In this document: positions 1 through 64,000 of the stretch, in pieces
How positions within the stretch are numbered: the stretch's first letter is position 1
Layout of the letters: each line of letters starts with the position of its first letter
DNA from: Planctomycetota bacterium
GTDB lineage: Bacteria; Planctomycetota; B15-G4; SIAN01
Assembly: GCA_016795285.1 (NCBI GenBank)
Contig: JAEUIC010000030.1
Coordinates: 47,112-111,111 of the forward strand
Reading direction: 5' to 3'
DNA length: 64,000 bases
Notes under the pieces: generated by a model
What the model was told of the DNA's origin: nothing
The model's database searches: none
The model's input: only the letters and a program-made list of their open reading frames with translations
Made by a program: the position numbers and the translations under genes

Positions 1-1
1 G

Positions 2-3000
2 GATCGCACCCACGTCGAGGAGAGCGGCTCCTCGACCCTCTTCCTGGCGCTCGGCTTCCTCGAGTGGTACGAGTCGCCCTCGAGCCAGCTCCCGCGCCTC
101 GCGCCGCTCCTGCTGCTGCCGGTGGTGCTCGAGCGGCGCGGCGTCGCCCGCCGCTTCACGCTCAAGCTGCGCGACGACGAGCCGCGCCTGAACGACGCGC
201 TCCTCGAGAAGCTGAAGAGCGAGCTCTCGATCGACCCCGAGCCGCTGCGCGCGCTGCCGCAGGACGACCACGGCGTCGACGTCGCGGCGCTGCTCGAGCG
301 CTTCCGGCAGCTGGTCGCCCGCGTGCCGCGCTTCACCGTGGTTGAGGAGGCGCGGCTCGGCTTCTTCTCGTTCGCCAAGTACCTGTTGTGGCGCGATCTC
401 GAGGAGCACGCCGAGGCGCTGCTCGAGAGCGAGCTGGTCCGCCACCTCGTGAAGCGCGCAGACGGCGGCGCCCTGCCCGATCCCGCCTTCGTCGAGGCGC
501 GCCGCCTGGACGAGGTGCTGCCGCCGACGAAGGCGCGCGTCGTGCTGGACGCCGACTCGAGCCAGCTGGTCGCCATCGAGGCGGCGGTGCGCGGCGCCAC
601 CTTCGTGCTGCAGGGGCCGCCCGGCACCGGCAAGTCGCAGACGATCGCCAACGTCATCGCCGGCTGCATCGCGGCCGGCAAGCGGGTGCTCTTCGTCGCC
701 GAGAAGCGCGCGGCGCTGGAAGTGGTGGCGAACCGCCTGAAGCGCGCCGGGCTCGGCAGCGCCTGCCTCGAGCTCCATTCGCAGCGCGCCGCCAAGCACG
801 AAGTGATCGGCGAGCTGGCGCGCACGCTCGAGGAGGCGCCGACCGCGCGGCGCGAGGACGACCCGCTGCTGGTCGAGCGGACCGAGCAGCTGATGCGGGA
901 GCTCGACGGCTATGCAGCGGCGCTCCATCGCCGCGGGCCGCTCGGCTTCAACCTCTACGAGTGCCTCGGCCGCATGGCGCGCGAACGCGGCGCGGCGTCG
1001 CTGCCGCCGTTGCCGTTGCGGGCGCCGCTCGAGGTCGATCGACGCGGCTACGAGCAGCGGCGCGCGGCGGTGGCGGAGCTCGCCGACGCAGCGGCGGCGG
1101 CGACGGCCGGCCACGACGGCGCGCTGGCGAACCACCCCTTCGCGCTCTGCCGTGCCATCGACCACACCCCGCTCGAAGCGCGCGAGCGCGAGCAGCAGCT
1201 GCGCGAACTGGTGACGCGCCTCGCGGACGCGAAGGGGGCGCTCGCCGCCGCCGCCAGCGCGCTCGGCCTCCCGCTGCCGAGCGGCCTCCCCGCGGCGCGC
1301 GCCGCCGTCGCGACGCTGCGACTGCTCGCCGAGCCGCTGCCCGGTCGCGCGGCGGAGTTCGTCCTCCGCAGCGACTTCGCAGAGGCGATCGAGCCGCTGC
1401 GGGACCTCGCGCGCGATCTCGAAGCCGATGCCGCCGCGCGCGCGACGCTCGCGCCGCGCTGGAACGAGACGCTCTTCACGCTCGACCTCGCCGCGCTCGA
1501 GCGGGAGTTCGCGCAGCACGGCGACTCCTTCGCGCCGCTGCGCTGGCTCAAGCTCCGCAGCGCGTGGGCGACGCTGACGCCGGCGCTGCGCGGCAAGGCG
1601 CCCGACGTGGCGCAGACGCGCGCCGACCTCGCGCTGGCGTCGGCCGTCGCCGCGCGCGCGCGCCGCTTCGCCGACGAGGCGTCGTTCCTCGACATGACGA
1701 TCGGCGCCGCCGCGCGCGGAGTCGCGACCGACCGCGCCGCGTTGCTGCGAACCGCGGCGTTCCTCGAGCGGTGGCAGGCGTTGCGCAACGACTGGAGCGG
1801 CGCGGGCGTGACGCAACCGCCGGCCGCGCGGCCGCTCGGTCCTGCGGGCGAGGCGGCGGCGCAAGCGCTCGATGCGGCGCTCGCGGCACTCGATGCAGCG
1901 CTGGCGACGGTGGCGACGGCGCTTTCGGTGGTGCCGGCGTGGCGCGATGGCCTCGCGGCGGCGCGCGACGGCCTCGGCCTGGCGACGACGACCGCGCAGC
2001 GCTGGCTGGAAGCGCTGCCGCTCTTGCGCGCCCATGCTCGCTACGTGCGGGCGGAGGAGGCGGCGCGCGCGCTCGAGCTGGCGCCGCTGGTCGACGCGGT
2101 GCGCCGCGATGCGTTGCCGCCCGCGGCCGCGCCGGCCGCCTTCGAGCGCGCCTTCTTCACGACGGTCGCCGAGCACGCGATCGGCGCGCTGCCGCCGCTG
2201 CGCAACTTCGACGGCACCCGCCACCACGCGCGCGCGCTGCAGTTCCGCGTCGAGGATGCGCGGCTGATCGCGGCGGGCGGGCGGCGGGTCGTCGCCGAGT
2301 GGAGCGGCCGGCGGACGCTGCGCTCCGACGCCGCCTTCGCCGGCTCCGAGGTCGAGACGCTGCAGCGCGAGGCGAAGAAGAAGCGACGGCAGAAGTCGGT
2401 GCGCCGGCTGCTCGGCGAGATCCCGACGCTGCTGCGCCAGCTGAAGCCGTGCCTCCTGATGAGCCCGCAGTCGATCGCGCAGTACCTGCCCGTCTCGAAG
2501 GAGCTCTTCGACCTGGTGCTCTTCGACGAGGCGTCGCAGATCCCGACGCATGACGCGATCGGCGCGTTGGCGCGCGGCCGCCACGTGGTGGTGGTCGGCG
2601 ACGAGAAGCAGCTGCCGCCCACCTCCTTCTTCGAGCGCGCGCTGGCCGACGACGAGGAGGAGAGCGACGACGCGCCCGACGGCGGCCTCGTGCGCGATCT
2701 CGAGAGCATCCTCGAGGAGGCGCAGGCGGCCGGCGTGCCGTCGCTGCCGCTGCGCTGGCACTACCGCAGCCGCGACGAGAGCCTGATCGCGTTCAGCAAT
2801 CGCCACTACTACGGCAGCCGCCTCCACACCTTCCCGGCCGCGGCGGGCGGCGCGCAGGGGCTCGGGGTCGCGCGCATCGATGTCGGCGGCACCTACGACA
2901 AGGCGGGCCAGCGCACCAACGAAGCCGAGGCGCGCGCGGTGGTGGCGTGGATCGTCGCGGCGCTCGCCGACCCGGCGCGGCGCGGCAAGTCGATCGGCGT

Positions 3001-4531
3001 CGTCACCTTCAACCAGCCGCAGCAGCTGTTGATCGAGGACCTGCTCGATGCGGCGCTGCTGGCGCAGCCCGAGCTCGAGCCGTTCGCCTCCGCGCCCGCG
3101 CACGGCGAGCCGCTCTTCATCAAGAACCTGGAGAACGTGCAGGGCGACGAGCGCGACACGATGCTCTTCTCGGTCACCTACGGGAAGGACGCGCAGGGCC
3201 GCCTCTCGATGAACTTCGGGCCGCTCAACAAGCGCGGCGGCGAGCGGCGGCTGAACGTCGCCATCACGCGCGCGCGCGAGCGGCTGGTGGTCTTCACGTC
3301 GCTGCGCCCCGACGAGATCGACCTGGCGAAGACGACGGCGCCGGGCGTGCGCCACCTGCGCGACTACCTCGACTATGCGGCGCGCGGGCCGCAGGCGCTG
3401 GCCGCCGCGGTCACCGTCGATCCTGAGGCGGAGTGCGAGTCGGAGCTCGAGGCCGACATCGCGCGGGCGCTCGAGGCGCGCGGCCACCTCGTCGACCGGC
3501 AGGTCGGCTGCTCCGGCTACCGGATCGACCTGGCGATCCGCGATGCCGACGCGCGCGGCCGCCACTGGCTCGGCATCGAGTGCGACGGCGCCGCGTACCA
3601 CTCGGGCGCGACGGCGCGCGATCGCGATCGGCTGCGCCAGTCGGTGCTCGAAGGGCTCGGCTGGCGGATCCACCGCATCTGGTCGTCCGACTGGCTCGAG
3701 CGGCGCGAGCAGGAACTCGACCGCGTCGAGCAGGCGCTGCGCGACGCGCGCGAAGCGGCCGCGCAGGCGGCGGCGCAGGCGGCGGCGAGCGCGGCGAGCG
3801 CGGCGAGCGCGGCGTCGGTCGCGGAGGCGAAGTCGGCGCCGCCGGTGATGGCGGCGGCGGTGACCGCGCCGGTGATTCCGCCGCCGCCGCTCGATGCGGC
3901 CACGAATGCCGCGCTGCCGGTGCCGAGCGCCGCTGCGAGTGCACCGTCAGCGGTCGCGCCGACGGCCGTCGAGCCGCCGCTCTACCGCTCCTTCGAGGTG
4001 GTGGTGGTCGGCTCGCGCGACGATCTCGACGACCCGGGCGCGGCCTTGCGACTCGAGGAGCTGCTGCTGCGGATCGTCGACGTCGAGGCGCCGCTCCACC
4101 AGAAGCCGCTGCTGCAGCGCGCGGCGCGCTGCCTCGGCATCGGCCGAATGAGCGCCACCATCGAGGAGCAGCTCGAGGCGCTCCTCGTCGCATTGGCGAT
4201 GGCTGGCCGCCTCTTGCGGCGCGGCGAGTTCGTCTGGGCCGCCGGCGTCGATCCGCTCCGCTACGACACGGTGCGCACGGCGGCGCCTGACGACGGCCCG
4301 CGTCCCGCCGAGCAGATCGCGCCCGAGGAGCGCGCCGCGGCGCTGCGCCGCGTGCTGGCGGCCGGCGGCGGGGGTGCAGCAGAAGACGTCGCCGCCGCCG
4401 CGGCGCGCCTCTTCGGCTTCAAAGCGGTGCAGCAGAAGACGCGCGCCCTCTTCCGCGAGACGCTCGAGCAGCTGGCCGCGGCCGGCGAGTGCGAGCGGGT
4501 CGGCGACGTGGTGCGGCCGCGGTCGAAGTGA
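2..4531 (+). CDS. Giant DUF4011 / SF1 (Upf1-like) helicase / DUF3320 / DUF559 (Vsr-like REase) protein, 5'-partial. Resembles the Hhe helicase-nuclease defense family.
   Basis: The frame is open to the window edge. An 'LFLALGFLEWYE' DUF4011-like segment lies upstream of the first Met. Walker A is 'GPPGTGKSQTIAN'. AAA_12-like helicase C-terminal motifs include 'LNVAITRARERLVVF'. The C-terminal 'RIDLAI...ECDGAAYHSGATARDRDRLRQSVLEGLGWRIHRIWSSDW' is a DUF559/Vsr-like endonuclease fold. The 'LLRIVDVEAPLHQKPL' tail is DUF3320-like. Confidence 0.85.
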   Translation, partial: DRTHVEESGSSTLFLALGFLEWYESPSSQLPRLAPLLLLPVVLERRGVARRFTLKLRDDEPRLNDALLEKLKSELSIDPEPLRALPQDDHGVDVAALLERFRQLVARVPRFTVVEEARLGFFSFAKYLLWRDLEEHAEALLESELVRHLVKRADGGALPDPAFVEARRLDEVLPPTKARVVLDADSSQLVAIEAAVRGATFVLQGPPGTGKSQTIANVIAGCIAAGKRVLFVAEKRAALEVVANRLKRAGLGSACLELHSQRAAKHEVIGELARTLEEAPTARREDDPLLVERTEQLMRELDGYAAALHRRGPLGFNLYECLGRMARERGAASLPPLPLRAPLEVDRRGYEQRRAAVAELADAAAAATAGHDGALANHPFALCRAIDHTPLEAREREQQLRELVTRLADAKGALAAAASALGLPLPSGLPAARAAVATLRLLAEPLPGRAAEFVLRSDFAEAIEPLRDLARDLEADAAARATLAPRWNETLFTLDLAALEREFAQHGDSFAPLRWLKLRSAWATLTPALRGKAPDVAQTRADLALASAVAARARRFADEASFLDMTIGAAARGVATDRAALLRTAAFLERWQALRNDWSGAGVTQPPAARPLGPAGEAAAQALDAALAALDAALATVATALSVVPAWRDGLAAARDGLGLATTTAQRWLEALPLLRAHARYVRAEEAARALELAPLVDAVRRDALPPAAAPAAFERAFFTTVAEHAIGALPPLRNFDGTRHHARALQFRVEDARLIAAGGRRVVAEWSGRRTLRSDAAFAGSEVETLQREAKKKRRQKSVRRLLGEIPTLLRQLKPCLLMSPQSIAQYLPVSKELFDLVLFDEASQIPTHDAIGALARGRHVVVVGDEKQLPPTSFFERALADDEEESDDAPDGGLVRDLESILEEAQAAGVPSLPLRWHYRSRDESLIAFSNRHYYGSRLHTFPAAAGGAQGLGVARIDVGGTYDKAGQRTNEAEARAVVAWIVAALADPARRGKSIGVVTFNQPQQLLIEDLLDAALLAQPELEPFASAPAHGEPLFIKNLENVQGDERDTMLFSVTYGKDAQGRLSMNFGPLNKRGGERRLNVAITRARERLVVFTSLRPDEIDLAKTTAPGVRHLRDYLDYAARGPQALAAAVTVDPEAECESELEADIARALEARGHLVDRQVGCSGYRIDLAIRDADARGRHWLGIECDGAAYHSGATARDRDRLRQSVLEGLGWRIHRIWSSDWLERREQELDRVEQALRDAREAAAQAAAQAAASAASAASAASVAEAKSAPPVMAAAVTAPVIPPPPLDAATNAALPVPSAAASAPSAVAPTAVEPPLYRSFEVVVVGSRDDLDDPGAALRLEELLLRIVDVEAPLHQKPLLQRAARCLGIGRMSATIEEQLEALLVALAMAGRLLRRGEFVWAAGVDPLRYDTVRTAAPDDGPRPAEQIAPEERAAALRRVLAAGGGGAAEDVAAAAARLFGFKAVQQKTRALFRETLEQLAAAGECERVGDVVRPRSK

Positions 4532-4552
4532 TTGCGCCGCGCGGCGGTGCCG

Positions 4553-5563
4553 TCAACCGCCGGGCGGGAGGTTGCGTTGCGGGAGGACGGGACGCGCCGG
4601 GCCGGTCGGCGCCTCCTCTTCTTCGAGCGTCGGCTGCGGCGTGCTGCTCGGCGCGAGATCGAAGAGCGAGAGCGTTCCCCAGAAGAGCGCCGCCGCGGCG
4701 GCGAGCGCGAAGAGGAGCGCGACGACGCGGGCAGCGGGGCCGCGCTGGTCGAGCTCGTCGCGCAGGAAGGCGAAGGGACCGCGCGTGCGCGGCGGCTTCG
4801 CGATCGGCGGCGGGACGTGGGCGGTCTGCGCCTTCGGCGAGCTCGCGGGGATCGGCTGCGCGCTCGAGCGGGAGGCGAAGTGGCGCGCCGTCTCGCCGCG
4901 CAGCTCGATCGAGGGGGCGCTGCTGGCGGCGGCGGGCTTGGCGGCCCCCGCGGTGGTGGAGCTGCTCGGCGCGGTCGTCTCTTCGGCGAAGGGGTCCTCG
5001 CCATCGACGGTGAGCGAGCGGCGCTCGCGGACGGGCGGCAGCTGCTCGGGCGGTACGCGGCCGGGAGGCGGCGGCGAAGAGGTGTTCGAGGGCGCCGTCG
5101 CGGCAGGGCGCGGGGCCGGCCTCGGCACCTCGGCGTCGGGCAACTCGAGCTCGAACGAACCGGTGCGTGGTTCGGCCGGGAAGACGGCCGGCGGAGCGGC
5201 GGGTCGCGGTGGCGGCGCGACCGGCGGAGGCGCGCTCGGCGGCGCGGCGCGCTTGCCCGAGGCGTGGTAGCGCAGCACCGTCGTGCCGAGCCGCACTTCG
5301 TCGCCGTCGGTGAGCGTCTGCAGCGTCACCTTCGCGCCGTTCACGAAGGTGCCGTGGCTCGAGTTGAGGTCGGCGATCCAGTGGCGGCCGTCGCGCAGGA
5401 AGACCTTCGCGTGCTGGCGCGAGACGGTCGCGTCGCCGACCACGTGGCTGTTGCCGGCGACGCGCCCGAGCGTCGTGTTGCCCGTCGCGAGCGGGAGCAT
5501 GCGACCGCTCTCCGGACCTTTCGTGATCTCGAGGGCGGCGGCGGCGAGGTCGGGCTCGTTCAT
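4553..5563 (-). CDS. FHA-domain protein with a Pro-rich linker and a C-terminal TM anchor
   Basis: The FHA core is 'TLGRVAGNSHVVGDATVSRQHAKVF...DLNSSHGTFVNGAKV'. The ATG lies at complement(5561..5563). A C-terminal hydrophobic helix reads 'VVALLFALAAAAALFWGTL'. The longer 693-aa ORF call is an upstream read-through artifact. Confidence 0.75.
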   Translation of the reverse strand: MNEPDLAAAALEITKGPESGRMLPLATGNTTLGRVAGNSHVVGDATVSRQHAKVFLRDGRHWIADLNSSHGTFVNGAKVTLQTLTDGDEVRLGTTVLRYHASGKRAAPPSAPPPVAPPPRPAAPPAVFPAEPRTGSFELELPDAEVPRPAPRPAATAPSNTSSPPPPGRVPPEQLPPVRERRSLTVDGEDPFAEETTAPSSSTTAGAAKPAAASSAPSIELRGETARHFASRSSAQPIPASSPKAQTAHVPPPIAKPPRTRGPFAFLRDELDQRGPAARVVALLFALAAAAALFWGTLSLFDLAPSSTPQPTLEEEEAPTGPARPVLPQRNLPPGG

Positions 5564-5704
5564 CGCGGGTTCCGAGGCGCGGCGGAAGGCCGCGCTGCGA
5601 CGCCTGCACGGTGCAGCGCGTAGGTTGACGCCTCTGGCGAGGCGCGGGAGTGTACGCCGCGCGATGGAGGTGGCCAAGGTGCGCGTGGCCGCTCGTGGCC
5701 GCTC

Positions 5705-8700
5705 GTGGCCGCGCGGGGTCGAGTGGAGACGGCGATGGTCCCGATCGATGCGGGGGTCGTTCCGCTGCTGGTGGCCCTGTTCACGGCAATGCAGGGCGCG
5801 CCGCCGCCGATCGCGCCGTCGCGGGGCGCGCCGCCCGCTGGCGCGATCGGAGCGGCGGGCGCGGCGCCGACGAGCGCGATGCTCGACGCGCTCACCTTCG
5901 CGGCGACCTTCGATCGCGGCCTCGATGCCGAGGTCGCGCGCGGCGATGGCCGACTCCACCACGGCCCGTCGTGGGGACCGCCACGCCACGGCGAACCGGG
6001 CCTCGTGCCGAGCGGCGCCGTGACGCGCGAACGGCGCGGCGCGCTGCGCGGCCAAGCGCTGCGCTTCCAGCGCCGCACCGACGAGCTGCTCTTCTTCCAC
6101 GGCGCCGGCAACACGCCGTGGCGCGCGCGCGACTGGAGCGGGACGCTCTCCTTCTGGCTCTGCGCCGAGCCGCAGGGCGAGCTGCCGGACGGCTTCTGCG
6201 ATCCGGTCACCGTCACTTCGAAGGACTGGAACGACGCCGGCCTCTTCTGCGAGTTCGAGAAGCGGGAGATGTTCCGCCACTTCCGCATGGGCGCCTACGC
6301 CGACCTCGCGGTCTGGAACGCGACGAGCAAGCCGTGGGGCGAGCTCTCCTTCGAGGAGAAGTCGCTGGCGCAGGTCGAAGCGGAGGACCACTTCGGCGGC
6401 CGCTGGACGCACGTGGCGATGGCGTTCGAGCGGTTCAACAGCGGTGCCGCCGACGGCGTCGCGCGCCTCTACCTCGACGGCCAACTCGCGGCGACGCTCT
6501 CGCCGCGCCTGCAGACGTGGACGTGGGAGGAGGCGGCGCAACGGATCGTGCTCGGCCTCAACTACGTCGGCTGGCTCGATGAGCTCGCCTGGTTCGATCG
6601 AGCGCTGACCGAAGGAGAGATCGCGGCGCTCCACGCGTTGCCGGGCGGGCTCGCCGATCTCTGGCGGCCGCGCGTGGCGGTGGGGGCGGCGAAGGTCGAC
6701 GTCACGCCGCGCTTCCCGATCCGCTTATGCGGCTACGCCTCGCGGGAGAAGGAGGCGACCTCCGCCGTGCAGCCGCTCTTCGCTCGCGCGCTCGCCGTCG
6801 GCGAAGGGGACGACCTCGCGCTGCTGCTGGCGCTCGACAACACGGCGGTGCCGCAGCGGATGACCGACGAGGTGGCGGTGCGGCTCGCCGAGCGGTTCGG
6901 TCTCCAGCCGGAACGGTTCACGCTCAGCGTCACCCACACGCACGCCGCGCCGGTTCTGGACGGCGGCATCGACTGCATGTTCGGGCGGCCCATTCCGGCC
7001 GACCAGTGGCAGCGGATCGAGCAGTACAGCCGCGAGCTCGTCGATCGGCTGGAGGAGGCGGGCGCGGCCGCGATCGCGGCGCGCGCACCGGCGCTGCTGT
7101 CGTGGAGCGAGGGGCAGGTCGACTTCGCGCGCAATCGGCGGACGGCGGGCGGGCCGGTCGATCGGGCGCTGCCGCTGCTGGCGGTGTTCCGCGAGGATGG
7201 GACGCTCGCCGCGACGGTGCAGAACTACGCCTGCCACTGCACCGCGTGCGACGGCAGCGTGAACCAGCACTGCGGCGACTGGGCCGGCTACGCGTCGGAG
7301 GGGATCGAGGCGGCGCACGGCGGCGCGGTGGCGCTGACCGTCATCGGTTGCGGCGCCGACGCCAATCCGGCCGACGGGCCGAGCGGCGACCTGCGCGTCG
7401 CGCAGCGCCACGGCGCGAGCGTCGCCGCCGAAGTCGCGCGGCTGCTGCGCGGGCCGCTCGTGCCGCTGCTGACCGATCGAGCGCGCGACGGCGGCGCGCC
7501 GCAGATCGCGCTCGAGCGGCTCGAACTGCCCTACGCCCCCTTCCCGACGCGCGAGCAGTGGGCGGCGCGCGTGAAGGCAGGCGGCGCGGTCGGCTTCCAT
7601 GCGGCGCAGTGGCTCGCGCGCCTCGATCGCGGCGAGGCGTTGCCCGCCGCGCTGCCCTACTCGGTGCAGGCGTGGCAGTGGGGCGACGACCTCGTGCAGC
7701 TCTTCCTGCCGGGCGAGGTGGTGGTCGACTACGCGCTGCGCTTGAAGCGCGAGCTCGATCGCGCGCGCCTCTGGGTCACCGCCTACAGCAACGACGTGCC
7801 GTGCTACATCCCGAGCGAACGGATCCTCCGCGAAGGGGGCTACGAGGCGGGCGGCGCGATGACCTACTACGGACGGCCGGGGCCGCTCGCGGCGGGCGTC
7901 GAGCAGCGCATCGTCGACGCGGTCCATCGGCTGGTGCCGCCCGCGTTCGCCGCTCCGCCCGACGATCCGCGCTTCCCGACGGCGAAGAGCGCGGCCGAGT
8001 CGCGCGAGCAGTTCGAGCTGTCGCGTGACGACCTCGCCGTCGAGCTGGTCGCGTGCGAGCCGCAGGTGCAGAGTCCGGTCGCGATCGACTTCGCCGCCGA
8101 TGGCACGGTCTACGTCTGCGAGATGAACGACTACCCGACCGGCCTCGATGGCAACTACCAGCCGGGCGGCCGCGTCACCTGGTTGCGCGATCGCGACGGC
8201 GACGGCCGCTTCGAGCAGAGCGGCGTCTTCGTCGACGGCCTGCCCTTCCCGACCGGCGTGATGAGCTGGCGGCGCGGCGCGCTGATCTGCGCGGCGCCCG
8301 ACATCCTCTACGCCGAGGACCGCGACGGCGACGGTCGCGCCGACGTGAAGCAGGTGCTCTTCACCGGCTTCTCGACCGAGAACTACCAGGCGCGCGTCAA
8401 TTCGCTGACGTGGGGGCTCGACGGCTGGATCTACGGCAGCTGCGGGCTGTTCGGCGGCGTCATTACGGGCTTCGCGCACGACGCACTCGGTCGCGCGAGC
8501 GGTGCGGCTCCGCAGGCACTGCCGCCCGTCGACTGCCGCGGCCGCGACTTCCGCCTCGATCCGGCGCGCGGCGTCATCGAGGCGATCGAGGGGACGAGCC
8601 AGCAGGGCCGCGTGCGCGACGACTTCGGCCGCTGGTTTGGCTGCGATTCGGGCTGGCTCGTCTTCGAGTTCCCGCTCGCCGATCGCGTCTTGCGCCGCAA

Positions 8701-11653
8701 TCCGTTCGTCGTGCCGCTCGATCCGCGCTCGAACGTGCTGGCCGACGCCGATCCGCGCCAGCTCTTCCAGGTCAGCACGGTGCTCGAGCGGTTCAACGAG
8801 GCGGGCGATGCGAGCCGCGTGACCGGCGCGTGCGGGATCGGGATCTACCGCGACGAGTGGCTCGGCACGGAGCTGTACGGCAACGCGTTCACTTGCGAGC
8901 CGGTGGCGAACGTCGTGCGGCGCACCGTGCTCGACACTCGCGGCAGCGCGGCGATCGGAAGGCGGGCGCCCGAGGAGGCGTCGCGCGAGTTCCTGGCCAG
9001 CCGCGATCCGTGGTTCCGGCCGGTGCAAGCGACCACCGGCCCCGACGGCGCGCTCTGGATCGTCGACATGTACCGCTTCGTGATCGAGCACCCGCGCTGG
9101 ATCCCCGCCGCGAAGCTCGCCGAGCTCGACGTGCGCGCCGGCGCGACGATGGGGCGGCTCTGGCGAGTGGTGAAGAAGGGGGCAGAGCGGCGCAACGTGG
9201 CGGACCTCGCGAACGCCGACGTCGCGCAACTGCGCGAACCGCTGGCGAGCCGCAACGGCGTGGTGCGCGACCTCGCGCATCGGGAGCTGCTGGCGCGGGT
9301 CGAGCCGCGCGCGCCGCGCTCGGTCGCCGAATCGGTCACCGAGTCGATCGCGAGCGGCGCGCCGAGCGGGGTCGAGGCGATCGCTGGCCGCATGCGCGCG
9401 ACCGCTCCGGCGGCGAAGGTGCAGGAGGCGTGGTGCTTCGCGCAGCTCGGCTGGCTCGAGGAAGGGGACGTGAGCGAGTTGCTGGCGTTGAACCAGCTGC
9501 CCGAGGTGCGCGCCGCCTGCATGCCGCTGGCGGAAGAGTGGTTGTCGAGGTTGACCGAGGAGTCGAGCGCTGCGAGCTGGCGCGGCGGTTCGCTGGCCCC
9601 GCCCCATCCGGTGACGGAGTGGAGCGTCTGGACGCCGGCGGACTGGAAGAGCCTCGAGAGCGATCGGGGTGGCGAAGGGGGCGGTCGCGCGCCGCGCCGC
9701 TCCTTCGAGCCGACCGGTCGCGAGCGGTTGCAGTCAGCGCTGGCGTTGAGCGAGTGCGCGACGACCTCCTCGGGGCGGCTGCTCGGCGAGCTGCTGGCGT
9801 TGCATGGCGACGATCCGTGGCTGCGCGCCGCGGTGGTGAGCGCTGCGCCGCGCCATGCCGGCGCGCTGCTCGAGGCGCTGCTCGATGCGCGACTCGCGGG
9901 GGCGACGCGCAGCCTGGCGCAACAGGAGGCGCTCGAAGCGGTGGTGACGACCGTCGGCGCGCTGCCGGCCGAGGCGCAGGCGGTGAAGCGCGCGGCGCTG
10001 GTTCCACTGCTCGGGGAAGGCGACGCGGCGAGTCGCGAGCCGTGGCGCTGGCGGGCGCTCGCGCGGTTGCTTGGCCCGGTTAGCGGCGGCAGCGGCGGCA
10101 GCGGCGGCAGCGGCGAGCCGAGCGGCGGCGGGGCGGACTTGCCGGCGTCGCTCGCGGCGCAGCTCGAGCGCCATCGGAGTGCCGCTCGCGAGGCGCTGCA
10201 GCGCGCGGACGTCGGGGGCGGCGCGGAGGAGGCCGACGCGGAGGAGTCCGACGCGGAGGAGTCCGACGCGGCGCCGGTCGCGGCGCTCGAGCTCTTATGC
10301 AGCGAGGCCACGCTGTCCAATTCGGCGGCGCTGCCGCTCGCCGAGCTCGCCGCGTTCGTCGAGCCGCGCCACTCGGCGCCGCTCGCCGGGGCGGCGCTCT
10401 CCGCGCTGGCGCGACGGGGTGATCGCGGCACGGCGGCCGAGCTGCTGCCGCGGTTGCCGCGCCTGCTGCCGGAGCGGCTCGGTGCCGCGCTGGCGCTGCT
10501 GCTGTCGCGCCCCGAATGGCGCCACGAGCTGCTCGCGGCGCTCGAGGCGGGGACGCTGTCGCGCGCGCTGCTCGATGCGGCGGCGCGCGAGCGGCTCTTG
10601 GCCGACGACGATGCGGCGCTGCGCGAGCGGGCGGCGAAGTTGCTGGCGCGCGGCGGCACCCCGAAGCGCGCGCAGGTGATCGCGCAGTTCCAGCCGGCGC
10701 TGTCGCTGGCGGGCGACCACGCGCACGGCAAGGCGCTCTTCGCGAAGCTCTGCGCGAGCTGCCATGCGTTCCGCGGCGTCGGCCACGAGGTGGGGCCCGA
10801 CCTCGCGGCGCTCGGCGATCGCAGCGCGCCGCGGCTGCTCGAGTCGCTGCTCGACCCGAACGGGGCGGTGAACGGCGAGTTCGTCAACTACCGCGTGGTG
10901 CTGAAGGACGGCAGCGATCTGTCGGGGCTGATCCGCGGCGAGTCGAGCGGCGGCTTCACGCTGGTGCAGGCGAACGACCAACGGCGCACGCTGCGTCGCG
11001 CCGAGGTCGCCGAGGTGAAGGCGTCGAAGCTGTCGCTGATGCCGGAAGGGCTCGAGGAGGGGCTTTCGGCGCAGGATCTCGCTGACTTGATCGCGTGGCT
11101 GCAGAGCGGGCCGCTGCGTCTCGGTGCGTTGTCGGCCGAATCGATCGCGGCGGCGCGCGCGGAGCTGGCGGCGGCGCCGCTGAACGGCTACGCGCAACTG
11201 CTCGAGCGGTTCGACGACTTCGCGCAGCCGAGCTGGCTCGGCGTGGTGCCGATGCGCTACTGCCGGCAGCAGGACGGCACGCAGCGGGTGCGCTGGCGCA
11301 GCGGGCCCGCGGAAGCGGTGGCGGGCGACCCGGCGCGCGTGCAGCTGCGCTTCGCCGTCGCGATGGGGCTCGTGTCGCAGCCGACGGCGGGCTTCGCGCT
11401 CGCGATCGACGGCGTCGAGCGGCTCCTCTTCGATGCGGTGGTGACCGATGCGAGCTGGAGCGCGGCGGCCGAGGCGGGCGAGCTGCCGATCGAACTCGCC
11501 TTCGAGTGCCGCGCCGCCCACTCCGAGGACGCGACCGGCGTCATGACCCTGACGCTCCCCGCCGAGCGCTTCCCCGCCGGCTCCACCGTCGAACTGACCG
11601 TCACCGGCCGCGCGGCCCCAAGCCTGCGCTGGTTCGGCCTCCTCGTCCCCTAG
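5705..11653 (+). CDS. Multidomain secreted/membrane protein. Domain order is LamG-like jellyroll, neutral/alkaline-ceramidase-like, TIGR02604-type membrane-bound dehydrogenase beta-propeller, HEAT repeats, then a C-terminal TIGR02603-type cytochrome c (CxxCH).
   Basis: An N-terminal hydrophobic stretch 'MVPIDAGVVPLLVALFTAM' means the true start may be about 5735. The ceramidase motif is 'SVTHTHAAP' with flanking conservation. The dehydrogenase domain reads 'VAIDFAADGTVYVCEMNDYP'. HEAT-like repeats follow. The heme site is 'CASCHAFRGVGHEVGPDLAAL'. Low-complexity GGS and EESDA linkers occur near 10081-10270. The stop TAG at 11651-11653 is contributed by the adjacent repeat element. Confidence 0.8.
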   Translation: MAARGRVETAMVPIDAGVVPLLVALFTAMQGAPPPIAPSRGAPPAGAIGAAGAAPTSAMLDALTFAATFDRGLDAEVARGDGRLHHGPSWGPPRHGEPGLVPSGAVTRERRGALRGQALRFQRRTDELLFFHGAGNTPWRARDWSGTLSFWLCAEPQGELPDGFCDPVTVTSKDWNDAGLFCEFEKREMFRHFRMGAYADLAVWNATSKPWGELSFEEKSLAQVEAEDHFGGRWTHVAMAFERFNSGAADGVARLYLDGQLAATLSPRLQTWTWEEAAQRIVLGLNYVGWLDELAWFDRALTEGEIAALHALPGGLADLWRPRVAVGAAKVDVTPRFPIRLCGYASREKEATSAVQPLFARALAVGEGDDLALLLALDNTAVPQRMTDEVAVRLAERFGLQPERFTLSVTHTHAAPVLDGGIDCMFGRPIPADQWQRIEQYSRELVDRLEEAGAAAIAARAPALLSWSEGQVDFARNRRTAGGPVDRALPLLAVFREDGTLAATVQNYACHCTACDGSVNQHCGDWAGYASEGIEAAHGGAVALTVIGCGADANPADGPSGDLRVAQRHGASVAAEVARLLRGPLVPLLTDRARDGGAPQIALERLELPYAPFPTREQWAARVKAGGAVGFHAAQWLARLDRGEALPAALPYSVQAWQWGDDLVQLFLPGEVVVDYALRLKRELDRARLWVTAYSNDVPCYIPSERILREGGYEAGGAMTYYGRPGPLAAGVEQRIVDAVHRLVPPAFAAPPDDPRFPTAKSAAESREQFELSRDDLAVELVACEPQVQSPVAIDFAADGTVYVCEMNDYPTGLDGNYQPGGRVTWLRDRDGDGRFEQSGVFVDGLPFPTGVMSWRRGALICAAPDILYAEDRDGDGRADVKQVLFTGFSTENYQARVNSLTWGLDGWIYGSCGLFGGVITGFAHDALGRASGAAPQALPPVDCRGRDFRLDPARGVIEAIEGTSQQGRVRDDFGRWFGCDSGWLVFEFPLADRVLRRNPFVVPLDPRSNVLADADPRQLFQVSTVLERFNEAGDASRVTGACGIGIYRDEWLGTELYGNAFTCEPVANVVRRTVLDTRGSAAIGRRAPEEASREFLASRDPWFRPVQATTGPDGALWIVDMYRFVIEHPRWIPAAKLAELDVRAGATMGRLWRVVKKGAERRNVADLANADVAQLREPLASRNGVVRDLAHRELLARVEPRAPRSVAESVTESIASGAPSGVEAIAGRMRATAPAAKVQEAWCFAQLGWLEEGDVSELLALNQLPEVRAACMPLAEEWLSRLTEESSAASWRGGSLAPPHPVTEWSVWTPADWKSLESDRGGEGGGRAPRRSFEPTGRERLQSALALSECATTSSGRLLGELLALHGDDPWLRAAVVSAAPRHAGALLEALLDARLAGATRSLAQQEALEAVVTTVGALPAEAQAVKRAALVPLLGEGDAASREPWRWRALARLLGPVSGGSGGSGGSGEPSGGGADLPASLAAQLERHRSAAREALQRADVGGGAEEADAEESDAEESDAAPVAALELLCSEATLSNSAALPLAELAAFVEPRHSAPLAGAALSALARRGDRGTAAELLPRLPRLLPERLGAALALLLSRPEWRHELLAALEAGTLSRALLDAAARERLLADDDAALRERAAKLLARGGTPKRAQVIAQFQPALSLAGDHAHGKALFAKLCASCHAFRGVGHEVGPDLAALGDRSAPRLLESLLDPNGAVNGEFVNYRVVLKDGSDLSGLIRGESSGGFTLVQANDQRRTLRRAEVAEVKASKLSLMPEGLEEGLSAQDLADLIAWLQSGPLRLGALSAESIAAARAELAAAPLNGYAQLLERFDDFAQPSWLGVVPMRYCRQQDGTQRVRWRSGPAEAVAGDPARVQLRFAVAMGLVSQPTAGFALAIDGVERLLFDAVVTDASWSAAAEAGELPIELAFECRAAHSEDATGVMTLTLPAERFPAGSTVELTVTGRAAPSLRWFGLLVP

Positions 11654-11787
11654 GTGGCGGGGAGAAAACGGCGGTCAGATCCGCACCTCGGAGGGTGCGA
11701 CGGCGGCGAATGCGGTTGCGGGCTTAGGGGCGTGGCGTGGTGACGTCGGTGAAGTGCGGATTCGACCGCCGTTTTCCCCCCGCCACC
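11653..11787. repeat. REP/MITE-like element, locus 1. Two inverted 34-nt units (11653-11686 and 11754-11787) flank a 67-nt spacer and form a long potential hairpin.
   Basis: GGTGGCGGGGAGAAAACGGCGGTCAGATCCGCAC ... GTGCGGATTCGACCGCCGTTTTCCCCCCGCCACC. The same unit recurs at 50794-50910 and 63239-63307. Confidence 0.85.
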
Positions 11788-11884
11788 TTGGCGGAAGCGG
11801 CACTACCGGCGCGAGCCGGATAACAGGTCTTCGGCTCGTGGCTCTGGCGAGGGGCTGCCGCAAGGGCGGCGCGAGGAGCCGAGC

Positions 11885-12886
11885 ATGGAGCGGACGAGGG
11901 CGGAACGGTCGAGCGGCGCCGGCGGCGGAGTCGTGCGCGAGCGCTGTCGCTGGTCGAGGGCGGGCGCGCTGCTCGGGCTGTTGGCGGCGGTGGTCGCCGG
12001 CGGCTGCACGAAGGCGCGCGCGCTCAGCCCCGACGAGCAGCAGGCGCAGGTGGCGCCGGCCAAGCCGGGGACGGCGGCGACCGTCTACACCGTGAAGGTG
12101 CCGGGCGTCGGCTGAAGCGGCGGCCCCAAGGTCCGTGCGGCCTTGCTGAAGCTGAAGGGGATCGCCGAGTTCGCGTTCGACTGCAAGACGGCGACGCTGA
12201 CGATGGAGGCGGGCGCCACGCTGCGCGAGAGCGACGTGCTCGAGGCGCTGAAGAAGGACGGCTTCACCGGCGAGTCGTTCTCCGCGAGCGCGCCGCCGCC
12301 GATCGCCATCGTCGAAGCGAGCGTCGAGTTGCTCGCTCGCGGGGCGCGTTTCGATGCCGCGACCTGCCGCACCGTCGCCGAGCAGCTCGCCGCCGCGCTG
12401 CCGATGACGAGCGACTGGCAGGTCGGTGCCGATGGCCGCGCGCGCGGCCGCTTCACCGCGACGCCGCCCGCGCCCGCGGCGCTCGAAGCGCTGTTGCTCG
12501 ACGCGCTGGCGAAGCCGCGCAGCGCGCCGCCCGCGGCCGACGGTGCGACTGGTGGTGCGACTGGTACTGCGCCCGCTGCGGCGCCAGCTCCTGCCCCTGC
12601 CGCCGCCCCGCTCGAGTGGCGCCTCGTCCGTTCGAGCGCGCAGCTGCTCGAGTGGCCCGCGAGCGTCGCTCGCGCGAACGTGACGCTGGCGGCGCCGCTC
12701 GCGCCGTCGAGCTGGCCGGCGCTGCGCACCGCGCTCGCGTCGCTCGAGCAGATCGTCGCGTGGTCGCCGGGCGGCGACGGTGCGACGCTCGTGGTCTGGA
12801 CCAAGGAGCCGTGCGCCAACCTCGCGACGCGACTCGCCGGCGCACTCGCGCCGCTCGCGATCACGGTGGCGCGCGTCGATTCTTGA
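11885..12886 (+). CDS. HMA (heavy-metal-associated) domain lipoprotein, with an in-frame TGA at 12113-12115 at the first metal-binding Cys position. Either a selenoprotein candidate or a disrupted gene.
   Basis: The signal and lipobox read 'LLGLLAAVVAGGC'. A ferredoxin-like HMA fold reads straight through the TGA as 'TVYTVKVPGVG[TGA]SGGPKVRAALLKLKGIAEFAFDCKTATLTMEAG..SDVLEALKKDGF'. ORFs 11885..12115 and 12143..12886 are in the same frame. The true start may be GTG/ATG within 11885-11960. Confidence 0.5.
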
Positions 12887-12926
12887 AGCTCTCGAATCGC
12901 CCCGCCGAGGGCACACGGAGGGATCC

Positions 12927-13778
12927 ATGCTCGCGACACCATTCGCCACGATCCGTCGACTTGCCGCCTGCGCGGCGACCGGCGGCGCCCTGCTCGCGCT
13001 CTGCCACCCGCTCCCCGCCGCCGAGCCCGGCCACGCCGCGCTCGCCTGCCCCGCTCCCGCTGCCCTCGCCGCGCCCCCCGCATCGCTCGGCGCGCCGCTG
13101 ATCTGCTTCCCGCTCGAGGTCGCCGACGAGGCGCTGCTGCCGTTCGAGCCGGGGAGCGAGACGCGGCCCACCGTCGCGCCCGCCGAGCTGCCGGCCGCGC
13201 TCGCGACGCTCTTCGCCGCCCACGCCGATCCGCTGCTCCACATGGAGGCGCTGCGGCGCACCGTGATGACGCTCACCCACGATCCGGTCGCGCAGCCGTC
13301 GAGCCGCGCCGCCGCGCAGCCGACCCACTTCGCGCGCCTCCTCGCGGCGCTCGAAGCGGCCGTCGTCGCTGCCGAGCTGCTCCCCGCCGACGATCCCGCC
13401 GCGCCCGCGCGCCGCGCGCTCGCTTGGTTCGACCTCGGCTATGCGCGCGAGACGGGCGCCACGATGGGGCTCACCCGCGAGCGCGGCGGCGGCTGTCTCG
13501 CGAAGGCGTGCCGCCTGCAGCCCGACGCGCCGCTCCTGCGCTTCGGCACCGCGCTGGTCGCCTTCCAGGAGGAGCGCATCGAGCGGGCGGTCGACGGCAC
13601 CGGCGCTCCTATCAGCGCGGGCGACTGGCGCGACCACCTGCGCCATGCGATGGTCGGCACGCCGTCACCGCTGCTCACCCGCAACCTGCTCTCGACCTTC
13701 GGAGCTTTCTTGGATCACCGCACCTTCGAGGCCCTCCGTGCTGCTGTCGCCGGTGGCGCTGACTCCCGCGATCGCTGA
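12927..13778 (+). CDS. Hypothetical secreted protein
   Basis: The ATG at 12927 is followed by the signal-like 'MLATPFATIRRLAACAATGGALLAL'. Its 3' end overlaps the start of the ECF sigma gene. No domain was recognised. Confidence 0.5.
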   Translation: MLATPFATIRRLAACAATGGALLALCHPLPAAEPGHAALACPAPAALAAPPASLGAPLICFPLEVADEALLPFEPGSETRPTVAPAELPAALATLFAAHADPLLHMEALRRTVMTLTHDPVAQPSSRAAAQPTHFARLLAALEAAVVAAELLPADDPAAPARRALAWFDLGYARETGATMGLTRERGGGCLAKACRLQPDAPLLRFGTALVAFQEERIERAVDGTGAPISAGDWRDHLRHAMVGTPSPLLTRNLLSTFGAFLDHRTFEALRAAVAGGADSRDR

Positions 13779-14301
13779 CGACGGCGCGGTCGCCGGCCTG
13801 GCGCGCGCCGCCAGCGCCGGCGATCGCGGCGCGTTCGCGCAACTGCACGCTCGCTTCGCGCGAGCGGTGCGGGCGCTGCTGCTCGCCCATGCGCCGTTGC
13901 GCGAGGTCGACGACCTCCTGCAGGAGACCTTCCTGCAGGCGTGGCGCGCGCGCGCCGCGTTGCGCGAGCCGGACCGCTTCGGCGCGTGGCTCTTCGCGAT
14001 CGGCCGCTCGCTGGCCGGTCGCGCGCGCCGCCGCGCGCCGCGCGAGGAGCTGCCCGAGTCGCTGCCCGCGCCGGGCGCCGAGCGCCACGCGCAGCTCGCG
14101 GCCGAAGGGGCCGAGGCGCTCGCCGCGCTGCGCGAGCTGCCGGAGGCGTACCGCGAGACGCTCGCGATGCGGTTGATCGAGGGGCTGTCGGGGCCGGAGA
14201 TCGCGGCGGCGACCGGCCTCACGCACGGTTCGGTGCGCGTCAATCTCCACCGCGGCATGGAGCTGTTGCGCGAACGACTGCACGCGGGAGTGAAGCGATG
14301 A
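13753..14301 (+). CDS. ECF-type RNA polymerase sigma factor
   Basis: Region 2 reads 'LLQETFLQAWRA'. Region 4 reads 'LSGPEIAAATGLTHGSVRVNLHRGMELLRERL'. The GTG start at 13753 is inferred. The stop overlaps the anti-sigma start as ATGA. Confidence 0.8.
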   Translation: MALTPAIADDGAVAGLARAASAGDRGAFAQLHARFARAVRALLLAHAPLREVDDLLQETFLQAWRARAALREPDRFGAWLFAIGRSLAGRARRRAPREELPESLPAPGAERHAQLAAEGAEALAALRELPEAYRETLAMRLIEGLSGPEIAAATGLTHGSVRVNLHRGMELLRERLHAGVKR

Positions 14302-15455
14302 ACGACCCGCACGACGATCCGCTCTTCGATCCCGCGCTGCCGGCCGACGCCGAGCTCGGCGCGCTCGAGCGCCGCTTCGCGCCGCTGCGCGAGCGACCGT
14401 TGCCACCGTTGCCGCCGCTCACCGACGCGGCGCCCGAAGGGGTCGCGCCGCGGCTGCGCTTGCTGCGGGGCGGGCGAGCGGCGGCGGCGGCCGTGCTGCT
14501 GCTCGCGGCCGCCGCAGGAGCGTGGCGCCTCTCGATCGGCGCGGGCGGCGCTGCGGGTGGCGGCGCAAGCGGCGGCGACGCGAGCGGCGGCGCGAGCGAG
14601 CGCGAGCCGCGGGCGCCGGTGGCGAGCGCGGTCGAGGGCGCGGCGCTCGACGTTTCGCTGGCGCGGCGCGACGGCGCGGTGCGCGTCGAGCCGGCCGCGG
14701 GCGGCGCGGCGCGCGACGGCACCGACCCCGATGCGCTGCAGCTCGGCGACCGGATCGTCTGCGAGCCGGGCGGCGGCGCGCGCGTGCGCGTCGGCGCCAT
14801 CGGCTGGCTCGAACTCGCCGAGCGGACCGAGCTGCGCGTCGCGGCCGGCCATGGCGATCGCACCCGCGAAGGGGGGTGGCATCTCGAGCTCGAGCGCGGC
14901 ACGGTCGACGCGACGATCTTCGCGGCGCCGCGCGTCTTCGCGCTCGGCACGCCGGCCGGCATCGCGGTCGACCTCGGCTGCATCTACCGGACCACGGTCG
15001 ACGGCGAGGGACGCGTCTTCCTGTCGGTCGTCGCGGGCAGCGTCTCGTTCGAGAGCGGCGGACGCAAAGTGCACGTGCCAGCGGGTGCCGGCTGCCGCGC
15101 GTGGCCGATGGTCGGTCCCGGCGTTCCGTCGTGGGACGACGACGCGCCGGAGCTGAAGGAGCTGCTGCGGCTCTACGACGAGTCGCGCCTCTGCGGCGAT
15201 GGCGTCACCGCGGAAGAGCGGATCGAGCAGCTGCTCGCGCTGCTCGGGCCGAAGCCGGCGCCGCGCGCCTCGCTGTCGTTGTGGCACCTGCTCGCCGGGC
15301 TCGCGCCCGACGCGCCGCCGGCGTTGCGCACGCAGCTGGCCGATCGGCTCGCCGCGCTGGTGCCACCGCCCGAGAAGGCACCGCTCGAGCGCTGCCGCAG
15401 CGGCGATGCCGAGGCGCTCGCCGAGTGGCGCGAGGCGCTCGAACTCCACTGGTGA
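14298..15455 (+). CDS. Anti-sigma factor, FecR-domain, single TM
   Basis: The ATG at 14298 overlaps the sigma stop. The TM helix reads 'AAAAVLLLAAAAGAW'. The FecR-like beta domain reads 'GDRIVCEPGGGARVRVGAIGWLELAERTELRV...GTVDATI'. Confidence 0.75.
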   Translation: MNDPHDDPLFDPALPADAELGALERRFAPLRERPLPPLPPLTDAAPEGVAPRLRLLRGGRAAAAAVLLLAAAAGAWRLSIGAGGAAGGGASGGDASGGASEREPRAPVASAVEGAALDVSLARRDGAVRVEPAAGGAARDGTDPDALQLGDRIVCEPGGGARVRVGAIGWLELAERTELRVAAGHGDRTREGGWHLELERGTVDATIFAAPRVFALGTPAGIAVDLGCIYRTTVDGEGRVFLSVVAGSVSFESGGRKVHVPAGAGCRAWPMVGPGVPSWDDDAPELKELLRLYDESRLCGDGVTAEERIEQLLALLGPKPAPRASLSLWHLLAGLAPDAPPALRTQLADRLAALVPPPEKAPLERCRSGDAEALAEWREALELHW

Positions 15456-15493
15456 GCGGTGCGACTGGTGAGCGGCGCTGCTGGTGAGCGGCG

Positions 15494-16921
15494 CTACCAG
15501 CCGCGCGTGAACCAGGTGTGGCCGGGCCCGTTGTAGTTGGCCCCTTCGCCCCAGATCACGTGGTTGGTGCCGAACTGATCGACCGCGAGCCCGAGGTAGT
15601 CGCCGAAGACGAAGTCGTAGCCGAGCGAGCTCTTGTAGACGACCGGCACGTCGAGCTGCGACAGGCGCACGTCGTTCGACCAGGTGGCGCCGCCGTCGCG
15701 CGTCTCCTTGAACCAGGTGTTCCACGTGCCCGCCATGCGCGTGTCCTGCCAGACGATGCGGAAGTCGCCGGGCGTCGAGCTGGTGGCGACGGCGGGGAAG
15801 CCGTTGTGCACCGCGTTCGGGGCCACCGAGATCTGCTGGCGCGCGCTCCAGTTGACGCCGTCCGTCGAGGTGGAGAACCAGAGCTTCTGCGGTCGGCGCC
15901 GCCCGACGCCGGCGTTCCAGACGTACATCAAGGTGCCGGCCGAATCGCAGGCGATCGACGACTGCGGACCGAGGAAGCCGAAGTAGCAGCCGGGCACGCT
16001 GCCGCAGCCGGGCATCTCGTCGGAGGTGTCGATGCGGACGGTGCTCCAGGTGGCGCCGTTGTCGGTGGAGCTGGTCACGTTCACGTAGGTGGGGCCGCCG
16101 AAGTCGAAGCGGTAGTCGGCGGTGGCGAAGTGGACGTCGCCGTTGGGCGCGACGCAGCCGCCGGTGTGGTACCAGTAGCGGCCGTTGCTGGCGGTCTGGA
16201 TCGGCGCGGTCCAAGTCGCGCCGCCGTCGTGCGAGACGACGACGTAGGGATCGGAGGAGTTGAAGCCGACGAAGAGGTCCTGGCCGTTCGGATGGACCAC
16301 CAGCCACGGCTTGTCCGACCAGCCCGACGGGAAGGCGCTGCTCTTCGGCGCCAGCGCGATCGGCGCGGTCCAGGTGCGGCCGTGGTCGCTCGACTTCTTG
16401 AAGCTGACGCCTGGCGTGAAGAGGCTCAACCAGACCACGAAGACGGTCCCGTCGTCGGAGACGGCGATCTGCGGATCGGCCTCCCACCGGCGCGTGTTCT
16501 CGATGTACTGGTCGGGCTGCCACGTCTGCCCGCCGTCGGTCGAGATGCGCAGCGGCAGGTGGGGCTGCGAGAAGGCGTTCGGGTCGCCGTAGCGCGTGGT
16601 CGACTGGTAGACGTACTTGCCGTCGCGGCTGCAGGCGACCGCCGGCTCCCAGTCGGAGAAGTAGCTCATCGGCAACTCGCCGTCGAAGGTCGACGCGGTG
16701 CCGGTCGGCGGCGGAGTGCTGGCGGGCGTCGTGGCGCTCGGTCGCTTGCTCGACATCGATTGCGCAAGCGCCTGCGAGAGGAGCGCGCCGCTCATCGAGT
16801 CGAGGTGCGCCTTCGGGCGCCGCTCGTGCTCCTCTTCGCCGTGCTCCGCGTCGTCGGTGGCGGCGCACGCGGTGACCAGCAGCGGAACGAGCGCGAGCAG
16901 CAGTCGATGCGGGAGGGGCAT
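15494..16921 (-). CDS. BNR/Asp-box repeat glycosidase-like (sialidase family) lipoprotein
   Basis: The lipobox is 'LLVTAC'. At least six S-x-D-x-G-x-T-W Asp-box repeats are present: 'STDGGQTW', 'SSDHGRTW', 'SHDGGATW', 'STDNGATW', 'STDGVNW' and 'TRDGGATW'. The 1833-aa ORF call is an artifact. Confidence 0.8.
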   Translation of the reverse strand: MPLPHRLLLALVPLLVTACAATDDAEHGEEEHERRPKAHLDSMSGALLSQALAQSMSSKRPSATTPASTPPPTGTASTFDGELPMSYFSDWEPAVACSRDGKYVYQSTTRYGDPNAFSQPHLPLRISTDGGQTWQPDQYIENTRRWEADPQIAVSDDGTVFVVWLSLFTPGVSFKKSSDHGRTWTAPIALAPKSSAFPSGWSDKPWLVVHPNGQDLFVGFNSSDPYVVVSHDGGATWTAPIQTASNGRYWYHTGGCVAPNGDVHFATADYRFDFGGPTYVNVTSSTDNGATWSTVRIDTSDEMPGCGSVPGCYFGFLGPQSSIACDSAGTLMYVWNAGVGRRRPQKLWFSTSTDGVNWSARQQISVAPNAVHNGFPAVATSSTPGDFRIVWQDTRMAGTWNTWFKETRDGGATWSNDVRLSQLDVPVVYKSSLGYDFVFGDYLGLAVDQFGTNHVIWGEGANYNGPGHTWFTRGW

Positions 16922-16992
16922 GCGCAGATCCTCGAAGAAGACGCGAGCGGTGGACGACGGCGCCGCGACGATGCAGCCGTCGGGGCGAGCCG

Positions 16993-17742
16993 TCAATTCC
17001 ACGCCAGCTCGAGCGTCGCGCCCGGCGCCAGCGTGAGGTCGTCGACGTGGCCGACCACGTCGCCGAGCAGCGTGCGCAGATGGAGATGGAGCGGCGGGCT
17101 CGCGATCGGGCAGGTGCTCTGGCCAGGCGGCGCGAGGAAGCCGAGCAGCTGCACCGGCGCCTCCTTCAGCTCGAGCGGCCGGCCGGCGGCGGCGAGCGAG
17201 TCGGGATCGAGCGGCGTGCCGGGCGCCAAGTCGACCACGTGGAGCCGCGCCGTCTTCGCCACGCCGAAGAGGCGCAGCGCGTAGAGGCGGTCGTCGCCGA
17301 GGCGGTTCTTCTCGAGCAGCCGCGGCAGCCACGCGGTCAGCTCGGCGAGGTCGTTCACGTCGGCCGGCACGGCGAAGTCGCGCCATTGGCGGACGTGGCT
17401 CGCGAGCAGGAAGGCGGCGCGCACGCCCGGCTCGACGCGCACTTGCGCGGTGCCGTCGACGATGCGGCTGTGGAAGGGCGTGCCATCCCAGACGAAGAGC
17501 TCGCCGCGCAGTCCCGCGAGCGGCCCGATCGCGTAGGCGTGCGGCTTCGCCAGCACGTCGGCGAGCGCGACGCCTTCGGAAGGCGCGCCGGCCATCATCT
17601 GCTCCTGCATCGAGCCGAGCTGCACCACCGGCGGCGGCACGTGCGGGCGCGCTGCGGGCGCGGAGCTGCAGGCGGAGAAGCAGGCGAGCAGCGCGAGCGC
17701 AGCGCCGGAGAGCGGAGTTCGCGGGCGCGCCACGCGGCTCAC
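16993..17742 (-). CDS. Alpha-acetolactate decarboxylase (ALDC) family protein with a lipoprotein-type signal
   Basis: Blocks 'LADVLAKPHAYAIGPLAGLRGELFVWDG', 'LYALRLFGVAKTARLHVV' and 'HLHLRTLLGDVVGHVDDL' match conserved ALDC blocks. The signal is 'ALALLACFSACSS'. The GTG start is inferred. Confidence 0.65.
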   Translation of the reverse strand: MSRVARPRTPLSGAALALLACFSACSSAPAARPHVPPPVVQLGSMQEQMMAGAPSEGVALADVLAKPHAYAIGPLAGLRGELFVWDGTPFHSRIVDGTAQVRVEPGVRAAFLLASHVRQWRDFAVPADVNDLAELTAWLPRLLEKNRLGDDRLYALRLFGVAKTARLHVVDLAPGTPLDPDSLAAAGRPLELKEAPVQLLGFLAPPGQSTCPIASPPLHLHLRTLLGDVVGHVDDLTLAPGATLELAWN

Positions 17743-17957
17743 GCCCCCGACTTCGAGGTCGGCTGCGCCGGCGGCAACGGCTTCTTCGCGCCGCCGCTGG
17801 TGCAGAGCGCGAGGCCGAGCAGCAAGCCGCCGCCCGCGAGCATCGCCGCGTCGACCAGCAGGATGTTGCCCCACGCGCGCAGGAAGCCGGCGGCGAGCAA
17901 GCCGAGCGCGAGGAGGAAGAGGGCCGTGCGCAACTTCTGGAGCATCGCGGGGAGCAC
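17739..17957 (-). CDS. Small two-TM membrane protein (72 aa)
   Basis: Two hydrophobic helices are present. The stop overlaps the start of the ALDC-like gene as GTGA. Confidence 0.35.
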   Translation of the reverse strand: MLPAMLQKLRTALFLLALGLLAAGFLRAWGNILLVDAAMLAGGGLLLGLALCTSGGAKKPLPPAQPTSKSGA

Positions 17958-18094
17958 TCCTTCGTCGGCGCCGAGCGAGGCGGCCGAAGAGGCGGGTGAG
18001 TGTAGCGGTGCGGAGGCCGGGCGCAGTTGCGTGGTGGGCGGCGCGAGCTACAGGCCAGCATCGATCGCCTTCGCGGTGCACGAGGAGTGGGACG

Positions 18095-20110
18095 ATGCAC
18101 GGCACGACCTGGAAGTGGCTCTCGGTCTCGATCGTCGCGTGGTGCGCAGCGGTCGGGGCCGCCGTCGCGCAGGAGCGGTCCGAGGAACCGCCGACCATCG
18201 ACGGCGTCTCGCTCGAGGACTGGGCGGATCGCATCATCCAGGCGAAGCCCGAGGAGCAGTCGGCGCTGCTCGATCGCCTCCTGCCGCTGGTGAAGAGCGG
18301 GCCGTCGCTCGCGCGGGCCGAGGCAGCGGCGCTCCTGTCGAGCTTCGCGTCGGAGCTCGAGCGGCATGGTCCGCGCTTCGAACTCGCCATCGTGACGCTC
18401 CTCGAACTCGCGGGCGGCGACGACCTGCCCGCGGCACGCACAGCGATGCAAGCGCTCTCGTTTTCCGCTCGCGTCGAGCCGCGCGTGGTCGATGCGGCGG
18501 TCGCGCGGCTCACCAGCAGCGACGTCGAACTGCGTCGGGCCGCGACGTGGGCGCTCGCCAGCGCGCTGCCGAGCGATTCGCGCTGCGAGCAGTGGCTCCG
18601 CGAACGACTCGCCGATCGCGACGCCCAGGTTCGCTGCGCGGCGGTCACCGCGTTGATCGCCGAGGGGGCGAAGGATGACGTCGTCGCGGGCGTCTTCGTC
18701 GAACTCGCCGGGTGCGATGACGCCTACGCGCGATCGAGTGTGCTGGCCCACTTCGGGTGGCTCGGCAACGACTTCCTGAGCGCGCAGCTGCCGCTGCTGC
18801 TGGAGAAGCTGCGGAGCGACTCGTCGACCGATCGCGGCAACGCGGCTCTCTGGATCGGCACGCTCGGCGAAGCGGGCTACGACGTTCCCGATGCGGTTCC
18901 GCCGCTGCTCGAGCTGGCGCGCGATTCGAATCGTGGGGCGCGCGAGGCGGCGGCGCGAGCGCTCGGCGTCGTCGGCGCCACGACGGAGCAGGCGGTGCCG
19001 GCGCTCGCTGCGTTGCTGGCCGACGCAAGCTCGGAGGTGCGCTACTCGGCGCTCGCCTCGCTGGCGCAGGCGGGCGAAGAGGTCGTCCTCGCGCTGCCGG
19101 AGCTGATCGCGGCGCTCGACCACGTCGATGCGCAGCAGCGCGCGGCGGTGGCGAACCTGATCGCGCTCGGCGGCGCCCAATCGGCGGCTGCGGTCGAGGC
19201 GCTGCAGCGGCGGCTCGCCGATCCGGTCGCGAACGTCCGCACCTGGAGCGCCTTCGCGCTGCGCTCGATCGGCGCGGCCTCGCTGCCGGCGCTGCCGCTG
19301 TTCGAGCGGATGGTTCGCGGAGAGCCCGATGCGAAGGCGCGCCTCGAGGCGGTGCGCGCGATCGCGGCGCTCGGCTCCCTCGCCGGTGGCGTCGCGGAGC
19401 CGGTCGCGGCGGCGTGCCGCGATCCCGATCGCGACGTGCAACTCTGGTCGCTCTTCGCGCTCGGCGAGCTCGGCGTGGTGACCGAGGCGACGCGCGCGGC
19501 GCTGCAGACGGCGCTCGCGAGCGGCGACGCGGCGCTGATCGAGGAAGCGGCGAAGGCGGCGGCGAAGCTCGGGCTCGGTGAAGAGGCGGGCGGCGCGGCG
19601 AAAGACGCTGCGGCCACTGCGGCGGCCGGCGCCGGTGGCACGCCGCAGCCGCGCAGCGCGCCGCGCTCCGCTCCGGTCGTCTACGAGAAACTCGCGCTCG
19701 TGCTGGTCGATGCGCGCGGCGCGGCCATCGTCGACTTCGAGGCGCCCTACACCACCGTCGACGACGGGATCGAGCGCTGCGGCATCACGGTTCGCTGGCG
19801 CTACCTCGCGCGCGGGCAATCCAAGGCGACCGAAGGGAGCGACGACGCCTTCGAGCGCCGCTGGGTCAGTGGCAACAGCACCAACACGAAGAGCGACCTC
19901 GCGCCGGGGCAAGTCGACAGCAGTGCAGCGTGGCTCGACGCGGGACCGCTGCGCCTGCAGTGGTCGAACCGCGGCAACGACACCGGTTGGATCTACTGGC
20001 GCCGCGACGAACTGCGGGTCGAGCTCGCGAGCGAAGGCGACTTCGAGACGCTCGACTTGTCGCGATGGCTGCACGACTCGCCCCTCGCGGCGCCGCCTGA
20101 CCGGCGCTGA
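18095..20110 (+). CDS. HEAT / PBS-lyase-like repeat protein, secreted
   Basis: A GAGGAG Shine-Dalgarno lies 8 nt upstream of the ATG at 18095. The signal is 'WLSVSIVAWCAAVGAAVA'. HEAT-like units repeat, for example 'DRDAQVRCAAVTALIAEG' and 'DRDVQLWSLFALGELG'. Confidence 0.7.
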   Translation: MHGTTWKWLSVSIVAWCAAVGAAVAQERSEEPPTIDGVSLEDWADRIIQAKPEEQSALLDRLLPLVKSGPSLARAEAAALLSSFASELERHGPRFELAIVTLLELAGGDDLPAARTAMQALSFSARVEPRVVDAAVARLTSSDVELRRAATWALASALPSDSRCEQWLRERLADRDAQVRCAAVTALIAEGAKDDVVAGVFVELAGCDDAYARSSVLAHFGWLGNDFLSAQLPLLLEKLRSDSSTDRGNAALWIGTLGEAGYDVPDAVPPLLELARDSNRGAREAAARALGVVGATTEQAVPALAALLADASSEVRYSALASLAQAGEEVVLALPELIAALDHVDAQQRAAVANLIALGGAQSAAAVEALQRRLADPVANVRTWSAFALRSIGAASLPALPLFERMVRGEPDAKARLEAVRAIAALGSLAGGVAEPVAAACRDPDRDVQLWSLFALGELGVVTEATRAALQTALASGDAALIEEAAKAAAKLGLGEEAGGAAKDAAATAAAGAGGTPQPRSAPRSAPVVYEKLALVLVDARGAAIVDFEAPYTTVDDGIERCGITVRWRYLARGQSKATEGSDDAFERRWVSGNSTNTKSDLAPGQVDSSAAWLDAGPLRLQWSNRGNDTGWIYWRRDELRVELASEGDFETLDLSRWLHDSPLAAPPDRR

Positions 20111-20161
20111 GCCGATCGCGCCGAGCGCGAGTAGGCTTGCCGGTCCCTCGAGGAGCGGTCC

Positions 20162-21022
20162 ATGCTCGACTCGTGCATCGGTCGGTTCGGCGTCATCCGT
20201 GCGCTCGTCGTCGCGGTCGCGGCGTTCGGCGGCGGGCAAGGGACGGCGACTCCGCCGTCGAGCACCACTGCGGTCGCGGTGCCGCAGCAGAAGGAAGCCG
20301 CGGTCGACGAGAACGGCATCCCGGCGCGCGACCTGCTGGCCGACGGCGACGCGATGAAGCGCTACTTCCTGATCGGGCCGCGCGAGAAGAAGAAGGCGCC
20401 GAAGGAGGGGTGGGCGTGCCTGGTGGTGATGCCGGGCGGGCCGGGCGGGCCCGAGTTCCACGGCTTCGTGAAGAACCTCTGGGACAGCTGCTGCCCCGAG
20501 GAGTTCGTCGTCGTGCAGCTCGTCGCCCCGAAGTGGGTCGAGCAACCGAAGGTGATCTGGCCGAGCGAGCCGGGCGATCAGCAGGGGATGAAGTTCACCA
20601 CGCGCGAGCAGATCGATGCGACGCTCGCCGACGTCGAGAAGGTGCAGAAGGTGAAGCTCGATCGCAAGCGGCTCTACCAGCTGGCGTGGTCGTCGAGCGG
20701 CCCCAACGCCTACCGCTTCGCGCTCGAGGAGAAGCCGCTCTTCGCGGCGAGCTACATCGCGATGTCGGTGTTCAAGGAGAACGGGCTGCAGCTCTCGCGC
20801 GCGAAGGGGCGCGCCTTCTTCCTCGACCATTCGCCCGAGGACACCACCTGCAAGTTCGCCGAGGCGGAGCGCGCGAAGGAGAAGCTCGCGAAGGAGGGGG
20901 CGACGGTCGAGCTGGTCACCTACAAGGGCGGCCACGGCTGGAGCGACGACCCGATGGCGCGCCTGAAGAAGGGCATCGCCTGGATGGAGGAGCACCGGGC
21001 GGGCGCGAAGCGCGGGAAGTGA
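20162..21022 (+). CDS. Alpha/beta-hydrolase (carboxylesterase/phospholipase-like)
   Basis: The nucleophile elbow is 'AWSSSGP'. An N-terminal signal-like segment is present. A C-terminal 'GGHGW' is typical of esterases. Confidence 0.65.
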   Translation: MLDSCIGRFGVIRALVVAVAAFGGGQGTATPPSSTTAVAVPQQKEAAVDENGIPARDLLADGDAMKRYFLIGPREKKKAPKEGWACLVVMPGGPGGPEFHGFVKNLWDSCCPEEFVVVQLVAPKWVEQPKVIWPSEPGDQQGMKFTTREQIDATLADVEKVQKVKLDRKRLYQLAWSSSGPNAYRFALEEKPLFAASYIAMSVFKENGLQLSRAKGRAFFLDHSPEDTTCKFAEAERAKEKLAKEGATVELVTYKGGHGWSDDPMARLKKGIAWMEEHRAGAKRGK

Positions 21023-21065
21023 GGCGCGGCGAGCGAGGCTCGCGAAGGGAGGCGCGGGCGGATGC

Positions 21066-22088
21066 TCAGGCCTCCGCGAGCGCCTCCGACAGCGAGCGAG
21101 CGTCGAGGATGCGCAGCGCCCAGACCTCGATCTGCTCGGACGGTGCGGCGCGCACGCGGGCCACGACGGCTTCCGACAGCTCCCCGAACCGGCGGCGCAA
21201 CTGCTTCAGCAAGAGGTCGCGCTGCCCGAGATCGTGCCCTTCGGCGATCAACTCCTCGCCCATCGTCATGGTCGTCTCCTTCGCTCCAGGGTCGATGAGA
21301 CGCGGCGCGATCTCGTCGCGCAGGAAGGCGCGTCCGATCCGTTCTCCAGTGATCGAAAGATAGCGCAGCACCAGCATCAGTGCCGCCCGGCCGCCCGGGG
21401 CGCGCGCCGTCGCGTTCATCAGCTCGACCCAATCGATCACCCGCTCGCGCAGGTCGGGGGCGGTGCGCGCGTGCTTCAGCGCGAGCAGCGCCAGCAGCGC
21501 GGCGGCGTCGAGGACGGTGCTCCGCAGCTCGCCGTCGCGGACCTGCGTCAAGTCGGTCAAGTGGAAGAGGAAGTCGAGCGAGCCGGCCTGCTCCTCGGGA
21601 TGCGCGTCGACGAGGTGGGCGAAATCGGCGGGAGCGGGCCACGCGTTTCCGCCGTGGTAGAGCACCGCCGGCACGATCAGCGGCAGCTCGCGGGTGTCGG
21701 CGTGTTCGCGACGCCAGCGCTCCCAGATCGCGCGCTGGTAGTCGAGCAGGCGCAGCGGAAGCCAGCGATCGATCGAGCTCTGATGCTCGATCAGCAGGTG
21801 GATCAGGCGCGGCGTGGATTCGTCAGCTTCGCCGGAAGGCTGGCCGGCAGGCGGCGGCCCGAAGCTCGCACGCGTGCGCGCCGTCGTTCGCGGCTCCACG
21901 GTGAAGAGCAGGTCGGCAGCCCGTCCGCGCAGCTCCGGATCGACGAAGCTGCCCGGCACGGCCTGCAATGTCGCGAGGTCGAGCTGCAGGAGGAGCCGCT
22001 GCGGGAGCATGCTCCGCAGCAGCGCCGCCGCTCGCGCAGGGTCGCCGAAGACGGCGCGGACGAGGTGATCGTGGGGGTGCGAGAGCAT
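21066..22088 (-). mobile_element. Rpn/YhgA-like recombination-promoting nuclease (PD-(D/E)XK transposase-like)
   Basis: The N-terminal 'HDHLVRAVFGDPARAAALLRSMLP' is characteristic of the family. A C-terminal DUF4351-like tail is present. Confidence 0.75.
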
Positions 22089-22165
22089 GTCGAGCGCGAT
22101 GACGTCGCTCGCGCGGCGCGGTGACGCGCCGTTTCCCCTTCACGCGCCGCCGCTATGACTCCGCC

Positions 22166-22906
22166 ATGCGACGCATCTACATCGGCGACCTGCAGGGCTG
22201 TCGCGAGGAGCTCGAGCGGCTGCTCGAGGCGGTGAAGTTCGATCCGGCGCGCGATCGGCTCCACTCGGTCGGCGATGCCATCAACCGTGGCCCCGACTCG
22301 GCCGGCTGCGTGCGGCTGCTGAAGCAGCTCGACGCCGTGATGGTGCTCGGCAACCACGAGCTCCACTGGTTCGACGTCGCGGCCGGCTGGCGCAAGGCGG
22401 GCAAGCGCGACACGCTGCAGTCGCTCGAGCAGGCGCCCGATCGCGACGAGCTCGACGCGTGGCTGCGCGCGCGGCCGCTGCTGCACGTCGAGCGCGACGT
22501 GGTGCTGGTCCACGCCGGCCTTGATCCGCGCTGGAGCGACCTCGAGGCGACGGCGGCGCGGCTGCGCGCGGCGCTCGACGGGGCGCTCGCGACCGGCCAC
22601 TCGCCGTGGGAGCTCGCCGAGGTCGCCTTCGCGACGTCGGTGCGCTACTGCGACTCCGAGGGGCGCGAGCCGGAGGGCGACTGGCCGCCGCCGCCCGCGC
22701 CCTACGAGCCGTGGGACCACTGGTACCGCGGGGCACGCATCGTCGTCTGCGGCCACTGGGCGCGCCGCGGCGTGGTGGTGGCGGAGAAGCTGCGCGCGCT
22801 CGACTCGGGCTGCGTCTACGGCAAGCAGCTCACCGCCTGGATCGCCGAGGAGCAGCGCCTCGTGCAGGTGCCGGCCAAGCGCGCCTGGTCGCCGGTCACG
22901 GCGTGA
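22166..22906 (+). CDS. apaH: Bis(5'-nucleosyl)-tetraphosphatase (symmetrical), ApaH-like metallophosphoesterase
   Basis: Motifs are 'IYIGDLQGC', 'GDAINRGPDS' and 'LGNHE'. Start ATG at 22166. Confidence 0.7.
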   Translation: MRRIYIGDLQGCREELERLLEAVKFDPARDRLHSVGDAINRGPDSAGCVRLLKQLDAVMVLGNHELHWFDVAAGWRKAGKRDTLQSLEQAPDRDELDAWLRARPLLHVERDVVLVHAGLDPRWSDLEATAARLRAALDGALATGHSPWELAEVAFATSVRYCDSEGREPEGDWPPPPAPYEPWDHWYRGARIVVCGHWARRGVVVAEKLRALDSGCVYGKQLTAWIAEEQRLVQVPAKRAWSPVTA

Positions 22907-25604
22907 CCTCGATCACCACCCGCTCGCCCTCGACGGCGAGGAAGCGGACCGGCCCGCCGTGGTGGCGCGGCGAGAGCAGCTCGACGGTGTAGGCGCCCGG
23001 CGCGACGTCGAGCGCCTGCTGCTCGCCAGCGCACATGCTCCATTGCTCCGGCCGCGCGCCGTCGATCACGAGGTCGCCGTCGGCGTTGCGCACGCGCATC
23101 AGGTAGAGCGGGAGGACGCCCTTCGGGAAGCGGACGTCGAGCGTCACGTGCACCGGCGCCTGCAGCACGACGCGCACGTCGTCCTCTCCGGTTCGCGCGC
23201 GCACCACCGCGGGCGCGGGCCGGCGCCCTTCGAGGCGCGCCGGCGGCTGCACGCCGACGAGGTAGTCGCCGCTCGGCACGTTCCGGAAGGCGAACGCACC
23301 CGCCGCATTGGTGGTGACGCGGTAGTCGGGATGGGGGAGCGCCACCGTGCCGTCGCGCTGCAGCAAATCGACGAAGACGCCCGCCTGCGGCGTCCCATCC
23401 TCGGCGACCACGCTGCCGGAGAGCGCGGCGTCGCCGATGGCGAGCGCGATCACCTGCGGCAGCGGCGGCGGCTCGAGCGGCGCCGTCAGCAACGCGATGC
23501 GCGGCGCGAAGCCGTCCGCGCGCACGACCACTTCGTAGAGCCCCGGCGTGAGCCCTTCGAGCGTGACGCGCCCGTCGGCCGCCTCGACCGTGCGCCGCTG
23601 CGACGGCTCGCGCGACTCCATCGCCTCGTGGAAGGTGCGCGCGACCTGCAGCGCGTAGGCGGCGACCGGCGCTCCGCTCGCTCCGTCGACCACCTCGAGC
23701 GCGAGGCGCGTCGTGCGCGGCGGCTCCGGCAGGTCCGACAGGTCGACGACGAGGTCGGGGTTCGGCTGCGCTTCCGTCACTGCCGCCCTGCCGAGGAGCT
23801 TCCGCTCGCACCAGAGGGAGACCCAGCGCGCGTGCTCCCAGGTGAACGACCAGCGATCGTTCGCGAGGTCGAGCTCGCCGCCGCCGAGCATCTTCGGGTC
23901 GCCCGCCTGCTCGGTCGGCTCGAGGTTCGAAGCGCAGAAGTGGAACGTGCGCGCGAGGGTGCGCAGCTTCGCCGGCGACCCGTCCGCCAGCACGATCGCC
24001 CCTTCGTGGCGCACCGCGCGCTCGAGCGTGAAGTCCTCGCGATGGTCGCGCTCGTCGGCGTGCACGACGAGCAGCGCGCGCTCTTGCGCCGCGTAGCCGT
24101 CGGCGAAGCAGGTCATGCCGAGGTCGCGCCACGGCCACGGCAGCGTCCGGTAGCGCCCGTTCGCGTCGCTGGTCGCGGAGCCGATCGAGAAGCCGCTGCG
24201 CTTCTCCCCTTCGCCCTGCCAGACCATCGGCCGGAGGATCGCGCCCGCGATCGGCTGCCCGTCGCGATCGCGCACCTCGCCGTGCAGCACGAGGCCGCCC
24301 GGCAGCACCAGCTCGTGCGGCGGTGGCGGCGTGGCGGGGTTGACGACCAGTCCCACTGCGACGGCGATCCCTTCGCGCTCGTGCAGCGCGACCAAGTGGG
24401 TGGCAGCGCTCTTCTCGACGCCCTCGAAGGCGAAGCGGCCGGCGGCGTCGCTCTGCGCGTGGCGCAGCGGTGCGGCCTTGGCGGGCGGCGCAACGCCCGC
24501 GGGATCACGCGCCTCCGCCAGCAGTTCCTCCGCGCGATCGCACACCGCGATCAGCGAACCGCAGCGTGCGCTCCCCGTGTCGGCACGCTCGAGCAGCACG
24601 AAGGCGCCCTCGACCGGTCGTCCGCCCGCGTCGACGACCCGCCCCTCGAAGGTGCAACGGAGCGGAGCGACGTCTGCGGCGCCACCCGCGGCTTCGCCCG
24701 CGCCCCGCCCGCTCGTCTCGAGCGCGACCCGTTCCGCCTCCGCCGCTGCGGCGAGCGGCGCCACGCTCTCCGCCGGTGCCGCGAGCGCTTCGGGTTCGCG
24801 CGCGGCGGCCGCTGCTCGATCGGGAGCCGGCAGCGTCGGCGCCTCGAGCAGCTTCGCCACTGCGAACGAGCCGCCCACCAAGAGCACCGTCGCCACCGCG
24901 AGCTTCAGCTTGGTCGACACGAAGAGTGCTCCCGAAAGGGCGAGCGCTGCTGCGCCCGCCGCCGCGGCACTGCCACTGGCACCACCCGCTGCGCTGCCAC
25001 CGGCACCGCTCGCGACGCGCGCCACCTCGCGCCGCACCACCCGCCGCAACCCGCCGTCGAGCAGCCCGAGCAGCGCCGGTGCCCAGGTCCGCGGCGGCGC
25101 GCCGCGCGTGGCGGTGAGCCGCTCGCGCAGCAGCTCGAGTCCGCGCTTCGTCCGCGTGCGCACCGTCTCGACCGGCACGCCGGTGCGCGCCGCGATGGTG
25201 CGCGGCGGCAGGGCGTCGACGAAGCGCAGCAGCAGCGTCGTGCGGTAGGGCTCGGCCAGCGCGAGGAGCGCGGCGGAGACGGCGTGCTGCAGCTCGGCGC
25301 GCGCCACCACCTCGTCGGCGGCCGGTTGCGCCTCGCGCGCGGCGGCCTGCTGCTCGCGCTGGGTCCGGCTCGCGCCGGCGAGGCCGAGGCGGCGCGCCAC
25401 GCTGCGCGCCACCGTCGCGAGCCACGCCCGCGGATGGCGCGTGTCGCGCGGCGGCTGCTCGAGCGCGATGCGCAGCGTCTCCTGCGCGACGTCGTCGGCC
25501 GCCGCCGCGTCGACCACCAGCGTCGCCGCGAGACGACGCAGCCACCGCTGCTGGTCGAGCAGCGGGGCGATGCGGTCGGAGGAGTCGCGCGCGGGGCGGG
25601 CCAT
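22896..25604 (-). CDS. One-component ECF sigma factor, fused to a TM helix and extracytoplasmic carboxypeptidase-regulatory-like (Ig-like) domains
   Basis: Sigma region 2 reads 'DDVAQETLRIALEQ'. Region 4 reads 'LPPRTIAARTGVPVETVRTRTKRGLELLRERL'. The TM helix reads 'AAALALSGALFVSTKLKLAVATVLLVGG'. Repeated units such as 'GRVVDAGGRPVEGAFV', 'GEVRDRDGQPIAGAIL' and 'GSVVAEDGTPQAGVFV' are CarboxypepD_reg-like. Confidence 0.75.
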   Translation of the reverse strand: MARPARDSSDRIAPLLDQQRWLRRLAATLVVDAAAADDVAQETLRIALEQPPRDTRHPRAWLATVARSVARRLGLAGASRTQREQQAAAREAQPAADEVVARAELQHAVSAALLALAEPYRTTLLLRFVDALPPRTIAARTGVPVETVRTRTKRGLELLRERLTATRGAPPRTWAPALLGLLDGGLRRVVRREVARVASGAGGSAAGGASGSAAAAGAAALALSGALFVSTKLKLAVATVLLVGGSFAVAKLLEAPTLPAPDRAAAAAREPEALAAPAESVAPLAAAAEAERVALETSGRGAGEAAGGAADVAPLRCTFEGRVVDAGGRPVEGAFVLLERADTGSARCGSLIAVCDRAEELLAEARDPAGVAPPAKAAPLRHAQSDAAGRFAFEGVEKSAATHLVALHEREGIAVAVGLVVNPATPPPPHELVLPGGLVLHGEVRDRDGQPIAGAILRPMVWQGEGEKRSGFSIGSATSDANGRYRTLPWPWRDLGMTCFADGYAAQERALLVVHADERDHREDFTLERAVRHEGAIVLADGSPAKLRTLARTFHFCASNLEPTEQAGDPKMLGGGELDLANDRWSFTWEHARWVSLWCERKLLGRAAVTEAQPNPDLVVDLSDLPEPPRTTRLALEVVDGASGAPVAAYALQVARTFHEAMESREPSQRRTVEAADGRVTLEGLTPGLYEVVVRADGFAPRIALLTAPLEPPPLPQVIALAIGDAALSGSVVAEDGTPQAGVFVDLLQRDGTVALPHPDYRVTTNAAGAFAFRNVPSGDYLVGVQPPARLEGRRPAPAVVRARTGEDDVRVVLQAPVHVTLDVRFPKGVLPLYLMRVRNADGDLVIDGARPEQWSMCAGEQQALDVAPGAYTVELLSPRHHGGPVRFLAVEGERVVIEVTP

Positions 25605-25646
25605 GCCGATGGAAGCATGCCGCCCCGCGAATCGGTTCAGGCGTCG

Positions 25647-27638
25647 TCAGGCGACCCGGCCGCGCCCCTTGCCCTTCGCGTCGTAGAGCGCCTCGTCGGC
25701 CAGCGCGACCAGCGCCGCGGCGTCCTTCACGTCGGGGCCGAGCGTGGCGACGCCGAGGCTCGCGCGCACCGGGAGGCGCTCGCCGCCGGCGGTGGCGATG
25801 CCCGGGTCGTCGTGGAACGCGCGCAGCACGCGGGCGGCGGCGCGCCGCGCGTCGTCGAGGTCGGTCTGCGGCATCACCACCACGAACTCGTCGCCGCCGA
25901 TGCGGCCGGCGAGGTCGGTCTCGCGCAGCGACTTGCGCAGCAGCGTCCCGAGCCGGCGCAACAGCTCGTCGCCGGTGCCGTGGCCGTGCTGGTCGTTCAC
26001 CTCCTTGAAGCGGTCGAGGTCGAGCACCGCCAGCGACAGCGGCGAGCCGTACCGCTTGGCGCGGCGGATCTCGAGGCCGAGCCGCTCGAAGAGGGCGCGG
26101 CGCGTCAGCACGTTGGTGAGCGGGTCGATGGTGGCGCGCCGCTCGAGCTCGGCGAGCGTCTGGCGCTGCTCGGTCACGTCGCGCGCGACGGCGTGGATCG
26201 CGTCGCTCGACTCGTCGGGGGCGACGCTCCACTGGAACCAGCGCCAGCGGCCGGCGCCGTTGCGCAGCCGCGCGTCGAACTGGAGCGTCCCCGCTCCCTT
26301 CTGCAGCTTGCCGATCAGCGCGAGGGTGGCAGGGCGATCCTCCGGATGGACGAGGTCGGCGAGCGAGCGGCCGACCACCTCCTCCTCGCCGCGACCGAGC
26401 AGCGTCGCCCACGCCGGGTTGCAGCGGCGCAGCACGCCATGCCGATCGGCGACCGCCAGCATCTCGGCCGAGAGGCGCCAGAACTGCCGCACCTCGTGCG
26501 AGAGGCGGCGCCGCTCGCCCGAGACGCGTGCCGCGGCGTTGGTGGCGGCCGCGGTCAGGAAGAGCCCCGACAGCAGCGCGAGCCAGCTCCAGCGCAGGCC
26601 GTCGCGATCGCGCGAGGTCGCGACCGGCACCGCGATCGCGCGCCACTGCAGCCCGCACAGCTCCCAGTCGTGGAGGTAGACCTGCGGATCGCTCTCGAGC
26701 TGCGCCAGCGTCGGCAGCGACTCGGGAGGTTCCGGCGAGGTGGTGAAGACCGGTTGCGGAGCGCGCCGAGAATCGCCGCCGGCCCAGACGAAGAGGCGGA
26801 TGCCGGTCAGGTCGTCGCTCGCCAGCGCGCGCTGCAGCATCGGCGCGATCGGCAGCACCGCGGCGGCGAATCCCTCGAGGCGCACCTCGCGCTGCGCTTC
26901 GTCGGTCGGCACGTCGTCGCCGGCATAGAGCGGCTGGAAGAGCCAGAGCGACGGTGCGCCGTCGCGCTCGGCCGGCAGCGGGCCGGCGGCGAGCAGGGTG
27001 CCGCTCCGCGCCGCGCGCTCGAGCGCCTCGCGCCGCTCGGGGAACGCCGCGTAGTCGAGGCCGAGGTCGGCGCCCTGCGCCGCGTCCCCTTCGCGCGAGA
27101 CGCAGTAGACGACCGGGTAGTGCTCCTCGCGGCGCGCCGCGGCGACCGGGCGGCCCTCTCCGTCGAGCTCATGCAGCGCGCGCGCCGCATCGCCCGGCGA
27201 GAGCGTCCCCGCCTCGAACGCCGCGCGCTCGAGCCCGCGCACGCGGCGCAGCCAGGCGATCGAACGGAAGTCGCTGACCTCGCCGAGGCCGCGCTCGACC
27301 ACCCGCTCGAAGAGCGGCGCGCTGGCCGCCTCGCTGGCGTCGAGCACCGCCGCGACCGCGCGCAGCAGCTCGACCTCGTGCTCGAGCGAGCGGCGCAGGT
27401 CGCCGACCCGTTCGCTCGCGCGGCGATGGAAGCGGTGGGTGAAGCGATCGGCCTCCGCCTGGCGCAGCAGCAGGAAGAGGAGCGCGGTGAGGCCGAGGCC
27501 GCAGACGGCGATGGCGACCGCCAGCGAGAGATTGCGGGTGAGACCGTTCGAGAGGAGCACGAACCAGCGCGGCGCGCGACCGGGCGCGCCGCCGGGCGGC
27601 AGAGGCGTGAGGGGCTTCTGGAGTGGGGGGCGAGCCAT
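25647..27638 (-). CDS. CHASE-type sensor / PAS / GGDEF diguanylate cyclase
   Basis: A TM segment is followed by a periplasmic sensor domain. The PAS region reads 'RQFWRLSAEMLAVADRHGVLRRCNPAW'. The GGDEF motif is 'GRIGGDEF', with the 'RFKEVND' region upstream. Confidence 0.85.
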   Translation of the reverse strand: MARPPLQKPLTPLPPGGAPGRAPRWFVLLSNGLTRNLSLAVAIAVCGLGLTALLFLLLRQAEADRFTHRFHRRASERVGDLRRSLEHEVELLRAVAAVLDASEAASAPLFERVVERGLGEVSDFRSIAWLRRVRGLERAAFEAGTLSPGDAARALHELDGEGRPVAAARREEHYPVVYCVSREGDAAQGADLGLDYAAFPERREALERAARSGTLLAAGPLPAERDGAPSLWLFQPLYAGDDVPTDEAQREVRLEGFAAAVLPIAPMLQRALASDDLTGIRLFVWAGGDSRRAPQPVFTTSPEPPESLPTLAQLESDPQVYLHDWELCGLQWRAIAVPVATSRDRDGLRWSWLALLSGLFLTAAATNAAARVSGERRRLSHEVRQFWRLSAEMLAVADRHGVLRRCNPAWATLLGRGEEEVVGRSLADLVHPEDRPATLALIGKLQKGAGTLQFDARLRNGAGRWRWFQWSVAPDESSDAIHAVARDVTEQRQTLAELERRATIDPLTNVLTRRALFERLGLEIRRAKRYGSPLSLAVLDLDRFKEVNDQHGHGTGDELLRRLGTLLRKSLRETDLAGRIGGDEFVVVMPQTDLDDARRAAARVLRAFHDDPGIATAGGERLPVRASLGVATLGPDVKDAAALVALADEALYDAKGKGRGRVA

Positions 27639-27770
27639 TCGTGTCACCGCTCGGGACGGCGCGTCTGGCGCGTGCCAGACCGTACTCCTGCGACCGTCGC
27701 CATGGGGGGATGGATTCGATCCGCACTGCAAGCGCCATGCGGAACGCGCCGTCACCGAGCGGTGGAGAGA

Positions 27771-28357
27771 CTACTTGCGGCGGGCGTAGCGGATGGTGAG
27801 CGCTGCGAATTCCTTTCCGTCCGGCCCCTTCATCCACATCGTCCAGGTGCGATGGTCGTCATCGCTCCAGACGTCCGTGCCGTGGAACTCGCTCGGCGCC
27901 CCCATCGCGTCCTTGCCACTCACCCAGCTGTGCATCGTCTTGGTCGCGGCGTCGTACTCGGCGGTGCCGGTCGACGCGGTCGGCGTCATCGAGTCGAACC
28001 AGCTCAACACGTACTTCTTGGTGAGCGGGTCGTAACCAGTCACCTCGTGGCCGAGGAACGGCGCGCCCATGAGCGCCCCTTCGAAGTCGGTGATGAGCCA
28101 GAGGCCGCCGAGCCCGAGCTTGCAGGTCGCCTTCGCCTTGCTCTTCTCCGCCGGCATCCCTTCGCCGGCCGGCGCCATCTCCATCTCGGCATCCCAGTTC
28201 CCGACGTAGCGCGCGAGCGCCTTGTGCTGGTCGCTCGGGCCGGGCGGCGCGCCGCCCTCTTGCGGGGCGACGGGCGTGGCGGGAGCGGGGCGCGCGATCC
28301 AGCCGAACGAGCCGGCGGCGAGCGCGAGAAGCAGGGCAGCAGACTTCCAGGTGGCCA
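27771..28357 (-). CDS. DUF1579-family secreted protein
   Basis: The signal is 'MATWKSAALLLALAAGSFG'. The core 'ARYVGNWDAEMEM...KYVLSWFDS' is DUF1579-like. Confidence 0.65.
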
Positions 28358-28500
28358 TGTCGGTCCTTGTTGCGTAAGGGAGGCGCCGTTCGCGCGGACG
28401 CAGGTCCGCACGGCGAGCGACGCGAATGCAGGCGCTATTACGCCTCGCCGTGCGGTCCGTTGCGAGTTCCTGCTGGAGTGGCCGCGGATCATGGAGCGGG

Positions 28501-30380
28501 CGACGAACTTCCTGGCGGGACTTGCGCTGCTCGGCGCCGACGAGGCGCCCTTCGATCGGCTCGCGCCGCTGGTCGAGCAGCACTGCGTCGCCTGCCATCG
28601 CGGCGCCGGCGCGAAGGGGGGGCTCGACCTCGCGGCGGCGTGGGACGGCCGGTCGCTCCGCGCGGCGGGGCGCGGCTGGAGCAAGGCGCTCGCGCGCGTC
28701 GCGGCGGGCACGATGCCGCCGACGAGCGAGACGCCGCTCGCGCCCGAGTCGCGCGCCGAGTTCACCGCAGCACTGCGCGCCGTGCTGGCGCAACGCGAGC
28801 CGGGCGAGGTCGACGATCCGGGCCGCGTCACGCTGCGCCGCCTGAGCCGCGTCGAGTACGACCGCAGCGTCCACGACCTGCTCGGCGTCGCGTGGGATTC
28901 GAGCGCGCTCTTCCCGGCCGACCTGATCGCGCACGGCGTCGACAACCTGGGCGACGTGATGGCGCTGCCGCCGATGCTCTTCGAGAAGTACGTCGAGGCG
29001 AGCCGCGTCGTGGTGGAACGCCTCTTCGCCGACGACGCGCTGCGCGAGCGGCTCCTGGCGCCGGCGCTCGCGCGCGGCGGCGTGGTCGACGACGCGGCGG
29101 TGCGCGCCATCGTCGCGCCGCTGCAGGAGCGCGCGTTCCGGCGGCCGATCGGCGCGGAGGAACTCGAGTCGCGCGTGGCGCTCTTCCGCGCGCAGCTCGC
29201 GGCGGGGAGTCCCGCGGTCGAGGCGTTGCGCGCGGTGGTCCGCTCGCTGCTGCTGGCGCCCGACTTCCTCTTCCGGCCCGAGACGGGCGATCCGGCGCGC
29301 GAGGTCGACGGCGTGCGCCCGCTCACCGACTTCGAGCTCGCCACGCGCCTCGCCTACTTCCTCACCGCGACGCTGCCCGACGAGCCGCTGCTCGAGGCGG
29401 CGCGCGCCGGCCAGCTCGCCGATCCGGAGCAGCTCGTCGCGCACGCTCGCCGCCTGCTGGCGACGCCGGGCGCGCGCACGCTCGCCGACCACTTCGCGAC
29501 CGGGTGGCTCGGCTTCGCGGCGATCCGCGACGTGGCGGTCGACATCCGCCGCTTCGGCCGCTTCTTCGCCGGTGGACTGCGCGAGTCGCTCTACGAGCAG
29601 GTGGCCGGCTTCTTCGCGGCGATCGTCGCCGAGGATCGCAGCGTCACCGAGCTGCTCGACAGCGACTGGACGTTGCTCGACGCGCGCCTCGCCGAGCTCT
29701 ACGGCCTGCCCGCGCCGAGCGGCCCCGGCCTGCAGCGCGTCGCGCTCCCCGATCGGCGGCGCGGCGGGCTGCTCGGCATGGGGGCGGTGCTGACGGTCAC
29801 CTCGTTCCCGCTGCGCACCAGCCCGGTGCTGCGCGGCAAGTGGATCCTCGAGACGCTGCTCGACGAGCCGCCGCCGCCGCCGCCCGCCAACGTGCCGCAG
29901 CTGCCGAAGGACGATCGGCAGGACGACGCGCTGACGCTGCGCCAGCGGTTGGAGCAGCACCGCGCGGCGCCCGCCTGCGCCGGCTGCCACGCGACGATGG
30001 ACCCGCTCGGCTTCGCGCTCGAGAACTTCGACGCGATCGGCGGCTGGCGCGAGCAGCACGACGCGCCGCCCGACGCGCCCGGCGCACAGCCGACGCCGCT
30101 CGATGCGCGCGCGGTGCTGCCGGACGGGACGCTGCTCGACGGGCCGGCGGGGCTGAAGGAGTGGCTCGGCGCGCGCGAACTCGACTTCCTGCGCACCTTC
30201 ACGCGGCGGCTCTTCACCTATGCGGTGGGGCGGCCGCCCGAGTTCCTCGACGACGCGACCATCGACGCCATCGCGCTGGCGGCGCAGGCCGACGGCGCCC
30301 GCTTCAGCGCGTTCGTCGAAGGGATCGTGAGGAGCCGGCCGTTCCGCTACCTTCGCGCGGCCGAAGGAGGCACGCGATGA
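28501..30380 (+). CDS. DUF1592/DUF1587/DUF1595-type protein with an N-terminal PSCyt/PSD-like CxxCH heme motif. It is the partner of the DUF1552 gene.
   Basis: The heme motif is 'HCVACHRG'. Conserved blocks include 'RRLSRVEYDRSVHDLLGV' and 'LGFALENFDAIGGWR'. The stop overlaps the next start as ATGA. Confidence 0.85.
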
Positions 30381-31789
30381 ACCTGCCGCACTCGCCCGAT
30401 CGACGCGCCGTTCGCCGCGGCCGACGCGCCTTCCTGCGCGGGGCGGGGGCGTGCGTGGCGCTGCCGTGGCTCGAGTCGTTGGCGCGGGCGGCGACGCGGT
30501 TGCAGCTGCCGGGCGCTCGCGACGAGGCGGAGCGCGCTGCGGAGGGCAGCAGCGTGCCGCCGAACCGGCTGGTCGTCCTCTACATGGCGAACGGCGCGTT
30601 GCCGGCCGCCTGGAATCCGGTCGACGAGGGGCGCGGCTACACGCTGAGCCCGACGCTCGAGCCGCTGGCGCCCGTGCGCGACGACGTGCTGGTGCTGACC
30701 GGGCTGTGGAACAAGAACAGCCTCGGCGGTGACGGCCACTACGCGAAGACGGCGCCCTTCCTCACCGGCGCGCGCATCCGTCGCACCGGCGGGCGCGACC
30801 TCTGGAACGGCATCTCGATCGACCAGCTCGCCGCCCACGCGCAGGGCGGCGCGACGCCGCTCCCCTCGCTCGAGCTCGGCTGCGAACCGGTGCGGCCCGC
30901 CGAGGACATGGGCTACACGACCGTCTACGGCGGCCACATCAGCTGGCGCGGACCGGCGACGCCGTGCACCAAGGAGATCGTGCCGCGCCACCTCTTCGAC
31001 CGCCTCTTCCGCGCCGGCGAGCTGCGCGCCTCCAGTCGCGAGAAGAGCGTGCTCGACGTGGTGCGTGCCGATGCGCGGCGGCTCGAGGCGCAGGTCGCCG
31101 CGGCCGATCGCGCCAAGCTCGGCGAGTACTTCGATGCCGTGCGCGACCTCGAGCGGCGCATCGAGCGCGTCGCCGCGGCCGAGGCGCAAGGTGGGCTCGC
31201 TGGCGGGCCGCGCTCGCCGGCCGCCTCCGCCGCAGCACTGCCGCCGCCCGAACCGGGCGTGCCGAGCGACCATCCGACCCACGTCGCGCTGATGCTCGAG
31301 CTGATGGCGCTGGCGCTGCAGCAGGACGCGACGCGCGTGATCACCTTCATGTTCGGCAACGCCGTCTCGGGCCGCGACATGAGCTTCCTGCCGGGCGTGA
31401 AGGGGGGCCACCACGAGCTCTCCCACCACGAAGGGCGCGAGGAGAAGACGGCGCAGTACCAGCGGATCAACCGCTGGCACGTCGAGCAGTTCGTCGCCTT
31501 CGTGCGGCGCCTCGCGGCGATCGACGTGGGCGGCGCGCGGCTGCTCGACCAGAGCCTCGTGCTGTTCGGCTCGGCGCTGAAGGATGGCAACAGCCACGAC
31601 CCTGCCGACCTGCCGCTGCTGCTGGCGGGGCGCGGCGCCGGCAACGGCTTCGCCCCGCTCGCGAGCGGGGCCCACGTGAAGAGCCCGGCCGGCACGCCGC
31701 TCTGCAACCTCCACCTCTCGCTGCTGCGGCGGATGGGCGTCGCCGCCGAATCGTTCGCCGACAGCAACGGCAGCCTGCTCGACGCCTGA
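30377..31789 (+). CDS. DUF1552-family protein (Tat signal)
   Basis: The Tat-like signal is 'RRAVRRGRRAFLRGAGA'. DUF1552 blocks include 'LSHHEGREEKTAQYQRINRWHVEQF'. Confidence 0.85.
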   Translation: MNLPHSPDRRAVRRGRRAFLRGAGACVALPWLESLARAATRLQLPGARDEAERAAEGSSVPPNRLVVLYMANGALPAAWNPVDEGRGYTLSPTLEPLAPVRDDVLVLTGLWNKNSLGGDGHYAKTAPFLTGARIRRTGGRDLWNGISIDQLAAHAQGGATPLPSLELGCEPVRPAEDMGYTTVYGGHISWRGPATPCTKEIVPRHLFDRLFRAGELRASSREKSVLDVVRADARRLEAQVAAADRAKLGEYFDAVRDLERRIERVAAAEAQGGLAGGPRSPAASAAALPPPEPGVPSDHPTHVALMLELMALALQQDATRVITFMFGNAVSGRDMSFLPGVKGGHHELSHHEGREEKTAQYQRINRWHVEQFVAFVRRLAAIDVGGARLLDQSLVLFGSALKDGNSHDPADLPLLLAGRGAGNGFAPLASGAHVKSPAGTPLCNLHLSLLRRMGVAAESFADSNGSLLDA

Positions 31790-31792
31790 GCG

Positions 31793-33247
31793 TCACTCGA
31801 GCGGCAGCGGTCCCGCGATGCCGCGCACCAGCAGGTCGGGGCCGCCGATCCGCAGGTCGTGCAGCACCGCCAGCGCGATGAAGCGCGCCTCGGCCGCGTA
31901 GTCGGCCGGCAGCGTGAAGGTGGCGCGCCCCGCGGCATCGAACTGCCCCTCGCACCGCTCGTCGTCGCCGCTCTTCGCGAAGAGCGCGTCGGCCGCCATC
32001 GCCAGCTCGAGCGCTCCGAACCGCTGCGCCGGCGCGTCAGCCGCCGCCAGCACCACCTTCCAGTGCGCCGCCGGCGGCCCCGTCAGCACGAACCGCGGTG
32101 CCGGGGAGTTTCCGTCCACGTGCGGTGCCGGGGAGTTTCCGTCCGGCTCCGCGCGCGTCAGCGTGACCGGATGGAGCTGCTCCGGCAGCGGCGCGACCGC
32201 GTAGCCGTTCCCCACCGCGTCGCGCAGCGCCGTCGCCAGCGGCGGCGCGGGCGTCCACGTCCCGCGTTCCGCGAGCGCCTGCGCCACGCGCACCGCCATC
32301 CGCCAGTAGCCGCGATCGGTCGGGTGGCGATCGCCCGGGATCAGCAGCTCGTCGTAGCGGTGGCGCGCGAGCTCGGCGGCGAACGCGGCGCGCAGGTCGA
32401 CGAACGGCAGGCCGCGCTCGGCGGCGACGGTCGCGGCGGCGCGCGACGGCGGCTCGTAGAGCGCCTCGGGCGAGGGGTAGGAGCAGAGCAGCGGCAGCGC
32501 CCCCGCCGCTTCGATCACCGCGACGACGGCGCGCAGCCGCTCCGCGACGGCGCTGTAGTGGGCGTCGTCGACGAGGCGGGTCGCCCCCTCCTCGATGGTG
32601 ATCGCCGCCCCGGCGTCGTCGCCCGCGAGCTCGATCCGGTCCATCGCGAAGTGGCGGAAGCGGCTGCCCCCGTCGAGCGGCTCGCCCGCGCCCTCGTCCG
32701 CCGCGCTGCGCGCCGCCGCGAGGCGCGCCAGCTTGACGATCACCCGATCGGCGAACCACGCCGCCAAGCCGCGCGCCTCGCCCGTCCGCGCGCCGTCCGG
32801 CGTCGCGAAGTTCCAGCGATCGTTGAAGCCGGCGAGGATCACCACCGCGACCGGGCGCAACCGCGCGAGCTGCTCGGGCAGCCGTGCCGCGACCTGCGCG
32901 AGGTTCTGCGCCGGGATGCCGCTGTTCTCGACGCGCCAACGCGCCCCTTCGCCGGGCGGCGCGGGATCGCCGGCGCGCAGCAGCTGCTCGAGCCGGCCGG
33001 GGTACGCCTCCTCGGCGCGGTAGTAGAGGCCGAAGGTGTAGGAGTCGCCGACGCAGAGCACGGTGCGCGCATCGGGGGCGGCGTCGCTCGCCCGCGACGC
33101 GAGCAGCTGCTCGACGAAGCGGCGCGAGGCGAGGTGCAGCACCAGCTCGAGCGCGCAGAGCGTCAGGAGCGCGCTCGCGACGGCGAGCGCGAGGCGGCGG
33201 AGGCCGCGGGCGCGGCGAGCGGGGGCGCGGGTCGGCGCGGCGGCCAT
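31793..33247 (-). CDS. SGNH/GDSL-family hydrolase (secreted or membrane-anchored)
   Basis: An N-terminal hydrophobic anchor is followed by the GDS(x) motif 'VLCVGDSYTFG' and the 'LAGFNDRW' block. A 24-nt in-frame tandem duplication is present (PDGNSPAP x2, 32098-32145). Confidence 0.7.
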   Translation of the reverse strand: MAAAPTRAPARRARGLRRLALAVASALLTLCALELVLHLASRRFVEQLLASRASDAAPDARTVLCVGDSYTFGLYYRAEEAYPGRLEQLLRAGDPAPPGEGARWRVENSGIPAQNLAQVAARLPEQLARLRPVAVVILAGFNDRWNFATPDGARTGEARGLAAWFADRVIVKLARLAAARSAADEGAGEPLDGGSRFRHFAMDRIELAGDDAGAAITIEEGATRLVDDAHYSAVAERLRAVVAVIEAAGALPLLCSYPSPEALYEPPSRAAATVAAERGLPFVDLRAAFAAELARHRYDELLIPGDRHPTDRGYWRMAVRVAQALAERGTWTPAPPLATALRDAVGNGYAVAPLPEQLHPVTLTRAEPDGNSPAPHVDGNSPAPRFVLTGPPAAHWKVVLAAADAPAQRFGALELAMAADALFAKSGDDERCEGQFDAAGRATFTLPADYAAEARFIALAVLHDLRIGGPDLLVRGIAGPLPLE

Positions 33248-33297
33248 GGCGCGGGAGGATGCCGCGCTGCGCGGCGACCCGCAAACGGCGGGGAACG

Positions 33298-33327
33298 AAA
33301 CCGGGGAGGCCGCGTGGCCTCCCCGGT
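33298..33327 (-). terminator. GC-rich hairpin CCGGGGAGGCC-GCGT-GGCCTCCCCGG downstream of the redoxin gene
   Basis: A perfect 11-bp stem lies between convergent-free genes on the minus strand. On the transcribed strand it is followed by TTTCGTT. Confidence 0.35.
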
Positions 33328-33392
33328 GCGATCGATCTCGATTCGTTGGCTCTAGAGGAGCTGCCGACCGGCAGCTCTCACATCTTGATGCC

Positions 33393-34015
33393 TCAGCCAA
33401 AGACCTTGCCGGTGGTCTTCGTCACGGCCTTGCCCGCGAGCACCTCCTCGAGCGCGGCGGCGACGTACTTCTCCTTCGCCTTGGTCGCGTCGTTCAGGTT
33501 GTCATCGATGCCGCCGCGGTAGACGACCTTGCCGTCCTTGTCGGTGATGATCACCTCGCCCGTCTTGCCGGCCTTGAGCGCCTTGGCGAAGGCGGAGCCC
33601 TCGTCGTTCCAGAAGGCGCCGGTCCACTTGCACTCCTTGTGGAACTTCGCCTTGTCGGCGGCCGACTCGGGCTTGTTGACGTAGGCGTAGACGAAGTCGA
33701 CCCCCTTCGGTCCGTAGGCCGCCTCGAGCGCGGCGAGGCGCTCGGCGTACGGCTTGGTCGCCGGGCAGGTGACGCCGACCAGGACGTAGGCGGTCACCTT
33801 GCCGTTCTTCTGGGTGTCGAGCGTCGCCTCCTTGCCGTCGCGCATCACCTTGGCGGTGAGCGCCGGGATCAGCTCGCCGACCTTGCCGGTCGTCTCCTTC
33901 TTCTCCTGCCCGGCGGCGGCCGCAGGGGCCTGCGCCAGCGCGAGCTGGGGGGCGACGATTCCGCCGGTCAGCGCGGCGAGCAGCAGCGCGCCCGCGAGGT
34001 TCTTCATCTGCATCG
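33393..34015 (-). CDS. Thioredoxin-fold redoxin/peroxiredoxin-like secreted protein
   Basis: The signal is 'MQMKNLAGALLLAALTGG'. The motif 'VGVTCPATKPY' resembles the peroxiredoxin VCP(T) active-site context. Confidence 0.6.
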
Positions 34016-34366
34016 GAGCTCTCCATCTTCGAGGGACGCGACTCCCGGCCACCGCTCGGCCGAGCCGTACCGCGCCGTTTCGTACGAACGGGGCGGGATT
34101 ATGGAGCCGCCGAAGCCACTTTCGACGGAGCCGCCTGCTCAGCTCGCGCGTCGGACCGATGGCTCGCATGGCGCGCGCCGATGAGGGGCGAGCAGGCGGT
34201 GGCGGGCTCCGCTGGGCGGCTTCGACGGAACGGCGCCCCCCGGGGATCGTGCTCTCCTGCGCAGCGGCGGGACCGCGGCCGCCCCGGGACGCCCGGGGGC
34301 GCCCCGCCGCGCTGCTACCCTGACGCCCCGCTCGCGGGTGACCCCCGCACCCGACTCGGAGGAGCC

Positions 34367-37303
34367 ATGCGCTCGATCCTCGCCGTCCTGCCCTCGCTCG
34401 CTCTCGTCCTCACGGGCGTCCTCGCTGGCGCGCCCGCCCCCGCCGCGCAGACCAAGCCGAAGGCGAAGCCCGCCGAGGAGCAGGTCGAAGTCGAGCCGAA
34501 GGAGTGGGAGCACGACGACTCCGACCTCGCGCCCGACCCGAAGTTCAACTTCGGGGCGCTGAAGAACGGGATGCGCTACGTCTGGGTCAACAGCCGCAAC
34601 CCGCCGAAGCAGCTCTTCCTGCGCCTGCACGTCGACATCGGCAGCCTCGTCGAGGACGAGACCGAGCTCGGCATGGCGCACTTCGTCGAGCACATGGCCT
34701 TCAACGGCACGGCGAAGTTCAAGGCGGGCACGCTCGTCGAGACGTTCAACAAGCAGGGCATCAAGTTCGGCTCCGACGTGAACGCCCACACCGGCATGGA
34801 GGAGACGGTCTACGAGCTCGACCTCCCCGACGACGAGCCGGCGCGCCTGAAGGTCGCCTTCCAGTGGATGCGCGACGTCGCGTGCGGGCTCAAGATGGAC
34901 GACAAGGAAGTGCAGGCCGAGAAGGGGGTCATCGACTCCGAGCAGCGCGATCGCGACAGCCCCGGCTTCCGCCTCTTCGTCGACCAGATGAAGAAGATCG
35001 GCGACGGCTTGCGCCTCACGCAGCGCCTCCCGATCGGCGTGAAGGAGGTGCGCGCCAAGTTCACCGGCAAGAGCTGCATGGCGTTCTACAAGCGCTGGTA
35101 CCGGCCGGAGCACATGACCTTCATGATCGTCGGCGACCTCGGCGATCTCGACCCGACCGCGCTGATCGAGGAGCACTTGGGCTCGATCCCGGCCGCGAAG
35201 GGCGAGACGCCCGACCGCCCCGACCTGGGCGAGCCGACCTTCAAGCACAAGGGCTTCGCCATCGAGCAGGGCGGCGGCGGCGGGGTGGTCAACATCCTGA
35301 AGCTGCGCAAGTTCAAGGCGAAGCGCGACGACAGCGCGAACGTCGCCGCCAACATCCCGATCCAGATCGCGATGCTGGTCCTCGAGCAGCGGCTGAACGA
35401 CCGGCAGGAGAAGGAGAAGCTCCCCTTCACCGCCGCCAGCGCCGACATGTTCGAGTTCGAGAGCCAGCTGTGGGGCCCGAGCCTCGCGATCCACTGCGAG
35501 CCGGCCAAGTGGCGCGACGCGCTCACCGCCGGCGAGCGCGAGCTGCGCCGCCTGCTCGAGCAGGGCTGCAGCGAGGACGAGGTGAAGAAGGCGTGGACGT
35601 CCTTCCAGCAGCAGCTCGTCCCGCGGCCGATCTCGCCGCCGCCCCACTCGCTCGAGTACGTGAACGAGCTGATGGCGGCATGCAACGGCCGCTACGTGCC
35701 GATGGAGGACCGCGCCCGCAAGGAGGCGATGCGGCCCGGCACCAAGGGGCTCTCCGCCGACTCGCTGATGAAGGTGCTGCGCGAGGAGTGGGCGCAGGGG
35801 CAGCTCGTGCTCTTCACGCAGGGCGGCATCGACCTCGGCGCCGATCCCGAGGCGGAGCTGATGGAGGTGTGGAACGCCGCGAAGGCGTCCGACCTCGCCA
35901 CGCCGATGGTGCTCGCCGCCGCCGATCCGCCGAAGGAGGGCGACGCGAAGGAAGGCGAAGCGGACCAGGAGGGCGACGCGAAGAAGGTCGACCCGAGCAG
36001 CTTCGCCTACGCGAAGCCCGACGTGGTGCGCGACGCCACGGCGACCGTGCAGCGCCATGACGACTTGAAGGCCGCCTCGATCGCGCTCAAGAACGGCGTG
36101 AAGGCGCTCTACCGCAAGGCCGACGGGGACGTGCGCGGCTTCGGCCGCTGGGAGGTGCGCGTCGGCGAGGGGGAGTCGGCGCTCGAGCCGGGCCAGCACG
36201 CCATCGCCTACGCGGCGGCGCGCTGGTTCCTGCAGGGCGGCCTCGGCAAGAACGATTGGGAGACGGTGCGGGCGGCGGGCGGCGGCGTCAGCTTCGACGT
36301 CGAGGCCGACGCGCTGGTCTTCTCCGGCAACGTGATCTTCGGCGCCGACCCGAAGCGCGACTTCGAGTCGATCTGCGCCTACCTCACCGATCCCGGCTTC
36401 CGGCAGGAGGCGTGGGACGAGTGGAAGAAGAAGCTCGACGACGAGTTCAAGCCACCCGAGGGCAAGGAAGGGCTCGGCACCCTGCTCAACAAGTTCCACG
36501 AGGAGGTGCGCTCGACCGAGCCGCGCCTCGCCCGCCCGAGCAAGGAGGCGGTCGCCGCGGTGACGATCGAGCAGGCGCGCGCCTTCCTGCAGTCGCAGCT
36601 CGACGGCCCGATCGCGATCACCGCGGCGGGCGTCGACGCCGGCAAGTTCGAGAAGGCGCTCTACTCCACCTTCGCCACGCTGCCGCAGCGCCGCGGCGCC
36701 CGCGCCGACGAGAAGCGCCGCACCATCGCGCCGCTCAAGACCGGCCTCAAGGTGCGCTACGAGGTCGACACCGGCGACCAGAGCGCGCTGATCCACGTGC
36801 TCTACCCGTGCCCCGATGCCATCGATGCCGCCGCGGCGCGCAAGCTCGACCTGCTGCAGGACATCCTCGGCGACCGGCTGCGCGTCGAGATCCGCGAGAA
36901 GCGCGGCGGCGCCTACTCGCCGAACGCACAGGTGTGGGGCAGCGAGGAGTGGCGCGGGCTCGGCTGGGCGACGCTCGACGTGCAGGTCGATCCGGCCAAG
37001 GTCGACGACATGACCAAGGCGTGCGTCACCGTGATGGAGTCGATCAGCAGCAAGGGGATCACGCAGGGCGAGCTCGATCGCATGCGCACCGCGCGGCTCG
37101 GCAGCATGGAGACGACGCTCAAGGACTACGGCACCTGGTTCACGGCGCTGCGCGCCGCGCACAAGAACCCGGCCGTCATCGACGAGATGCGCGCCTACAA
37201 GGCGACCTTCGAGAAGATCACGCTGGCCGAGATGAACGCGCTGGCGAAGCCGATCTTCGCGAAGGGCAAGGAGAACGTCTTCGTCGCCGTGCCGAAGCCG
37301 TGA
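34367..37303 (+). CDS. M16-family zinc metallopeptidase (pitrilysin/insulinase-like, duplicated M16 modules), secreted
   Basis: A GGAGG Shine-Dalgarno precedes the ATG at 34367. A signal peptide is present. The inverted zinc motif is 'HFVEHMAF' (HxxEH). Confidence 0.85.
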   Translation: MRSILAVLPSLALVLTGVLAGAPAPAAQTKPKAKPAEEQVEVEPKEWEHDDSDLAPDPKFNFGALKNGMRYVWVNSRNPPKQLFLRLHVDIGSLVEDETELGMAHFVEHMAFNGTAKFKAGTLVETFNKQGIKFGSDVNAHTGMEETVYELDLPDDEPARLKVAFQWMRDVACGLKMDDKEVQAEKGVIDSEQRDRDSPGFRLFVDQMKKIGDGLRLTQRLPIGVKEVRAKFTGKSCMAFYKRWYRPEHMTFMIVGDLGDLDPTALIEEHLGSIPAAKGETPDRPDLGEPTFKHKGFAIEQGGGGGVVNILKLRKFKAKRDDSANVAANIPIQIAMLVLEQRLNDRQEKEKLPFTAASADMFEFESQLWGPSLAIHCEPAKWRDALTAGERELRRLLEQGCSEDEVKKAWTSFQQQLVPRPISPPPHSLEYVNELMAACNGRYVPMEDRARKEAMRPGTKGLSADSLMKVLREEWAQGQLVLFTQGGIDLGADPEAELMEVWNAAKASDLATPMVLAAADPPKEGDAKEGEADQEGDAKKVDPSSFAYAKPDVVRDATATVQRHDDLKAASIALKNGVKALYRKADGDVRGFGRWEVRVGEGESALEPGQHAIAYAAARWFLQGGLGKNDWETVRAAGGGVSFDVEADALVFSGNVIFGADPKRDFESICAYLTDPGFRQEAWDEWKKKLDDEFKPPEGKEGLGTLLNKFHEEVRSTEPRLARPSKEAVAAVTIEQARAFLQSQLDGPIAITAAGVDAGKFEKALYSTFATLPQRRGARADEKRRTIAPLKTGLKVRYEVDTGDQSALIHVLYPCPDAIDAAAARKLDLLQDILGDRLRVEIREKRGGAYSPNAQVWGSEEWRGLGWATLDVQVDPAKVDDMTKACVTVMESISSKGITQGELDRMRTARLGSMETTLKDYGTWFTALRAAHKNPAVIDEMRAYKATFEKITLAEMNALAKPIFAKGKENVFVAVPKP

Positions 37304-37313
37304 GCGGCCCGCG

Positions 37314-38021
37314 TTGACGCAGGGCGGGCCCTCGACCTGTTGGACGGTGATCCGCGCCGCGGCGGCCGGCGCGGCGCCGGAGCGCGACGCCTTCGCGCGC
37401 CGCTACGCCGAGCCGCTCGCCGCCTACTTCGCGGCGCGCTGGCGCGGCGGGCCGCTCGCGCAGGAGTGCGACGACGCGGTGCAGGAGGTCTTCGTCGAGT
37501 GCCTGCGCGACGGCGGCGCGCTCGAGCGGGCGCGGCCGGCCGAGGCGGCGACGCCGGGTGCCGGGGGCTTCCAGCCGTTCCTCTACGGCGTCGCGCGCAA
37601 CGTCGCGCGCCGCTTCGAGGAGCGGCGCGCGGCGCGCAAGGGGGCGCCCGCCGAGTCGGTCGAGCTCGACCGCCTGCCGATCGACGAGCCGAGCCTGTCG
37701 CGCGCCTTCGATCGCGCTTTCGCGCAGGCGCTGCTGCGCGAGGCGGCCGCGCTGCAGCGGGCGCGGGCGGTCGCCGCCGGCGAGAAAGCGGTGCGCCGCG
37801 TCGACCTGCTGGCGCGCCGCTTCGGCGACGACCTCGCGATCCGCGAGGTCGCACGCGAGTGGGGCGTCGATGCCGCGACGCTCCACCACGAGTTCGCCAC
37901 CGCGCGCAAGGAGTTCGTGCTGGCATTGCAGGAAGTGGTCGCGTTCCATGATCCGCGCGCGACGCCGGGCGAGGTGGCGCGCCGCTGCGCCGAGCTCGCC
38001 CGCCTCGTGGCCGCCGGATAG
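37314..38021 (+). CDS. ECF-like sigma factor of the type that is genomically paired with Ser/Thr kinases
   Basis: The N-terminal 'CWTVIRAAAAG' and the C-terminal region-4-like helix are typical of this group. A TTG start is inferred. The gene lies immediately upstream of the kinase. Confidence 0.75.
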   Translation: MTQGGPSTCWTVIRAAAAGAAPERDAFARRYAEPLAAYFAARWRGGPLAQECDDAVQEVFVECLRDGGALERARPAEAATPGAGGFQPFLYGVARNVARRFEERRAARKGAPAESVELDRLPIDEPSLSRAFDRAFAQALLREAAALQRARAVAAGEKAVRRVDLLARRFGDDLAIREVAREWGVDAATLHHEFATARKEFVLALQEVVAFHDPRATPGEVARRCAELARLVAAG

Positions 38022-38057
38022 CCGCGCAGAGCGACCTCGCGAACGACGGAGCCCGCC

Positions 38058-41000
38058 ATGGCGAACCGCGACGAACCGCCGATCCCGAGCGAGAGCGTGC
38101 TCGACGCGCTGCTCGGCGCCGCCTTCGCGAAGGGCGAGGCGACTCCGCCGCGCCCGCCCGCCGCCGAGGAGCTGCCGGCGCAGCTCTCGGCGCGCTACCG
38201 CATCGAGGGGGAGATCGGCCGCGGCGGCGTCGGCATCGTGCTGCGCGGTCGCGACCTCGAGCTGAACCGCGTGGTCGCGTTGAAGGTGCTGCGGCCCGAG
38301 CACGTCGCGCACGAGGGGCTCACGCGCCGCTTCGTCGAGGAGGCGCAGATCGGCGGCCAGCTCGAGCATCCGGGCATCGTGCCGGTGCACGAGATGGGGC
38401 GCGCGCCCGACGGCCGCCCCTTCTTCGTGATGAAGCTGATCCAGGGGCGCACCCTCGCCGACCTGCTCGCCGCGCGCGGCGACACGCCGGCCGAGCGCGC
38501 CCGCTTCCTCGCCATCTTCGAGCAGGTCTGCCTCACCGTCGCCTACGCGCATGCGCGCGGCGTGATCCATCGCGACCTGAAGCCGGCCAACGTGATGGTC
38601 GGCGCGTTCGGCGAGGTGCAGGTCGCCGATTGGGGGCTCGCCAAGGTGGTCGGACGGCCGGAGCCGCCGCACGCGCCCGCCGCTCCGACGCCACCCGCCG
38701 CGACCCGCTCTGCGCGCGACTCCTCGGCGCAGGCCGCCGCCGCGGCCGGCCCGGTCTCGACCGATCGCACCAGCTCCTCCGCGCTCCTCTCGCAGGCCGG
38801 CGCCGTGCTCGGCACGCTCGCCTACATGGCGCCCGAGCAGGCGCGCGGCGAGAGCGAGTCGATCGACGCGCGCGCCGACGTCTTCGCGCTCGGCGCGATG
38901 CTGCTCGAGCTCCTGACCGGCAAGCCGCCCTACACGGGCGACTCGGGCGAGCAGTTCGACGCGGCGCGCGAGGCGGCGCTCGGCCCGGCGTTCGAGCGGC
39001 TCGCCGCGCCGACCATCCACCCGACGCTCGCCGCATTGGCGCGCCGCTGCCTCGCCGCCGATCGCGCCGAGCGGCCGGCCGACGCCGCTGCGCTGGCGCA
39101 GGAGCTCGCCGCGTGGCGCAGCGGCCAGGAAGAGCGCGCCCATGCGGCGGTGCTGGCCGCGACCGCGGCGCAAGCGAAGGCGGGCGAGGAGCGGCGCGCG
39201 CGGCGCCTCACCGTGGCGCTCGCGGGCGTCGTGCTGCTGGCGGCGCTCGGCGGCGGCGGCGCTTGGCTCGCGAAGGAGCAGGGCGAGCGGACGCGGCGCG
39301 AGACGGCGGCCGAGCCGGTCCGCGCGGCGCTCGCTCGCGCGCGGGCGCTGGCGAAGCAGGCCGACGCCGAGCCGCTCCATCGGGTCGAGCCGCGCGAGGC
39401 GGCGCTGGCGGCCGTCGATGCGGCGGTGGCTGCGCTGCACGCCGCCGATCCGGGCGCCGAGCTGCGCCGCGAGGTGGAGACGCTGCACGGCGAACTCGCG
39501 GCCGCCGTCGCGGCCAGCCGCGCGCAGGTCGCCGAGCGGCAGCGCGACCGCGCGACGCTCACCGAGCTCACCTCGCTGCTCGGGCGCTGGTTCATCTGGC
39601 CGTGGGACGAGATCGACCGCGCGATCGAGGAGACGCTGCGGGCGTGGGGCTTCGACCTCGCGACGATGGACGACGCGGCACTGGTCGCGCGCGTCGCGCG
39701 GAGCAGCGATCCGCTCGAGTTCTGCGACCACCTGCTCGGCTGGATCCAGGTGCGCGCGCAGATCGCCGGCAACGCGCAGGCGCCGCGCGACTTCGAGCGG
39801 CTGCGCGACCTCGTGCAGGCCGCCGATCCCGATCCGTGGCGGGTGCGCCTGCGCGCCGCGATCCCCGACGGCCGCGAGGTGTGGACCGCGGCCGTCCTCG
39901 ATCCCGACCTCTGGAAGCAGTCGCCGCGCACCATCGCCTTCCTCGGCTACCTGCTGAACCACTTCGGCGCGCGCGACGCCGCGCTGCCGCTCTTCGAGAA
40001 GGCGGCCGCCCTCTGGCCGCGCGAGTACAGCTTCCGGTCCGACCTCGCCATCTGGAACCGCAGCGCCAACCCGCCGCGCTGGGAAGCGGCGCTCGACCAC
40101 GCCAGCGCCGCCGTGACGCTCGCGCCCGACATGACGTCGACCTGGCTGCTGCTCGGCGTCGTGCGCAGCGCTCTCTGCGATTTCCGCGGCGCGGTGGCGG
40201 CCTACCAACGAGTCCTCGAGCTCGACCCGGGCAATCGCGACGCCGCCCCAGCCGCCGCCGTCGCGCATCTCTTCGCCGAGCAGTTCGACGCGGCGCAAGC
40301 GGCCATCGCGGAGGGGCTCGCGCGCCGGCCGAACAGCGGCGAGCTGCTGCAGGTGCGTGCCGCCGTCGAGATGGCGCAGGGCGACGTCGCGGCGGCGCGC
40401 GCCACGCTGCGCGCGCTGCTCGACGGGAAGCCCGAGCTGGCGCTGGTGCCGCAGGCAGCGTTGAACCTGCTCTTCGCCGAGGACGCGGCCGGCGCCCTCG
40501 CTGGCCTGCGCGCCGCGCTGCAGCGCGTGAACCTCTTCGCGCCGCTCACGCTGGTGATGGCGCTGCACGAGACGCTCGTGACCGCGCTCGAGTCGAGCTG
40601 CGACTACGCCGCCGCGCAGGCGCACCTGCAGCTGATGCGGCAGATCGTGCTGCAGCGGCTCCCCGACGGCGCCGAGCGGCGCGGTGCGCTGCTGCGCATC
40701 GATCGGCGCGAGGCGCAGCTCGCCGAGTCGCTCCGCCTCGATGCGCTGCTGCCCGATTTCGAGGGGGGCGCGCTGGCGCCGGCCGATGCGGCGGAGGCGG
40801 CGCGCGTCGCCGTGCTGCTGGTGCGGCGCGCGAAGATGGCGGCTGCGTTCGATGCGTGGGAGGCGCTGCTCGCCGATCGGGATGCGGCGGAGCAGGCGCT
40901 CGCGGTCGAGCCGGGCTGCTGGATCGCGGCCGCGCAATCGGCGGCGGCGGTGGCCGCGGCGCCCGCGACGCCGGCCCCGCTGCGCAGCCGCGCCGTCGCG

Positions 41001-41225
41001 CGCCTCGCCGACTGGGTGACGGCCGAAGCGACGGCGGCGCTCGAGGCGCAGGGGCGCGATGCGCGGACGCCGGCGCGCTCACGCGTCCACCGCCTGCTGG
41101 TCGATCCGCTGCTGCTGCTGGTGCGCGAGCCGAAGCAGCAGGCGCTGCAGAGCGAGTCGGAGCGCGCCATGCTCCTCGCCGCGGCGGCCAAGGTGCGGGC
41201 GGCGTTGCAGCGCTCGCGGCCGTAG
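38058..41225 (+). CDS. Ser/Thr protein kinase with a C-terminal TPR-repeat domain
   Basis: Kinase motifs are 'IGRGGVGIVLRG', 'VALKVL', 'HRDLKPANVMV' and 'VADWGLAK', followed by 'APE'. A TM segment is followed by long TPR-like helical repeats. Confidence 0.9.
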   Translation: MANRDEPPIPSESVLDALLGAAFAKGEATPPRPPAAEELPAQLSARYRIEGEIGRGGVGIVLRGRDLELNRVVALKVLRPEHVAHEGLTRRFVEEAQIGGQLEHPGIVPVHEMGRAPDGRPFFVMKLIQGRTLADLLAARGDTPAERARFLAIFEQVCLTVAYAHARGVIHRDLKPANVMVGAFGEVQVADWGLAKVVGRPEPPHAPAAPTPPAATRSARDSSAQAAAAAGPVSTDRTSSSALLSQAGAVLGTLAYMAPEQARGESESIDARADVFALGAMLLELLTGKPPYTGDSGEQFDAAREAALGPAFERLAAPTIHPTLAALARRCLAADRAERPADAAALAQELAAWRSGQEERAHAAVLAATAAQAKAGEERRARRLTVALAGVVLLAALGGGGAWLAKEQGERTRRETAAEPVRAALARARALAKQADAEPLHRVEPREAALAAVDAAVAALHAADPGAELRREVETLHGELAAAVAASRAQVAERQRDRATLTELTSLLGRWFIWPWDEIDRAIEETLRAWGFDLATMDDAALVARVARSSDPLEFCDHLLGWIQVRAQIAGNAQAPRDFERLRDLVQAADPDPWRVRLRAAIPDGREVWTAAVLDPDLWKQSPRTIAFLGYLLNHFGARDAALPLFEKAAALWPREYSFRSDLAIWNRSANPPRWEAALDHASAAVTLAPDMTSTWLLLGVVRSALCDFRGAVAAYQRVLELDPGNRDAAPAAAVAHLFAEQFDAAQAAIAEGLARRPNSGELLQVRAAVEMAQGDVAAARATLRALLDGKPELALVPQAALNLLFAEDAAGALAGLRAALQRVNLFAPLTLVMALHETLVTALESSCDYAAAQAHLQLMRQIVLQRLPDGAERRGALLRIDRREAQLAESLRLDALLPDFEGGALAPADAAEAARVAVLLVRRAKMAAAFDAWEALLADRDAAEQALAVEPGCWIAAAQSAAAVAAAPATPAPLRSRAVARLADWVTAEATAALEAQGRDARTPARSRVHRLLVDPLLLLVREPKQQALQSESERAMLLAAAAKVRAALQRSRP

Positions 41226-41347
41226 TGCGCCGGGCAACCGGGGCCGGTGGCGGCCGCGATTTTCCGGCCGCGAAATCGACGCGAGCCCGGAACCAGGGAC
41301 GTGCGCCGCGCGGGATCGTCCGCCGCGGCCCTCCCTGGAGATCGCCG

Positions 41348-41989
41348 ATGACGCTCGCTCGCCTGCTCCTCTGCGGAGCTGCCCTCGCCGCCGCGCCGCT
41401 GCTGACCGCCCCCTCGTTCCTCGCCGCGCAGGACGCGCCGCCGGCCGGCGCGCCGCAGGGTGGACCGCCCGCCGGAGGGGCGGCGCGCCGCGGGCCGCCG
41501 GGCAGCGATGCGGGCAACGAGATGGTCGCGGAGTTGAAGGCGACCAAGGGGTGCCTCGGCGTCGAGACCGCGTTCACCTCGTCGCGCAAGTCGGTGATCT
41601 TCGCCTGGTTCGAGGACAAGGCGGCGACCCTGCGCTGGTACGAGAGCGACTACCACCAGACGATGATGATGGGCATGCAGGAGGCGAATGCCCCTGCGAG
41701 CGGCGATGCGGCGAGCGACGCGACACCGAGCGCTGAACGGATCCCGCTCGAGCACGTGCCGGACGGCGTGCCGGTGATGTGCATCGCGACCATCACCCCC
41801 TCGATGAAGCCGGCGATTCCCGGCTTCCCGATGCCGATCTCGCAGGTCTCGATCGAGCTCTACACGCCGCTGCCGGGCGGCCTCGCGCTGAACGGCAAGT
41901 TCGCGCCGGCCGCGTTGAAGGTGCGCGACATGGTCGAGGCGACGCTGCCGGCGGCGGGCGGCGGCGCGGGCGGCAGCGGCGGGCGCTGA
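41348..41989 (+). CDS. Hypothetical secreted protein
   Basis: The signal is 'MTLARLLLCGAALAAAPLL'. There is no confident domain. A weak ABM/Dabb-like segment reads 'VIFAWFEDKAATLRWYESDYHQ'. Confidence 0.5.
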   Translation: MTLARLLLCGAALAAAPLLTAPSFLAAQDAPPAGAPQGGPPAGGAARRGPPGSDAGNEMVAELKATKGCLGVETAFTSSRKSVIFAWFEDKAATLRWYESDYHQTMMMGMQEANAPASGDAASDATPSAERIPLEHVPDGVPVMCIATITPSMKPAIPGFPMPISQVSIELYTPLPGGLALNGKFAPAALKVRDMVEATLPAAGGGAGGSGGR

Positions 41990-42085
41990 GGGCGCTGCGC
42001 CACGCAGCGCGCGGACGAGTGACCCTCGGCGGTCGCATCGCTACTGCGCTCGCCGGGGGGCCGCTCGCTGCTGCGTCAGCGGGGC

Positions 42086-43327
42086 GTGGAGCATCCGATG
42101 TCGATGGTGCCCGTGGTCGGCGCGCTCGTGCTCGCCGGGTTCGCTGCTGGCGAGCCGCTCCTGCGCCTCGCGGTCGAGGAACGCCACTCGATCGCGGCGG
42201 ACGAGCGGCACGCGCTGTTCCTCGACGCGAAGCAGCGCGTCGTAGTGGTCGACCTGCACGCGGCGCGCGTCGTCGCGCTGCCGTCCGCGCGCGGCGGGGG
42301 GCCGTGGCGTGCCGGCTGCTTCACGGCAGACGGCGGCGCGCTCTGGCTGCTCGAGGAGGCGGGCACGGCGCAGCGCTTCGAGCTGCGGCAACCACCGCAA
42401 CCGCAGCAATCCGCGCCGTTCCTGCCGAGCGCGACCGTCGCGCTTCCCGCCGGCGGCGGCTGGCACGATCTCGTCGCGGCGCCCGATGGCCGCTCGCTCG
42501 CGTGGAGCGCGACGCGCGCCGGCCAGCGCTGTGCGGGCGTCGTCGCGGTGACCGATGGGCGTGAGCTGGCGCGCTTCGACGCCGTCGGCGCGGCGGCGAG
42601 GTCGCACGACGTGCTGCCGTGGATCGCCTTCGTCGGCGAGGGCGCCCACGTGGTGGTCTGCATCGAGCCGAAGGGCGACGGGCTGCGCGTCCTCGGCCAT
42701 GGCGATGGTTCGTTGCAGCTGTGGAACCTCGCCGAGCAGCGCGCCGCGGCGCACCTGCATCCCTACGTCGCCCACCGGTCGCCGGGCTACGCGCTGCTCC
42801 CCGACGGAGTCGCCTTCGCGACACGCAGCGAGCGCGACTTCCCGGTCCTGTGCCAGCGGCTCGGCGAGCCACGGCCGATCGTGCTGCTGCCCGATGCGCG
42901 CGGCGGCCACTTCACCGACCTCTTCGTCGAGCCGAACGGCGAGTGGCTCTGCGAGCAGGACTTCGAGGATGACGACGGCATCACCGTGATCGACGTCGTA
43001 GGCACGCGGCCGCCGCGCACGGTCGCACCGGGTCGACGCTTCGTCGGCTTCGGCAGCGCGCCGCGCCAAGAGGAGATCCCCGCCGCCGGCGTCGCGCTGG
43101 CGCCGGGAGTGGTGGCGTGCGGTCGCGACGGGACGCTCGAGCGGTTCGCGCTGCTCGACGGCTCGCTGCAGCAGCGGTTCACGCCCGAGGCGGGCTTCAC
43201 GACGACGGCGGCGCGCTGGTGCTGCCGCGTCCCGCGCCTGCTGCTGGTCGGCTACCACCTCGCGGCCGACGGCAAGAGCGGCGACTTCGAGGCGCAACTC
43301 CACTCGCTACGGCCCGATGGCAAGTGA
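42086..43327 (+). CDS. Hypothetical secreted protein (possibly beta-propeller-like)
   Basis: An N-terminal signal-like segment is present. Segments resembling WD/TolB-propeller strands include 'DGSLQLWNL'. No firm assignment can be made. Confidence 0.45.
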   Translation: MEHPMSMVPVVGALVLAGFAAGEPLLRLAVEERHSIAADERHALFLDAKQRVVVVDLHAARVVALPSARGGGPWRAGCFTADGGALWLLEEAGTAQRFELRQPPQPQQSAPFLPSATVALPAGGGWHDLVAAPDGRSLAWSATRAGQRCAGVVAVTDGRELARFDAVGAAARSHDVLPWIAFVGEGAHVVVCIEPKGDGLRVLGHGDGSLQLWNLAEQRAAAHLHPYVAHRSPGYALLPDGVAFATRSERDFPVLCQRLGEPRPIVLLPDARGGHFTDLFVEPNGEWLCEQDFEDDDGITVIDVVGTRPPRTVAPGRRFVGFGSAPRQEEIPAAGVALAPGVVACGRDGTLERFALLDGSLQQRFTPEAGFTTTAARWCCRVPRLLLVGYHLAADGKSGDFEAQLHSLRPDGK

Positions 43328-43353
43328 TCGCGCGCGCGCGGCGTCGCGCGCGG

Positions 43354-43815
43354 TCACTGCCCGCCGCGCAGCTCCTTGCGCCAGACGAACTTGTGGCCCG
43401 ACCAGTCGGCGTCGACCGCGCAGACCGTCACGTCGACCAAGCCGCTCGGCAGGACGAGTTCCCGGACGCCGTTCTCGTCGAGGTCGGCCGCGAGGGGCGA
43501 TGTCTTCTTCGGCCACGAGATCCAGAGCGTGCCGGCCGGGAAGATGCTCTTCGCCAGGTTCGGCAGCAGCTTCGAGAGCTCGGCGCGCGAGGCAGTGAAG
43601 CAGTGGACGAAGGGCGCGGCGCCGCTGCCCCGTTCGCGGAAGGTGACGCCGGGCGGCAGCTCGCCGAGCAGCGTGCGGTAGTGGGGCGGCGCGCCGTGGA
43701 GCGCCACGACGTCGCCCGCCTTGATGCCGAGCTTCTTCACCAGCGGCGTGCCGGAGTAGCCGGCCGCTGCCGTGCTCGCGCCGCTGGCCGCTTTCGCTGT
43801 CGCCTTCTTCGCCAT
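43354..43815 (-). CDS. DUF3052-family protein
   Basis: The 'YSGTPLVKKLGIKAGD' block is present. The start overlaps the stop of the upstream gene as TGATG. Confidence 0.55.
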   Translation of the reverse strand: MAKKATAKAASGASTAAAGYSGTPLVKKLGIKAGDVVALHGAPPHYRTLLGELPPGVTFRERGSGAAPFVHCFTASRAELSKLLPNLAKSIFPAGTLWISWPKKTSPLAADLDENGVRELVLPSGLVDVTVCAVDADWSGHKFVWRKELRGGQ

Positions 43816-46775
43816 CACTTCGCCTCCGCTTCGCGCACGACGCGCAGCCCGATCGCCGTCGCCGGCGGCGCACGATTCGGATCGCCCGCATCGCTGGCCA
43901 TCAGCGCGCAACCGCCGATGGCGCGCGCCTCCTTCGCGGGCCGCCGCGCGCGCATCCCCGCATGGTTCGCGTCGGAGTCGCTCGCCACTGCGTCCTCGTC
44001 GTCGGCCCGCGCGAGCGCCCACTCGGCGACGTTCCCGCCGAGGTCGTAGAGCGCCGCGCGCTGGCCCGGCGCGCCGCGCACCAGCGGCGCTCCCGAGCCG
44101 ACCGGCCAGAGCAGCGCCGAGCAGCCCTTCGCCCGCTCGCCGAGCTCGCGACGCGCCCGCTCCTGCAGCGCCGCCTCCTCTTCGGGGCGCGGCGCGAAGC
44201 CGAGCCACCGCTCGAAGGTGTTCTCGCCGGCGAGCGCCGCGGCCGCTTGCGCCAGCGGCTCGAGCTCGTCGAGCCACGGCAGCCGCCAGCGCTCGCCCGT
44301 CGTCTCCGAGAGCCACGCGACGTAGCCCTGCGCCTCCTCGAGCGCGATCCCCGCGATCGGCAGGTTCTCGTCGCCGGCGGCCACCTCGGTGTCGGGCCGG
44401 AAGGCGCGCCACTGCGCGCGCGTCACCTCGAAGCGGCCGATCGAGAGCCCGTCGACCTCGACCACCTCGGGCAGCGGCAGCGCGCGCTCCTTGGTCGGCC
44501 AGTTCATGCGCGCGGTGGCGAGCGGCTCGCCGAACGCGTCGCCGACCCGCGCGAACTCCTCGGCCTGCAGCGCGCTCCAGAGCGGCGACCCTTCGCGCAG
44601 CGCGCGGGCCGCGAGCTCCTCGCCGGCGGCGTCCGTTGCGTCCTCCGCCGCCGCGCCGAACAGGTGGCGATCGACGAAGGCGAACTCCTCCTCGAGCTTG
44701 CGCCGCTGCGAGGTGAGGCGCTGCAGCCCGTGCGGCTCGTCGGGGAAGAGGACGAAGCGGACCGGCGCCTTGCCGATCTGTTGCAGCGCGCGGTACCACT
44801 CCCACCCTTGCGAGGTCGGCACGTGGGTGTCGGCGCCGCCGAACTGGATCAGCGTCGGCGTCGTGACCCGCTCGGCGTGGAAGAGCGGCGACTTCGCGAG
44901 GTAGGTGGCGCTCTCCCGCCACGGCGGGCCGCCGAGGTAGTAGTCGTCGAAGGCGGGGCCGAAGCGGCAGTTGCCGTAGTCGGAGGTCCAGTTGACGTCG
45001 CCGGCGCCCGCCACGCAGACCTTGAAGGAGAGGCGCGCGTCGGGAACGACGTCGGGCAGCAGCGCGGTGAGGCCGATCGAGAGGATCGCGCCGTTGCTCC
45101 AGCCGAGGCAGCCGAGCCGCTCGCGATCGACCGGGTAGCGCGCGGCGACCTGCTCGATCCCCTTCACGAGGTCGACCAGTTCGAGCTCGTAGTAGCGCCC
45201 CTTGATCGACTCGGCGAAGGCGCGCCCGTAGCCCGAGCTGCCGTGGTAGTTGACCGCCAGCACGTAGCAGCCGCGCGCCGCGTAGCGGTGGTAGGGGTAG
45301 CTCCAGCGGTCGGAGAAGCGGTCGAGGTCGTTCGCGTGCGGGCCGCCGTGCGTCAGCAGCAGGAGCGGCCGCTTCGTGCCGTCGGCGGGCGCGATCGGAT
45401 GCCAGAGCAGCGCCTCGACCTCGTCGCCGTTCGCGCCGGCGAAGCGGAGCGTCTCCACCTTCGCGAGCGGCCGATGCGCCGCGCGCGGCGGCACCAGCGC
45501 CACCGGCCGCTCGTCGCGCAGCTCCTGGTCGACGAGGCTCGCGACGCACCAGCGGCCCGGGTCGGCGGCGCTCGACGCGTGGTAGAGGACCGTGTCGATG
45601 CCGGGCCGCGCCGCGAAGCGCGCGAGCCGGGCCGCATCGCTGCCGACCAGCCACTCGCGCACGAACCGGCCGTCGGCGCCGCGCGTGAAGCGGGCGAAGC
45701 GCGGCGCGACGCCGTCGGCGAGCGCGGCGACGAAGCCGCCGGTGACCGGCACGACGCGCTCCTGCTGCAGGCCGCGCTCCCACGCGAGGTCGATCGAGCG
45801 CTCGAAGCCGCTCGCCCGCTCGACCTCCCACAAGAGCGTCACGCCCGCCATGTTCTCGCCGTCGACCGTCGGCGCGATCCCTGCGGCGTAGAGCCAGTCG
45901 CCCTCGGCCGACCAGGCGAACGCGCTCGGCTTGCTCTTCTTCGCCGCGAAGAGCTCTCGCTCGGCGCCGGTCGCCACGTCGAGCAGGAAGGCGCGCGGCG
46001 GCACGCGGCCGTCGACCTCCTCCTGCGGCGAGCGCGAGGCGAGCGCCGCGACCGCGTCGCCATCGGGCGCCACCGCGAAGGTGGTGATGGTGTCGACGTT
46101 GGTGGTGAGGCGGCGCACGGTCGCGACGTCGCCCGCGCCGAGCGTCACCTCGAAGAGACGCACGGCGGCGGCCGCGAAGTCGCGCGGCTCCTCGACGACG
46201 ACGCTGCGATCCTTCGCGTCGCGGCGCGTGCGCTCCTCCTGCGTGAGCCGCTCGCGCGCGGCGACGACGAGGCGCGTCTTGCTGGCCCACTGCACGCCGA
46301 CCACCCCCTCCGGCAGCGCGGTGATCGCGGTCGGCTCGCCGCCATCCATGCGCAGCAGCCAGACCTGCGCGCGCGCGGCGGGATCGTCGCTGCTGCCGCT
46401 CGCGCCGCTGCCGTCGTCACCGGCCGCTGGCGGACGCGTCGAGAGGAAGGCGAGCTGCTTGCCGTCCTCGTTGAAGCAGGGGGAGAACTCCTCGTGCGCG
46501 CCGCTGGTGAGCGGCCGCTCCTCGCGCAACGCGAGATCGGCGAGCCAGAGCCGCGAGATGCGCCGATCGCGCTTCGCATCGGGCACGAGGCGCGTGTAGA
46601 TCGCCTTCATGCCATCGGGCGCGATCTCGAGCGTGCCGACGTCGGTCACGTCGACGAGGTCCTCGACGCGCCACGGCGACGTCGCGCGGGGCGGCGCCGG
46701 CGGCGCGTCGCGATCGGCCTCCTGCAGCGGCAGCGCCGCGAACGGGAGGAGCAGCGACAGCAGCAGGGCGTTCAT
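43815..46775 (-). CDS. S9-family serine peptidase (prolyl oligopeptidase / acylaminoacyl-peptidase-like) fused to a C-terminal FGE/SUMF1 (formylglycine-generating enzyme-like) domain, secreted
   Basis: The signal is 'MNALLLSLLLPFAALPL'. The S9 nucleophile is 'GWSNG', with 'LIQFGGADTHVP' also present. The C-terminal 'RWRLPWLDELEP...LYDLGGNVAEWAL' is FGE-sulfatase-like. The 978-aa and 1223-aa ORF calls are frame and extension artifacts. Confidence 0.8.
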   Translation of the reverse strand: MNALLLSLLLPFAALPLQEADRDAPPAPPRATSPWRVEDLVDVTDVGTLEIAPDGMKAIYTRLVPDAKRDRRISRLWLADLALREERPLTSGAHEEFSPCFNEDGKQLAFLSTRPPAAGDDGSGASGSSDDPAARAQVWLLRMDGGEPTAITALPEGVVGVQWASKTRLVVAARERLTQEERTRRDAKDRSVVVEEPRDFAAAAVRLFEVTLGAGDVATVRRLTTNVDTITTFAVAPDGDAVAALASRSPQEEVDGRVPPRAFLLDVATGAERELFAAKKSKPSAFAWSAEGDWLYAAGIAPTVDGENMAGVTLLWEVERASGFERSIDLAWERGLQQERVVPVTGGFVAALADGVAPRFARFTRGADGRFVREWLVGSDAARLARFAARPGIDTVLYHASSAADPGRWCVASLVDQELRDERPVALVPPRAAHRPLAKVETLRFAGANGDEVEALLWHPIAPADGTKRPLLLLTHGGPHANDLDRFSDRWSYPYHRYAARGCYVLAVNYHGSSGYGRAFAESIKGRYYELELVDLVKGIEQVAARYPVDRERLGCLGWSNGAILSIGLTALLPDVVPDARLSFKVCVAGAGDVNWTSDYGNCRFGPAFDDYYLGGPPWRESATYLAKSPLFHAERVTTPTLIQFGGADTHVPTSQGWEWYRALQQIGKAPVRFVLFPDEPHGLQRLTSQRRKLEEEFAFVDRHLFGAAAEDATDAAGEELAARALREGSPLWSALQAEEFARVGDAFGEPLATARMNWPTKERALPLPEVVEVDGLSIGRFEVTRAQWRAFRPDTEVAAGDENLPIAGIALEEAQGYVAWLSETTGERWRLPWLDELEPLAQAAAALAGENTFERWLGFAPRPEEEAALQERARRELGERAKGCSALLWPVGSGAPLVRGAPGQRAALYDLGGNVAEWALARADDEDAVASDSDANHAGMRARRPAKEARAIGGCALMASDAGDPNRAPPATAIGLRVVREAEAK

Positions 46776-47608
46776 CACGTTTCCTTGGCGAGCGGCGCGA
46801 CGATCGCGCCGTAGCAATCGGGGCGGCGATGGGCGATCCGATCGAGCTCGTACTCGCCCGGCACGATCACCAGGCGGTTTAGGTCGGCGGCCGGCAGGTC
46901 GAGATCGGCAATCAGGCGCTCCGCCCCTTCGCCCGCATGCGCGGCGACGCGGCCGTCGCAGTCGACGATCTGGCTGCCGCCGAGGAAGTCGAAGCCGCCT
47001 TCGCGGCCGATCCGGTTGCAGGCGACGTAGTGCACGTGGTTCTCGAAGGCGCGCACGATCGACTGGTAGGCGCGCGAGATGCGGGCGGCGGCCGGCCAGT
47101 TGGTGGGCAGCACGATCAGCTGCGCGCCGGCGAGCTTCAGCACGCGCGCCGTCTCCGGGAAGCTGCCGTCGTAGCAGATCGAGAGGCCGACGGTGCCGAA
47201 CGGGGTCGTCGCGACGCAAAGCGGCCGATCGCCCGGCGTGACGAAACGATCGCAGCCGAGGAACGGCAGGTGGAGCTTGCGGTAGTGGAGCGCGATGCCG
47301 TGCGGGCCGAGCAGCAGCGCCGCGTTGTAGAGCCGCTCGCCCGCTCGCTCGAGCAGTCCGACCACGAGCCACGTGCCGCGCCGCTGCACCGCCGCCACCA
47401 GCGCGTCGATCGGCGCGCTGCAGAGCTCCACGGCGGCGCGCTGCGCGGCGGCGAAGGTCGGGAAGGCGTAGCCGGTGAGCGCGCACTCGGGCACGACGGC
47501 GAGTTGCGCGCCGGCGTCGGCGGCCGCGGCGAGTTCGCGCTCGATCGCGGCCTGGTTGGCGGGAACGTCGCCGAACGCGACGTCGATCTGGCAGGCGGCG
47601 AGCTTCAT
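46776..47608 (-). CDS. Carbon-nitrogen hydrolase (nitrilase superfamily)
   Basis: Blocks 'MKLAACQIDVAFGDVPANQ', 'VVPECALTGY' (catalytic Glu), 'HYRKLHLP' (Lys) and 'GLSICYDGSFPE' (Cys) are present. The stop is followed immediately by the start of the next gene. Confidence 0.8.
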
Positions 47609-48774
47609 CGCGTCGCTCCGATGGCGGCGGTGCGGCCGGTGCCGCTGGCGCCCGCGAGTTCGAGCGCGGCGCGCGCCACGTCGTAGGCGGCTTGCGGTCG
47701 GCCGAGCGCCTTGGCGTTGGCGCGCAGCCGTTTCAAGCGCGCCGGATCGGCGAGCAGCGCGCCGACCTTGCCGGCGAGCGTCGCGACGTGGTGCACCTTG
47801 ATCGCCGCGCCGTTCTCGAGCAGGAAGTCGGAGTTGCGGCTCTCCTGGCCCGGGATCGGGTTCACGATCGCCATCGGGACGCCGCGCGCCAGCGCTTCCG
47901 AGGTGGTGAGTCCGCCCGGCTTGCTGACCAGCAGGTCGGCGACCGCGAAGAGCTCGTCGATCTGGTCGGTGAAGCCCAGCACGTGGGCGCGATGGCGCGC
48001 CGGCACCGCGATCCGCTCGAGCTTCTTCTTCGCCGCCTCGTTGCGGCCGGCGACGACCACCAGCTCGAGCCCCATCGGCAGCGCCAGCAGCTCGCGCCAG
48101 ATCTCCTCGAGCGGGCCGACGCCGAAGCCGCCGGCGAGTTGCACGACGATCGGCCGATCGCCCGCGAGCCCGAGCCGCTCGAGGCAGCCGGCGCGCCCCT
48201 TCTTCTGCGCGAAGAGCGGGTGGATCGGGATGCCGCTCACCGTGATCCGCTCGCGCGCCACGCCGCAGGCGGCGAGCCACGCGGCGCCGTCGGCGGTGGC
48301 GGTGAAGTAGCGCTCGCACGGCTCGTTCACCCAGAGGCGGTGGGTGTCGAAGTCGGTGGTGACGGTGAGCTGCGGCGCGGCGAGGCGGCGCCTCTTCTTC
48401 GCGGCGGCGATCATCTCGGCCGGCAGGAAGTGGGTGGAGACGAAGGCGTCCCACGGTCCGCGCTTCAGGAGCGCGAGCAACGGCGCGAGGTTCAGCTTCT
48501 GCACGAGGTAGCGCAGCCGATCGGCGTGCGGCGCGCCGTGCTGCCGATCGAGGTGGTCGTACATCCAGCCGAGCGCGTGCGGCGCGTGGTCGACCAGCTC
48601 GAGGTAGGCCTTGCCGTAGAGGCGGCGGAAGGCGGCGTTGGTGAGCTGCAGGACGTCGTGGTTCTCGACCTGCGCGTCGGGCGCGAGCTCGCGCAGCGCC
48701 AGCTCGACCGCCTGCGCCGCGCGCAGGTGGCCGGCGCCGGCCGATGCGGAGAGGACGAGGAGGCGAGGGGCCAT
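47605..48774 (-). CDS. GT28-family glycosyltransferase (MGDG-synthase / UgtP-like diacylglycerol glycosyltransferase)
   Basis: The N-terminal 'LLVLSASAGAGHLRAAQA' and the C-terminal 'GGLTTSEALARGVPMAI' blocks are present. The stop overlaps the nitrilase start as ATGA. Confidence 0.7.
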   Translation of the reverse strand: MAPRLLVLSASAGAGHLRAAQAVELALRELAPDAQVENHDVLQLTNAAFRRLYGKAYLELVDHAPHALGWMYDHLDRQHGAPHADRLRYLVQKLNLAPLLALLKRGPWDAFVSTHFLPAEMIAAAKKRRRLAAPQLTVTTDFDTHRLWVNEPCERYFTATADGAAWLAACGVARERITVSGIPIHPLFAQKKGRAGCLERLGLAGDRPIVVQLAGGFGVGPLEEIWRELLALPMGLELVVVAGRNEAAKKKLERIAVPARHRAHVLGFTDQIDELFAVADLLVSKPGGLTTSEALARGVPMAIVNPIPGQESRNSDFLLENGAAIKVHHVATLAGKVGALLADPARLKRLRANAKALGRPQAAYDVARAALELAGASGTGRTAAIGATR

Positions 48775-48937
48775 CGGCGACTCCGGAAGCGGACGGGAAG
48801 CCGGTGCAGCGCGGCGGGGAGCGGAGTTGTACCGAAGAGTGGTACACCAGAGTGGTACCGCGGGGCACCGCAAGAGCTGCAGCAGCGAGCTGCCGAGCGA
48901 GTGGACCCGCGTTTCGATCGGCACGGCAGGGCGGGCG

Positions 48938-50794
48938 ATGGCACGAGCGGCAGCACGACGGACGGCGCTTCGGTGGGCTCGAGTGGCGGCGCCGAGCGCC
49001 CTGCTGTTTTGCAGCGGTTGCGGGGAGGAGGCGGCTCCACCGAAGCGGGCGCGCGAGGCGCCGGCGGCGCTCGTGTTACCGCCGCGCGAAGGGCCGTCGC
49101 CGGTTCGCTTCGTCGATGCCACCGCCGAAGCGGGCCTCACCTTCGTCCACGACTTCGGGGTTGCCGCGCAGGAGTGGCGCTACGTCGAGACGCTCGGCTC
49201 CGGCGTGGTCGCCTTCGACGGCGACGGCGACGGCGATGTCGACCTGCTCTTCCTGAACGGCCGCGGCTTCGGCCCGAAGGCGGAGCCGGCGCGCGGCAAC
49301 TCCTACTGGCGCAACGAAGGCGGTTGGCGCTTCATCGATGCGACCGCGGAGGCGGGACTCGCGGCGCTCGAGGGCGGCGGCGCGTTCGCGCTCGGCGGCT
49401 GTGCGGCGGACTACGACAACGACGGCGACGCCGACCTCTACGTGGTGAACTTCGACGGCGCGAACTCGTTGTGGCGCAACGACGGCCGCGGCCGCTTCGT
49501 CGACGTCGCGGCGGCGGCCGGCGTGGCGGGGCGGCTCGCGACGCTCGACAGCGCCTGCGCGTTCGGCGACGTGGACGGCGACGGCTGGCTCGACCTCCTC
49601 GTCGCGGGCTCCATGGAGCAGCCGCTCGCGAAGGAGCGCGAGTGCTTCGACAGCGAGTGGGAGGTGCCCGACTCGCGGCTGCGCCGCTACTGCCACCCGA
49701 CCGACTTCGAGCCGAGCCGCCTGTCGCTGTTCCGGGCGAACGGCGACGGGACCTTCCGCGAGGCGACCGAGGCGGCGGGGTTGGCGACGTTCCGCGGTCG
49801 GACGCTCGGCGCCCGTTTCGTCGACGTCGACGACGATCGCGATGCCGACCTCTTCGTCGTCTGCGACCGCACCGCCAACGCGCTCTGGATCAACGATGGC
49901 GCCGGCCGCTTCACCGACGTCGCGCTGCGCGCCGGCGTCGCCTACGACGGCAGCGGCCGCGCGAAGGGCGGGATGGGGCTCGCGGCGGGCGACTACGACG
50001 GCGACGGGCGGATCGACCTGCTCGCGACCTACTTCGAGCGCGAGAGCAACGGCCTCTATCGGCAGCTGCCGGGCGACGGCGCGGCCGAGTCGCGCGACGC
50101 GAACGGCGGCGGCGGAGCGGGGACGAGCGCGGCGAGCCGCGGCGTCGCGTTCACCGATGCCGCGGTCGAGTCCAACACGGCGAACGCGTCGTTCGCGACG
50201 ATCGGCTGGGGGACGGAGCTGCTCGACGCCGACCTCGACGGGCAGCTCGATTGGGTGGTGGTCAACGGCCACGTGAACCCGGGGATCGAGCGGATGCGGC
50301 GGCCCGGCTCGACGCTCGGGTGGGAGCAGCCGCTGCTCTTCTTCCTCAATCGCGGCGGCGGGAAGTTCGAGAGCCTCGGCGCCGAGGCGGGGCCGCCGTT
50401 CACGCTCGAGCTGCCGGCGCGCGGGCTCGCCGTCGCCGACTTCGATGACGATGGCGACCTCGACCTCGCGATCGGCACCAACGGCGCCGCCGCCCTGCTG
50501 CTGCGCAACGACTCGCCGCGCGCCGATCGCCATTGGCTCTGCGTGCGGACGGTCGGCACGAAGGGCAACCGCGACGGCCTCGGCGCGCGGGTGGTCGTCG
50601 AGGCGGGCGGTCGCCGGCAGCTGCGCGAGATCCACTGCGGCGGCTCCTACCTCTCGAACCACGACCGCCGCGCCCACTTCGGCCTCGGCCCCGCCACCCT
50701 CGTCGACCGCCTCGACGTCCTCTGGCCCTCCGGCCAGACCACCACCCTGACCGCCGTCGCCGCCGACCAGCAGCTCACCGTCACCGAACCGTAG
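48938..50794 (+). CDS. CRTAC1-family lipoprotein (FG-GAP/VCBS repeats plus a C-terminal ASPIC/UnbV domain)
   Basis: The lipobox is 'LLFCSGC'. FG-GAP repeats include 'FDGDGDGDVDLLF'. The ASPIC/UnbV block is 'NRDGLGARVVVEAGGRRQLREIHCGGSYLSNHD'. The stop TAG at 50792-50794 is supplied by the repeat element. Confidence 0.8.
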   Translation: MARAAARRTALRWARVAAPSALLFCSGCGEEAAPPKRAREAPAALVLPPREGPSPVRFVDATAEAGLTFVHDFGVAAQEWRYVETLGSGVVAFDGDGDGDVDLLFLNGRGFGPKAEPARGNSYWRNEGGWRFIDATAEAGLAALEGGGAFALGGCAADYDNDGDADLYVVNFDGANSLWRNDGRGRFVDVAAAAGVAGRLATLDSACAFGDVDGDGWLDLLVAGSMEQPLAKERECFDSEWEVPDSRLRRYCHPTDFEPSRLSLFRANGDGTFREATEAAGLATFRGRTLGARFVDVDDDRDADLFVVCDRTANALWINDGAGRFTDVALRAGVAYDGSGRAKGGMGLAAGDYDGDGRIDLLATYFERESNGLYRQLPGDGAAESRDANGGGGAGTSAASRGVAFTDAAVESNTANASFATIGWGTELLDADLDGQLDWVVVNGHVNPGIERMRRPGSTLGWEQPLLFFLNRGGGKFESLGAEAGPPFTLELPARGLAVADFDDDGDLDLAIGTNGAAALLLRNDSPRADRHWLCVRTVGTKGNRDGLGARVVVEAGGRRQLREIHCGGSYLSNHDRRAHFGLGPATLVDRLDVLWPSGQTTTLTAVAADQQLTVTEP

Positions 50795-50910
50795 GTGGCG
50801 GGGAGAAAACGGCGGTCAAATCCGCACAGGTGGCGGGGGGAAAACGGCGGTCAGTTCCGCACCTCCGAGTCGAAGAGTGCGGTTCTGACCGCCGTTTTCT
50901 CCCCGCCACC
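50794..50910. repeat. REP/MITE-like element, locus 2. Three 34-35-nt units are present, two direct (50794-50827, 50829-50863) and one inverted (50877-50910).
   Basis: GGTGGCGGGGAGAAAACGGCGGTCAAATCCGCAC / GGTGGCGGGGGGAAAACGGCGGTCAGTTCCGCAC ... GTGCGGTTCTGACCGCCGTTTTCTCCCCGCCACC. Confidence 0.85.
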
Positions 50911-50960
50911 TAGACGAAACGGCGGGCGGAGCGCGTTCAGGGCGGTGGAGAACGCAGCGA

Positions 50961-51515
50961 GTGGCAGACGACGGTGAAGGGTGGGACCGCGCACGAGCGG
51001 GGACGGCGGGCGATCGGCTCGCCGGCCTCTACGTCGCGCTGCGCCACGACCTCTTCACGATCGCCTGCCACCTGACGAGCGACCGCGCGGCCGCCGAGGA
51101 CGTGGTGCACGACCTCTTCGCCGCGCTCGCCGCCCGTCCACGCGAGCTGCCGCCGTTCGCGACCCTCGCCGACGCCCGTCGCTACCTCGCCACCGCGTGC
51201 GCCCATCGCGCCCGCGATCGCGAGCGGCGCCGCCGTCCCGAGCTCGCGAGCGACGATCGGCTCGCCGCCCGCGTCGCGCCCGACGATCCGCTCCGCAGCG
51301 CGGCCACCGCTGACGAGGCCGGCCGCGTGCGCGTCGCGCTCGGCCAACTGCCGGCCGAGCAACGCGCCGTCGTGACGCTCCATCTCCACGGCGGCCTGAC
51401 CTTCCGCGCGATCGCGACGACGCTCGCGATCCCGCCCGACACGGCGATGTCGCGCTACCGCTACGCGCTCGCGAAGCTGTCGCGCCTCCTCGCCGGGACG
51501 CGCATCGAGGAGTGA
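50961..51515 (+). CDS. ECF-type sigma factor
   Basis: Region 2 reads 'DVVHDLFAAL'. Region 4 reads 'GLTFRAIATTLAIPPDTAMSRYRYALAKL'. A GTG start is inferred. The stop overlaps the next gene. Confidence 0.7.
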   Translation: MADDGEGWDRARAGTAGDRLAGLYVALRHDLFTIACHLTSDRAAAEDVVHDLFAALAARPRELPPFATLADARRYLATACAHRARDRERRRRPELASDDRLAARVAPDDPLRSAATADEAGRVRVALGQLPAEQRAVVTLHLHGGLTFRAIATTLAIPPDTAMSRYRYALAKLSRLLAGTRIEE

Positions 51516-53668
51516 CCGCGATGGACCGCATCCCGAACGACGACCCGGCCGCGCTCGATCCCGCCGCGCAGCGCGAGCTCGAGGCGCTGTTGAGCGGCGC
51601 GCGCGAGTCGGCTCCCGCGACGCTCGACGCCCGCGTCACCGCGACGCTCGCCGCGGCGAAAGCGGCCTCCGCCGCAGCGTCCGCCACGACCTCCGCCACC
51701 GCCACCGCCACCGCCGCACCGCGCCTCCTGCGCTCGCTCTCGCCGCGCCGTCGCATCGCTGCCGCTGCCGCAGTGCTGCTTGGCGCCACGGCGCTCACCT
51801 TCGCCGCGGTCCGCGCGCTCGGCGGATTCGACTCCACCGCGCCGGAGCTCGGCGAGCCGCCGCTCGCCCTGCGCGACGGTCCGCGCGCGGAGGGCGTCGC
51901 GCCGCAGCCGATCGACGTCGCCGCCGGCCGCGAACCGCTGGTGCAGATCACCGCCGAGAAGCCGGAGGGCGGCGGCGAGCCGGGCGGCAACCTCAGCGCC
52001 GCGTCGCCGCTCGAAGAAGACGATTGGGATCCGCCAGCCGACACCACCTTCCGCAGCGGCTTCCCGCGCAACCTCGACGCCCACGCCACCGTCGCCCGCG
52101 CGGCGATCGTCGCGCGGGTCCGCACCTTCGGCGGCCGCTCGGCCCTTCGGCGACTCGACGACGGCACGGTGAAGAGCTTCGACCGTCCGCTCGCGGTGAT
52201 CGAGCGCGTCTACCACGGCGACCGCTCGCTGGTCGGTCGCCGCATCGAACTGCACGCGCGCATCGGCCAGGAGTCGGAGCGCAGCTTCCTCGCCTGGGGC
52301 AGCTCGATCTTCGACGCGGGCAAGACCCGGCCCTGGATCACCACCTTCGAGCTCATCGACAAGGCGGCGCTGCCCGACGGCACGCTCCACGCGCAGCAGC
52401 TCTTCGCCGAGCTGTGGGGCGGGACGATCGTCACCGCCGAGCTGCCGCCGCAGCCGACCACGCCGATCGGTCCCGGCGAGGAGGTGGCGCAGCTGCTGTC
52501 CGATCTCGTGGCGAGCCTCGCCGCCGCCCCCTTGCGCGGCCGCGCCGACGAGGAGCTCGCCGCGGTCGTCGCGTTGCGCCACTTCGACGGCGGTGCATCG
52601 CCGCTGCCGCAGCCCGACTCGAGCGTCTGGCACGATCCCGCGGCGCGCACGGCGCTGTTCGCTGCCGCCGCCAGCCCGAACGCGACCGTGCGCTGGAACA
52701 TCGCCTGGATGAATCCGGCGGCGGCGGGCCCGGAAGGAGTGGCGCGTCTCTTCGAGCTCGCGTTCGATCGCGATCCGCTGGTGCGCCAGCCGGCGCTCCA
52801 CTGGTTGGCGCGCCCGGCAGAGGCCGGCTTCGGCGGCGACGCGGCGTTGGCCGTGGCCGCTCGCGAGCTGGTCGAGCTGGCGACGCCGCGCGCCGACACG
52901 GCGTTCGACGAGCTGCTGACCGAGGCGCTCGAGGGCCACGGCGAGCTGTTCGACGACGACTCGCTCGCTCGCCACCTCGAGCAGCTGCGCGCCGAGCGCG
53001 ATCCCGAGTCGCGGCGGCGTGCCGTGCTGGCGCTCACCGCGGTGCAACAGCGCGACGCGGTGCAGCAGCTGCTGGCGTCGCTCGCCGACGAGGAGACCGG
53101 CGTGCGCCAAGCGGCGGCGCTGGTGCTGGCCGGCGCCGGCTTCGACCACGCCTCGGAGGTGATGGAGCGGTTGCGCGCTGTCCCCGACGACGCCGAGCCG
53201 AACTTGCAGGCGCTGGTCGGCTACGCCGAGATCGCGCACGGCAGCATCTACGGCTACGACCGGATGGAGCGGTTGCTCGAGAGCGACGCGCCGGCGGTGC
53301 GCGAGCAGGTGGTGCAGCTGCTGGCGCGCGCGGCGGCGCGGCCGCGCGGTCGCGACGATGCCGTGCTGGTGGGGGAGAGCGGGCGCGGTCTCGCCGGCCT
53401 GCTGCTGCGTGCCGCCGACGATGCCGATCCGCTGGTGCGCTCGCACGCACTCGTCGCGCTCGGGCGGTTGCGCGGGAACTTCCTCGAGGGGGAGTCGCTC
53501 GCGGCGGAGTGGGAGGCTGCGCTGGAGCGAGCGGCGGCCGACAGCTCGTCGCTGGTGCGTGCCGCGGTGGAGCTGGCGCGCAGGGCGCGGGACGCGATGG
53601 CGGACTGGGAGAGCCGAGTGCAGCTCGAGTCGCTCGGCTACGTAGATGACGAGGACGACGGCAACTGA
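51512..53668 (+). CDS. Anti-sigma factor: single-pass membrane protein with a periplasmic HEAT-repeat domain
   Basis: The short cytoplasmic N-terminus is 'LDPAAQRELEALLSG'. The TM helix reads 'IAAAAAVLLGATALTFAAV'. C-terminal HEAT-like repeats include 'VRQAAALVLAGAG' and 'LVRSHALVALGRL'. The start is GTG at 51512 or ATG at 51521. Confidence 0.6.
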   Translation: MTAMDRIPNDDPAALDPAAQRELEALLSGARESAPATLDARVTATLAAAKAASAAASATTSATATATAAPRLLRSLSPRRRIAAAAAVLLGATALTFAAVRALGGFDSTAPELGEPPLALRDGPRAEGVAPQPIDVAAGREPLVQITAEKPEGGGEPGGNLSAASPLEEDDWDPPADTTFRSGFPRNLDAHATVARAAIVARVRTFGGRSALRRLDDGTVKSFDRPLAVIERVYHGDRSLVGRRIELHARIGQESERSFLAWGSSIFDAGKTRPWITTFELIDKAALPDGTLHAQQLFAELWGGTIVTAELPPQPTTPIGPGEEVAQLLSDLVASLAAAPLRGRADEELAAVVALRHFDGGASPLPQPDSSVWHDPAARTALFAAAASPNATVRWNIAWMNPAAAGPEGVARLFELAFDRDPLVRQPALHWLARPAEAGFGGDAALAVAARELVELATPRADTAFDELLTEALEGHGELFDDDSLARHLEQLRAERDPESRRRAVLALTAVQQRDAVQQLLASLADEETGVRQAAALVLAGAGFDHASEVMERLRAVPDDAEPNLQALVGYAEIAHGSIYGYDRMERLLESDAPAVREQVVQLLARAAARPRGRDDAVLVGESGRGLAGLLLRAADDADPLVRSHALVALGRLRGNFLEGESLAAEWEAALERAAADSSSLVRAAVELARRARDAMADWESRVQLESLGYVDDEDDGN

Positions 53669-53720
53669 CCGCCGACGAGCCGCTTCCCTCGCGCCGGTCG
53701 CGCCGCCAACATCGCGCGCC

Positions 53721-54554
53721 ATGAACCTCACCCGCTCGACGGCGCGCTCGCGTGCGCGCGCTCGTCTCCGCTTCGCCGTGGCGCCTTGCCTGCTGCTCGC
53801 GGCTCTTTCCGCCTGTCGCAGTGAACCGGTGCAGTCGCTCGTCGTCGCTGCGCCGCCGATCGCCGCACCGCCGCTCGCTGCGCCGGTGACGTCGCGCGAG
53901 CGCTCGACGCGGGAGATCACGGTGAAGAGCGAGCTCGCCTACCTGCTCACGCTGCCGCGCGGCTACGTCGACGCCGGCGTGGCGGGCGCGCCGCGCTGGC
54001 CGCTCGTCGTCTTTTTGCACGGGATGGGCGAGCGCGGCAGCGACCTCGCGATGGTGGCGCGCCACGGTCCGCCGAAGCTGATCGCCGCGGGGCGCGAGTT
54101 CCCGGCGATCGTCGTCTCGCCGCAATGCCCGCTGCAGCCGCAGTTCGGCTGGTCGACGACCGCGGTGCTGGCGCTGCTCGAGGACGTCTGCGAGCGCTAT
54201 GCGGTCGACGCGTCGCGCGTCTACCTCACCGGGCTCAGCATGGGCGGCTACGGGACGTGGGCGATCGCGTGCGAGCAGCCGCAGCGCTTCGCCGCCATCG
54301 CGCCGATCTGCGGCGGCGGCGATCCGGCCAAGGCGGCCGCGCTGGTCGGCCTGCCGACCTGGGTCTTCCACGGCGGCGCCGATCCGGTGGTGCCGCTGGC
54401 GCAGAGCGAGTCGATGGTGAAGGCGATCGAGGCGGCGGGCGGCCACCCGAAGGTCACCGTCTACGACGGCGTCGGCCACGACAGCTGGAGCGCTGCGTAC
54501 GACGACGCGGCGTTCTGGGAGTGGCTCTTCGAGCAGCGGCGCGAGGCGCGCTAA
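53721..54554 (+). CDS. Alpha/beta-hydrolase esterase lipoprotein (PHB-depolymerase / carboxylesterase-like)
   Basis: The lipobox is 'LLAALSAC'. The nucleophile elbow is 'GLSMGGYGTW'. 'VFLHGMGERGSD' and 'VFHGGADPVVP' are also present. Confidence 0.75.
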   Translation: MNLTRSTARSRARARLRFAVAPCLLLAALSACRSEPVQSLVVAAPPIAAPPLAAPVTSRERSTREITVKSELAYLLTLPRGYVDAGVAGAPRWPLVVFLHGMGERGSDLAMVARHGPPKLIAAGREFPAIVVSPQCPLQPQFGWSTTAVLALLEDVCERYAVDASRVYLTGLSMGGYGTWAIACEQPQRFAAIAPICGGGDPAKAAALVGLPTWVFHGGADPVVPLAQSESMVKAIEAAGGHPKVTVYDGVGHDSWSAAYDDAAFWEWLFEQRREAR

Positions 54555-54603
54555 CGTCTCGCCTCGTTGGCATTCATCCACGGGTCGAGCTGGAGGAGTC
54601 GCG

Positions 54604-54849
54604 ATGGATCCCCGAACGGCGATGGCGCCGATCGAGTCCGACGCTGGCGTGATTCCAGTTCCTCCGCTGCCGACCTACGGCGCCAGCGGTCACGATCTCA
54701 CGCTCGTGCGGATGATGCTCGAATGCACCCCCATCGAACGGATCCGCCAGATCGAGAGTGCTGCGCAGTCCCTACTGGAGCTGCGCCGTGCCTTTGAGCA
54801 GACCCGAGTTCCTGCCGATCCTCCGCGCGTTCCTCCGCGCCAAGGTTGA
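54604..54849 (+). CDS. Small hypothetical ORF (81 aa) overlapping the 5' end of the nucleotidyltransferase gene. It may be an antitoxin-like partner or an artifact.
   Basis: The ORF is present in the six-frame track. No motif was found. It overlaps the next gene by up to 92 nt. Confidence 0.2.
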   Translation: MDPRTAMAPIESDAGVIPVPPLPTYGASGHDLTLVRMMLECTPIERIRQIESAAQSLLELRRAFEQTRVPADPPRVPPRQG

Positions 54850-55303
54850 GTTCATCGTCATCGGCGGCGTCGCGGCGAACCTGCACGGCTCGCCGATGAT
54901 CACGTTCGACGTCGATTTGGTGCCGCGACGCTCGCTCGAGAACTTCGCGCGCACGATCGAGGCGCTCACGTCCCTCGATGCTTGGTATCGCGAGCATGGC
55001 GACAAGCGATTGCGCCCGACCGTTGAACGACTGCAGCACTACCCCGGCACCCACCTGCTCGAGACGCGTCACGGGAGGCTCGATCTCCTCGGTGCCGTCA
55101 GCGGCGGAGCCGGCTACGACGAGCTGCTCGAGCGAACCGTGTGGTTCGAACTCGATCCAGGCGAGCGGCTCCGAACGATCGATCTCGAGGCGCTGATCGA
55201 GCTGAAGCGGTCCATCGGCCGCGAGAAGGACCGTTCCGCGCTCCTCCTGCTCGAAGAGGTCCTCGCCGAGCGGCGCCGGCTCGGCATGCCGCGCGACGGG
55301 TGA
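54758..55303 (+). CDS. Nucleotidyltransferase-fold protein (MNT/AbiEii-like minimal NTase)
   Basis: 'KVEFIVIGGVAANLHGSPMITFDVDLV' fits the hG[GS]...h[DE]hDh NTase signature. The start is uncertain, with a later GTG or TTG near 54791-54797 possible. Confidence 0.5.
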   Translation: MLRSPYWSCAVPLSRPEFLPILRAFLRAKVEFIVIGGVAANLHGSPMITFDVDLVPRRSLENFARTIEALTSLDAWYREHGDKRLRPTVERLQHYPGTHLLETRHGRLDLLGAVSGGAGYDELLERTVWFELDPGERLRTIDLEALIELKRSIGREKDRSALLLLEEVLAERRRLGMPRDG

Positions 55304-55380
55304 CGGCAGCGTTCTCCGACGGGAACGTTCTTCCGCACGGCTCGACCTCGCCCGGCTGAATCGCCGCTTCAGGTGCCCAC

Positions 55381-55413
55381 CGTCCTAGCTCGATAGGACG
55401 GTGCATGTCCTAC
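55381..55413. promoter_or_regulatory. Palindromic operator array GTCCTA-N6-TAGGAC-N7-GTCCTA overlapping the start codon of the GntR gene
   Basis: CGTCCTAGCTCGATAGGACGGTGCATGTCCTA. Two overlapping perfect inverted repeats share the central half-site. The ATG lies at 55405-55407. Confidence 0.5.
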
Positions 55414-55821
55414 CGAGTCGACCCTTCGAGCGACGTCCCGCCTTCGCGGCAGCTGCAGGAGCAGCTGCTCGACGCGATGGCGCGCGGCGCGCTGCCGCCG
55501 GGTGCCCAGCTGCCGAGCGTCCGCGCGCTCGCCGCCGAGGCGCTGGTCAACCCCAACACGGTCGCCAAGGCGATCCGCGACCTCGAGATCGCCGGCCTGC
55601 TGATCGGCCGGAACGGGCTCGGCGTCTTCGTCAGCGCCGCCGCGCCGCGCCTCGCCATCGAGCGGCGCCGCGCCGTCACGCTCGCCACCTTCGAACGCGC
55701 GCTGCACGAAGCACTGCGCGCCGGCCATGAACCGCACCGCCTCGCCGAACTCGTCGAGCGCGCCGTCCCCGTCGACCCCATCGCGAGCGCTGCCCCGCTC
55801 GCGCCCGGAGAACTCCGATGA
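55405..55821 (+). CDS. GntR-family transcriptional regulator, short YtrA-like subfamily
   Basis: The winged helix-turn-helix reads 'LPSVRALAAEALVNPNTVAKAIRDLEIAGLL'. The stop overlaps the ABC ATPase start as ATGA. Confidence 0.8.
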   Translation: MSYRVDPSSDVPPSRQLQEQLLDAMARGALPPGAQLPSVRALAAEALVNPNTVAKAIRDLEIAGLLIGRNGLGVFVSAAAPRLAIERRRAVTLATFERALHEALRAGHEPHRLAELVERAVPVDPIASAAPLAPGELR

Positions 55822-56639
55822 ATCCGACTGCCCCCGTCTTCGCTGCGCGCGGCCTCTCCATGCGATTCGGCAAGCGCCGCGTGCTCGACGGCCTCGACCT
55901 CGAACTCGCGCCCGGCCAGGTCACCGCGCTGCTCGGCGAGAACGGCGCCGGCAAGTCGACGCTGATCAAGCTCGCGTTGGGCGTCTTGAAGGCGCAGCGC
56001 GGCACGCTCACGGTGGCCGGCTGCTGTCCGCTGAAGCAAAGCGGGCTCGTGCGCCAGCGCGTCGGCTTCGTGCCCGATGTGCCCGACGCCTACCCGTGGA
56101 TGACCGCGCGCGAGCTCTTCCGCTTCCTCGCGCCGCACTGGCCGAGCTGGGATGCGGCGCTGGCCGAGTCGCTGCTCGAGTCGCTTTGCGTCCCGACCGC
56201 GACGCCGTTCAAGTCGATGAGCCGCGGCGAGGGGATGAAGGCGATGCTGGTCGCCGCGCTCGCGCCGCGCCCGTCGCTGCTGCTGCTGGACGAGCCGTTC
56301 GCCGGCCTCGATCCGCTGGTGCGCGAGGAGGTGTTGCGCAGCGTGATCGGCGAGCTGCGCAGCGATCCGAACGGCGGCGAGCGCACCGTGCTGGTCGCCA
56401 CGCACGACCTCGACGTCGTCGCGCGCATCGCCGACCGCGTCGCGATCCTCGCGCACGGCAAGATCGCGCAGCACGGCGCGGTGGGCGAGGTCTTGGGCGC
56501 GAAGTCTCTCGATGACGGCAACGGCGCCGGCGACGGCTCCAACGCGCTCCTCGATGACGGCGCCGGCGTCGGCGCGGCGACCTTCAAGCTGCGCGACGTG
56601 CTGGCGGCGACGCGTTCCACCGAGACGGCCGTCCGATGA
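55818..56639 (+). CDS. ABC transporter ATP-binding protein
   Basis: Walker A is 'GENGAGKST'. The signature is 'MSRGEGMK'. Walker B is 'LLLLDEPFAGLD'. The stop overlaps the next start as ATGA. Confidence 0.9.
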   Translation: MNPTAPVFAARGLSMRFGKRRVLDGLDLELAPGQVTALLGENGAGKSTLIKLALGVLKAQRGTLTVAGCCPLKQSGLVRQRVGFVPDVPDAYPWMTARELFRFLAPHWPSWDAALAESLLESLCVPTATPFKSMSRGEGMKAMLVAALAPRPSLLLLDEPFAGLDPLVREEVLRSVIGELRSDPNGGERTVLVATHDLDVVARIADRVAILAHGKIAQHGAVGEVLGAKSLDDGNGAGDGSNALLDDGAGVGAATFKLRDVLAATRSTETAVR

Positions 56640-58723
56640 CCCCCTTCGCTGCCCTCGTCTGGAAGGAGTGGCGCGGCGAGCGGCGCTCGATCGCGACGTT
56701 GGCGGGAGCGGCGGCGCTGCTGCCGCTGCTCGGGCTGCTCGGCGCGCGCGAGTTCGCGGGGCGGTTCGGGTTGCAGCGCTACGCCTACGACGGCGGCACG
56801 GCGACGATCGTCGCGCAAGCGGCGCTGCTGGCGGTGGCGCTCTCGCTCGGCGCGGAGCTGCTGCCGAGCGAGTCGCGGCGCGGCTCGATTGCGTTGCTGC
56901 GGCGGCTCCCGTGCGGGCTGCTGCGGCCGTTCCTGGCGAAGTTCATGTTGCTGATCGTGGCGTCGCTGGCGACAGCGTTGGTGGCTTGGGCGTCCGCGTG
57001 CGCAGCGGTGCGCGCGACGGGCGGCGCCTGGTTCCCGCCGCTCGATTTCGGCGTGAGCCTGCTGCGCGGCGCGCCGAACCTGCTGTTGATCGTGGTGGTC
57101 GGACTGCTCGCCTTCATGGCCTCCGCCTGGATCGGTCGCGCGACGCTGGCGCTGCCGGTGGCGCTGTTGGCGGTGGCGCTCGCGCTGACGCCGTTCTGGC
57201 TCGCTCGCGACGACGACCCGCTGCTGGCGAGCGTGTCCACCCTCGTGCCGCTCCTGTGGGGCGCGGCCCTGCTCGCGCCATGCGTCGGCGCGCTCTCGTT
57301 CGTGCTCGGTCGGCGACGCGGCGGCGGCGAGTGGCGGAGCTTCGCGATCGGCGGCGCGGCGGTCGGCGCGCTCGCGCTCCCCGCAGGTGCTTGGCGCAGC
57401 GAACGAGCCGCCGAGTGGAATCGCGTCGATCCGCCGCTCGACAGCTTCCGCGTGACCGCGCTGCGGCAGCCCGGAGTGCTTGCCGCCGGGGGGCGCTACG
57501 TCTACCTCACGGCGCATCACCAGTTCGGCGACCTCGTGATCCGCGATGCGCCGCGTTGGGTCCTCGACGAGTTCATGCAGTTCCCGACGTGCGGGCGCTA
57601 CAGCGACGGGCCGCCGCATGTGCTGCAGGTCGATCTCGCGGACGGCTCTTGGCGCGACGTCGGCGGTCCGGGATCGCTGCTCTGGCTGCCGACGCGATTT
57701 GCTCCGCTCGAGGCGGTGCCCTACGTCGGGATCCGTTCCTGCCCGGAAGCGGAGCACGACCGCGCAGGATGGCGAGCGCTCCTCGACGCCAACGACGGCC
57801 GCGAGGTGGCGCGGGCGCCCGACGTGGACGAGCGCAACGCGATCGAGGGGCGTGCGGAGTGGGACGAGCTGGCGCGATCGGAGCACGTCGCCTACCTCGG
57901 CGGAGCGCGCCGCGTCTGGTTCGAACGAGAGGAGTGGTGGACGACCGATCCCGATGGCGGGTCGCGGAGGTTGCCCGACTCCGCCATGAGCCGCACCGCG
58001 CATTGGTGGTGGCGCGGATCGCAGTCGCGCGGCGTCATGGTCCAGGGACGGCGTGATGGCCCGGAGGAGGAGGAGGTCGAGATCTACGACTTCGCGCGCG
58101 AGCGACGCTTCCGGTGGTCGGACGCGTCCGCGAACCCGAGCGTGCGCAAGGGGAAGTGGATCGTCGAACGTTGGGACGCGAGCCCGCCTTCGGGGCGCCG
58201 GCGCTTCCGTTGGGAGCTCTACGACCCCGAACGCGCGGTCTCCCTGCCTGCGCCCGCCGAGGTCGCCGACCATAAGCTGCTCTGGATCGACGACGAGGGG
58301 GCAGCGATCGGCGGACCGTGGGGAGCGCACGACCAGTCGCTCGTGACCCTCGAGTGCTTCGATCCCGAGAGCGGCGTACGGTCGCCCATCGCTCTGCCTG
58401 CGCGGCTCGAGGCGCTCGCTGGCGGGGTCGTCGCGTTCGACGTCGTGGCCCGCACTCGCTTGGGCGCGCCCATCGTGCGGCTCGTCCTGCGCGGACGAGA
58501 CGGAGGCAAGGTCGAGCGCTACGCCCGTTGGGATGCGCGGCGCCGTGAGCTGCGCGTCGCCGAGGAGGCGTCCGCGAAGGAGCTCCCCCTCGTCGGTTGC
58601 CCCGACGAGGAGTCGCTGCTGGTGATCGAGCAGGGGCGCCGCCTGGTGCGGCTGCGCTTCGGCAGCGACGCGCGCGAAGTGGTCTTCCCGAGGCACGATG
58701 CGGCAAGCGGAGCGCCTCGATGA
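56636..58723 (+). CDS. Membrane protein paralog A: an ABC-2-like 6-TM N-terminal domain plus a roughly 430-aa extracytoplasmic C-terminal domain of unknown fold
   Basis: The N-terminus reads 'MTPFAALVWKEWRGERRSIATLAGAAALLP', followed by multiple hydrophobic helices. The C-terminal conserved block is 'GCPDEESLLVIEQGRRLVRLRFGSDAREVVFP'. Coupling to both flanking genes is by ATGA overlap. Confidence 0.8.
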   Translation: MTPFAALVWKEWRGERRSIATLAGAAALLPLLGLLGAREFAGRFGLQRYAYDGGTATIVAQAALLAVALSLGAELLPSESRRGSIALLRRLPCGLLRPFLAKFMLLIVASLATALVAWASACAAVRATGGAWFPPLDFGVSLLRGAPNLLLIVVVGLLAFMASAWIGRATLALPVALLAVALALTPFWLARDDDPLLASVSTLVPLLWGAALLAPCVGALSFVLGRRRGGGEWRSFAIGGAAVGALALPAGAWRSERAAEWNRVDPPLDSFRVTALRQPGVLAAGGRYVYLTAHHQFGDLVIRDAPRWVLDEFMQFPTCGRYSDGPPHVLQVDLADGSWRDVGGPGSLLWLPTRFAPLEAVPYVGIRSCPEAEHDRAGWRALLDANDGREVARAPDVDERNAIEGRAEWDELARSEHVAYLGGARRVWFEREEWWTTDPDGGSRRLPDSAMSRTAHWWWRGSQSRGVMVQGRRDGPEEEEVEIYDFARERRFRWSDASANPSVRKGKWIVERWDASPPSGRRRFRWELYDPERAVSLPAPAEVADHKLLWIDDEGAAIGGPWGAHDQSLVTLECFDPESGVRSPIALPARLEALAGGVVAFDVVARTRLGAPIVRLVLRGRDGGKVERYARWDARRRELRVAEEASAKELPLVGCPDEESLLVIEQGRRLVRLRFGSDAREVVFPRHDAASGAPR

Positions 58724-60795
58724 CTCCCTTCGCTGTCCTCGTCTGGAAGGAGTGGCGCGGCGAGCGGCGCTCGATCGCGACGTTGGCGGGGGCGGCGGCG
58801 CTGCTGCCCGTGATGGGGCTGCTCGGCGCGCGCGAGTTCGCGGGGCGGTTCGGGTTGCAGCACTACGCCTACGACGGCGGCACGGCGACGATCGTCGCGC
58901 AAGCGGCGCTGCTGGCGGTGGCGCTCTCGCTCGGCGCGGAGCTGCTGCCGGGCGAGTCGCGGCGCGGCTCGATCGCGTTGCTGCGGCGGCTCCCGTGCGG
59001 GCTGCTGCGGCCGTACCTGGCGAAGTTTGCGCTGCTGATCGCGGTGGCGCTGGCGACGGCGCTGGTGGCGTGGGCGTCCGCGTGCGCCGCGGTTCGAGCG
59101 ACCGGCGGCGTCTGGTTCCCGCCGCTCGACTTCGGGGTGAGCCTGCTGCGCGGCGTCTCGGATCTGCTGCTGATCGCGGCGGTCGGCGCGCTCGCTTTCA
59201 TGGCGTCCGCCTGGATCGGGCGGGCGACACTGGCGTTGCCGGTGGCGCTGCTGGCGGTCGCGCTCGCGCTGACGCCGTTCTGGCTCATTCACGACGACGG
59301 ACGGTTGCTGGCGAGCGCACCCACCCTCGTCCCGCTCTTGTGGGGCGCGGCGCTGCTCGCGCCATGCGTCGGAGCGCTCTCGTTCGTCGTCGGTCGCCGG
59401 CGCGGCGGAGGCGAGCTGCGGAGCCTCGCGTTCGGCGCGGGCGCGCTGGCGCTCATCGCATTGCCGGTGAACGGCTGGCGCGCGACGCGCGTCGCCGAGT
59501 GGTGCAGCGTCGATCCGCAGGCGGAGAGCTTCCGCATCACCGATGCGATCTTCGGCCACGCGCTCGCAGCGAACGGCCGCTACGCCTACCTCACGGTGCA
59601 CCATGCGTTCGGTGACCTCGTCTGGTCGGAGCGGCGCGCGACGCGCCCGGAGGACTGGAGCTACGCCAGCAACTGGGGCTTCCCGAGCGACGGTCCGAAC
59701 CACGCGCTGCAGATCGACCTCGCCGACGGCTCGTGGCGCGAGGTCGGTCAGCCGGGCGATGGGGTGTTCGTGCCGCAACTCGGCGGGGTCGCGCAGCCGA
59801 CGCCGTTCATCGCGCTCGAGCCGTTCGACTCGAGCAGCGACGCGGCGGCCGAGCGGTGCGTGCTGCTCGACGCGAACGACGGGACGGAACGGTCGCGCGA
59901 GCCGTCACGGAGCCGGCTGCGTCCGTTCACCGATCGGCCGGAGCGGCGCGAGCTCGACCGCATCTTCCAGACGGCATTCCTGCCGGACGGGCGACGCGCT
60001 TGGTTCCACCGCGGCGAGTGGGTGACCGAGACGGCCGACGGGACGTTGCGGACGCTGCCTGACTCGTCGATCGGCGGTGATCGAATCGTGCTGGCGAGCG
60101 GCGTCGGCGTCTGGATGCCGCGGGCGGGCGGGGCGGCGTCGGACGACGAAACGGTCGAGATCTACGACCTCGCGCGCGAGCGGCGTTACGAGCGATCGAC
60201 GCAGGCACCGAAGGTGATCGTGCGTGCGGGGCCGTGGATCGTGGCGGGCGACAGCTCGCAGTCGCCGCTGCAGATGGCCCCGCCGTGGAAGCTTTACGAC
60301 CCCGATCGCGACGTCGCCACGCCGCCACCGGAGGCCGTCGCGAACGACACGCTCCTCTGGATCGACGACGACGGCGCGGCGTTGGGCGGGGTTGCGGACG
60401 GGAACGGCAGGATCGCGCAGCTCTTCCGCATCGATCCGGAGCGCGGTACGCGCGAGGCGATCGCGCTGCCGGCGTGGGTCGACGCGATGGGCAACTGCTT
60501 CTACGCGATGCAAGCCGTGGCACGCACGCGGGCCGGGACGCCCATCGTGCGTCTCCTCTTCTGGACGCGGCACGGCGGCGCAATCCCCCTCTGTGCCCGC
60601 TGGGATCGCGAGCGGCGCGAGTTGCAGTTCGTGGGCGATGCGTCGCTGTCGTCACGCCCCGTCGTCGGCTGCCCCGACGAGGAGTCGCTGCTCGTCATCG
60701 ACGACGAGCGCCGCCTGGTGCGGCTGCGCTTCGGCAGCGACGCGCGCGAGGTGGTCTTCCCGATTCCGACTTCCGAAGGCGAGGCTTCCCGATGA
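58720..60795 (+). CDS. Membrane protein paralog B. It is about 90% identical to A over the N-terminal 270 aa and over the C-terminal 40 aa, and divergent in the middle.
   Basis: The N-terminus reads 'MTPFAVLVWKEWRGERRSIATLAGAAALLP', and the C-terminal block reads 'GCPDEESLLVIDDERRLVRLRFGSDAREVVFP'. Both overlaps are ATGA. Confidence 0.8.
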   Translation: MTPFAVLVWKEWRGERRSIATLAGAAALLPVMGLLGAREFAGRFGLQHYAYDGGTATIVAQAALLAVALSLGAELLPGESRRGSIALLRRLPCGLLRPYLAKFALLIAVALATALVAWASACAAVRATGGVWFPPLDFGVSLLRGVSDLLLIAAVGALAFMASAWIGRATLALPVALLAVALALTPFWLIHDDGRLLASAPTLVPLLWGAALLAPCVGALSFVVGRRRGGGELRSLAFGAGALALIALPVNGWRATRVAEWCSVDPQAESFRITDAIFGHALAANGRYAYLTVHHAFGDLVWSERRATRPEDWSYASNWGFPSDGPNHALQIDLADGSWREVGQPGDGVFVPQLGGVAQPTPFIALEPFDSSSDAAAERCVLLDANDGTERSREPSRSRLRPFTDRPERRELDRIFQTAFLPDGRRAWFHRGEWVTETADGTLRTLPDSSIGGDRIVLASGVGVWMPRAGGAASDDETVEIYDLARERRYERSTQAPKVIVRAGPWIVAGDSSQSPLQMAPPWKLYDPDRDVATPPPEAVANDTLLWIDDDGAALGGVADGNGRIAQLFRIDPERGTREAIALPAWVDAMGNCFYAMQAVARTRAGTPIVRLLFWTRHGGAIPLCARWDRERRELQFVGDASLSSRPVVGCPDEESLLVIDDERRLVRLRFGSDAREVVFPIPTSEGEASR

Positions 60796-62753
60796 ACCTG
60801 CTTCCGACGCTCCTCTGGAAGGAGTGGCGCGACCATCGCGCGGCGCTGATCGGCTACTGCGTCGGCGTGCCGCCGCTGATCGCGTGGGGGCTTTCGGCGC
60901 TGAGCGCGACGCGGCGGGTCGATCCGCTGCTGCCCGCGGCCGCGGCCGTCGGTGGCATCGCGATCGCCGCGCTGACGCTCTTCGGCGACCTCTTCGCCGG
61001 CGAGGAGCAGCGCGGGACGATCAAGCTGCTGCGCCGGCTGCCGAGCGGCCTCTCGAAGATCTTCCTCGCCAAGCTGCTCTTCCTGCTGATGGCGACCGCG
61101 CTGATGGGCGGCGTCGCGTGGCTCGCGACGACGACGGCGGCCGCGGCGCTCTACGGCGCCCCGTTCGCGCCTCGGCTCTCGCTGCCTGCGCGCGACTGGT
61201 TGGTGCTGCTCTTCCCGCTGATCGCGTGGATCCCGGCCGCGGCGATCTGGCTGTCGCGCGCGACGCTGGCGCTGCCGGCCGCGGCGCTGACGCTGGCGCT
61301 CTTCGCGGCGCCGGTCGGCTTCGCGGTCTGGCTGCAGCCGTGGCTCGCGCCGTCGAAGGGCGAGCTGCTGGTCGCCTACGTCGTCGTCACGGCGGCGGGC
61401 CCGTTCATCGCGGGCGCGTCGTTCGTGCTGGGGCGGCGGCGCAGCACGCGACCGTTCACGCCGGCGGCGGTCGGCTTGCTGGCGACGCTGGCGCTCTTCG
61501 TGCCGGCGTACGGTTGGACGGGCGTTCGGTTCGCGAAGGGGCTCGTGTTGGAGCCGGCGGCCGCGACGTTCCGCATCGCAACCAACTCGGCGGGCGCGGT
61601 GAGCCAGGACGGCCGCTTCGCCTGGATCAACGCCTTCCATGTCGCCGGTTCACGCAACGTCGCGGGCATCACCGACTACGACCCGGAGCGCGACGGCCCG
61701 CTCCACACGGTGCAGGTCGACCTCGCGGACGGTCGTTGGCGCCCGTTCGGCTCGCTCGGCGCGATGGTGCTGGCGCCCGGCTCGTTGAGCGAGCGGCGCA
61801 ACGCCGCGGTGGTGGGGCTCTTCCGCGATTCGGCACTGCGCCGCCGGGACATCAACCACGACGACCACGAGCGCGACGAGACGCTGCTGCTCGATGCGGT
61901 GACCGGCGAGCCGCTCGAAGCGACGGCGCGTGCGGCGCTGCTGGCGAAGCGCGGCGCTGCGGCGGGCGCGCTGCTGCGCGAGGCGTGCGGACTGGTGCTG
62001 CCCGATGGCCGACGCGTCTGGCGGCAGGACGATCAGTTGATGATCGATCCGGGGCGCGTGCTGCCCGACTCGCGCTGCCTCGAGAGCGGTTGGACGTCGA
62101 GCTTCTGGAGCTCGGGCAATGCCGGCTTCGGCGTTCGGGTCGCCGAGCGCGAGCTCTACGACCCGTCGCGCGAGAAGCGTTTCCGCGTGGCGCCGGAGCT
62201 GGCGGTGCTGTTCGTGCGGCCGGGCCACTGGGTGGTGTACGGATGGGATCCGAAGGGCAAGCGTGGGACGCTCGCCTACGACCCGGAGAGTGGTGCGACG
62301 GCGCCGTTGCTAGGCAGCGAGCCGAACGACTTCGTCTCGGCGCTGCTGCCCGATGGGCGCTTGCTGGTGCGGGCACGCCTCGGGAGTGGGCGTGATGCGG
62401 AACCGGCGCTGGTGCTGCTCGATCCCGAGACGGGTGCTCGCGAGGAGCTCGCGCTCGAGTTGCCGCCGGAGGCGCTCGGCATGGTGTGGCAACCGACGGG
62501 CACCGACGACGGCGCGCTGGTGGCGACGCTCTGGGGAGCGAACGTCGCGCGCTTCCTGCGGATCGAGCTGCCGGCCGACCGGCGCTCGGGCGAGCGGGCG
62601 CGCGTGGAGGTGACCGCGCCGCTCGAGCTGCCGTGCGAGTCGATCGGAGTGGTCGGCGCCGACGGCCAGTCGGTGATCGCCATCGAGGCGGGGCGCCGCC
62701 TCGTGCGCGTCCGCTTCGACGGCTCGCCGCCGGAGCAGCTCTTCCCGAAGTAA
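60792..62753 (+). CDS. Membrane protein paralog C, more divergent but with the same architecture
   Basis: The N-terminus reads 'MNLLPTLLWKEWRDHRAALIGY'. Six hydrophobic segments are present. The C-terminal block reads 'GRRLVRVRFDGSPPEQLFP'. The start overlaps the stop of paralog B as ATGA. Confidence 0.75.
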   Translation: MNLLPTLLWKEWRDHRAALIGYCVGVPPLIAWGLSALSATRRVDPLLPAAAAVGGIAIAALTLFGDLFAGEEQRGTIKLLRRLPSGLSKIFLAKLLFLLMATALMGGVAWLATTTAAAALYGAPFAPRLSLPARDWLVLLFPLIAWIPAAAIWLSRATLALPAAALTLALFAAPVGFAVWLQPWLAPSKGELLVAYVVVTAAGPFIAGASFVLGRRRSTRPFTPAAVGLLATLALFVPAYGWTGVRFAKGLVLEPAAATFRIATNSAGAVSQDGRFAWINAFHVAGSRNVAGITDYDPERDGPLHTVQVDLADGRWRPFGSLGAMVLAPGSLSERRNAAVVGLFRDSALRRRDINHDDHERDETLLLDAVTGEPLEATARAALLAKRGAAAGALLREACGLVLPDGRRVWRQDDQLMIDPGRVLPDSRCLESGWTSSFWSSGNAGFGVRVAERELYDPSREKRFRVAPELAVLFVRPGHWVVYGWDPKGKRGTLAYDPESGATAPLLGSEPNDFVSALLPDGRLLVRARLGSGRDAEPALVLLDPETGAREELALELPPEALGMVWQPTGTDDGALVATLWGANVARFLRIELPADRRSGERARVEVTAPLELPCESIGVVGADGQSVIAIEAGRRLVRVRFDGSPPEQLFPK

Positions 62754-62766
62754 GTTGCCCGTCGCG

Positions 62767-63156
62767 ATGGATCGGACGAGCGGTGCGATCGCGCGAAAAG
62801 GGAGACGAGCCTTGGACGAGCTGACGCGACGACAGGCGTTGGGAGCGTTGGTGGTGTTGGGGGCGGCGGGCGGCGCGGCGAACGTCGCGGCTCAGGAAGC
62901 GGGGGGCGAGTCGCCGCACCGCTGGAACGAGAACGAGCGGCGCGACCGGAGCAATTGCATCGCCGCCGGCATGACCGAGGCCGAAGCCGATTGCTGGGAG
63001 CTCTTCGCCCGCGCCGGCGCGGTGTTCTTCGCGCTGCCGAAGTTGCATCCCGCTGCGGACGCGGAGTTCGCCGCTGCGATGCACGTGATCCAGAAGGAGC
63101 TCTTGAGCCGACCGACCTATCGCCGCTACCTCGAGCTGTCGCGCGCCGGGCGGTGA
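62767..63156 (+). CDS. Small hypothetical protein with a Tat-like signal
   Basis: 'TRRQALGALVVLGAAGGAANVAA' is followed by a helical region. There is no domain match. A TTG at 62755 is an alternative start. Confidence 0.4.
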   Translation: MDRTSGAIARKGRRALDELTRRQALGALVVLGAAGGAANVAAQEAGGESPHRWNENERRDRSNCIAAGMTEAEADCWELFARAGAVFFALPKLHPAADAEFAAAMHVIQKELLSRPTYRRYLELSRAGR

Positions 63157-63159
63157 ACG

Positions 63160-63218
63160 CGGAGTCGGTGAGCGCGGAGTCGGTGAGCGCGGAGTCGGTG
63201 AGCGCGGAGCGTCGTGGA
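63160..63218. repeat. Tandem 15-nt repeat (GCGGAGTCGGTGAGC)x3 plus a partial unit, directly abutting repeat locus 3
   Basis: gcggagtcggtgagcgcggagtcggtgagcgcggagtcggtgagcgcggagcgtcg. Confidence 0.7.
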
Positions 63219-63238
63219 GCGAGCGTCGTCGCGGGAGC

Positions 63239-63307
63239 GTGCGGTTCTGACCGCCGTTTTCCCCCCGCCACCTGTGCGGATCTGACCGCCGTTTTCTCCC
63301 CGCCACC
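63239..63307. repeat. REP/MITE-like element, locus 3. Two tandem 34-nt units (63239-63272, 63274-63307) lie in the same orientation.
   Basis: GTGCGGTTCTGACCGCCGTTTTCCCCCCGCCACC T GTGCGGATCTGACCGCCGTTTTCTCCCCGCCACC. Confidence 0.85.
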
Positions 63308-63309
63308 GC

Positions 63310-64000
63310 TCAGGCGAGGAGCAGCACGCCGGCGGTGATCAGCAGGGCGGCGCACCAGCGGGGGGCGTCGACGCGCTCGTGGAAGAGGAGCGTGCCGACG
63401 GCGAGGCTCATCGGGATGCCGAGGTTGCGCGTGGCGACGACCAGGCTCGAGGCGCCCTGCTTCAGCGCCAGCAGGACGAGCCAGTAGCCCGACTGCATCA
63501 GCGCGCCGCCGAGCAGCATGCGCGGCACGAGCGGCACCACGCGGCGCAGGGCGACGAGCGTCAGCTCGCGCCGCACGAGCAGCCAGAGCGACATGAAGCC
63601 CACCAGGAAGAGCTGCATCACGAGGAAGTAGCACCACGTGTCGGGCTGCGACGCGTGGTGGAGCGCGGCGCGATCGGAGAGGTGGTAGCCGGCGACGCCG
63701 CAGGCGCAGAGCGCGGCGAAGCCGACGCCGCGCCAGCGCAGCGCGCTCGAAGTCGTGCTGCTCGATGTCGCGCCGCTCGCCGGCGAGGCGCGCGTGGGCG
63801 CACTCGGGCTCATGAAGGCGAGCCACGTCGCGCCCGCCAGCACCACCGCGACGGCCAGCAGCTCGCCGCCGGCGATCCGCTCGCTGGCGACGAACGTCCC
63901 CGCCGCGGCGGCCAGCACCGGCGCGAGGCCGCGCGAGAGCGGGTAGATCAGCGAGAGGTCGCTCGTCCGGTAGCCGGCGGTCAGCGCGAGGAAGGCGACC
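63310..64000 (-). CDS. EamA/DMT-family transporter, 5'-partial because it runs off the window end
   Basis: Multiple hydrophobic helices are present. The EamA-like C-terminal half reads 'SSLVVATRNLGIPMSLAVGTLLFHE'. The frame is open to position 64000. Confidence 0.55.
   Translation of the reverse strand, partial: VAFLALTAGYRTSDLSLIYPLSRGLAPVLAAAAGTFVASERIAGGELLAVAVVLAGATWLAFMSPSAPTRASPASGATSSSTTSSALRWRGVGFAALCACGVAGYHLSDRAALHHASQPDTWCYFLVMQLFLVGFMSLWLLVRRELTLVALRRVVPLVPRMLLGGALMQSGYWLVLLALKQGASSLVVATRNLGIPMSLAVGTLLFHERVDAPRWCAALLITAGVLLLA

Follow-up and report, generated by a model that had tools for sequence, protein, structure and literature searches.

A 5′-truncated helicase-nuclease gene in a high-GC Planctomycetota bacterium belongs to the ProA/PDC-S37 family, a sister family of Hhe

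The left edge of the window (the whole stretch of 64,000 nucleotides that was analysed, from a Planctomycetota bacterium) carries the 3′ part of a gene for a giant helicase-nuclease. A sequence-only reading had taken this gene for an Hhe-like, probable single-gene antiphage defence. This raises the questions to which family the protein belongs, and whether it is directed against invading DNA or serves the chromosome on which it resides.

The gene is represented by a single open frame (frame 2) of 1509 codons, which ends with TGA at 4529-4531. It is already open at base 2, and no start codon was found within the window.

2..4531 (+): ProA-family helicase-nuclease gene, 5′-truncated (open frame, NCBIfam ProA, PADLOC PDC-S37, orthologue lengths)

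The GC content at the three codon positions is 0.79/0.52/0.95, as in real genes of this 75% GC window, and both GC content and GC3 are native to the window. The GC3 of 0.95 shows that the reading frame is maintained. The truncation at the window edge, already suspected, is real: orthologues have 2060-2109 aa, and homologue alignment places about 611 N-terminal residues upstream of the window. The in-window part is the 3′ 72% of the gene, and the full protein has about 2100 aa.

Within the window, the C-terminal part of DUF4011 comes first, followed by the Upf1-like SF1 helicase, the Vsr-like nuclease, and lastly a tandem winged helix (DUF3320). The features are:

5..214 (+): DUF4011, C-terminal part, aa 2-71 (Pfam, profile positions 89-158 of 158)
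554..745 (+): SF1 helicase RecA1, first part, AAA_11, aa 185-248 (Pfam and motifs)
614-637 (+): Walker A, GPPGTGKS, with lysine K211 (invariant in 26 homologues)
692-715 (+): helicase motif Ia (invariant in 26 homologues)
779..2341 (+): Ala/Leu/Arg-rich insert of ~520 aa splitting RecA1, aa ~260-780 (two-stretch AAA_11 match)
2525-2539 (+): helicase motif II, DEASQ (invariant in homologue alignment)
2597-2620 (+): helicase motif III, GDEKQLPP (invariant in homologue alignment)
2702..3298 (+): helicase RecA2, AAA_12, aa 901-1099 (Pfam; Upf1/IGHMBP2/DNA2-type matches)
3137-3157 (+): helicase motif V, VQGDERD (homologue alignment)
3254-3277 (+): helicase motif VI, NVAITRAR (homologue alignment)
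3449..3739 (+): Vsr-like endonuclease domain, REase_MTES_1575, aa 1150-1246 (Pfam, E 2e-33)
3527-3529 (+): nuclease catalytic-type residue D1176
3578-3580 (+): nuclease catalytic-type residue E1193, in the IECDG motif
3584-3586 (+): nuclease catalytic-type residue D1195
3599-3601 (+): nuclease catalytic-type residue H1200
3617-3631 (+): nuclease RDRDR motif
3854..3955 (+): Ala/Ser/Pro-rich disordered linker, aa 1285-1318, preceded by a long helix (pLDDT <50, model residues 186-219)
4016..4528 (+): C-terminal tandem winged-helix module, aa ~1339-1509 (DUF3320 and fold)

DUF4011, an Upf1-like SF1 helicase and a Vsr-like nuclease had been proposed to be joined in one polypeptide, and Pfam matches to all of them bear this out. 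The HMMs that had been suggested for comparison (DUF4011, AAA_11, AAA_12, DUF3320, DUF559) all matched, DUF559 weakly and over the REase_MTES_1575 stretch, and DUF3320 at aa 1340-1389 with 25.9 bits (cutoff 25). While DUF3320 and the Vsr/DUF559-type nuclease are thus present as stated, the nuclease is not the C-terminal-most domain, since the order is helicase, nuclease, DUF3320. Because only the last part of its profile is matched, DUF4011 is cut by the window edge; in the orthologue P0001 it is complete (aa 511-682). The insert that splits RecA1 (A 25%, L 14%, R 12%) is putatively helical and poorly conserved, with few conserved columns in the homologue alignment, and the alignment with IGHMBP2 picks up again at aa 778, past the insert. 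Judged from the sequence, every motif of the helicase and of the nuclease is intact.

The part of the protein encoded upstream of the window is represented by an orthologue, the N-terminal region of which has an Ig-like domain and a transglutaminase core (model pLDDT 93.7); the transglutaminase-like model matches TG2/TG3/FXIIIa. Profile searches detected no HEPN domain in the in-window protein or in the orthologue. The Vsr-like REase, the transglutaminase and the wHTH (DUF3320) were each confirmed by profile or fold. Via the orthologues, the architecture can be given in full: an Ig-like and a transglutaminase-like domain precede DUF4011 and the split SF1 helicase, after which come the Vsr nuclease and a pair of winged helices.

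The protein belongs to the family named "anti-phage protein ProA" in NCBIfam and PDC-S37 in PADLOC, where PDC-S37 is a candidate class only; this family is a sister of Hhe. On the NCBIfam ProA model (NF058533, equivalog), the 72% fragment reaches 1456.5 bits and aligns with positions 468-1902 of the 1903 in the profile, the cutoff of 1500 being one for the whole protein. Full-length orthologues from the same locus (P0001, P0002, and P0003) reach 1840, 1838, and 1763 bits. PDC-S37 is the top PADLOC match by a wide margin, with 1258.9 bits and a profile covered from position 114 to 1545 out of 1550. On the Hhe model of NCBIfam (NF042953), the protein attains 762 bits (cutoff 2000), and the full-length orthologues attain 732-777 bits; PADLOC Hhe gives 549 bits. 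The Hhe models cover only the C-terminal half of the helicase and the nuclease (aa ~660-1276; aa 662-1276 for NF042953). For calibration, Klebsiella Hhe scores 2621 bits on the Hhe model and only 1131 on ProA, while plasmid proteins from Pseudomonas aeruginosa and Klebsiella michiganensis score 2372 and 2222 bits on ProA. Membership in Hhe is ruled out by the sub-cutoff scores and by the architecture. The relatedness to Hhe and the kind of domains had been recognized correctly, and the label is corrected from Hhe to ProA/PDC-S37.

Hhe is reportedly the single-gene system of Gao et al. 2020. Its DUF4011 and its Upf1-like SF1 helicase, likewise split, recur in the protein studied here, as does the IECDG...YH...RDRDR motif of its Vsr-like nuclease, but sequence identity is ~36% and extends over two blocks only. 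The region preceding DUF4011 has ~130 aa in Hhe versus ~420-510 aa in ProA, and, according to alignment offsets, the 1825-aa Klebsiella Hhe ends soon after the nuclease and appears to be devoid of the tandem winged helix. Proteobacterial ProA proteins are matched much more completely: the ProA/PDC-S37 profile match runs end to end from mid-DUF4011 to the C-terminus, the same-locus orthologues exceed the curated cutoff, and the domain order is that of the P. aeruginosa and Klebsiella plasmid members. These differ in sequence (~40-42% identity in aligned parts) and in being borne on plasmids or ICEs, whereas the gene is chromosomal, syntenic, and vertical in the high-GC Planctomycetota. Proteobacterial ProA members go by cluster names such as "DUF3320 domain-containing protein" or "DNA helicase-related protein" only. 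Proteins of the MTES_1575 type combine Vsr-family REase, transglutaminase, and wHTH (DUF3320) domains (Anantharaman et al., 2013, PMC3710099), all of which are matched in the protein or its orthologue; MTES_1575 itself also has a HEPN (SWT1/Abi2) RNase domain, unlike ProA as searched here. With the SF1B helicases Upf1, IGHMBP2, and DNA2, the similarity is confined to the RecA1/RecA2 core and its motifs; DUF4011, the Vsr nuclease, and the winged-helix modules are all missing from these enzymes.

To the right, the gene is followed by two conserved flank markers:

4553..5563 (-): FHA-domain protein, 336 aa, with C-terminal hydrophobic segment (FHA E 8.5e-16; conserved right flank)
5705..11653 (+): giant DUF7133/ceramidase-like/cytochrome c protein (second conserved flank marker, syntenic in relatives)

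The convergent FHA gene is indeed 21 bp away, with exactly that distance between the stop codons (4532-4552), and a scan for terminators and promoters around this gap revealed nothing. As a partner of ProA, the FHA protein was rejected: it is convergent, has no PADLOC match, and is split from ProA by other genes in three relatives (L003, L004, and L038). There is no conserved partner gene. Neither the window nor the orthologues' 10-kb flanks revealed an integrase, a restriction-modification system, or another PADLOC match, with the sole exception of L003, where a PDC-S01-like gene is inserted directly beside ProA. Both the window and the orthologous loci represent ordinary stretches of chromosome and not a defence island, the organism's own region upstream of the window being out of sight. 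The proposal of a probable single-gene antiphage defence thus agrees with the missing partner and the intact nuclease site but obtains no island context here. The ordinary local chromosome and the candidate status of PDC-S37 speak against a defence function.

Because a scan of GTDB genomes yielded only one close relative (L004), the locus was surveyed on metagenome contigs. The order GT4 glycosyltransferases/ProA/FHA/DUF7133 is conserved in seven related Planctomycetota contigs, and ProA is present at the locus in seven of nine. One of the two contigs without it (L017) retains the promoter region and the first ~20 and last ~15 ProA codons between intact flanks, a clean deletion scar; in the other (the contig that carries P0129), the slot holds an HATPase_c_3 protein and two TPR proteins. 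Related genomes can thus lose the ProA gene, and because of this scar and the other genes in the slot of the second contig we regard the gene as dispensable and not housekeeping. The sequence-only reading had named a contrary case, a housekeeping Upf1/Sen1-like helicase which lacks a nuclease site and is universal at this locus; the site is intact, and the gene is common but not universal there, being present in seven contigs and absent from two, so that this case does not apply. Identity across the relatives is 93/78/68/61/59% for ProA and 90/73/67/69/68% for DUF7133. ProA diverges no faster than its neighbours, with the seven contigs spanning 59-93% protein identity. The retention at the same locus in seven of nine contigs and the neighbour-like divergence, which count against a defence function, also fit a maintenance function.

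We consider it reasonably likely that the protein is a ProA-family single polypeptide which acts alone against invading DNA, and that its gene in this Planctomycetota lineage has long resided in the chromosome and been passed on vertically, and is not cargo recently brought in by an island. The defence label draws on three things: the name that databases give to the family, the presence or absence of the gene in relatives, and the location of distant members on mobile elements. In favour of defence are also a member in Geomonas that adjoins an nSTAND NTPase and a resolvase, and the PDC-S01-like insertion beside ProA in L003. Counting against it, two distant Planctomycetota members have no defence neighbours, and a large DUF4011 gene is reported to be core in P. 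aeruginosa (PMC10250203). As no experimental report on ProA was found in the literature searched, "anti-phage" is a database name only. In the proposed mechanism, ProA alone would act on the DNA of invading phages or other mobile elements. Recognition of the nucleic-acid substrate, or control of access to it, would fall to the winged helices together with DUF4011 and the N-terminal module. The helicase would translocate on the substrate with ATP, with a 5′-3′ polarity assumed from the Upf1/IGHMBP2/DNA2 class, and the Vsr-like domain would nick or cut DNA. The IECDG motif is common to Hhe and this ProA protein, and E1193 aligns with E1727 in the IECDG of Klebsiella Hhe; by position, it would match E1731 of E. 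coli Hhe. In Hhe, the nuclease mutation E1731A is reported to abolish defence (bioRxiv 10.1101/2022.06.16.496414).

Alternatively, the protein could be a domesticated genome-maintenance enzyme, concerned with repair of the cell's own DNA or with R-loop or stalled-fork processing as are DNA2, Sen1, and IGHMBP2. The constant neighbourhood of GT4 cluster and FHA/DUF7133 across seven contigs at neighbour-like divergence, the native composition, the lack of defence or mobile genes nearby, the resemblance of the helicase core to IGHMBP2, DNA2, and Upf1, and the core status of a DUF4011 gene in P. aeruginosa (PMC10250203) would all be expected of such an enzyme. However, the gene is deleted in one relative and replaced in another and is therefore not essential, and this presence/absence series argues against a housekeeping role. 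The IGHMBP2/Upf1-type model TIGR00376 is matched with only 82.5 bits (cutoff 348.9), members are frequent on plasmids and ICEs (the wider family is matched in 494 plasmid records), and the Vsr-like nuclease, transglutaminase-like and winged-helix sensor-type modules are of the type found in conflict systems (PMC3710099). We thus consider a maintenance function unlikely.

The distant members bring up another explanation, namely that ProA is a weapon of one element against another or an addiction-type gene. The family would then chiefly serve mobile elements, in competition between ICEs or plasmids and in keeping out rival elements, with the chromosomal copy left behind and fixed after an old insertion. 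ProA-scoring proteins are encoded in accessory regions of a conjugative, PAPI-1-like plasmid/ICE of P. aeruginosa, beside a toxin-antitoxin pair and a bacteriocin, and a plasmid copy is flanked by copies of IS110. In Desulfovibrio, a member is located inside an integrase/TrwC element. The slot in relatives also takes up other insertions. Nevertheless, no relative shows an integrase, repeats, or element borders at this locus, housekeeping genes make up the flanks, and the composition is native, so that we judge this explanation to be quite improbable; it overlaps with the defence reading, from which sequence alone does not separate it. That the gene is an inactive, decaying relic is very improbable and already largely refuted: the deletion in L017 and the position of the 5′ part outside the window would suit it, but the 1509-codon frame is uninterrupted, the alignment with orthologues is end to end at up to 93% identity, and every helicase and nuclease motif is kept at a GC3 of 0.95.

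Our verdict is that the protein is a new addition to an already known family of single-gene defence proteins; what it does in the host organism we infer. The finding contributes a family member and not a new principle, and the call of a defence gene was right in kind but ordinary. It also puts on record, for a phylum that has received little study, how the gene comes and goes in nature: seven contigs have it, one bears the deletion scar, and one has other genes in its place. The wider DUF4011-helicase superfamily comprises 9,628 clusters (50% identity) that match at E <= 1e-30. A PDB sequence search returned generic helicase cores only (best E-value 2e-9) and no solved structure of any relative beyond these, only three phage genome records matched, none of them informative, and a published ProA mechanism was not found in the literature searched. 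Because the superfamily is so large and neither a relevant structure nor a ProA mechanism was found, any experimental handle is useful.

In P. aeruginosa, a large core DUF4011 gene, PA14_RS11765, flanks the defence hotspot cDHS1 (Johnson et al., 2023, PMC10250203). By analogy, ProA, too, may be viewed as occupying a fixed chromosomal position beside a spot of variable insertions, but here it is ProA itself that varies, in two relatives. It is conceivable, though we put it forward only tentatively, that the interval from GT4 to FHA/DUF7133 is a lineage-specific immune slot in this high-GC Planctomycetota clade, with ProA as its long-term vertical resident. If so, ProA would be a "core-like" immune gene, unlike the cargo of islands with fast turnover, and the occasional replacements in the slot would be a PDC-S01-like ATPase or a GHKL-type HATPase_c_3 protein together with TPR proteins.

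The gene at the left edge of the window is open in frame 2 from base 2 to a TGA at 4529-4531 (1509 codons) and has no start codon inside the window. In orthologues, about 611 residues precede the first residue encoded here, in line with the 5' truncation already proposed from the sequence alone. GC at the codon positions of this frame (0.79/0.52/0.95) is as in the real genes of the window, which has about 75% GC throughout; overlapping antisense ORFs show a shadow pattern instead.

The top PADLOC match of the fragment is candidate PDC-S37 (1258.9 bits, profile positions 114-1545 of 1550), and the top NCBIfam match is the equivalog "anti-phage protein ProA" (NF058533; 1456.5 bits, profile positions 468-1902 of 1903). 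The latter score is slightly below the cutoff of 1500 for the sole reason that the window lacks about a quarter of the protein. Full-length orthologues from the same locus score 1840 (P0001), 1838 (P0002), and 1763 (P0003) and are 78%, 68%, and 61% identical to the window protein. With the Hhe models, the fragment reaches 548.6 bits (PADLOC, confined to aa 677-1256) and 762 against a cutoff of 2000 (NCBIfam Hhe_antiphage). For calibration, a Klebsiella plasmid protein annotated as Hhe scored 2621 on the Hhe model and 1131 on the ProA model, and plasmid "DUF3320" proteins from P. aeruginosa and K. michiganensis scored 2372 and 2222 on the latter. Judged by these scores, the gene is therefore a new member of the already known ProA/PDC-S37 family, sister to Hhe, and an Hhe identity is ruled out. 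The Hhe-family defence label of the sequence-only reading was thus right in kind but named the wrong sister family. A housekeeping Upf1/Sen1-like helicase devoid of a nuclease site, which that reading had considered, disagrees with the score on the IGHMBP2-type helicase model (82.5 vs. a cutoff of 348.9) and with the retained nuclease residues.

Features of the ProA fragment (2-4531, + strand; Pfam domains and helicase motifs)
aa 2-71: DUF4011 (only profile positions 89-158 matched)
aa 185-248: AAA_11
aa 205-212: Walker A, GPPGTGKS
aa 842-846: DEASQ
aa 901-1099: AAA_12
aa 1150-1246: REase_MTES_1575 (E 2e-33), with a weak DUF559 match in the same stretch
aa 1340-1389: DUF3320 (25.9 bits, cutoff 25)

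All four domain types expected in one polypeptide (DUF4011, SF1 helicase, DUF3320, DUF559/Vsr-like nuclease) were thus found by Pfam, with DUF4011 cut by the window edge, as its restricted match indicates. The nuclease is not the C-terminal-most domain, as had been assumed; the order is helicase, nuclease, DUF3320. The SF1 motifs are all present (further ones being motif Ia, GDEKQLPP, VQGDERD, and NVAITRAR) and are invariant in 26 homologues. A poorly conserved, Ala/Leu/Arg-rich insert of about 520 aa splits the RecA1 domain. The nuclease retains the Vsr/DUF559-type residues RID(1176)LAI, IE(1193)CD(1195)G, YH(1200), and RDRDR. Residues ~1268-1320 (window 3800-3960, + strand) comprise a low-complexity run of Ala, Gln, and Ser (AAAQAAAQAAASAASAASAAS...), after which comes a stretch rich in Pro and Ala; this region is predicted to be disordered and differs in length between homologues.

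Pfam finds nothing in residues 1-510 of P0001. A model of its residues 149-474 (pLDDT 93.7) predicts an Ig-like beta-sandwich followed by a transglutaminase core, with TG2, TG3, and factor XIIIa as top structural matches. Of the aligned homologues, 90% or more keep the Cys and His of the N-terminal RMGxC...GHA..G.W motif. Judged by alignment offsets, Hhe (the 1825-aa Klebsiella protein) appears to have neither this long N-terminal module nor the winged helices at the C-terminus of ProA. Solved structures among the relatives cover generic helicase cores only.

As previously noted, an FHA-domain protein is the convergent neighbour (336 aa, 4553-5563, - strand, with a C-terminal hydrophobic segment); the two stop codons are 21 bp apart. 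Orthologous loci share the order polysaccharide/GT4 genes, ProA, convergent FHA, divergent DUF7133.

Retrieved orthologous loci (identity to the window ProA)
L039: 93%, with a 21-bp gap as in the window
L038: 86%
L004, with the same gene on L001: 78%
L002: 68%
L003: 61%
L040: 59%

At loci allowing comparison of both genes, DUF7133 identity is 90, 73, 67, 69, and 68%, and ProA diverges no faster than this neighbour. Together with its native composition, this points to vertical inheritance and purifying selection. Outside the window, about 30-40 bp 5' of the start codon, all relatives keep a CCTACAATCG motif (L001:2390-2460, L002:9950-10000, L003:9950-10000, L004:3140-3205, L017:135-170), which looks like a putative -10-type promoter element.

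ProA is not universally conserved at this locus: seven related contigs have the gene and two do not, and it is therefore dispensable. On L017 (metagenome contig Ga0194128_10028772; DUF7133 82% identical to that of the window) it is gone. The clean deletion scar (L017:1-330, equivalent to window 4487-4552) consists of the end of the upstream gene, a CCTACAAT box that is conserved, and ~20 codons from the start of ProA, joined to DNA homologous to its ~15 final codons, which leads directly into the FHA stop. The junction falls within similar GC-rich strings, as expected for a microhomology deletion. On the contig of FHA orthologue P0129 (JGI 3300041967), a HATPase_c_3 protein and two TPR proteins replace ProA. 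Insertions between ProA and FHA are an AAA_14/DUF4143 gene (L003:16184-17527, matching PADLOC candidate PDC-S01) and a ~650-aa membrane protein (L004:9535-11484 and L038:1253-3199). Among nine window and inserted genes near ProA, PADLOC matched only the L003 insert, and ProA has no conserved partner. The spot between ProA and FHA thus takes different insertions in relatives and could represent a small slot of variable or hotspot-like character. This natural deletion and replacement series at a conserved Planctomycetota slot and the full ProA architecture are the most useful by-products.

The DUF4011-helicase superfamily is extensive, with 9,628 clusters (50% identity) matching at E <= 1e-30; the top 150 consist mainly of proteins of ~1900-2100 aa that align over essentially the whole 1200-aa query. 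Distant ProA genes are found on a conjugative PAPI-1-like plasmid of P. aeruginosa (in its accessory region, adjoining ParDE and a bacteriocin), flanked by IS110 copies on a Klebsiella plasmid, within an integrase/TrwC element in Desulfovibrio, and, in Geomonas, beside a resolvase and an nSTAND NTPase of 1670 aa. Two further Planctomycetota members lie among housekeeping genes. A relative occurs in 494 plasmid records, 243 of them from Klebsiella; those inspected among the latter are mostly Hhe, with at least one ProA among them (K. michiganensis, L015). Of the alpha- and beta-proteobacterial plasmid relatives, those that match best look ProA-like.

We consider a stand-alone ProA-type defence enzyme the best-supported and a rather likely reading. 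An ATP-driven Upf1-like translocase would bring the Vsr-like nuclease to invading DNA, gated by the Ig-like/transglutaminase-like, DUF4011, and winged-helix parts as recognition or regulatory modules; we infer target, trigger, and polarity. A defence role in the source organism is suggested by the database name, the mobile-element or defence surroundings of distant members, and Hhe, where the Glu homologous to that of the ProA nuclease is reportedly needed for defence (bioRxiv 10.1101/2022.06.16.496414). The main rival, a domesticated genome-maintenance enzyme, would fit the stability of the locus and the fact that P. aeruginosa has a core DUF4011 gene (PMC10250203); the two natural losses of ProA speak against this role, which we regard as unlikely. 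A role in competition between elements, inseparable from defence by sequence alone, is still less probable. With the catalytic motifs intact, gene decay is essentially excluded.

The remainder of the window is ordinary chromosome, with HEAT-repeat proteins, ECF sigma factors, a GGDEF protein, peptidases, a Ser/Thr kinase, glycosyltransferases, an ABC transporter, and the following features.

5705-11653 (+): DUF7133/cytochrome c giant (1982 aa; Laminin_G_3, ceramidase-like N-domain, DUF7133, C-terminal cytochrome c motif), adjoining the FHA gene in every relative examined
11753-15455 (+): four successive ORFs of high GC3 and uncertain boundaries, without Pfam or PADLOC match
21069-22139 (-): YhgA/Rpn-like "Transposase_31" PD-(D/E)XK protein with a DUF4351 tail, the sole mobile-element-type gene seen in the window
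62070-62154 (+): 85-nt tRNA-Gln(CTG) called by ARAGORN inside a long ORF (60081-62753), probably a false positive

Follow-up and report, generated by a model that had tools for sequence, protein, structure and literature searches.

The 34-nt repeat unit described here very likely belongs to a lineage-specific superfamily of REP-type elements in an uncultured, 74% GC clade of Planctomycetota, and we hold with good confidence that such a superfamily together with a Y1 tyrosine transposase is the best explanation of the data. It is a known kind of bacterial element that has already been described and is not new in kind; what is added is a REP/tyrosine-transposase system from an uncultured and very GC-rich Planctomycetota clade that is far from the gammaproteobacteria, where such systems are studied. 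The window, which is the whole 64-kb stretch of DNA that was analysed, comes from a 74% GC Planctomycetota MAG. We use the name family A for the family of the 34-nt unit in the window, and its copies are read from their GGTGG end.

Family A in the window

When the window was searched with the 34-nt unit allowing up to three mismatches, seven copies were found, and no copy was found in 100 dinucleotide-preserving shuffles of the window. No further diverged 34-nt copies were detected in the window by an nhmmer profile built from the seven copies. The copies lie at three unlinked intergenic sites with unrelated flanks, and copies of family A are also present in other assemblies (loci L001 and L002), so that the unit is a dispersed repeat family and not a local duplication. 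The sequence-only reading of this DNA had counted the same seven copies at three loci, a count for which the shuffles give an expectation of zero, and had taken them for a repeat family; its coordinates were correct except that the middle copy of locus 2 ends at 50862 and not at 50863. It had also placed all the copies between genes, and this is true of the 34-nt family but not of two sister-family units that lie in a coding region.

At locus 1, the left arm of an inverted pair identified by search and folding is GGTGGCGGGGAGAAAACGGCGGTCAGATCCGCAC at 11653-11686 (+), whose first G doubles as the last base of the stop TAG (11651-11653) in a gene for a 1982-aa protein. A spacer at 11687-11753, which is 67 nt long as had been reported and is the loop region of a long hairpin, separates it from the right arm at 11754-11787 (-), a unit of the 'GG' subtype (GGGGGGAAAA); the ATG of the next plus-strand gene follows 98 nt later, at 11885. 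At locus 2, the first G of a unit of the 'AG' subtype at 50794-50827 (+) completes the TAG stop (50792-50794) of a CRTAC1-like gene, a tandem 'GG' unit follows 1 nt later at 50829-50862 (+), and past a 14-nt spacer there is an inverted unit at 50877-50910 (-), which is followed by TAGACGAAA, a sequence that is also found in the element-free orthologue L003. Locus 3 is a head-to-tail pair (63274-63307 and 63239-63272, together 63239-63307, minus strand) whose GGTGG end and the TGA stop (63310-63312) of a minus-strand EamA-like gene are 2 nt apart, and this tandem pair is kept in the orthologue L001. Thus, the distances between unit and stop are 0, 0, and 2 nt at loci 1, 2, and 3, respectively, the genes being co-directional at loci 1 and 2 and convergent at locus 3. 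Locus 1 has an outward-facing pair, locus 3 a tandem pair, and locus 2 both. All seven copies have GTGG at positions 2-5, the subtypes GGGGAG ('AG') and GGGGGG ('GG') alternate, and the 69-nt two-unit module at 50794-50862 reappears inverted at 63239-63307 with a 96% match.

The exact family A sequence is absent from 185,579 GTDB species representatives and gave no Rfam match at the gathering score, and in this it is unlike known REPs; in E-value mode Rfam returned, on both strands, only sub-threshold models of eukaryotic miRNA-precursor hairpins. REPs typically number more than 100 per genome, and the unit content of the 64-kb window is seven units of family A and two of family C.

Folding of the units

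The long hairpins that had been predicted for the inverted pairs were recovered on folding, with energies of -93.2 kcal/mol at locus 1 (z -6.0 against shuffles) and -87.0 kcal/mol at locus 2 (z -9.9). The tandem pair of locus 3 folds no better than shuffles (z -1.3) and neither do single A units (-9.3 and -10.0 kcal/mol; z -0.4 and 0.0). The unit ends GGTG(G)CGG and CCGCAC(C) are able to pair, but the single 34-nt unit is still not a significant palindrome, unlike textbook REPs. A role as terminator had been suggested as well; a terminator scan of 11400-12100 found no intrinsic terminator, there is no U-tract after the hairpin, and the sole T-run (TTTT) in the scanned region is inside the stem. 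Transcripts of the inverted pairs would fold into highly stable hairpins at their 3' side. By analogy with REPs of E. coli, such hairpins could shield the mRNA upstream of them or bring about its termination, and units that abut a stop codon could also damp translation termination. Any function of the units at the RNA level is putative.

Sister families at orthologous sites

When units were compared across relatives it was found that all families have the end GGTG(G/C)CGGGGA in common and that the remaining 10-23 nt differ. This common end includes the GT(A/G)G tag that is known from classical REPs, and at the tag position families B, C', D, and E have GTGG and family C and a variant in L010 have GTGC. 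Family D, which like family A is 34 nt long, shares with it the 5' end GGTGGCGGGGA and the 3' end TCCGCAC. At locus 1 the window has family A, whereas among its orthologues L010 has an A-like GGTGCC variant, L008 and L009 have family C, and L011 and L012 have family D. Locus 2 has three A units in the window versus an A unit and family B in L002, with identical outer boundaries. In other words, at orthologous sites in genomes that are 87-93% identical at the protein level, the outer boundaries and GGTGSCGGGGA are kept and the unit bodies differ (A/C/D; A/B). In L026 a unit lies upstream of a gene.

A conceivable explanation, to which we give little weight, is that these REP families are rewritten in place, a fast-evolving transposase repeatedly replacing the repeats that occupy fixed sites by the sequence that is its cognate at the time. 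The route would then be, again as a speculation, conversion-like or a targeted re-insertion rather than mere scattering, and would amount to an enzyme-driven concerted evolution of REPs.

A tyrosine transposase bracketed by sister units

In three relatives (L077; L133-L135; L136) a gene for a Y1/HUH tyrosine transposase is flanked by inverted sister units. In L077 of GCA_031409275.1, the genome that also has family D at the orthologue of locus 1 (L011), D units at 366 and 414 (+) and at 1613 and 1672 (-) bracket an ORF at 526-1683 (-). This ORF matches Pfam Y1_Tnp with 32.2 bits, above the cut-off of 23, and its only NCBIfam match at E <= 0.01 is the REP-associated tyrosine transposase (RAYT) model NF047646, at E 6.6e-12 and a score of 45.5 bits that is below the cut-off of 80, which sets it apart from the transposases of REPtrons. 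The gene in L133-L135 has three C'-type units on one side and three inverted ones on the other, and that in L136 is accompanied by C' and E units. The transposase homologues do not vary in their HUH motif or their catalytic Tyr, and the JGI name for homologues is 'REP element-mobilizing transposase RayT'. The transposase is about 335 aa long, and classical gammaproteobacterial RAYTs are shorter. Thus the search for a RAYT that the sequence-only reading had proposed has a positive outcome in relatives, in the form of this Y1 gene, and it is this REPtron/TIRtron layout that makes REP/RAYT the best-supported class; the REP-like nature that had been ascribed to the unit is upheld by the architecture of the families together with this transposase.

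When L077 and L133 were compared, the neighbours of the gene, which are DAHP-synthase-like and DUF1501, were 87-88% identical and the transposase 58%. This sequence comparison suggests that the transposase has been inherited vertically at one syntenic site, and vertical inheritance has been reported for RAYTs. Different families at orthologous sites and a rapidly diverging syntenic transposase together make a natural data set on REP turnover.

Pfam scans of about 30 ORFs found no tyrosine transposase in the 64-kb window, and the sole transposase-like ORF in it is a YhgA/Transposase_31 gene without such ends. The link of family A to a RAYT is therefore not direct, and we infer it from the homology of the repeat ends and the synteny with relatives; a cognate transposase that mobilises family A is presumably encoded in this genome. 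Metagenomic contigs, for example L010 with L133, were assigned to one organism solely via their shared sample. The transposase homologues are mostly on contigs of 1-4 kb, assemblies of the clade breaking at these sites because of the repeat/transposase system.

The enzyme that creates and maintains the units would most likely be a Y1 (HUH) transposase of the RAYT/TIRYT type acting on single-stranded DNA and recognising the unit ends, and copies would accumulate where they are tolerated, which is directly 3' of stops, as inverted pairs with the ends outward, tandem pairs, and small clusters.

Comparison with known repeat systems

REPs were reported earlier in the PVC group, in Rhodopirellula baltica and Opitutus terrae, and in-frame intragenic copies are known from this group; REPs lie within 20 bp of gene 3' ends, between co-directional or convergent genes, and their dimers are either outward-facing and 20-100 bp apart or tandem and 1-5 bp apart (PMC3733652; PMC2817692). 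The units studied here resemble REPs, BIMEs, and REPtrons in that they are short and GC-rich with a GTGG tag at one end, form outward-facing and tandem dimers and small clusters, stand just after stops between co-directional or convergent genes, and fall into lineage-specific families that co-vary with a Y1/HUH transposase flanked by inverted repeats (PMC2817692, PMC3733652), and also in that unit ends supply TAG stops and copies occasionally lie in frame within genes (PMC3733652). With REPINs (PMC3116915) they share the two inverted units with a short spacer that form a long hairpin (loci 1 and 2) and a transposase apparently inherited at a fixed locus, but unlike in REPINs the spacers are variable (14, 49, 67, and >100 nt) and tandem pairs and triplets occur just as often as do inverted doublets.

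TIRtrons, as presented in the section on REPs and tyrosine transposases of Di Nocera et al. 2013 (PMC3733652), are also similar, since there too non-palindromic inverted repeats bracket a longer tyrosine transposase and are dispersed in dimers or clusters; TIRYTs form four groups in that account. Some of the TIRs described there (PMC3733652) share the motif GGGGWSAS, and where it stands the units here carry GGGGAGAA, GGGGAGTT, or GGGGATCT, which is a resemblance only; unlike TIRtrons as described there, the units keep a GT(A/G)G-type tag. With single A units that are not significantly self-complementary, the family is closer in its behaviour to TIRtron repeats than to textbook REPs.

Alternative explanations

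The repeat had also been read as MITE-like, which in the classical sense would make it a non-autonomous deletion derivative of a DDE insertion sequence (Tc1/IS630-like or IS5-like), with the units as TIRs and TA as the duplicated target. It is true that TA makes up just 0.5% of the dinucleotides of the window and yet stands directly before the GGTGG end at five of the nine outer A-type ends, that the outer flanks of the locus 2 cluster read TA...TA and those of locus 1 TA...TT, and that the right-boundary TA of locus 2 is present in the element-free L003. TA is, however, palindromic, so that TA...TA may just lengthen the inverted repeat, and TA is missing from locus 3, from L011, and from the units next to transposase genes (L077, L133). 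Moreover, L003 has 37 nt between the stop and the TA that the filled site lacks, so that the difference is not that of a simple insertion, and an element with a fixed TIR-body-TIR layout would not account for tandem, single, and in-frame units. Neither the window nor any examined locus yielded a DDE transposase with such ends, and the only transposase bracketed by units is the Y1/HUH enzyme. We consider a MITE unsupported and highly improbable. Correia elements of Neisseria are TA-targeting MITEs with inverted-repeat ends, 3'-UTR sites, and hairpin transcripts; the units are like them in their inverted-repeat ends, the TA at some junctions, the 3'-UTR locations, and the predicted hairpin transcripts, and unlike them in that the junctions compared show no consistent TA duplication, that a fixed internal body and a DDE-type parent are lacking, and that the units are tied to a Y1 transposase.

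That the units are instead a host regulatory motif, such as a bidirectional terminator, a protein-binding site, or an sRNA, kept similar by selection and not by mobility, is highly improbable. The units of the window are strictly at 3' ends, the hairpins are very stable, and elements are conserved at orthologous sites in relatives, as such a motif would have it, but the U-tract is lacking after the hairpins, the terminator scan was negative, the locus 3 tandem pair has no significant structure, and no Rfam family matched at threshold. Near-identical 34-mers and the 69-nt module (96%) at unrelated loci point to copying and not convergence, close relatives share the unit end but have exchanged bodies, and units are also found within a coding region, ahead of a gene (L026), and on both sides of a transposase gene. 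There is very little chance, finally, that the units are ends or remnants of an ordinary mobile insertion sequence of the IS200/IS605 family, a palindrome-associated transposable element, and do not belong to a domesticated single-locus RAYT system. The flanked gene does belong to the Y1_Tnp family and its RAYT-model score is under the curated cut-off, but it lies between the same two housekeeping genes in lineages in which these genes are 87-88% identical, which speaks for vertical descent at a single site, NCBIfam gave the RAYT model alone, no tnpB-like second ORF accompanies it, and in the sequence seen the units far outnumber the transposase gene.

Stop codons and coding sequences

Those who annotate genomes of this clade should be prepared for strong 3' hairpins, for real genes with peptide insertions encoded by repeats, and for TAG stops that lie across the end of a repeat. 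TAG is the stop of only 4 of the 31 genes in the window, and at loci 1 and 2 it straddles, as the sequence-only reading had noticed, the junction of gene and element, whereas element-free relatives use TGA; the junction TAG is therefore linked to the presence of the element. The CRTAC1-like orthologues without the element (L003 and L004) have the same end, ...VTEP*, and the orthologues of the 1982-aa gene in L008, L010, and L011 have the same last residue, in ...RWFG(L/V)L(V/L)P*. Because all orthologues share the last residue, no gene has been truncated or extended, and the UnbV_ASPIC domain is complete. The further idea that stop-codon capture had changed these genes thus fell to the comparison of orthologous C-termini, which the same reading had put forward as the means of refuting it. 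The TAG at the junction would be a by-product of the position of the element that leaves the proteins unaltered, and TAG stops supplied by GTAG-type REP ends have already been documented (Di Nocera 2013, PMC3733652).

The two units that the sequence-only reading missed are tandem units of sister family C (GGTGCCGGGGAGTTTCCGTCC, 21 nt each with a 27-nt period) at 32097-32117 and 32124-32144 (+), and they sit in frame inside a GDSL-like gene at 31793-33400 (-). The stretch 32097-32144 encodes PDGNSPAPHVDGNSPAP, an insertion that is absent from six homologues, and judged from the translated sequence the units would add 15-16 residues in frame to the GDSL-like protein. Here they resemble the in-frame coding palindromes of Rickettsia (RPEs) and the intragenic REPs of Opitutus terrae, but unlike those they are tandem half-units with a 27-nt period and form no palindromic dimer (PMC3733652). 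In L008 the identical family C 21-mer is intergenic.

Family A and its sister families

The 34-nt unit of family A, GTGCGGATCTGACCGCCGTTTTCTCCCCGCCACC, is present in seven copies with at most three mismatches in the window, compared to none in 100 dinucleotide-preserving shuffles. These copies form a dispersed family at three loci, 11653-11787 (locus 1), 50794-50910 (locus 2) and 63239-63307 (locus 3), and the coordinates from the sequence-only reading were reproduced for all of them except for the end of the middle copy at locus 2, which is at 50862. When a profile built on the seven copies was run with nhmmer, no additional diverged copy was found within the window, which has a GC content of about 74%. 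Most of the differences between copies fall in six nucleotides (ATCTGA or a variant of it) and at a single A/G position, and the latter defines two subtypes, GGGGAG and GGGGGG, that alternate inside each locus. They are arranged as modular dimers and clusters, and a 69-nt module of two tandem A units at locus 2 is found again, 96% identical, at locus 3. Local duplication, the alternative raised when the repeat was noticed, was rejected because the three loci have unrelated flanks and copies are present in other assemblies. A CRISPR-like array was also rejected because of the 1-nt spacing, the mixed orientations and the absence of spacers.

In an exact-pattern scan of 185,579 GTDB species representatives the 24-nt core of family A, GACCGCCGTTTTCYCCCCGCCACC, had no match, and a metagenome scan for this core gave a single locus, L001, which is the orthologue of locus 3. 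With the looser pattern GGTGSCGGGGANNTTTCC, the matches listed among GTDB representatives were mostly chance singletons in unrelated phyla, and the meaningful ones among them were from JANNXA01 only (L026 and L077). The units of family A (GGTGGCGGGGAGAAAACGGCGGTCAGATCCGCAC), family D (GGTGGCGGGGATCTTTCCACCACCNTTTCCGCAC), family C (GGTGCCGGGGAGTTTCCGTCC), family C' (GGTGGCGGGGAGTTTCCRTC), family E (GGTGGCGGGGTTGATTCTTCC) and family B (GGTGGCGGGACC...) have different bodies, and the part conserved across them is the end GGTG(G/C)CGGGGA. Families A and D also have a unit length of 34 nt and the other end, TCCGCAC, in common. Within the end GGTG(G/C)CGGGGA is the GT(A/G)G tag, the defining mark of classical REPs (PMC2817692; PMC3733652).

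Two tandem family C units with a 27-nt period, at 32097-32117 and 32124-32144, are in frame in a GDSL-like gene, 31793..33400(-). When the encoded protein was aligned with six homologues (39-56% identical), the insert PDGNSPAPHVDGNSP of 15-16 residues was found only in the window protein, and the same 21-mer of family C is intergenic in L008, a locus-1 orthologue. In-frame REPs are known from the PVC bacterium Opitutus terrae and from Rickettsia (PMC3733652).

Orthologous sites and the stop codon

Orthologous, syntenic loci were obtained through protein homologues. The locus 2 site is likewise occupied by a cluster in the 93% identical L002. The boundaries are kept, ...CCG TA|GGTGGCGGGG ... 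CCCGCCACC|TAGACGAAACGG, and the interior differs in having one A unit and family B (GGTGGCGGGACCRWTGCACCA), including a palindromic pair. In L003, L004, L005 and L006, with 67%, 63%, 60% and 56% identity, respectively, there is no element and the CRTAC1 stop is TGA in all four. In the two closest of these, L003 and L004, the protein stops at the very residue where the window protein stops, ...VTEP. In the element-free L005 the CRTAC1 stop is followed by TGACCGCCGTTTTG at 8374-8386, and in L006, also element-free, TGACCGCCGT follows at about 11840. Over 13 nt, the L005 sequence is identical to part of the interior of the A unit on the opposite strand. The match may be a remnant, the origin of the unit body, or a coincidence.

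At locus 1 an element is present after the same C-terminus, ...RWFG(L/V)L(V/L)P, in all four lineages, but the families differ. In the window it is family A with the TAG overlapping the unit, and in L010 (87% identical) it is an A-like variant with a GGTGCC end, where the TAG overlaps as well. In L008/L009 (90%) it is a compact family C hairpin with 17-bp arms and the TAG is 14 nt upstream of the unit, and in L011/L012 (73%) it is family D, which starts 4 nt after a TGA stop.

It had been proposed that the element inserted into, and now terminates, the upstream genes. By the criterion set when it was proposed, stop-codon capture in the sense of a changed gene does not hold, as truncation or extension is ruled out by C-termini that are the same in element-free orthologues and by the complete UnbV_ASPIC domain of the CRTAC1-like protein, which ends 4 residues before the stop. 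The observation of a junction TAG at loci 1 and 2 was borne out. The stops of 31 window genes are 25 TGA, 4 TAG and 2 TAA, and two of the four TAG stops abut units. Since TAG is rare and the element-free CRTAC1 orthologues use TGA, the junction TAG goes with the element. The idea that TAG belongs invariably to the unit was rejected for the superfamily because TAG is absent from the units beside the transposase genes and from those at locus 3. For family A, T-A is a possible preferred junction.

A tyrosine transposase gene bracketed by sister units in relatives

The looser-pattern GTDB scan matched GCA_031409275.1, a 67-73% relative. In its locus L077, D units in direct orientation at 366 and 414 and in the opposite orientation at 1613 and 1672 bracket an ORF at 526-1683 on the minus strand, and family D also fills the locus-1 orthologue (L011) of the same genome. 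The ORF matches Pfam Y1_Tnp with 32.2 bits against a cut-off of 23. The sole NCBIfam model returned for it was 'REP-associated tyrosine transposase', with an E value of 6.6e-12 and 45.5 bits, which is below the cut-off of 80. Homologues of about 335 aa carry the JGI name 'REP element-mobilizing transposase RayT', and neither the HUH motif nor the YI..N.V tyrosine varies. A PDB sequence search with the transposase gave nothing at E <= 0.01. The closest homologues, 58-61% identical, are on short contigs from samples of the window's closer relatives. In L133-L135 three C' units on each side of the gene are mutually inverted with a 26-nt period, and in L136 the gene is found with C' and E units. 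The suggested search for a REP-associated tyrosine transposase (RAYT) had a positive outcome in relatives. In the window itself, a YhgA/Transposase_31 (Rpn-like PD-(D/E)XK) gene with a DUF4351 domain is present at 21066-22088 (-), and no repeat units adjoin it.

In both L077 and L133 the transposase gene is between the same DAHP-synthase-like and DUF1501 genes. These neighbours are 87% and 88% identical whereas the transposases (L077 526-1530 against L133 1143-2150) are 58% identical, and therefore the transposase evolves much faster than its neighbours; the repeat bodies differ too. The units of the TIRtron/TIRYT layout (PMC3733652) are non-palindromic alone, as are the repeats here, and therefore the arrangement may equally be of that kind as a REPtron, a RAYT gene with flanking REPs.

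Origin of the repeats

A probable explanation is that the source genome has an orthologous transposase, which would recognise the GGTGSCGGGGA end on single-stranded DNA and generate or maintain the copies. An ordinary mobile IS200-type element is disfavoured because the position of the transposase gene is syntenic. The TA sites suggest instead a DDE-type MITE with TA duplication, as locus 2 is flanked by TA...TA and the empty L003 site already has a TA. However, TA is itself a palindrome, none is found at locus 3 or around the transposase genes, and the filled locus 2 site is without 37 nt found in L003. A MITE would not account for the tandem, single and in-frame units either, and no DDE parent was seen in the window and the fetched loci. 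If the units were only a host-selected terminator or binding motif, this would not explain near-identical modules at unrelated loci, the swapping of bodies between relatives, the coding-region copies and the association with a transposase.

All the main features have precedent, namely the tag, dimers, a location at 3' ends, the donation of TAG, copies inside genes, the association with a tyrosine transposase and the occurrence in PVC bacteria. The novelty of family A is limited to its core being absent from the species representatives scanned and from Rfam. It is mildly unusual that the units are not self-complementary, and also that close relatives have different families at the same sites and boundaries, alongside a fast-diverging syntenic transposase. 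The latter combination leaves room for a mechanism that rewrites the repeats in place at fixed sites, which we consider unlikely.

Genomic setting and possible effects on the RNA

Neighbouring genes were delimited by third-position GC analysis and Pfam scans. Locus 1 follows the 1982-aa ceramidase/DUF7133/cytochrome c fusion gene, whose product is 100% identical to a protein encoded on a 224-kb contig of a Planctomycetota MAG at NCBI, and precedes a co-directional small lipoprotein-like gene (ATG 11885). Locus 2 separates the CRTAC1-like (FG-GAP/UnbV_ASPIC) gene from a co-directional ECF-type sigma factor gene, and locus 3 is flanked by convergent genes, one of them EamA-like with its TGA 2 nt away. 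At each of the three loci a unit has its GGTGG end towards the nearest stop codon, at distances of 0, 0 and 2 nt. A likely reason for copies persisting right after stop codons is that insertion would be tolerated there.

As had been anticipated, the inverted pairs fold into long hairpins of -93.2 kcal/mol (z -6.0) and -87.0 kcal/mol (z -9.9). The structure of the tandem pair (z -1.3) and of single A units (z -0.4 and 0.0) was not significant. A terminator and promoter scan around locus 1 found none, a U-tract terminator being absent, and Rfam gave no hit at gathering score and only miRNA-hairpin artefacts in E-value mode. The inverted pairs, if transcribed, could serve as 3' hairpins, either protecting the upstream mRNA or setting its end, and a hairpin starting at the stop codon may slow translation termination. 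Such slowing is reported for E. coli REPs located within 15 nt of a stop (cited in PMC12306157).

Near locus 1, a large helicase-nuclease gene at 122-4531 (+) with AAA_11/AAA_12, MTES_1575 REase and DUF3320 domains is kept upstream of the locus-1 gene in L008 and L011. On the other side, at 11885-12886 (+), the lipoprotein-like ORF of 76 aa, which contains LLAAVVAGGC, is closed by a TGA (12113-12115), beyond which the frame remains open to 12886. Translated through this codon, the sequence reads ...YTVKVPGVG-[TGA]-SGGPKVRAALLKLKGIAEFAFDCKTATL..., an HMA-like pattern in which the TGA takes the place expected for the first metal-binding Cys. This split is also found in L010 and L011 (73-76 aa and 220-247 aa, 27 nt apart), and conservation is 100% over the 45 nt that surround the TGA in a relative whose neighbouring 1982-aa protein is only 73% identical. 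A selenocysteine codon with an accompanying SECIS element is the candidate reading; a small hairpin after the UGA was no more stable than shuffles. Near locus 3, a 15-nt tandem repeat, GCGGAGTCGGTGAGC, in four copies at 63150-63210 comes right after the stop of ORF 62677..63156(+) and is absent from the orthologue L001. Upstream, at 56.6-62.8 kb, an ABC ATPase gene is followed by three consecutive paralogous ABC-2-type permease genes, the first two of which reach 96% identity over 300 nt.

What the first reader, a model, noticed from the sequence alone, without database searches (positions are those of the whole stretch)
11885..12886. HMA metal-binding lipoprotein interrupted by one in-frame TGA at the first metal-binding Cys position: selenocysteine candidate or fresh pseudogene
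Two same-frame ORFs, 11885..12115 and 12143..12886, are separated only by the TGA at 12113-12115. Reading through gives a continuous ferredoxin-like HMA fold. Beta-1 is 'TVYTVKV'. The metal loop 'PGVG[*]SGGPK' aligns with the canonical G-M-x-C-x-x-C, with the stop at the first Cys position. Alpha-1 is 'VRAALLKLKGI', followed by beta-2, beta-3 and alpha-2. A lipoprotein signal 'LAAVVAGGC' lies upstream. A UGA exactly at a redox- or metal-active Cys is the classic signature of bacterial selenoproteins. A potential stem-loop, GGCGG-C-CCCC...GGGG-AU-CGCC, follows the UGA and contains GGUC in its loop, but it starts only 3 nt after the UGA rather than the typical 11 nt. The alternative is a recent nonsense mutation in a CopZ/MerP-like periplasmic metal chaperone. 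The gene sits directly upstream of a hypothetical secreted protein and an ECF sigma / FecR anti-sigma pair, which fits a metal-responsive envelope module of the CorE type.
Basis: partly seen in the sequence, partly recalled or inferred. Interest (0 to 1): 0.7.

Follow-up and report, generated by a model that had tools for sequence, protein, structure and literature searches.

The report
New selenocysteine lipoprotein family in Planctomycetota
The in-frame stop codon is almost certainly a conserved selenocysteine codon with its RNA signal, in a membrane-anchored, metal-chaperone-like protein family of Planctomycetota that I could not find in current selenoprotein catalogues; it is not a broken gene.

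Summary
ORFs 11885..12115 and 12143..12886 are one reading frame interrupted by a single TGA at 12113-12115.

The TGA is not a fresh mutation. All 23 related loci that include this region keep a TGA at the same codon. They comprise about 16 distinct sequences, down to 25-35% protein identity, from genomes of 65-77% GC. The frame and flanking peptide (V-P-G-x-G-U-x-x-x-x-K-V-R) are also kept, while the true terminator varies between TGA and TAG.

Twelve nucleotides after the TGA lies an invariant hairpin, C15-G33, with 7 bp and loop C22-G23-U24-G25-C26. It is held in place by otherwise rare codons. It meets the published bacterial SECIS consensus and puts G23/U24 where E. coli fdhF has them.

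The read-through product is a lipoprotein with three tandem HMA-like ferredoxin folds. Sec aligns with MerP Cys14. The second CxxC Cys is absent. Two other Cys (FDCK, EPC) are nearly invariant.

No Cys-form, NCBIfam model or entry in the 2026 list of 119 selenoprotein families was found.

Not shown: the Sec machinery of this genome, actual Se incorporation, and the ligand.

The parts
11873..11878 (+). Shine-Dalgarno GAGGAG, 6 nt upstream of the start codon ATG 11885
   Evidence: Conserved block GAGGAG followed by ATG in the alignment of 7 upstream regions.
11885..12886 (+). Complete selenoprotein gene: 333 codons including Sec77, plus terminator TGA at 12884-12886
   Evidence: Single frame with one internal TGA. 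GC3 is 0.98 on both sides of it. Orthologs keep the same architecture.
11885..12007 (+). Signal peptide and lipobox; the lipid-modified Cys41 would be 12005-12007 (VVAGG|C)
   Evidence: A hydrophobic stretch ending in a conserved Cys is present in all homologs with a complete N-terminus. Lipoprotein processing is inferred from the motif.
12074..12283 (+). Domain 1: MerP-like HMA domain (beta1 TVYTVKV, loop VPGVG-U-SGGP, alpha1 KVRAALLKL, beta2-turn-beta3 FAFDCKTATLTM, alpha2, beta4)
12113..12115 (+). In-frame TGA, predicted selenocysteine codon (Sec77), aligned to the first Cys of GMTCxxC
   Evidence: TGA is at the same codon in all 23 loci that cover it. TGA is an ordinary stop in this genome (33 of 41 called genes).
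12127..12145 (+). Predicted bacterial SECIS core: 7-bp stem C15-G33 with apical loop C22 G23 U24 G25 C26 (12134-12138), counting U of UGA as 1
   Evidence: It is the only helix after the UGA in the RNAalifold consensus of 11 sequences. AAGGTCCGTGNGRCCTT occurs once per locus, always 12 nt after the TGA. The only stem change is U.G to U-A (L007, L021). Rare codons CGT and TTG are fixed.
12182..12184 (+). Nearly invariant Cys100 (FDCK) in the beta2-beta3 turn of domain 1; candidate second ligand or selenenylsulfide partner
   Evidence: Conserved in at least 90% of 17-20 aligned members. Its position in the turn comes from the AF2 model. Proximity to loop 1 is inferred from the beta-alpha-beta-beta-alpha-beta topology and was not measured.
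12302..12511 (+). Domain 2: ferredoxin-like (beta-alpha-beta-beta-alpha) domain without a metal motif, followed by an Ala/Pro-rich linker (12512-12616) of variable length
   Evidence: AF2 model, pLDDT mostly above 85 in the domain and 58-78 in the linker. The linker is deleted or shortened in L003, L004 and more distant members.
12617..12880 (+). Domain 3: ferredoxin-like domain carrying the invariant E-P-C motif (Cys310 at 12812-12814)
   Evidence: AF2 pLDDT 96-98. E, P and C are invariant in 20 sequences.
12927..13778 (+). Conserved downstream partner: 283-aa secreted, all-helical TPR-like protein with an invariant Cys (GAPL[VI]CFP)
   Evidence: Found directly downstream of the selenoprotein gene in window, L001-L005, L007, L008, L011, L012, L015 and L024. 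Alignment. AF2 and Foldseek. No Pfam or NCBIfam hit.
13738..14301 (+). ECF sigma factor; its start overlaps the end of the partner gene
   Evidence: Sigma70_r2 and r4_2. TIGR02937 is above its cut-off. Syntenic in L001, L004, L008 and L015.
14298..15455 (+). Putative anti-sigma factor (385 aa, one predicted transmembrane stretch); its start overlaps the sigma gene's stop
   Evidence: Position and ATGA-type overlap. Homologs follow the sigma gene in L001 and L008. No Pfam or NCBIfam family, FecR included, at the E-value cut-offs used (0.001 and 0.01). The role is inferred from context only.

Best explanation
Window 11885-12886 is a single gene for a selenoprotein.

How the UGA is passed: translation starts at ATG 11885. 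At UGA 12113-12115 the ribosome does not terminate. The mRNA hairpin 12 nt downstream (12127-12145; 7-bp stem, loop CGUGC with G23/U24) acts as a bacterial SECIS. It recruits SelB.GTP.Sec-tRNA(Sec), and selenocysteine is inserted as residue 77.

The product: it is exported, lipid-modified at Cys41 and anchored in the envelope. It consists of three tandem HMA-like (beta-alpha-beta-beta-alpha-beta) domains. In the first, Sec occupies the place of the first metal-ligand Cys of the MerP/CopZ loop (VPG-x-G-U). The second Cys of CxxC is missing.

Most likely function: binding or handing over a soft, thiophilic ligand (Hg(II), Cu(I), Cd(II) or a selenium/sulfur species). The site would be built from the selenolate plus the nearly invariant Cys of the adjacent beta2-beta3 turn (FDCK), possibly also the invariant EPC Cys of domain 3. 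Alternatively, Sec and Cys cycle as a selenenylsulfide. In one clade it probably works with a secreted TPR-like partner and an ECF sigma / anti-sigma pair.

Shown: one frame, a conserved TGA, a conserved SECIS-like hairpin, the HMA-like fold, the lipobox, the conserved Cys residues and the synteny.

Inferred: SelB-dependent Sec insertion, the nature of the ligand, and any link to sigma-factor signalling.
For: 1. TGA conservation. TGA sits at the same codon in all 23 loci that cover it, in the same frame, with flanking peptide TY-x-V-x-VPG-x-G-U-xxxx-KVR. This holds across roughly 16 distinct sequences, down to 25-35% identity. The real terminator varies between TGA and TAG.

2. No code reassignment. 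TGA terminates 33 of 41 called genes in the window.

3. The hairpin.
- The invariant block AAGGTCCGTG(C/A)G(G/A)CCTT lies 12 nt after the TGA in every locus and nowhere else in them.
- RNAalifold keeps only this helix after the UGA. The single stem substitution preserves pairing (U.G to U-A).
- Its codons include CGT (1.7% of Arg codons in the neighbouring 1982-aa gene) and TTG (8.4% of Leu codons). Both are fixed in 13 of 13 distinct sequences.
- By contrast, 10 of 15 other invariant 4- or 6-fold-degenerate residues vary in codon. By my own arithmetic, Fisher p is about 0.03.
- Third-position differences drop to 0-0.07 around the TGA, against 0.15-0.35 elsewhere.

4. Fit to the SECIS definition. 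The published bSECIS consensus requires a loop of 3-9 nt, an upper stem of 4-16 bp, a G followed by G or U within the first two loop positions, and 16-37 nt between the UGA and the loop (PMC13188914). Here the loop is 5 nt (CGUGC), the stem 7 bp and the distance 18 nt. G23/U24 coincide with the SelB-contacting G23/U24 of E. coli fdhF (PMC8659212; numbering).

6. Phylum. The window and homologous MAGs are Planctomycetota, a phylum with documented complete Sec machinery in several genomes (PMC4807772).

7. Precedent. Sec at the first Cys of an HMA motif is already listed for a cation-transporting ATPase (UxxC), and a 'MerP' selenoprotein was reported from the GOS metagenomes.
Against: - No selA, selB, selD or tRNA-Sec gene lies in the 64-kb window or in any fetched flank. 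The machinery of this particular organism is therefore unverified.
- No Cys-containing member of the family was found. That is unusual for selenoproteins and removes the classical Sec/Cys-pair test at family level.
- The hairpin shows no compensatory (double) changes, because it is almost invariant. Structure is inferred from conservation and geometry, not from covariation.
- The hairpin lacks the bulged U17 of the E. coli element.
- HMA and MerP sequence scores are below the curated thresholds.
- Nothing was measured about the ligand. Gene context differs between clades: ECF module in one, radical SAM plus sulfatase in another.
Confidence: 0.85

Rival explanations
1. SelB-independent programmed read-through or regulated termination. 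The conserved hairpin slows the ribosome or competes with release factor 2. A near-cognate tRNA (Trp, Cys or Arg) then sometimes reads UGA, giving a mix of a short 76-aa lipopeptide and a full-length protein without selenium.
For: The TGA and the hairpin are conserved, yet no Sec machinery could be shown for this genome. No Cys-form exists to prove chemical equivalence.
Against: The hairpin meets every criterion of the bacterial SECIS consensus, including G23/U24 at the E. coli positions. The UGA falls exactly on a metal-ligand Cys position of a known fold, which is the hallmark of Sec. I know of no conserved bacterial read-through signal of this type (own knowledge). The base after the UGA is not conserved (A, G or U), as expected if the context of the stop itself is not the signal.
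Confidence: 0.07
2. Two separate conserved genes: a 76-aa lipoprotein ending at TGA 12115, and a 247-aa cytoplasmic protein starting at TTG 12143. The read-through alignment would then be coincidental.
For: This is how every gene caller has annotated the locus and all its homologs.
Against: The 27 nt between the two 'genes' is in frame, is the most conserved DNA of the locus, and encodes helix alpha1 of the HMA fold. The downstream ORF has no conserved start codon: callers chose different codons in different homologs. It would lack a signal peptide, beta1 and the metal loop. The HMA profile spans the stop.
Confidence: 0.03
3. Recent nonsense mutation, pseudogene or base-calling error in a CopZ/MerP-like gene.
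For: None, beyond the bare presence of a stop codon in one sequence.
Against: The same TGA occurs in independent assemblies from NCBI, ENA, JGI and Logan, at 25-94% protein identity. Both halves are under coding constraint: GC3 is 0.98, and third-position change exceeds overall nucleotide change across the gene, including the stretch just upstream of the TGA. No homolog has a sense codon there.
Confidence: 0.01
4. It is a selenoprotein, but its role is thiol/selenol redox chemistry in the envelope rather than metal handling. For example, a selenenylsulfide relay with the Cys of the secreted partner protein, or a selenium-carrier function.
For: Most selenoproteins are redox proteins (PMC13188914). 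The CxxC pair is broken (U-x-x-G/N). Single invariant Cys residues occur in FDCK, in EPC and in the partner's GAPLVCFP.
Against: The fold and loop are those of metal-binding HMA proteins, closest to MerP. No thioredoxin-like fold or redox partner gene is conserved next to it.
Confidence: 0.3

Closest known systems
MerP (periplasmic mercury-binding protein; TIGR02052, PDB 1osd/1afi) and other single-domain HMA metallochaperones (CopZ, Atx1, ZntA N-domain)
   Same: Same beta-alpha-beta-beta-alpha-beta fold. The loop sequence VPG-x-x-[C/U]-x-x-x-P at the beta1/alpha1 junction is nearly that of MerP (VPGMTCSACP vs VPGVGUSGGP). Both are located in the envelope.
   Different: Sec replaces the first Cys. 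The second Cys of CxxC is Gly or Asn. A conserved Cys sits in the beta2-beta3 turn instead. The protein has three tandem domains and a lipid anchor. Sequence scores are far below the family cut-offs (13.5 vs 92.55 bits for MerP; 17.1 vs 24.8 for Pfam HMA). There is no mer operon context.
[quoted passage not shown]
   Same: Selenocysteine is listed at Cys positions of CxxC-type motifs in metal-handling proteins, UxxC for the ATPase and UxxU for NF041115 (PMC2398784; PMC13188914). That the ATPase motif lies in its HMA domain is my own inference; I did not inspect these sequences.
   Different: Those keep a second Cys or Sec (UxxC, UxxU); this family has U-x-x-G/N. No NCBIfam selenoprotein model, NF041115 included, matches the read-through protein even at E <= 10. 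The domain architecture (lipobox plus three domains) and the phylum also differ. The GOS 'MerP' sequences themselves could not be compared.
E. coli fdhF SECIS and the bSECISearch consensus
   Same: A stem-loop inside the coding sequence directly after the UGA. The upper hairpin starts at about nt 15, with apical-loop G23-U24, a 5-nt loop and a 7-bp stem, 18 nt from the UGA.
   Different: There is no bulged U17. The loop is CGUGC rather than GGUC. No conserved lower stem was found. The sequence is almost invariant across a highly diverged protein family.
Envelope ECF sigma / anti-sigma modules
   Same: An ECF sigma gene and a membrane protein gene with overlapping stop/start follow the selenoprotein and partner genes, and are syntenic in one clade.
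   Different: The sigma factor has no Cys-rich extension (no Cys at all), so it is not CorE-like. The putative anti-sigma has no FecR or other family hit. The module is absent next to the GANA-clade members.

Membership tests
Bacterial selenoprotein gene | In-frame UGA conserved at the same position in orthologs, with coding sequence conserved on both sides | tested here: met
   23 of 23 loci, same codon column, same frame. GC3 is 0.98 on both sides.
Bacterial selenoprotein gene | bSECIS immediately downstream: apical loop 3-9 nt with a G (followed by G or U) in the first two positions, upper stem 4-16 bp, 16-37 nt from the UGA | tested here: met
   Loop CGUGC, 7-bp stem, 18 nt from the UGA, checked against the consensus quoted from PMC13188914. 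Support comes from invariance and one U.G to U-A change, not from compensatory covariation.
Bacterial selenoprotein gene | Sec aligns with Cys in homologs (Sec/Cys pair) | tested here: inconclusive
   No Cys-form exists within the family. At superfamily level the UGA aligns with MerP Cys14 and the first Cys of ZntA.
Bacterial selenoprotein gene | selA, selB, selC (tRNA-Sec) and selD present in the same genome | not testable with these tools
   Only 64 kb of the genome is available. None of these genes is in the window or in the flanks of homologs. Sec machinery is documented in other Planctomycetes (PMC4807772).
Bacterial selenoprotein gene | Selenium shown in the protein (75Se labelling or mass spectrometry) | not testable with these tools
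   Requires an experiment.
HMA domain (Pfam PF00403) | Sequence score at or above the gathering threshold (24.8 bits) | tested here: not met
   17.1 bits, E 0.007, although the full profile is covered (1-61 of 62).
HMA domain (Pfam PF00403) | Beta-alpha-beta-beta-alpha-beta ferredoxin-like fold superposable on HMA structures | tested here: met
HMA domain (Pfam PF00403) | GMxCxxC metal-binding motif with two Cys ligands | tested here: not met
   The motif is G-x-G-U-x-x-G/N. The first ligand is Sec and the second is absent in all members.
MerP (TIGR02052 equivalog) | Score at or above 92.55 bits, and mer operon context | tested here: not met
   13.5 bits. No merT, merA or merR nearby.
Bacterial lipoprotein | Signal peptide ending in a lipobox with an invariant Cys at +1 | tested here: met
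   VVAGG|C in the window. VIGG|C, VASS|C, AGSA|C, VLGA|C, ALG|C, VGTA|C and VVA|C in homologs. This is motif inspection only; no predictor was run.
CorE-type ECF sigma factor | C-terminal Cys-rich metal-sensing extension and no anti-sigma factor | tested here: not met
   The 187-aa sigma (13738-14301) contains no Cys (translation). It is followed by a membrane protein gene with overlapping start.
FecR-type anti-sigma factor | FecR domain (Pfam PF04773) | tested here: not met
   No Pfam or NCBIfam hit for 14298-15455 at E <= 0.001 and 0.01.

The most novel reading that the evidence does not exclude
This is an obligately selenium-dependent family (no Cys-form anywhere) in which a Sec-based soft-metal or selenium-binding lipoprotein acts as the periplasmic sensor or input. 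Together with a secreted TPR-like partner carrying a single invariant Cys, it would signal to an ECF sigma / anti-sigma switch in Planctomycetota. That would be a selenoprotein working in envelope signal transduction rather than in catalysis. Its near-invariant SECIS would reflect an unusually strict SelB recognition rule in this phylum.
Probability: 0.15. Interest if true: 0.75.

Novelty: new member of a known kind. Interest (0 to 1): 0.58.

Why it matters
- **Annotation.** Every database copy of this gene (NCBI, ENA, JGI, Logan) is split into two 'hypothetical' ORFs. Recognising the UGA as Sec restores a complete, exported three-domain protein.
- **Catalogue.** It adds a family that is absent from the 2026 inventory of 119 prokaryotic selenoprotein families and from NCBIfam.
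- **Biology.** It is a rare case of Sec as the sole ligand-loop residue of an HMA fold, apparently with no Cys-form. That makes it a clean system for asking what selenium does that sulfur cannot do in metal binding.
- **A practical probe.** The invariant 17-nt SECIS core can be used to search for further selenoproteins, and for SelB specificity, in Planctomycetota.
- **Pathway lead.** The conserved link to a secreted partner and an ECF sigma module gives a testable entry into envelope metal or selenium sensing in a poorly studied phylum.

Tried and rejected
**Single-sequence folding of 12105-12185.** The MFE is not better than shuffles (z -0.30). In a 75% GC genome, folding energy alone is uninformative, so I relied on comparative data.

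**Rfam scan of 11650-12950.** No SECIS family was hit. There were only sub-threshold miRNA-type hits, caused by an unrelated long inverted repeat upstream.

**Search for Sec machinery.**
- ARAGORN on the window and on 14 loci found no tRNA-Sec.
- Pfam on 40 called genes of the window found no SelA, SelB or SelD.

**Search for other selenoprotein genes in the window.** I looked for an in-frame TGA with high GC3 on both sides. Only 12113 is convincing.

**Search for Cys-forms.** I ran a word-indexed search with the read-through, an exhaustive HMMER search with the post-TGA part and a profile search with full-length U-to-C sequences. Only truncated Sec-forms came back. P0005 and P0006 (1101 and 2589 aa), which match only short stretches at about 25% identity, were set aside as probable low-complexity Ala/Pro matches without inspecting their sequences.

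**Structure prediction of the full read-through.** Only the post-TGA 256 residues were modelled.

**Other failed calls.**
- The first locus search with the 17-sequence alignment failed for lack of a conserved stretch. It was repeated with 7 sequences.
- The afdb50 fold library was unavailable.

**Partner protein 12927-13778.** It has no family hit. Its AF2 model gives only weak TPR-like fold matches (E > 0.2), so it offers no functional clue.

**Sigma-70 promoter and terminator scan of 11500-15600.** It found nothing above the shuffle expectation.
Full report
**1.

The window has ORFs 11885..12115 (76 aa) and 12143..12886 (247 aa) in the same + frame. The only stop between them is TGA at 12113-12115. 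The window is about 75% GC, so long ORFs occur in all six frames. The + frame, however, has GC3 = 0.98 on both sides of the TGA, the signature of real coding sequence here.

The read-through reads MERT...LLAAVVAGGC TKAR...TVYTVKVPGVG-*-SGGPKVRAALLKLKGIAEFAFDCKTATLTM.... Pfam HMA matches residues 69-127, across the stop and along the whole profile. The score is 17.1 bits, below the 24.8-bit threshold. NCBIfam gives only a very weak MerP hit.

HMMER alignments to solved MerP and ZntA domains pair VPGVG[U]SGGP-KVRAALLKLKGI with VPGMTCSACPiTVKKAISKVEGV. The stop therefore lies on the first ligand Cys, and the second Cys position is Gly.

**2. The TGA is ancient and universal in the family, not a lesion**

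- A first protein search returned three relatives (94, 85 and 68% identity). All had been called as ORFs truncated at the same point.
- Their contigs, from Logan, ENA and NCBI assemblies, all carry an upstream 74-76-aa ORF, a TGA, and 27 nt before the called start, in the same frame.
- An exhaustive HMMER search of 1.84 billion representatives with the post-TGA part found 18 proteins. Sixteen are 186-241 aa long and begin within a few residues of the same point.
- DNA for further members was obtained from three Planctomycetota MAGs, ten metagenome contigs and direct look-ups.
- In every one of the 23 loci that include the region, an in-frame TGA occupies the same codon. The variants are VPGVG-U-SGGPKVRAAL, VPGVG-U-SAGPKVRA(A/T)L, VPGAG-U-GANAKVRAAL, V(L/I)GAG-U-SAGPKVR(E/A)AL, I(S/T)GVT-U-SSN(A/K)KVR(A/E)(A/T)L and VSGAS-U-SSNPKVRAAL.
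- A signal peptide ending in a lipobox Cys, and strand beta1, precede the TGA in all loci with a complete N-terminus.
- The genuine terminator differs between members (TGA or TAG). TGA ends 33 of 41 called genes in the window. The genetic code is therefore standard, and only this UGA is special.
- No member has a sense codon at the site, and no Cys-form was found.

**3. A SECIS-like hairpin is the most conserved DNA of the locus**

Among four close orthologs, third-position differences fall to 0-0.07 from just before the TGA to about 35 codons after it. Elsewhere they are 0.15-0.35.

Across all members the block AAGGTC-CGTG(C/A)-G(G/A)CCTT is invariant. It occurs exactly once per locus, always 12 nt after the TGA.

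RNAalifold on 11 distinct sequences keeps only this helix after the UGA. It has seven pairs. The sole substitution turns a U.G pair into U-A (the same change is seen in L021).

Counting the U of UGA as 1, the stem is C15-G33 and the loop is C22 G23 U24 G25 C26. In window coordinates this is 12127-12145.

The six codons that encode it (AAG GTC CGT GCG GCC TTG, for KVRAAL) include CGT and TTG. These make up 1.7% of Arg and 8.4% of Leu codons in the neighbouring large gene. They are nevertheless fixed in 13 of 13 distinct sequences. By contrast, 10 of 15 other invariant residues with 4- or 6-fold-degenerate codons vary in codon choice. My arithmetic from that table gives C(9,4)/C(19,4) = 0.03.

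The element satisfies the published bacterial SECIS consensus: loop 3-9 nt, upper stem 4-16 bp, a G followed by G or U in the first two loop positions, and 16-37 nt from the UGA (PMC13188914). Here the values are 5 nt, 7 bp, C-G-U and 18 nt. It also places G23/U24 where the SelB-contacting G23/U24 of E. coli fdhF lie, with the hairpin starting about 11-12 nt after the UGA (PMC8659212). It lacks the bulged U17.

Its arms are different sequences in the GANA and SSN clades and are not in the consensus structure.

**4. What the protein is**

AlphaFold2 was run on the 256 residues after the Sec, with 17 family sequences. The full read-through could not be submitted. Mean pLDDT is 87.7 and pTM 0.75. 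The model has three parts:
- the remainder of domain 1 (alpha1, beta2, turn, beta3, alpha2);
- a second beta-alpha-beta-beta-alpha unit;
- after an Ala/Pro-rich linker of variable length, a complete beta-alpha-beta-beta-alpha-beta domain.

The product is therefore a lipoprotein with three tandem HMA-like domains. Only the first has a ligand loop.

Besides Sec77, two Cys are conserved. One is Cys100 in F-D-C-K, in at least 90% of members. The other is Cys310 in E-P-C, invariant. Cys100 lies in the beta2-beta3 turn. In the beta-alpha-beta-beta-alpha-beta topology that turn is on the same face as the beta1-alpha1 ligand loop and next to it. This is an inference from established fold topology; no distance was measured.

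**5. Organism and context**

The window encodes planctomycete-specific PSCyt3, PSD2-5 and DUF1552 proteins and a PVC-type heme-binding CxxCH protein. The three genome hits are Planctomycetota MAGs. Complete Sec-insertion gene sets have been reported in several Planctomycetes, including Gemmata obscuriglobus, Isosphaera pallida and two Porphyra-associated strains (PMC4807772).

No sel gene or tRNA-Sec lies in the window or in the fetched flanks. This is the main gap.

In the clade that includes the window (motifs SGGP and SAGP), the gene is followed by three others:
- a 283-aa secreted, all-helical TPR-like protein with an invariant Cys (GAPL[VI]CFP);
- an ECF sigma factor;
- a membrane protein with an overlapping start.

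The partner protein is better conserved than the selenoprotein: 66% vs 33% identity in L024. In the GANA clade the downstream genes are instead a radical SAM protein and a sulfatase.

The sigma factor has no Cys, and the putative anti-sigma has no FecR hit. 'CorE-type' and 'FecR' are therefore not supported.

**6. Mechanism**

Best-supported: SelB and Sec-tRNA(Sec) are recruited by the hairpin and insert Sec at UGA 12113-12115. The mature lipoprotein displays a selenolate in a MerP-like loop. Because the second loop Cys is missing, I propose that Cys100, and perhaps Cys310, complete a soft-metal site (Hg, Cu(I) or Cd), or form a selenenylsulfide with Sec.

The recoding step rests on conservation and on agreement with the SECIS definition; I give it about 0.85. 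The metal-binding role rests on fold and loop similarity only, and I give it about 0.5. A purely redox or selenium-carrier role is a live alternative.

Rivals for the recoding step:
- SelB-independent read-through (about 0.07);
- two separate genes (about 0.03);
- pseudogene or sequencing error (about 0.01, refuted by conservation).

**7. Comparison with what is known, and novelty**

Sec at CxxC-type motifs of metal-handling proteins has precedent. Examples are the cation-transporting ATPase (UxxC), a 'MerP' selenoprotein in the GOS metagenomes (two sequences), and NF041115 (UxxU) (PMC2398784; PMC13188914). That the ATPase motif lies in an HMA domain is my inference; I did not inspect those sequences.

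The present family is not in the 119-family table of the 2026 review. The BSepDB paper has no occurrence of HMA, MerP, lipoprotein or Planctomycetota terms. No NCBIfam model matches, even at E <= 10. All database copies are split 'hypothetical' ORFs.

It differs from the precedents in four ways:
- the motif (G-x-G-U-x-x-G/N plus a remote Cys);
- the architecture (lipobox plus three domains);
- the phylum;
- the apparent lack of any Cys-form.

I file it as a new member (a new family) of a known kind: a bacterial selenoprotein with a standard-type SECIS on a known fold. Interest is moderate to fairly high for selenoprotein and metal-homeostasis specialists. The mechanism of recoding is conventional. 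The obligate use of Sec, the ultra-conserved SECIS and the link to an ECF module are the unusual points.

**8. Limits**

- There is no covariation support for the hairpin, because it is invariant.
- Sec machinery could not be looked for in the source genome.
- The structure model lacks beta1 and the Sec loop.
- The ligand and physiological role are inferred.

Noticed in passing
window 11649-11791: Long inverted repeat with 41-nt arms (88% complementary, 61 nt apart). The RNA fold is -93.6 kcal/mol, z = -7.0 against shuffles. It lies between the stop of the 1982-aa PVC-type heme-binding protein gene and the selenoprotein gene, and caused sub-threshold miRNA-precursor hits in Rfam. The arm sequences (GGTGGCGGGGA... 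/ ...CCCCGCCACC) are partly conserved in L004 and L008. It may be a terminator or insulator, or a protein-binding palindrome.
   Followed up: partly
window 11818-11825 (GGATAACA); homologous positions in L001, L003, L004, L008, L012, L015: An A/T-rich motif, GTTAACA (GATAACA in the window), is conserved about 60-75 nt upstream of the start codon in seven loci, against an otherwise divergent 75% GC background. It is a candidate promoter or operator element of the selenoprotein operon.
   Followed up: no
window 12927-13778: The 283-aa secreted, all-helical (weakly TPR-like) protein directly downstream has no Pfam or NCBIfam family and an invariant Cys in GAPL[VI]CFP. It is more conserved than the selenoprotein itself. 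Its stop overlaps the ECF sigma gene by 41 nt.
   Followed up: partly
window 22896-25604 (-) and L010 13882-16626 (-): A 902-aa protein fuses sigma-70 regions 2 and 4 to CarboxypepD_reg (transthyretin-like) repeats. A 25%-identical homolog also lies 3 kb from the selenoprotein gene in the distant GANA-clade locus L010.
   Followed up: no
L009, L010, L013, L016 (downstream of the selenoprotein gene; e.g. L010 10746-13872): In the GANA clade the selenoprotein gene is followed by a radical SAM protein (in L010; a similar-sized gene in L013) and a sulfatase with TPR repeats (in L010; similar-sized genes in L009 and L013), not by the TPR-like partner and ECF module. L016 ends within the first downstream gene, and only the L010 genes were scanned. 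The family's conserved context is therefore clade-specific.
   Followed up: partly
window 55405-62753: A GntR regulator and an ABC ATPase are followed by three tandem paralogous membrane-protein genes of about 650-695 aa. The first two have near-identical N-termini (MTPFA.LVWKEWRGERRSIATLAGAAALLP). Only the third gives a weak ABC2_membrane_4 hit.
   Followed up: no
window 62070-62154: ARAGORN calls an 85-nt tRNA-Gln(CTG) that lies inside the coding frame of the third paralog (60792-62753). It is probably a false positive in GC-rich DNA. A similar tRNA-Arg call in L003 lies inside the large heme-protein gene.
   Followed up: no
window 2-4531 and 21066-22088 (-): A large DUF4011 / AAA_11 / AAA_12 / REase_MTES_1575 / DUF3320 helicase-nuclease protein is cut by the window start. 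A YhgA-like (Transposase_31) gene is also present. These are possible mobile or defence-related genes near the locus.
   Followed up: no
L008 10807-11217: The homolog of the 283-aa partner protein in MAG JANNXA01 matches in two overlapping pieces that appear to be in different frames. This suggests a frameshift or an assembly error in that MAG.
   Followed up: no
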